Source: an uncultured bacterium
GTDB taxonomy: Bacteria > Fidelibacterota > Marinisomatia > Marinisomatales > UBA1611
DNA length: 15,171 bases
Direction: 5' to 3'
NCBI GenBank assembly: GCA_943788175.1
Contig: CALSPG010000011.1
Span: 1-15,171 of the forward strand
Part shown: positions 1 to 15,171 of the stretch, one piece after another
How the letters are laid out: each line of letters begins with the position of its first letter
How positions within the stretch are numbered: position 1 is the stretch's first letter
Notes under the pieces: generated by a model
The model's input: only the letters and a program-made list of their open reading frames with translations
Told to the model about the DNA's origin: nothing
The model's database searches: none
Translations under genes and position numbers: made by a program

Positions 1-33
1 GCAGATTATTTAACAGAATTTAAAAAAAGGTAA
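1..33 (+). CDS. 3' end of an upstream CDS (partial); possibly the PLP-dependent aminotransferase (AlaA-type) that often precedes hom in betaproteobacteria
   Basis: Frame 1 reads ADYLTEFKKR followed by TAA at 31-33, 8 nt before the hom ATG. The identity is guessed only from recalled synteny. Confidence 0.35.
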   Translation, partial: ADYLTEFKKR

Positions 34-41
34 AAATATAG

Positions 42-1346
42 ATGAACATAGGGTTAATTGGAATTGGTACCGTTGGTGGTGGAACATATCAAGTTTTAAA
101 AGAAAATGCAGAAGAAATATCGAATAAATCAGGCATAGAAATTAAAATTACCCACGTCGCCGACAAGAACCTAAAGCTTGCAAAAGAGACTGTAGATAAA
201 GAAACAATTATAGAGGAAGATGCATTCTCACTTATAGAGAACAGCAGTATTGATACAATTATAGAGTTAATTGGTGGAACGGGGATTGCACTAGATATTG
301 TTCGTAAAGCACTTGAAAATGGTAAGCATGTTGTGACAGCGAATAAAGCCTTAATTGCTATGCATGGCGAAGAGCTTTTCAAAATAGCTAATAAAAAAAA
401 TGTACTTCTTGCTTATGAAGCTGCTGTCGCAGGTGGAATACCAATCATTAAAGCGCTAAGAGAGGGATTGGCAGCAAATAAAGTTAATTGGGTTGCAGGT
501 ATTTTGAATGGAACTACAAACTATATCTTGACAGAAATGAAAGAAAATAATTTAACCTTCGATACCGCATTAAAGCAAGCACAAGATCTAGGTTTCGCAG
601 AGGCGGATCCTACATTCGATATCGAGGGGGTGGATGCAGCTCATAAGATCACAATTTTAGCTTCTATTGCATTTGGAATTCCTATAAATTTTGATGCTGT
701 GCACGTAGAAGGCATAAGCAACCTAAGCCAAAAAGATATCACTTATGCTGAGGAACTTGGTTACAAGATTAAACTTCTAGGTATCGCAAAATCACAGAAT
801 ACGGATGTTGAGATACGGGTGCATCCAACGCTGGTTCCTAAAAATAGATTGGTTGCCAATGTTGACGGCGCTATGAATGCGGTTCTGGTTCATGGAAATA
901 TGGTTGGACCGACACTCTATTATGGAGCAGGTGCAGGTGCAGAACCCACAGCAAGCGCAGTTGTTGCAGACGTAATTGATATTGCGAGACAAACAAAACT
1001 TTCACAAGATACACTCATTCCTTCACTTGGATTTATGCCAGATAAGATAAATGAAAAAAATGTTCTTTCTATTGAAAATATCTTTTCAGAATATTACCTT
1101 CGATTTACAATGAAAAATCAAGCAGGCTTGCTTGCCAAAATTACTAATATTTTTGCTGATCATGATATTTCTATAAATTCTATGGTGCATAAAGAAGTGC
1201 AAGAAAACAATCAAAATCCGGATATCTTCCTAATCACTTCTAAAACTAAAGAGGCAGACATAGATACCATCATTAGTGAAATTGAGCTTTTACCTGAGAA
1301 TATTGAAAAGGTTGTTAAAATTAGAACTGAAGAACTAAATAAGTAG
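42..1346 (+). CDS. hom: Homoserine dehydrogenase with C-terminal ACT domain
   Basis: N-terminal GIGTVGGG Rossmann motif; VVTANKAL, YEAAVAGGIP, GILNGTTNYIL, GFAEADPTFDIEGVDAAHK and GAGAGAEPTASAV motifs; ACT-like YYLRFTMKNQAGLLAKITNIF. Confidence 0.97.
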   Translation: MNIGLIGIGTVGGGTYQVLKENAEEISNKSGIEIKITHVADKNLKLAKETVDKETIIEEDAFSLIENSSIDTIIELIGGTGIALDIVRKALENGKHVVTANKALIAMHGEELFKIANKKNVLLAYEAAVAGGIPIIKALREGLAANKVNWVAGILNGTTNYILTEMKENNLTFDTALKQAQDLGFAEADPTFDIEGVDAAHKITILASIAFGIPINFDAVHVEGISNLSQKDITYAEELGYKIKLLGIAKSQNTDVEIRVHPTLVPKNRLVANVDGAMNAVLVHGNMVGPTLYYGAGAGAEPTASAVVADVIDIARQTKLSQDTLIPSLGFMPDKINEKNVLSIENIFSEYYLRFTMKNQAGLLAKITNIFADHDISINSMVHKEVQENNQNPDIFLITSKTKEADIDTIISEIELLPENIEKVVKIRTEELNK

Positions 1347-1349
1347 GAG
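1345..1349 (+). promoter_or_regulatory. Shine-Dalgarno for thrC, overlapping the hom stop codon
   Basis: AGGAG 5 nt upstream of the ATG at 1355. Confidence 0.75.
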
Positions 1350-1354
1350 CTTTA

Positions 1355-2779
1355 ATGAAGTACATATCAACAAGGGGAGAATCTCCCAAACTAAATTTTT
1401 CTGAGGTATTGCTTGGTGGTCTTGCACCTGATGGTGGATTATACCTTCCTGAGCATTACCCTAAATTTAAAGACGACGAGCTAAATGATATGCGAGATAT
1501 GTCTTATCAGGACTTAGCTTTTTATATTTTTGAAAAATTTATAGATGATATACCTTCGAATGATCTCAGGGAGATTGTTAATAAGACCTATAGCGCTGAA
1601 ATATTTTCTTATGCACGAGAAGAGCAAAAGGCAGTGGACATTACACCTACCTTACAATTAAAAAATAACTTATTTTTACTCTCATTATCGAATGGGCCTA
1701 CATTAGCATTTAAAGATATTGCGATGCAATTTTTGGGCCATATCTTCGAATACGTTTTAGAGAAGCAAGGGAAAACCCTAAACATACTTGGGGCAACCTC
1801 AGGGGACACGGGCCCAGCGGCAGAATATGCCATGAAAGGTAAAAAGGGGATTAAAGTATTTATGTTATCTCCGCATGGAACAATGAGTCCATTTCAGTCA
1901 GCACAAATGTATAGCCTGCAAGATACAAATATTTTTAACATAGCGATTAAAGGTGTTTTTGATGATTGCCAAGATATCGTAAAGGCTGTCTCAAATGACC
2001 TTGAATTCAAAAATTTAAATAAGATCGGTGCAGTGAACTCAATAAACTGGGGGCGCATTCTCGCTCAAATTGTTTATTATTTTAAGGGTTACTTTGACGT
2101 GACCAGTAAAAACAGTGAAAAAGTTGATTTTACTGTCCCAACAGGCAACTTTGGAAATATTTGTGCAGGGCACATTGCAAGAATGATGGGTTTACCAATC
2201 AATCATTTAGTTGTTGCTACCAATGAAAATGATGTTTTAGATGAATTTTTTAACACAGGACATTATGCTCCTAGATCTTCTGATGACACCTTTCAAACAT
2301 CAAGCCCATCTATGGACATTTCAAAAGCCTCAAATTTTGAGCGTTTTATTTTCGATTTATTTGGCCGAGACTCCAACACTTTGAATGCTCACTGGAAGAA
2401 GATTGACGGAGGAAAATCATTTAAATTAAAAGAAGAAGACTTTCAGAAAATTAAAGACTATGGCTTTGTGTCTTCCTCAAGTAAACATATCAATAGAATA
2501 GATTTTATTAGAAATATATATAACGATTATGGAGTGATAATTGACACACATACAGCCGATGGAGTTAAGGCAGCAATGGATCACTCAGTGCCAATCTATC
2601 CAATGATTGTTTTGGAGACTGCGCTTCCTGTTAAGTTTGAAAAATCAGTCTTTGAGGCGATTGGAGTTTACCCAAAGAGACCGGACACCCTTAAAGATTT
2701 AGAATTACTCGATCAAAGGTATGAGGTTTTTGAAAATAGCGTTGAGTCAGTAAAGAAATGCATTACCGATAATAGCTAG
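1355..2779 (+). CDS. thrC: Threonine synthase
   Basis: [25 protein letters not shown] (PLP lysine), [24 protein letters not shown] and [14 protein letters not shown] motifs; directly follows hom. Confidence 0.97.
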
Positions 2780-2780
2780 T

Positions 2781-3575
2781 ATGAATCAATACCTCACGCT
2801 GCTAGAACATGTAAAACAAAATGGGCAAAAAAAAGAGGATCGGACTGGAACAGGGACGATGTCAGTTTTTGGTTACCAGATGCGTTTTAATTTAAATGAA
2901 GGCTTCCCCTTACTGACAACAAAGAAAGTACATTTAAAATCAGTAATTTATGAACTTTTATGGTTTTTATCAGGCGATACAAATATTAAATTTTTGAAGG
3001 ATAATGGCGTATCTATCTGGGATGAGTGGGCAGACGAAAATGGTAATCTAGGTCCAGTATATGGTCATCAGTGGAGAAGTTGGCCCACCTCAGAAGGTAG
3101 GGAAATTGATCAAATATCTAATCTTATTAATCAAATTAAAAAAACTCCTGATTCGAGAAGGTTAATTGTTTCAGCATGGAACGTTGGCGAAATTAATAAG
3201 ATGAAATTACCACCATGCCATTGTTTCTTTCAATTTTATGTCGCGGATGGCAGACTTTCTTGCCAACTTTATCAAAGGAGCGCAGATATATTTCTTGGTG
3301 TCCCCTTTAATATTGCATCCTATGCACTCCTTACGCAAATGATAGCGCATGTATGTGACTTGGAATGTGGGGAATTTATTCATACCTTAGGCGATGCTCA
3401 TATATATACCAATCATATTGATCAGGTAAATGAACAGTTAGGTCGAAAACCTAAAAAACTTCCTCAAATAAAAATTAACCCATCAGTTAAGAATATTTTT
3501 GATTTTAAATATGAAGACTTTAGTTTGGAAGGTTATGATCCATACCCTCTTATTAAGGCGCCTGTCGCAGTCTAG
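2781..3575 (+). CDS. thyA: Thymidylate synthase
   Basis: 264 aa; [39 protein letters not shown] (catalytic Cys), [18 protein letters not shown] and C-terminal APVAV. Confidence 0.98.
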
Positions 3576-3577
3576 TG

Positions 3578-4060
3578 ATGAAGATTTCTATTGTCGTTGC
3601 AGCATCAGAAAATCTAGTCATCGGTTATAAAAATGCTCTCCCTTGGCATATATCTGAGGATCTCAAACACTTCAAGCAAATTACAATAAATCATAGTGTG
3701 GTTATGGGTAGAAAAACCTTTGAATCAATCGGAAAACCACTGAAAGAGAGAAGAAATATTGTTATAAGTAGAGACGGAACGCTCAAGATTGAAGGAGCCG
3801 AGGTTGTGAATTCATTAGATGAAGCAATTCATCGAACAAAAAATGAAAATGAGATTTTTATAATCGGAGGTGAGCAGATTTATAAAATAGCTATGCCTAT
3901 CGCTACACATATGCATGTTACGAAAGTCTATAACAATATAAAAGGGGATGCATTTTTTCCAGCTTTTGATGAAAATGAATGGAAAATATTAACTCAAAAA
4001 GATTCAGAGACAAATGAGGGATTAAAGTTTTCTTTTATAGAATATCAGAAAATAGTTTGA
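3578..4060 (+). CDS. folA: Dihydrofolate reductase (alternative GTG start at 3575 overlaps the thyA stop)
   Basis: IVVAASENLVIG, LPWHISEDLKHFK, VMGRKTFESIG, PLKERRNIVISR, IIGGEQIY and GDAFFP motifs; follows thyA through a TAGTGATG junction. Confidence 0.95.
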   Translation: MKISIVVAASENLVIGYKNALPWHISEDLKHFKQITINHSVVMGRKTFESIGKPLKERRNIVISRDGTLKIEGAEVVNSLDEAIHRTKNENEIFIIGGEQIYKIAMPIATHMHVTKVYNNIKGDAFFPAFDENEWKILTQKDSETNEGLKFSFIEYQKIV

Positions 4061-4062
4061 GA

Positions 4063-4422
4063 TTAAGCCTGCCTTGTTAAATAAGTGACTTTTATTTGTT
4101 TAGGTGAGAAATACTGTGTAACAACTTCCTTAACTTTTTCAATATCAAAAGACTTGCAGCTGAATATATCAATATAACTATCTCCGTTCAAGTCAACAAA
4201 GTGCCCTGTGATAGAAGACGTTTCAATTAATTGAACTAAGCTAAATCCGGCAGCATTAGGGTTGTCGGCTGCAAAATGTTCTATTTTTGGTTCACCACAG
4301 GCTACCATTTCTATCTTGCTTACTAATGCCCTTACAAATTGATCAATATTTTTTGATGACCTTACTTTGTCTAAATCACCACCCTTACAATCTAATATCA
4401 GATGATATCCCCAGTATTCCAA
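4063..4422 (-). CDS. S-adenosylmethionine decarboxylase (class 1B SpeD/SpeH)-like pyruvoyl-dependent decarboxylase proenzyme; substrate uncertain
   Basis: G-x-HLILD N-terminus, GFSLVQLIET|SSITGH and YIDIFSC motifs. Ser61, Ser69, His74 and Cys89 have the same spacing as T. maritima AdoMetDC Ser55/Ser63/His68/Cys83. TTG start with AGGAG (4438-4434) upstream. Confidence 0.85.
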   Translation of the reverse strand: MEYWGYHLILDCKGGDLDKVRSSKNIDQFVRALVSKIEMVACGEPKIEHFAADNPNAAGFSLVQLIETSSITGHFVDLNGDSYIDIFSCKSFDIEKVKEVVTQYFSPKQIKVTYLTRQA

Positions 4423-4452
4423 TTTAACTATTTCTCCTAAGTTATGTATTTT

Positions 4453-5019
4453 TTAAATCTTTGGTAAGGTAACTCCACTTTGACCCTGATATTTTCCACC
4501 TCTGTCTTTGTATGATGTTTCGCATACCTCATCAGATTCAAAAAATAAAACCTGAGCACAACCCTCTCCAGCATAAATTTTTGCAGGTAGAGGTGTGGTG
4601 TTACTAAACTCCAGCGTTACATATCCCTCCCATTCTGGTTCAAAAGGCGTAACGTTTACGATAATTCCACATCTTGCATATGTTGACTTACCTACGCATA
4701 TTGTAAGAATATTTCTAGGAATTTTAAAAAATTCAACCGTCCTCGCAAGTGCAAATGAATTTGGAGGAATAATACAATGGTCACCATTAAACTCAACAAA
4801 TGAATTTGGATCAAAAGATTTTGGGTCAACTATCGTGCTATTGATATTTGTGAATACTCTAAACTCAGGTGCACATCGAATATCATAGCCATAACTTGAT
4901 GTCCCATAGGATACAATTTTTTGCCCATCCAAATCTCTCACCATTTTGGGTTCGAATGGACTGATCATATCTTTTTCCTCAGCCATTTTACGAATCCATT
5001 TATCAGACTTAATTGCCAT
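4453..5019 (-). CDS. dcd: dCTP deaminase
   Basis: [47 protein letters not shown] and [11 protein letters not shown] motifs; 188 aa; TAGGAG SD before the ATG. Confidence 0.97.
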
Positions 5020-5069
5020 GTTTTCTCCTAAAAACTTATACGTAAATAGTGTATGTGAAAGTTAAAATT

Positions 5070-6488
5070 TTATTTTTTCCAAAATTGACCCTCATCCTCA
5101 AAAATAACTTTTGATTCTTCTGGATCAAATTCTCCAGGTTGGTATTGCGTAGGTTTAGATTTATCTTTACTCCAATAGTCAATAATTGGATCAACAAGCT
5201 TCCATGCAGCTTTTACCTCATCAATATGCAGAAATTTTGATTGGTCTCCACTTAACAGATCCAGCATCAATGTTTCATAAGCATCTATGGTTTCATCTCC
5301 TTCAATACGATTATTTCCCCTGAGCACAGTCTGTCTAAATTCATTCATATCAAGACCAGGTTGAAGGGTAGTTATCTCAAATGAAGTGCTTTCATTCGGT
5401 TGAATATTGATAGTTAACCAGTTCTCGTGATCTTTAAATTTAATAGAAATTGAAGTTGAGTTTTCATATAGTCTTTTTGCCGTCCTAAGATAAATAGGGA
5501 CCTTATTCCATCTTGAATTATTAATAAATAATTTAATGGCTGCATATGTTTCCACAACGCTATCTGGTTTTTCTACCTCTTCTAAATAACCTTTTACTGT
5601 TTCACCATTTAATTCGCCTGCTGCATATTGACCACGAAAAGCAAAATTTTCAATTTCATCTAATGGAATAGCCTCAATAGATTCTAGTAGTTTTATTTTT
5701 TCAAGTCTTACATCTTCTGGGCTCATTGAATTTGGCTTTTCCATAGTTACGAGTGCTAACATTTGCAGTAGATGACTTTGTATCATATCTCTAAGTGCGC
5801 CCGTTGCTTCATAAAAAACTGTTCGATCACCTACACCGAGCGTCTCATGGTTGGTGATTTGAATTTGTTCAATATGCTCACTGGACCAAAGTGGCTCCAA
5901 TACCCCATTTTTAAAACGGGTGGTCATAATATTTTGCAGTGAAAATTTTCCTAAGTAATGATCTATCCTATATATTTGATCTTCCTTAAGATGCTCTTCA
6001 ATCGAGGTTTGAAGTTCGATCGCACTTTTAAGGCATGTACCAAATGGCTTTTCAATTAAAACTCTTCTCCAATATTCTGACTCGTTGAGCAAATCAACTT
6101 CGGATAACTGTTTTACGATGAGAGCAAAATCTGAGGGCCTTACAGATAAGAAGAACGCTAAATTTTGGGGGAAAACATCTTTGTCTCCTAATCTTTTTGC
6201 AAACTTAATAAATGCCTCTGGGTCATCTGGTAGGTTGGCATGATAATAATTTCTTTTTATAAATCGCTCATAAACATTTTCATCATAAGACTTAAATTTT
6301 TCATCAAGCATCTGTTTGATATTGGAGTGCCATTCACTTTCATCGACCTCTTGCCTTCCTACAGATAATATTTTCATATTTTTAGGGAGTTTACCTGCTT
6401 TATCAAGATGAAAAAGACCCGGTATCAATTTTACTTTAGCTAAGTTACCTCTAGCACCAAATAAAACAAGCGTAGAATTGTCTATCAT
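5070..6488 (-). CDS. zwf: Glucose-6-phosphate 1-dehydrogenase
   Basis: FGARGNLA dinucleotide-binding motif, EKPFG, YRIDHYLGK, GALRDMIQSHLLQ, ETYAA and RWNKVPIYLRT; adjacent to gnd. Confidence 0.95.
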   Translation of the reverse strand: MIDNSTLVLFGARGNLAKVKLIPGLFHLDKAGKLPKNMKILSVGRQEVDESEWHSNIKQMLDEKFKSYDENVYERFIKRNYYHANLPDDPEAFIKFAKRLGDKDVFPQNLAFFLSVRPSDFALIVKQLSEVDLLNESEYWRRVLIEKPFGTCLKSAIELQTSIEEHLKEDQIYRIDHYLGKFSLQNIMTTRFKNGVLEPLWSSEHIEQIQITNHETLGVGDRTVFYEATGALRDMIQSHLLQMLALVTMEKPNSMSPEDVRLEKIKLLESIEAIPLDEIENFAFRGQYAAGELNGETVKGYLEEVEKPDSVVETYAAIKLFINNSRWNKVPIYLRTAKRLYENSTSISIKFKDHENWLTINIQPNESTSFEITTLQPGLDMNEFRQTVLRGNNRIEGDETIDAYETLMLDLLSGDQSKFLHIDEVKAAWKLVDPIIDYWSKDKSKPTQYQPGEFDPEESKVIFEDEGQFWKK

Positions 6489-6495
6489 CTCTAAA

Positions 6496-7410
6496 TTAAC
6501 CCCTTTTTTTCATTATATGACCACCAAATGCATTTCGCATAATAGAGAGTATTTTATAGCCGTAACCTTTTGATTTTTCCTGACTTCTAAATCTTACTTG
6601 AAGCGCCTGTGTGAGAACTGGAGCAGGTATTCCTTGTTCAATAGCTTCCACTGCTGTCCATCTGCCTTCACCAGAATCCGCAACGAATGGAGCAATTTCC
6701 TCTAAGTTTTGATCACTTTGTAGTGCTTCAGCTGTTAAATCTAAAAGCCAACTACGTACAACTGAACCGTGTCGCCAAAGCTCTGTTACTTTAGCAATAT
6801 CGATTGCAAACTCTTCTCTACCTTTAAGAAGCTCAAGTCCTTCAGCAAATGACTCCATCATTCCATACTCGATACCATTGTGAATCATCTTTGTAAAATG
6901 ACCTGACCCAACAGGTCCGACATGTAACCACCCATTTTGTGGCGTTGGAGCTAATGCTCTTAAGACAGGCTCTACAGATTTAGCAACCTCTAAAGAAGCA
7001 CCGACCATTAGGCAATACCCATTATCTAAACCCCAGACACCACCTGAAGTACCACAGTCCATAAAGCCAATATTATATTCCTCCAGCATCCTGCCCATTT
7101 TGATACTTTGTTTAAAGTTTGAATTTCCACCATCAACTATCACGTCACCTTCACTAAGAAGGGGAATAAGGTCTGCAATTTGTTTTTTTGTAATTTCACC
7201 AGCTGGCAACATCATCCAGACTATTTTTTGGCCCTCGAGCTTCGATAGCGCATCCTTAACTGACGATGATGGTATTAAGCTCTCATCAACCTCTAATTTT
7301 TTAATTATTTCTGGGTTATTGTCATAACCTACGACTGAAATACCATTTCTGATAAGTCTTGCCGACATATTTCCACCCATTTTCCCAAGCCCAAGCATTG
7401 CAATTTTCAT
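6496..7410 (-). CDS. gnd: 6-phosphogluconate dehydrogenase, decarboxylating, short (about 300 aa, YqeC/GntZ-like) type
   Basis: GLGKMG, WMMLPAG, VDGGNS, DCGTSGGVWG, GHFTKMIHNGIEYGMM, VADSGEGRWT and MRNAFGGH motifs. Confidence 0.95.
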   Translation of the reverse strand: MKIAMLGLGKMGGNMSARLIRNGISVVGYDNNPEIIKKLEVDESLIPSSSVKDALSKLEGQKIVWMMLPAGEITKKQIADLIPLLSEGDVIVDGGNSNFKQSIKMGRMLEEYNIGFMDCGTSGGVWGLDNGYCLMVGASLEVAKSVEPVLRALAPTPQNGWLHVGPVGSGHFTKMIHNGIEYGMMESFAEGLELLKGREEFAIDIAKVTELWRHGSVVRSWLLDLTAEALQSDQNLEEIAPFVADSGEGRWTAVEAIEQGIPAPVLTQALQVRFRSQEKSKGYGYKILSIMRNAFGGHIMKKRG

Positions 7411-7534
7411 TTTTTTCCCTTTGATGTAGGTTTATAATTTGTTAATCTTTTGGATTAATTTTTTTCTTTCAGAAAGATTGGCATTATACTCCAATCCTTT
7501 CAAAAGATAGTTTTGAATTTAACTAAGGAAATCT
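7411..7534. promoter_or_regulatory. Divergent promoter region for gnd-zwf and pgl
   Basis: 124-bp spacer between divergent starts. TATAAT on the - strand (7488-7483) overlaps TATACT on the + strand (7485-7490). AAGGA SD for pgl at 7525-7529. No clear -35 hexamers. Confidence 0.55.
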
Positions 7535-8212
7535 ATGTCTGTGAATGAAAATGATTGGCTTTTATGCTCAAGTCCAGAAGATTTTGAGCTTAAAGCGACA
7601 GAAATGATTGCAAATTATGCGAATGATGCCATTAGAACTAAAGGTCATTTTTCTCTTGTTTTAGCAGGGGGAAATACTCCAAAAAAAATTTATGAATCCT
7701 TATCAAAAAAAGATTGTGATTGGGGTAATTGGCATATTTATTTTGGAGATGAAAGATGCCTGCCTTCTAACGATAAAGATAGAAACAGTTTAATGGCAGA
7801 AAAAAGCTTTTTTTCAAAAGTCTCTATTCCAAAGAACCAAATCAATATTGTTCCTGCTGAACTCGGAATGAATGAAGGGGCTGAGGCCTATAACAAAAAA
7901 TTAAATTCAGATATGGTATTTGATCTTGTGCTCCTTGGATTAGGAGAGGATGCGCATACAGCAAGCATCTTTCCTAATTCTAAATTTGATGAAAATAAAC
8001 AAGCCGTCCCAATATCAAATGCTCCAAAACCACCAGAAAATAGAATTTCATTAACTCCACACAGACTAAGTATGGCAAATTTTGTAATTTTTTTAGTGAC
8101 GGGCAAAGACAAAAAAAATGCACTAGATAAATTTAAAAGTGCTGAAAATATCCCAGCCTCAAGGATCTCAGCGATTAAAAAATTAACTGTTTTAATTTCG
8201 GACGTTAACTAA
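7535..8212 (+). CDS. pgl: 6-phosphogluconolactonase
   Basis: LAGGNTP, YFGDERC, DRNS, FDLVLLGLGEDAHTASIFP, APKPPENRISLT and FLVTGKDK motifs. Confidence 0.95.
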   Translation: MSVNENDWLLCSSPEDFELKATEMIANYANDAIRTKGHFSLVLAGGNTPKKIYESLSKKDCDWGNWHIYFGDERCLPSNDKDRNSLMAEKSFFSKVSIPKNQINIVPAELGMNEGAEAYNKKLNSDMVFDLVLLGLGEDAHTASIFPNSKFDENKQAVPISNAPKPPENRISLTPHRLSMANFVIFLVTGKDKKNALDKFKSAENIPASRISAIKKLTVLISDVN

Positions 8213-9294
8213 GTATTTTTTTCTATAACGATTTTTGGAAATTTACTTGTATGATCCTCGCTATAATCTGCAACCTTAGCGGCCATTTTCATTGCTACTT
8301 CAGAAAAAATCTTTGTAATAGGGGAGTTATGATCATTAACGACTGTCGGTTTTCCATCATCTAAGTCTTCTCTTATTTTTATATCAAGTGGAAGACTGCC
8401 TAAAAGATCGACATCGTAATCTTTGCTCATTCTAGCTCCACCATCCTTTCCAAATATATGCTCCTCATTATTACATTTAGAGCATATATGGATTGCCATA
8501 TTTTCTATAATACCGAGAATTGGTACATTAACCTTTTCAAACATTTTCAAACCCCTTCTGGCATCAAGCAGTGAAATATCCTGGGGTGTTGTTACAATAA
8601 TTGCTCCGGTTACTGGAATTTTTTGTGCCAACGTAAGCTGTATATCCCCAGTCCCAGGTGGAAGGTCAATTAATAAATAATCAAGATTGTTCCATTTTGT
8701 TTCTCTTAATAATTGCTCAAGTGTTGATGTAACCATTGGCCCTCTCCAGACCATGGGTGTTTCCTGGTCAACTAAAAAACCAATAGACATGATTTGAATA
8801 TTGTGAGCTTTTATGGGATCCATTGTTTTACCGTCAGAACTACTTGGTTTTTGATTTATACCAAACATTGTTGGCTGACTGGGTCCATAAATATCAGCAT
8901 CTAGTATGCCTACATTTGCCCCTTCAGCTGAAAGGGCTAATGCCAAGTTTGCCGTGGCCGTTGATTTACCAACTCCACCCTTTCCAGAAGCTATCGCGAT
9001 GATATTTTTTACATTTGGTAAGGTTTCTACACCTGTTTGTACTTTATGTGATTGAACTTTAGTAGATATATTTATATTTATTTTATTCTTTGTGAAATCT
9101 TTTATACCTTCAAGAAGTATATTTTTAAATTCTTCGATTTTAGTTTCAGCATAAAAACCTAATTGCAGATCAATTTGAACATGATCTCCCGCACATTCAA
9201 TTTTTTTTATTGATTTTTCGGTGATGATTTGTTTATTTAAAATAGGAAAACTCATATCTTTTATGTAGTCTTCTATTTTTTTTTCTATTTCCAT
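8209..9294 (-). CDS. apbC: Fe-S cluster carrier ATPase ApbC/Mrp
   Basis: IASGKGGVGKST deviant Walker A, LDADIYGPS, MVWRGPM, DLPPGTGDIQLT, VTTPQD and ENM..CSKC; divergent from metG. Confidence 0.95.
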   Translation of the reverse strand: MEIEKKIEDYIKDMSFPILNKQIITEKSIKKIECAGDHVQIDLQLGFYAETKIEEFKNILLEGIKDFTKNKININISTKVQSHKVQTGVETLPNVKNIIAIASGKGGVGKSTATANLALALSAEGANVGILDADIYGPSQPTMFGINQKPSSSDGKTMDPIKAHNIQIMSIGFLVDQETPMVWRGPMVTSTLEQLLRETKWNNLDYLLIDLPPGTGDIQLTLAQKIPVTGAIIVTTPQDISLLDARRGLKMFEKVNVPILGIIENMAIHICSKCNNEEHIFGKDGGARMSKDYDVDLLGSLPLDIKIREDLDDGKPTVVNDHNSPITKIFSEVAMKMAAKVADYSEDHTSKFPKIVIEKNT

Positions 9295-9342
9295 TTTACG
9301 ATTCCATTTCTAAGGTTTTATAATGTGTATTAGCATTTTGTT

Positions 9343-9351
9343 TGCTAGAAT
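9343..9351 (+). promoter_or_regulatory. Candidate extended -10 promoter for metG
   Basis: TGcTAGAAT matches TGnTAnnnT. A second TAGAAT copy lies at 9361-9366. Confidence 0.4.
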
Positions 9352-9380
9352 AATGGATTATAGAATAATTTTTCCATCTA

Positions 9381-11045
9381 ATGCGTAAACTTCTTGTTAC
9401 TTCTGCTCTTCCTTATGCCAATGGCAGCATTCACCTAGGCCATTTGGTAGAATATATCCAGACTGATATTTGGGTTCGTTATCAAAAGATGTCAGGCAAC
9501 GAAACATATTACATATGTGCGGATGATACGCACGGCACGCCAATAATGCTTAAAGCAGAAGAAGAAAAAATTTCACCAGATGAGTTAGTCAAAAAAGTGC
9601 ATCAAGAACATGATTTAGATTTTAAAGAGTTTAATGTGAATTTCGATCATTTTTATTCTACAAATTCAATTGAAAATAAGGAGTTATCCGAGTCTATTTA
9701 TAATGAATTAAATGACAACGGTAAGATTTTATCGAAGGACATTGATCAGTTTTTTGATGAATCAAAACAAATGTTTTTACCTGATAGATTTATAAAGGGT
9801 GTGTGTCCTAAATGTAAGGCAGAGGATCAATATGGAGATTCATGTGAAAAATGCGGGGCGACTTATAGCCCAACAGACTTAATAAATGCATATTCAGTTC
9901 TTTCAGGGACAAAGCCTATTAAAAAGAAAACGCTTCACTACTTTTTCAAGCTCTCTGAATGTGCAGAATTTTTAAAGGGATGGATAGAAAATGACACCCT
10001 TCAACCCGAGGCTGTAAATAAGCTCAAGGAATGGTTTGAAATGGGTCTTCAGGATTGGGATATAACTCGTGATGCGCCATATTTTGGATTTGAGATTCCT
10101 AATGCGCCTGGTAAATATTTTTATGTATGGTTAGATGCCCCGATAGGTTATATGGCTAGTTTTAAGAAATTTGCTGAAATGAACAATTTGTCGTTCGATG
10201 AATTTTGGAAAAAAGGAAGCTCAACAGAATTAATTCATTTTATTGGTAAGGATATTTTATATTTCCATGCACTTTTTTGGCCAGCGACTTTAAATTACTC
10301 AAACCATAGAACGCCTACTAAAATATTTACGCATGGATTTTTAACGGTTAACGGTGAGAAGATGTCAAAGTCCAGAGGCACATTTATAACAGCAAGGAGT
10401 TATCTTGAGCACATAAAAGACCCAAATTTTCTAAGGTATTACTATGCTACAAAATTAAATTCTTCAATGGAAGACCTAGATTTAAATCTCGAAGACTTTG
10501 TTGCTAAAAATAATAGTGATTTAATTGGAAAATTTATAAATATTCCTAGTCGAACATCAGGGTTTGTAGGTAAATTTTTCAATCATAAGCTTATGCCATC
10601 GGCTTCAATAAAGTCTGAAGAGGGACTTGCGATATTAAAAAAAATTAAGGATGCCAAAAAGATTATAGATGAACACTATGAAGCTAGAGAATACAGCAAA
10701 TTAGTGAAATTTATTATGCAGTTAATTGAGGAGATAAATGAATATATCAGTAAAACTGAGCCTTGGAAGTTAGCAAAAGAGGAAGGACAATTAAAAGATG
10801 ATTCATCTTTGCATGAGATTTGTTCGGTTTGCCTTAAATCTTTTAGATCACTTTCAATATTCTTGACGCCAATCATTCCTAATCTTTGTGAAAAAATTGC
10901 TGCTTTTTATGACGAAGAATCTTTCAATAGTTTTAATTTAATTGAAGATGACGTATTAAAAATTAAATCTTATAAGCATCTTTTAAAGAGAATAGAGCAA
11001 GACTCAATTGATTCGATGGTTTCATCCAATAGGGCAGAAGAGTAA
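9381..11045 (+). CDS. metG: Methionyl-tRNA synthetase (short form, no C-terminal tRNA-binding domain)
   Basis: ALPYANGSIHLGH (HIGH motif), CPKC..CEKC zinc knuckle, YVWLDAPIGY, FIGKDILYFH and KMSKS. Confidence 0.98.
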   Translation: MRKLLVTSALPYANGSIHLGHLVEYIQTDIWVRYQKMSGNETYYICADDTHGTPIMLKAEEEKISPDELVKKVHQEHDLDFKEFNVNFDHFYSTNSIENKELSESIYNELNDNGKILSKDIDQFFDESKQMFLPDRFIKGVCPKCKAEDQYGDSCEKCGATYSPTDLINAYSVLSGTKPIKKKTLHYFFKLSECAEFLKGWIENDTLQPEAVNKLKEWFEMGLQDWDITRDAPYFGFEIPNAPGKYFYVWLDAPIGYMASFKKFAEMNNLSFDEFWKKGSSTELIHFIGKDILYFHALFWPATLNYSNHRTPTKIFTHGFLTVNGEKMSKSRGTFITARSYLEHIKDPNFLRYYYATKLNSSMEDLDLNLEDFVAKNNSDLIGKFINIPSRTSGFVGKFFNHKLMPSASIKSEEGLAILKKIKDAKKIIDEHYEAREYSKLVKFIMQLIEEINEYISKTEPWKLAKEEGQLKDDSSLHEICSVCLKSFRSLSIFLTPIIPNLCEKIAAFYDEESFNSFNLIEDDVLKIKSYKHLLKRIEQDSIDSMVSSNRAEE

Positions 11046-11046
11046 A

Positions 11047-11739
11047 TTAATTGTTTAACTGATTGTGCAGCCTAAGTAATGCTTCCTGAGGATTTATATC
11101 GCCTGTAATAGGCCTACCAATAACTAAAATATCAGAGCCAAAATTAACTGCATCAATTGGGTTTGCAGCTCGCTTTTGGTCGTCATTATTTATTTTATCC
11201 AGCCTTATCCCAGGTGTAATAAACATAAAATTATTTGGAAGATACTGACGAATATTAGGTATGTCTGGGGCTGCACAAACTATGCCATCAAGACCACTTT
11301 CTGCGGCGTTTATAGCCAGTTTTTTTACGCAGTCATCAACTGAGCCAGTCAGGCCTACTTCTGTCATAAAATTTATATCATGACTTGTTAATAGTGTAAC
11401 TCCAATCAATTTTATTTGTTGATTAGAAACAGCATTTTTGGCTGCTGACATCATTTCTTTACCACCCAGTGAGTGAACATTTATTATGTCTACATTCAAC
11501 CTTGCAGCTGCCTCACATGCTTTCACAACGGTATTGGGAATGTCGTGAAACTTTAAGTCTAGAAATACTTCAAATCCTTCACTTTTAACCCACTGGACAA
11601 TTTCTGGCCCGCAGGAAGTAAACAGCTCTTTACCAATTTTTATTCCACAATATTTATTATTAAGTTGACCTATTAATTTTTTAGCATTTTCTATTGAGTG
11701 TGTATCAATTGCTACAAAAATATCAGTTTTTTTGGTCAT
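11047..11739 (-). CDS. pyrF: Orotidine 5'-phosphate decarboxylase
   Basis: VAID, KIGKEL, FLDLKFHDIPNTV, GVTLLTS, TPGIR, DDQKR and VIGRPIT motifs. Confidence 0.97.
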   Translation of the reverse strand: MTKKTDIFVAIDTHSIENAKKLIGQLNNKYCGIKIGKELFTSCGPEIVQWVKSEGFEVFLDLKFHDIPNTVVKACEAAARLNVDIINVHSLGGKEMMSAAKNAVSNQQIKLIGVTLLTSHDINFMTEVGLTGSVDDCVKKLAINAAESGLDGIVCAAPDIPNIRQYLPNNFMFITPGIRLDKINNDDQKRAANPIDAVNFGSDILVIGRPITGDINPQEALLRLHNQLNN

Positions 11740-11743
11740 CTAT

Positions 11744-12916
11744 CTAATTTTCTAAAGTAATATCAATTGGTTCTGATGGGAGTGACTCCCATGCATTACA
11801 GCCTGGACATTGCCAATGAAATTGCTTTGCTTTAAAGCCACATTGATTGCAATTAAAAAATCTTCTTTCGCCAATTGAATTTTTAACAGTTTGCTGAATT
11901 AGTTCAATACTTTCAATTTCGTTTGTTTTTTTTATGGTGAGGACTTGAAATAAATGGTCGAGAGAAAATAGGCTTGGCCTTTGTATTAATTCATTTCGTG
12001 CTATTTCTTCTGCTCTTTCAACTCCCTCATTTTTTAATACAAGATCGTAAAGTGAGTTAAGAATTGTTCTAAGTTTATATAGGTCATAGTATCTTGAAAG
12101 TATAGATAGTGCTTCATTTATGTTATTTTGTGTTTCATAAACAGAAATAATTTTTTGCATGACCAACCCAAGATATTCTGGTTGTTGGTACTCAATTTTT
12201 TTCCAATATAGGATAGCATCATCATATTTTTTTTCTTCATAAGCAATATCTCCAAGCAGTATATTAGCGCGCACACAATTTTTAGATTCTTCAAGTGCTT
12301 TCTTAAGATATGTTCTTGCTAGGCCATATTTTTTGTTCATAAGGTTATTTGTAGCTAATTCACAAAAATAATGACTTATTGCAATTCTGAAGGATACTCC
12401 AGAAATTTTCTCTAAGTCAGATGCAGAATCGATTGCTTTATCCCAATCTCTTTCCCTAACGTATATTTCTCTTAGTAAATTTAAAGAGTATTGGTAATAT
12501 TTTTCATTTTTGAGTTCTCTTAATATAGATTCACTTCTGCCATAAAGCCCAGCCATGAAATAGTCTTGAGCCAATTCAGCTTTTATTGAGTCCTCTTGTT
12601 CAGCAGAAATTTCTCTTTTATTTAATAGGGCAATGTGTAGGTTTATTGCTTTGTCATACTTACCCTCTCGTCTTAAAACTGAACCAAGGGCAAAATGTAT
12701 TTCTAGGGAATCATTTTTTAATTTGACCGCTTTTTCAAGTTCAGTTATGGCGTTCTCATTTTGATTAGAGTTGAGATATGAGAGTGCTTTAAAGAGGGAG
12801 GCTGGAAGATCTGTGCTTTCCGAAATGATCTGTTTAATATCAACACGAGCAGAGACCCACCCTAGGATAAAGAATAAAGGTATAACTAATAACCACCAAA
12901 ATTCAAATTCGATCAT
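11744..12916 (-). CDS. lapB: Lipopolysaccharide assembly protein B (YciM)
   Basis: N-terminal TM segment (FWWLLVIPLFFILGW), TPR-like repeats (ELAQDYFMAGLYGRSE, HYFCELA, CVRANILLG) and C-terminal rubredoxin-like CNQCGF..WQCPGC; lies between ihfB and pyrF. Confidence 0.93.
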   Translation of the reverse strand: MIEFEFWWLLVIPLFFILGWVSARVDIKQIISESTDLPASLFKALSYLNSNQNENAITELEKAVKLKNDSLEIHFALGSVLRREGKYDKAINLHIALLNKREISAEQEDSIKAELAQDYFMAGLYGRSESILRELKNEKYYQYSLNLLREIYVRERDWDKAIDSASDLEKISGVSFRIAISHYFCELATNNLMNKKYGLARTYLKKALEESKNCVRANILLGDIAYEEKKYDDAILYWKKIEYQQPEYLGLVMQKIISVYETQNNINEALSILSRYYDLYKLRTILNSLYDLVLKNEGVERAEEIARNELIQRPSLFSLDHLFQVLTIKKTNEIESIELIQQTVKNSIGERRFFNCNQCGFKAKQFHWQCPGCNAWESLPSEPIDITLEN

Positions 12917-12924
12917 ATGTTTTC

Positions 12925-12968
12925 AAAAAAAAACATATTCAAATATGTAAAAAATGAATATGTTTTTT
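12925..12968 (-). terminator. Candidate intrinsic terminator/attenuator after ihfB
   Basis: Perfect 14-bp inverted repeat AAAAAACATATTCA (12928-12941) / TGAATATGTTTTTT (12955-12968). On the - strand the 3' arm runs into a 9-T tract. The stem is very AU-rich. Confidence 0.5.
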
Positions 12969-12984
12969 ATAAATTACACTAATA

Positions 12985-13263
12985 TTATTTATCAACTTTT
13001 ATTTTTAATTCTTTACCAGGTTTGAAATGCGGTACAAATTTTTCAGGTACATTGACTTTTTCACCTGTTTTTGGATTTCTTCCGAGCCTAGCTGGCCTAT
13101 GATTTAGACTAAAGCTTCCAAAACCCCTGATCTCAACTCTACCACCATTACTTAAAGTATTGCCAAGTGAATCAATAATTGTTTTTACAGAAAGCTCTGC
13201 GTCCTTGTGGACGAGCTGTGAAAACTTTTCAGAAAGTTGTGTTATTAATTCAGATTTAGTCAT
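12985..13263 (-). CDS. ihfB: Integration host factor beta subunit
   Basis: [27 protein letters not shown] and [16 protein letters not shown] overlap with the rpsA stop. Confidence 0.97.
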
Positions 13264-14741
13264 TATTTTTTATCATCAAGTTTAGCTTTCAATAAAGCAC
13301 CTAAGTTTGTCGTTCCTGCATTTTCTGGAGCATCAGTTTTTTTCTTTGTTTCTTTTTTTGGTTGCTCTTTAACTTCTATTTTTTTATCAGCATTAGGGTC
13401 CTCTGATAATTGTTTAATACCTAGAGAAATTCTTTCTTTATCTACATCAATTGAAAGGATGACCGACTCAACTTCATCACCTCTTTTGTAATTTTTTAAA
13501 GCTGCTTCTTGATCTGACCATGCAATATCAGAGAGATGTATCAGGCCATCAATATCTCCTGGCAAACCTATAAACACCCCAAAGTCAGTAATAGATTTAA
13601 TATTACCTTTAATTTTGTCATCTTTATTATTACTGTTTGCAAAAATATCCCATGGGTTATCTTTACACTGTTTCATCCCCAATGATAATCTTCTTCTATC
13701 TTCATCAATTTCAAGTATCATCACTTCAACCTCATCACCCAATTGAACTGCCTTAGATGGATGAATGTTTTTATTTGTCCAATCCATTTCAGAAACATGA
13801 ACCAAACCTTCAATTCCTGTTTCAATTTCAATGAAAGCACCGTAATCAGTTAGATTTGAAACCTTTCCAAAAACTTTTGTTTTAACTGGGCTTCTTCTCG
13901 ATAACCCAACCCAAGGATCTTCGTCAAGTTGTTTTAAACCAAGTGAAACTCTATTTTTGTCTTTATCAAATTTCAATACTCTGGCATCAATTTCGTCACC
14001 TATATTAAGTATTTCGGATGGGTGTTTAATTCTTTTCCATGCTAAGTCAGTTATGTGTAACAAACCATCAATCCCACCCAAGTCTACAAATGCACCATAA
14101 TCTGTAATATTCTTAACGATACCTTTAACTACAGATCCTTCTTTAAGGGTCTCAATCAATGCTTCTAGGTCGACGCCACTTTGACCTTCTAATACTGCCT
14201 TACGTGAAACAACAACATTATTTCTTTTTCTGTCGATTTTAATTACTTTTAATTCACATTCTTTATTTTCAAAGGGTGTTGTATCCTTAATCGGTCGAAT
14301 GTCTACAAGAGACCCAGGTAAAAAGGCCATAATCCCATTTACAGTAACTCTCAAACCACCTTTTACTTTACTGCTTACGTATCCAGTCACAATTCTTGAT
14401 TCTTCCATTGCATCTTCAAGATCGAGCCATGCCTGCATTTCTTTGGCTCTTGCTCTCGATAAAAGTGTTGACCCATAACCATCCTCTAATTTTTCAATAG
14501 ATACTTTTACATGGTCACCAACACTTACCTCAACATCACCTTTATCATCTAGAAATTCATCTGTTTTAATTAAGCTTTCTGACTTTAAACCTGCATTTAC
14601 AATTACAAAGTCACTATCTATTGAAATAACTTCTGCAGTGATTACTTCACCTTGACGCATTTCTTTGAGTGCCATACTTTCTTCGAATAGATCAGCGAAA
14701 CTTTCAGATGATTTTTGGGTTGTTTTTTCTAGAGTTGCCAT
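13263..14741 (-). CDS. rpsA: 30S ribosomal protein S1 (five S1 domains)
   Basis: [10 protein letters not shown] start; repeated S1 motifs ([63 protein letters not shown]); cmk-rpsA-ihfB synteny. Confidence 0.97.
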
Positions 14742-14839
14742 TTTATATTTTATATACCTTCATTTGATCTCATCTAGCGATGAGCTTATTAAAAAAAACC
14801 TAATAAATTTGGTGTCTATTAGATCACTTAGTTTTTTTA
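14742..14839 (-). promoter_or_regulatory. Structured rpsA leader / cmk-rpsA spacer
   Basis: Hairpin CTCATC-(4 nt)-GATGAG at 14769-14784. A second stem CTAATA/TATTAG (14800-14805/14817-14822) is followed by a T8 tract on the - strand. An AU-rich stretch precedes the ATG with no well-placed SD. Confidence 0.5.
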
Positions 14840-15171
14840 TTACTCTTTACCTTTTATTATCTCCATTACTTTTTCAAACGACTGGTTTATGCTTAAATTA
14901 TCGGTTTTAATTAAATAAGCATCTTTAGCAGTCTTAAGAGGTGATATTTTTCTGTTAGTATCACTTTCATCTCTTAATTTAATTCTCTCAATTAGGTCGG
15001 ACAGATTAACATTGTTCTCCTTTAATATCAACTGTTTATATCTTCTATTCGCACGCTCTTCTATGCTAGCAGTAAGGAAAATTTTAACTTTAGCCTCTGG
15101 GAAAACTACCGTTCCCATGTCTCGGCCGTCAGCTACCAGTCCAGGTGGTTTAAAGAAAGACTTTTGGAGTC
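14840..15171 (-). CDS. cmk: Cytidylate kinase, 3' part (runs off the window edge)
   Basis: The frame stays open beyond the ORF-track start: [48 protein letters not shown]. Lies directly upstream of rpsA. Confidence 0.95.

What the first reader, a model, noticed from the sequence alone, without database searches (positions are those of the whole stretch)
4063..4422. SpeD-like proenzyme that lacks its adenosyl-binding residues: candidate pyruvoyl ornithine/arginine decarboxylase
Seen: the protein reads GFSLVQLIET-SSITGHFVDLNG..DIFSC, whereas class 1B AdoMetDCs typically read G.S....ISE|SH..IHTWPE....D..TC. Ser61, Ser69 (pyruvoyl precursor), His74 and Cys89 align with T. maritima Ser55/Ser63/His68/Cys83, so autoprocessing should be intact. 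The cleavage site is T|S rather than E|S, and the positions matching Trp70 and Glu72 are Val76 and Leu78. No spermidine synthase gene is present in the window. Established: Trp70 and Glu72 contact the adenine and ribose of AdoMet in the T. maritima enzyme. SpeD homologues neofunctionalised to L-ornithine or L-arginine decarboxylases have been described in bacteria, archaea and marine phages. Betaproteobacteria typically make putrescine and 2-hydroxyputrescine. Inference: this is a minimal PLP-independent putrescine/agmatine-forming enzyme, not an AdoMetDC.
Basis: partly seen in the sequence, partly recalled or inferred. Interest (0 to 1): 0.75.

Follow-up and report, generated by a model that had tools for sequence, protein, structure and literature searches.

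The report
Small pyruvoyl ornithine decarboxylase (SpeDC-type)
This 119-residue gene is a diverged relative of S-adenosylmethionine decarboxylase that most likely makes putrescine from ornithine without vitamin B6, a kind of enzyme first described in 2023 and here found in a streamlined marine methylotroph.

Summary
The ORF is real: 4063-4422, minus strand, 119 aa. It is strongly conserved and folds like class 1b AdoMetDC. It keeps the self-processing residues Ser61, Ser69, His74 and Cys89. It lacks the E-S-H and HTWPE motifs of true AdoMetDCs.

It belongs to a large clade (531 cluster representatives at E<=1e-10) with a near-invariant Gln64, Thr68|Ser69, His74-Phe75 and Tyr83. This fits the Gln/Thr/Phe/Tyr signature that Li et al. 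2023 give for SpeDC, the pyruvoyl L-ornithine decarboxylases.

Members sit beside, or are fused to, a canonical SpeD and SpeE. They often occur in genomes with no other ornithine or arginine decarboxylase.

The window is a mis-binned contig of an OM43-type Methylophilaceae. In that lineage the gene is syntenic and single-copy. ArgJ is present. No PLP-dependent ornithine or arginine decarboxylase was found (the only PLP-fold hit, checked in one genome, is LysA), and no agmatine-to-putrescine enzymes.

Caveats:
- No biochemically characterised SpeDC sequence could be aligned.
- The nearest characterised relative, phage phiN3 SpeD, is reported as an AdoMetDC.
- OM43 carries an aminopropyltransferase-like gene of unknown function.

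Verdict: new member of a known kind.

The parts
4063..4422 (-). SpeDC-type proenzyme gene, 119 aa, TTG start. Predicted beta chain is Met1-Thr68. Predicted alpha chain is pyruvoyl-Ser69 to Ala119.
   Evidence: ORF. PF02675 66.4 bits. AlphaFold2 model pLDDT 95.3. Best Foldseek match is T. maritima AdoMetDC 1vr7, TM 0.85, rmsd 1.8 A.
4216..4221 (-). Codons of Thr68 and Ser69. This is the predicted self-cleavage site, and Ser69 is the pyruvoyl precursor.
   Evidence: Aligns with Glu62-Ser63 of T. maritima AdoMetDC. Thr and Ser are invariant in 80 of 80 related loci. Cleavage itself is inferred.
4198..4203 (-). Codons of His74 (processing and catalysis) and Phe75 (signature residue).
   Evidence: His74 = T. 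maritima His68. His is present in 80 of 80 loci. Position 75 is Phe in 74 of 80 and Leu in 6.
4231..4233 (-). Codon of Gln64 (signature residue).
   Evidence: Invariant in 80 of 80 loci. Canonical SpeDs have V, T, A or I here.
4174..4176 (-). Codon of Tyr83 (signature residue).
   Evidence: Invariant in 80 of 80 loci. The HTVC201P arginine decarboxylase has Gln here, and canonical SpeDs have small or other residues.
4156..4158 (-). Codon of Cys89 (catalytic proton donor by homology).
   Evidence: Aligns with T. maritima Cys83. Invariant.
4432..4437 (-). Shine-Dalgarno AGGAGA, 9 nt before the TTG start.
   Evidence: Read directly from the sequence.
4453..5019 (-). dcd (dCTP deaminase), 30 nt upstream on the same strand. 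Probably co-transcribed. Not functionally linked.
   Evidence: PF22769 126.9 bits. The order folA | gene | dcd is kept in 16 Methylophilaceae-type loci. RNA-library contigs span both genes, which does not prove one transcript.

Best explanation
The gene encodes a SpeDC-type, pyruvoyl-dependent L-ornithine decarboxylase.

Proposed mechanism:
- The 119-aa proenzyme cleaves itself between Thr68 and Ser69. Ser69 becomes an N-terminal pyruvoyl group on the 51-residue alpha chain.
- His74 and Cys89 serve processing and catalysis, as in class 1b AdoMetDC.
- The pyruvoyl carbonyl forms a Schiff base with the alpha-amino group of L-ornithine. CO2 leaves and putrescine is released.

In the OM43-type Methylophilaceae that carry it, ornithine comes from the ArgJ cycle. 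This enzyme is the only recognisable route to a polyamine. It stands in for the roughly 750-aa PLP-dependent SpeC-type enzyme of related bacteria.

Shown here: the gene, its fold, the conserved processing residues, loss of the AdoMetDC motifs, clade membership, and genomic context.

Inferred: self-cleavage, ornithine as substrate, putrescine as product.
For: 1. Not a standard AdoMetDC.
- TIGR03330 scores 33.2 against a cut-off of 75.65.
- Canonical SpeDs from the same gene clusters score 122-134 bits.
- E-S-H is replaced by T-S-S, and HTWPE by HFVDL.

2. Signature.
- Li et al. 2023 (Results read in full) state that SpeDC is told from AdoMetDC and from the arginine decarboxylases by four conserved central residues, in the order Gln, Thr, Phe, Tyr.
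- This protein has Gln64, Thr68, Phe75 and Tyr83.
- Gln, Thr and Tyr are invariant in 80 of 80 related loci. Phe is present in 74 of 80.
- About 160 of 185 domain sequences share the pattern.
- The characterised arginine decarboxylase of phage HTVC201P has Gln and Thr, but Ser and Gln at the last two positions.

3. Tree (185 rows, 124 columns), rooted on canonical SpeDs.
- HTVC201P is sister to the whole Gln-Thr-Ser clade (SH-aLRT 92 and 88).
- This matches the published description of the SpeDC clade.

4. Architecture.
- Six representatives are fusions of a canonical ESH domain followed by a domain of this clade. One has the reverse order.
- The Thr-Ser serine lies 48-50 residues from the C-terminus.
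- The characterised SpeD-SpeDC fusion has its ornithine-decarboxylase serine at 229 of 278.

5. Context in 25 genomes that carry the gene.
- 14 have a strong SpeE, and 13 of those also have a separate canonical SpeD.
- The gene order clade-member / SpeE / canonical SpeD is seen in G172 and G173.
- 6 of the 14 have no AR-fold or AAT-fold decarboxylase at all.
- None of the 25 has PvlArgDC. Only 2 have AguA.
- 4 of 4 tested arginase-fold proteins of Chlamydiae and Verrucomicrobia score as arginase (204-212 bits), not agmatinase (55-86 bits).

6. OM43 lineage (6 genomes, one complete).
- One PF02675 copy per genome.
- The only AR-fold protein, checked in the complete genome G152 alone, is LysA at 504 bits.
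- No PF01276 match over the family cut-off in 5 of 6; G153 has one marginal hit, 24.1 bits, counted over cut-off only with its neighbours.
- No arginase fold, no AguA, and ArgJ in 6 of 6.
- In the surrounding order, 101 of 121 sampled genomes have a SpeC-type PF01276 protein. The OM43 genome does not.

7. The gene is syntenic in 16 Methylophilaceae-type loci at 66-99% identity.
Against: - No biochemically characterised SpeDC sequence could be fetched. Identity with the published SpeDC clade therefore rests on the paper's text, on two landmark phage proteins and on architecture. Figure 8 of the paper was not visible, so the mapping of the four residues to positions 64, 68, 75 and 83 is my inference.
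- The closest characterised relative by sequence is Sinorhizobium phage phiN3 SpeD (37% identity, E 1e-21). It is reported to restore spermidine in an E. coli speD mutant (passages read). In my tree it nests inside the clade with weak support. It differs at the cleavage site: D-S-H against T-S-S.
- OM43 genomes hold a 271-aa aminopropyltransferase-like gene. It scores 260 bits on NF003380 against a cut-off of 304, and 50.7 bits on PF01564. If it uses decarboxylated AdoMet, no other AdoMetDC candidate exists there.
- Fusions of this domain with SpeE occur in both orders. They fit a supplier of either SpeE substrate. Pelagibacter AdoMetDC-SpeE fusions have a working AdoMetDC domain.
- G169 has a strong SpeE but only this type of SpeD homologue.
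- G172 has an agmatinase-like protein.
Confidence: 0.68

Rival explanations
1. It is a bona fide, if divergent, AdoMetDC. It supplies decarboxylated AdoMet to the PRK04457-like aminopropyltransferase of OM43, as phage phiN3 SpeD appears to do in E. coli.
For: - phiN3 SpeD is the nearest characterised relative and is reported to complement a speD mutant.
- OM43 genomes have an aminopropyltransferase-like gene and no other PF02675 copy.
- Domains of this clade are fused to SpeE in both orders.
Against: - 13 of 14 SpeE-bearing genomes already have a canonical SpeD next to or besides this gene. Fusions to a canonical SpeD domain also exist, which would make a second AdoMetDC redundant.
- It lacks E-S-H and the Pro of HTWPE. 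Li et al. 2023 report that Pro as fully conserved in true AdoMetDCs.
- phiN3 keeps an acidic residue at -1 and His at +1. None of the 80 loci has His at +1.
- The PRK04457-like gene occurs in 67 of 121 sampled genomes of the order that have no PF02675 homologue. Its glycine loop reads GLGGAA rather than the GGGDGG seen in the SpeE part of P0133.
- OM43 would still lack any diamine source.
Confidence: 0.1
2. It is an L-arginine decarboxylase (SpeDA-like) that makes agmatine.
For: - The sister lineage HTVC201P is an arginine decarboxylase.
- One phage enzyme of the ornithine-decarboxylase group acts on both substrates.
- G172 has an agmatinase-like protein.
Against: - OM43 genomes have no agmatinase fold, no AguA and no SpeY/DHS-type route that I could find, so agmatine would be a dead end.
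- Phe75 and Tyr83 separate this clade from HTVC201P.
- The arginase-fold partners in Chlamydiae and Verrucomicrobia score as arginase, which makes ornithine.
Confidence: 0.08
3. It decarboxylates another amino compound, such as L-2,4-diaminobutyrate, L-lysine or a carboxylated polyamine intermediate.
For: - Substrate was not tested.
- The residue after the pyruvoyl serine varies (S, A, N) across the clade.
- Fusions to a CxxCxxCC domain (PF03692) are unexplained.
Against: - None of the characterised homologues used L-lysine.
- Linkage to SpeE and SpeD, and the lack of any other putrescine source, fit ornithine best.
Confidence: 0.08
4. It is a non-catalytic relic or a regulatory subunit, like a prozyme.
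For: Degraded SpeDC domains exist in some fusion proteins.
Against: - All processing and catalytic residues are invariant in 80 of 80 loci.
- Identity across OM43 loci is similar to that of the neighbouring housekeeping genes.
- The model is confident, with pLDDT 95.3.
Confidence: 0.03

Closest known systems
SpeDC, pyruvoyl-dependent L-ornithine decarboxylases derived from AdoMetDC (Li, Liang, Phillips, Michael, J Biol Chem 2023, PMC10407285)
   Same: - Size: 117-197 aa for the characterised enzymes, 119 aa here.
- Class 1b AdoMetDC fold, with conserved Ser, His and Cys.
- Gln, Thr, Phe and Tyr in the central region.
- Occurs as the only SpeD homologue without SpeE, or as a second homologue beside SpeD and SpeE, or fused behind a canonical SpeD.
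- Host genomes lack other ornithine or arginine decarboxylases.
   Different: - The taxa are new: OM43 Methylophilaceae (Betaproteobacteria), many Chlamydiae, Verrucomicrobia, and Alpha- and Gammaproteobacteria are not among the phyla the paper names.
- Fusions to SpeE and to a CxxCxxCC domain are not described in the parts of the paper I read.
- No sequence-level comparison with a characterised SpeDC was possible here.
Sinorhizobium phage phiN3 SpeD (YP_009212407.1)
   Same: - 37% identical.
- Shares Gln, Phe, Tyr and the 6-residue insertion that canonical SpeDs lack.
- Falls inside the same clade in my tree.
   Different: - Reported as a working AdoMetDC.
- Has Asp-Ser-His at the cleavage site where this protein has Thr-Ser-Ser.
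Pelagibacter phage HTVC201P SpeDA (AXH71538.1), a pyruvoyl L-arginine decarboxylase
   Same: - Shares Gln, the Glu-Thr-Ser cleavage motif and the N-terminal insertion.
- Is sister to the clade.
   Different: - 26% identical.
- Has His after the serine, and Ser and Gln where this protein has Phe75 and Tyr83.
- Acts on arginine.
Thermotoga maritima AdoMetDC, class 1b (PDB 1tlu, 1vr7)
   Same: - Same fold: TM 0.85, rmsd 1.8 A.
- Same processing residues: Ser55, Ser63, His68 and Cys83.
   Different: - 20-22% identity.
- Glu62, His64, Thr69, Trp70, Pro71 and Glu72 are replaced by Thr, Ser, Phe, Val, Asp and Leu.
SpeC-type PLP-dependent ornithine decarboxylase (PF01276)
   Same: Proposed to catalyse the same reaction. 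It is present in 101 of 121 sampled genomes of the order and missing from the OM43 genome.
   Different: Unrelated fold, about 750-790 aa, and needs PLP.

Membership tests
AdoMet_dc superfamily (PF02675, class 1b fold) | Significant match to the family profile | tested here: met
   66.4 bits against a cut-off of 25, covering 1-106 of 107 profile positions.
AdoMet_dc superfamily (PF02675, class 1b fold) | Alpha-beta sandwich fold of class 1b AdoMetDC | tested here: met
   AlphaFold2 pLDDT 95.3. Foldseek best match 1vr7, TM 0.85.
AdoMet_dc superfamily (PF02675, class 1b fold) | Processing and catalytic Ser, His and Cys (T. maritima Ser63, His68, Cys83) | tested here: met
   Ser69, His74 and Cys89 align without gaps. 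Invariant in 80 of 80 loci.
Bona fide AdoMetDC (SpeD, TIGR03330 equivalog) | Score above the curated equivalog cut-off | tested here: not met
   33.2 bits against 75.65. Canonical neighbours score 122-134 bits.
Bona fide AdoMetDC (SpeD, TIGR03330 equivalog) | Conserved Pro after the catalytic His (HTWPE), reported as fully conserved in true AdoMetDCs | tested here: not met
   The position is Asp77. The criterion comes from the text of Li et al. 2023.
Bona fide AdoMetDC (SpeD, TIGR03330 equivalog) | Obligatory partner spermidine synthase in the genome | tested here: inconclusive
   OM43 genomes have only a PRK04457-like protein, below cut-off at 260 against 304 bits. That family occurs in 67 of 121 sampled genomes without any PF02675 gene.
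SpeDC (pyruvoyl L-ornithine decarboxylase) | Four diagnostic conserved residues Gln, Thr, Phe, Tyr in the central region | tested here: met
   Gln64, Thr68, Phe75 and Tyr83, in that order. Conserved in 80, 80, 74 and 80 of 80 loci. Caveat: the exact columns of the paper's Figure 8 could not be seen.
SpeDC (pyruvoyl L-ornithine decarboxylase) | Falls in the single clade of characterised SpeDC proteins | tested here: inconclusive
   No characterised SpeDC sequence was retrievable. Indirectly, HTVC201P is sister to the clade and phiN3 lies inside it, as the two papers describe for the ornithine-decarboxylase clade.
SpeDC (pyruvoyl L-ornithine decarboxylase) | Anomalous genomic setting: no SpeE, or two SpeD homologues; no canonical ODC or ADC; no agmatine-to-putrescine enzymes | tested here: met
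SpeDC (pyruvoyl L-ornithine decarboxylase) | Decarboxylates L-ornithine but not AdoMet, L-arginine or L-lysine | not testable with these tools
   Needs an enzyme assay.
SpeDA (pyruvoyl L-arginine decarboxylase) | Host encodes SpeB or AguA/AguB to use agmatine | tested here: not met
   0 of 6 OM43 genomes have an arginase-fold or PAD_porph protein.

The most novel reading that the evidence does not exclude
The OM43 enzyme is bifunctional, decarboxylating both L-ornithine and AdoMet. Its phage relative phiN3 keeps AdoMetDC activity inside the same clade. Together with the PRK04457-like aminopropyltransferase it would form a two-gene spermidine pathway, the smallest known, in a streamlined ocean bacterium.
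Probability: 0.07. Interest if true: 0.75.

Novelty: new member of a known kind. Interest (0 to 1): 0.4.

Why it matters
- If the assignment holds, abundant coastal OM43 methylotrophs make their only polyamine with a 119-residue, PLP-free enzyme. Their relatives use a roughly 750-residue PLP enzyme. This would be a clear case of non-orthologous displacement that fits genome streamlining.
- It extends the SpeDC family to Betaproteobacteria, Chlamydiae and Verrucomicrobia.
- It corrects a widespread database label. Sources name these proteins S-adenosylmethionine decarboxylase.
- The SpeE fusions and the phiN3 exception give handles on how substrate choice is set in this fold.

Tried and rejected
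- **Inventory of the assembly that holds the window**. It found no SpeE, only LysA, and no agmatinase or DHS. I set it aside because the contig does not belong to that genome. The gene was found in 0 of 4 same-genus and 0 of 27 same-family genomes searched. The window's dcd was found in 0 of 5 relatives. Divergent second copies of rpsA, metG and mrp lie on other contigs.
- **Clusters on contigs C7 and C8 of that assembly**: a Rieske oxygenase, saccharopine-dehydrogenase-like proteins and a PAD_porph-like protein. I considered them as putrescine-modifying genes. I dropped them for the same reason.
- **Linking to characterised proteins by name or accession**. The 27 proteins looked up returned no characterised accession.
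- **Fused forms**. The search found no named Pelagibacter fusion, so I cannot say whether that characterised AdoMetDC domain belongs to this clade.
- **Supplementary files** of Li et al. 2023 were closed. They may hold the alignment that would settle the residue mapping.
- **The Bale and Ealick review** is not held.
- **PF01536 (class 2 AdoMetDC)**. The search is uninformative because its controls were silent.
- **Promoter scan**. It found 7 sites against 5.8 +/- 2.4 expected, which is no signal.
- **Reads**. Contigs from 4 of 4 seawater RNA libraries cover the gene at 95% identity or more. Contigs cannot show transcription, strand or level.
- **Earlier findings of the scan**. Nothing was returned.
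Full report
**The observation**

The window holds an ORF at 4063..4422 on the minus strand. It is 119 aa with a TTG start. An AGGAGA sits 9 nt upstream.

The protein matches Pfam AdoMet_dc over its whole length (66.4 bits). It reaches only 33.2 bits on NCBI's AdoMetDC equivalog, whose cut-off is 75.65.

A profile of the family aligns to T. maritima AdoMetDC (1tlu) without gaps from Ser55 to Cys83. Ser61, Ser69, His74 and Cys89 take the places of Ser55, Ser63, His68 and Cys83. Thr68, Ser70, Phe75, Val76, Asp77 and Leu78 replace Glu62, His64, Thr69, Trp70, Pro71 and Glu72.

An AlphaFold2 model is confident, with pLDDT 95.3. Its best structural match is the T. maritima enzyme, with TM 0.85 and rmsd 1.8 A.

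I could not check the claim that Trp70 and Glu72 touch the adenosyl group. The review is not held.

**Whose gene it is**

The assembly that holds the window (G000, 12 contigs) is not a sound basis for genome-wide arguments.
- The gene was found in none of 4 same-genus and none of 27 same-family genomes searched.
- The window's dcd was found in none of 5 relatives.
- G000 has second, very different copies of rpsA (43% identity), metG (26%) and mrp (36%) on other contigs.

The window is 99.1% identical over 14,422 nt to locus L018, whose record title names a Methylophilaceae MAG. It is 85.7% identical to L020, a complete 1.36-Mb Methylophilaceae chromosome.

The order hom-thrC-thyA-folA-gene-dcd-zwf-gnd-pgl-mrp-metG recurs in Methylophilaceae/OM43-type loci. 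Sixteen of them have both flanking genes, and one more is cut by a contig end. Identities of 66-99% are in line with the neighbouring genes.

So the contig is an OM43-type fragment mis-binned in G000. I therefore set aside my first inventory of G000.

**The family**

One search gave 1772 homologues at E<=0.001 among 1775 candidates. An exhaustive HMMER search gave 1241 cluster representatives at E<=0.001 and 531 at E<=1e-10.

In the species-genome collection, 406 stretches encode a relative. The best 80 come from Methylophilaceae/OM43, about two dozen Chlamydiae, Verrucomicrobia, Alpha- and Gammaproteobacteria, Actinomycetota and others.

In all 80 loci, Gln64, Thr68, Ser69, His74, Tyr83 and Cys89 are invariant. 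Phe75 is present in 74 and is Leu in 6. The residue after the serine is Ser, Ala, Asn or Leu, and never His.

Canonical SpeDs read x-E-S-H...H-T-W-P-E at the same columns.

**Link to what is known**

Li et al. 2023 (PMC10407285; abstract, Results and part 1 of 2 of the Discussion read) showed that many SpeD homologues are pyruvoyl L-ornithine decarboxylases (SpeDC) or L-arginine decarboxylases (SpeDA). They state four things.
- SpeDC forms one clade, which also holds the phage HTVC201P arginine decarboxylase.
- SpeDC is recognised by four conserved central residues, named in the order Gln, Thr, Phe, Tyr.
- A Pro is fully conserved in true AdoMetDCs.
- SpeD-SpeDC fusion proteins carry the ornithine decarboxylase in the C-terminal domain, at Ser229 of 278.

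The companion paper (PMC9992855; passages read) reports that phage ornithine decarboxylases cluster with one true AdoMetDC, that of Sinorhizobium phage phiN3.

I fetched phiN3 SpeD, HTVC201P SpeDA and the phiYS40 AdoMetDC from phage records.
- The window's protein has Gln64, Thr68, Phe75 and Tyr83, and lacks the Pro.
- HTVC201P has the Gln and Thr, but Ser and Gln at the last two positions.
- phiN3 has Gln, Phe and Tyr, but Asp-Ser-His at the cleavage site.

I built a tree of 185 domain sequences on 124 columns, with a quick IQ-TREE search and SH-aLRT support. The rows came from three sources: 149 representatives, 11 further database proteins, and references and genome-derived copies. Seven fragments under 95 aa were left out.

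Rooted on canonical SpeDs, the tree places branches in this order:
- a pair with ESH motifs (95);
- HTVC201P with HTVC104P (92);
- the whole Gln-Thr-Ser clade (88), with phiN3-type sequences nested inside at weak support.

This is the topology the two papers describe.

Six representatives are fusions of a canonical domain followed by a domain of this clade, and one has the reverse order. Their Thr-Ser serine lies 48-50 residues from the C-terminus. The figure is 50 in the window's protein and 49 in the published fusion.

I could not obtain any characterised SpeDC sequence. The identification is therefore indirect.

**Context in genomes that truly carry the gene**

I searched 25 genomes, reached through the loci.
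- A strong SpeE (over 150 bits) is present in 14.
- 13 of those 14 have a second, canonical PF02675 gene scoring 95-128 bits, beside the clade member at 65-80 bits.
- In G172 and G173 the order is clade member, SpeE, canonical SpeD.
- In G175 the clade domain is fused to SpeE in a 440-aa protein, 4 kb from a canonical SpeD-SpeE pair.
- Fusions to SpeE exist in both orders in metagenomes.
- Of the 14 SpeE-bearing genomes, 6 have no AR-fold and no AAT-fold decarboxylase at all. Three more have a single AR-fold protein. In the one case tested, that protein is LysA.
- PvlArgDC is found in 0 of 25, and AguA in 2 of 25.
- Arginase-fold proteins occur in 11 of 25. The 4 tested from Chlamydiae and Verrucomicrobia score as arginase (204-212 bits, cut-off 227.6) far above agmatinase (55-86 bits).
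- Those lineages lack ArgJ, which was found in 0 of 13. Arginase would therefore be their source of ornithine.

**The OM43 lineage**

Six genomes were searched, one of them complete.
- There is one PF02675 gene.
- There is one AR-fold protein. In the complete genome G152, the one checked, it is LysA at 504 bits against a cut-off of 298.
- No PF01276 match stands over the cut-off in 5 of 6; G153 has a marginal 24.1-bit hit that the tool counts over cut-off only with its neighbours.
- There is no arginase fold, AguA or PvlArgDC.
- No protein of homospermidine-synthase or carboxyspermidine-dehydrogenase size was found in the 5 of the 6 searched.
- ArgJ is present in 6 of 6.
- In a sample of 121 genomes of the same order, 101 have a SpeC-type PF01276 protein at E<=1e-30. 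The OM43 genome does not.

Ornithine to putrescine by this enzyme is thus the one complete route that can be drawn.

One of those 121 genomes, G201, is flagged unpublished. It enters only the tallies.

**What speaks against this reading**

- phiN3 SpeD is the nearest characterised relative (37% identity) and is reported as an AdoMetDC.
- OM43 genomes hold a 271-aa aminopropyltransferase-like protein. It scores 260 bits on NF003380 against a cut-off of 304, and 50.7 bits on PF01564. If it uses decarboxylated AdoMet, it would need an AdoMetDC.
- Against that, the same family is matched in 108 of 121 genomes of the order, while PF02675 is matched in only 41. So 67 genomes have it without any AdoMetDC homologue.
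- Its glycine loop reads GLGGAA, where the SpeE part of P0133 reads GGGDGG. That the Asp marks binding of decarboxylated AdoMet is my recollection, not a result here.
- SpeE fusions fit either role. Pelagibacter AdoMetDC-SpeE fusions have an active AdoMetDC domain (PMC11107197; passages read). I could not tell whether that domain is of this clade.
- G169 has SpeE with only this type of SpeD homologue.

**Expression**

Contigs from 4 of 4 seawater RNA libraries, from four studies, cover the gene at 95% identity or more. One 1051-nt contig spans 4016-5066, and one 1294-nt contig spans 3959-5100. The tool warns that this does not prove transcription.

**Verdict**

The most likely function is a SpeDC-type pyruvoyl L-ornithine decarboxylase (about 0.68).

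It is a new member of a known kind. It has an ecological twist, in that a tiny PLP-free enzyme replaces SpeC in a streamlined marine methylotroph. It also leaves an open question about the phiN3-type exception.

Noticed in passing
window 1-15171 (= contig C11 of G000): The contig looks mis-binned. It is 99.1% identical to a Methylophilaceae-titled locus (L018). Meanwhile G000 has divergent second copies of rpsA, metG and mrp, and its same-genus relatives lack the window's dcd and SpeD-like genes.
   Followed up: yes
L024 (8070-nt contig titled Flammeovirgaceae MAG): It carries the OM43 gene order hom-thrC-thyA-folA-gene-dcd at 59-95% identity. It is probably another OM43 fragment binned into a Bacteroidota MAG.
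   Followed up: partly
L099:1654-2976 (-); P0132, P0133, P0142, P0144, P0145, P0147-P0149: Single proteins join a domain of this clade to a full spermidine synthase. Both orders occur: SpeD-like then SpeE, and SpeE then SpeD-like.
   Followed up: partly
P0124-P0127, P0129 (242-258 aa); P0122: The domain is fused to a CxxCxxCC putative metal-binding domain (PF03692) in 5 proteins. In one protein it is fused to PF00893. The function is unexplained.
   Followed up: no
P0230 (2224 aa), residues 272-384: A very long protein contains one domain of this clade at 44% identity. I did not examine it.
   Followed up: no
L023 and L035 (Chlamydiae-titled loci) against OM43 loci: Chlamydial copies are 68-74% identical to the OM43 protein. 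Only 1 of 121 sampled genomes of the OM43 order, G152 itself, has the low-scoring clade type. This suggests horizontal transfer between these lineages.
   Followed up: partly
G168 (complete chromosome), G163, G166: These genomes have a higher-scoring PF02675 gene (90-103 bits) as well as the clade member, but no PF01564 match. They may hold a second neofunctionalised SpeD.
   Followed up: no
L098:1740-2555 (+) in G152, and 108 of 121 genomes of its order: A PRK04457-like 'polyamine aminopropyltransferase' family is near-universal in the order. 67 of those genomes have no AdoMetDC homologue. Its real substrate is open.
   Followed up: partly
G000 C7:276033-279374 (L003) and C8:108495-111884 (L004): Two clusters lie in the main bin. 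One has a saccharopine-dehydrogenase-like protein (like PH1688), a Rieske oxygenase alpha subunit and an ADI-like protein. The other has a 487-aa PAD_porph-like protein, far below agmatine deiminase cut-offs, next to a 411-aa Sacchrp_dh_NADP protein with no PDB or NCBIfam match.
   Followed up: partly
L011:1486-4264 (Microcystis phage MaAM05): This phage carries a four-gene cluster: canonical speH_2, a diverged speH_1 with the clade's insertion but an E-S-H site, then speE and speB. It looks like a phage-borne arginine-to-spermidine pathway.
   Followed up: no
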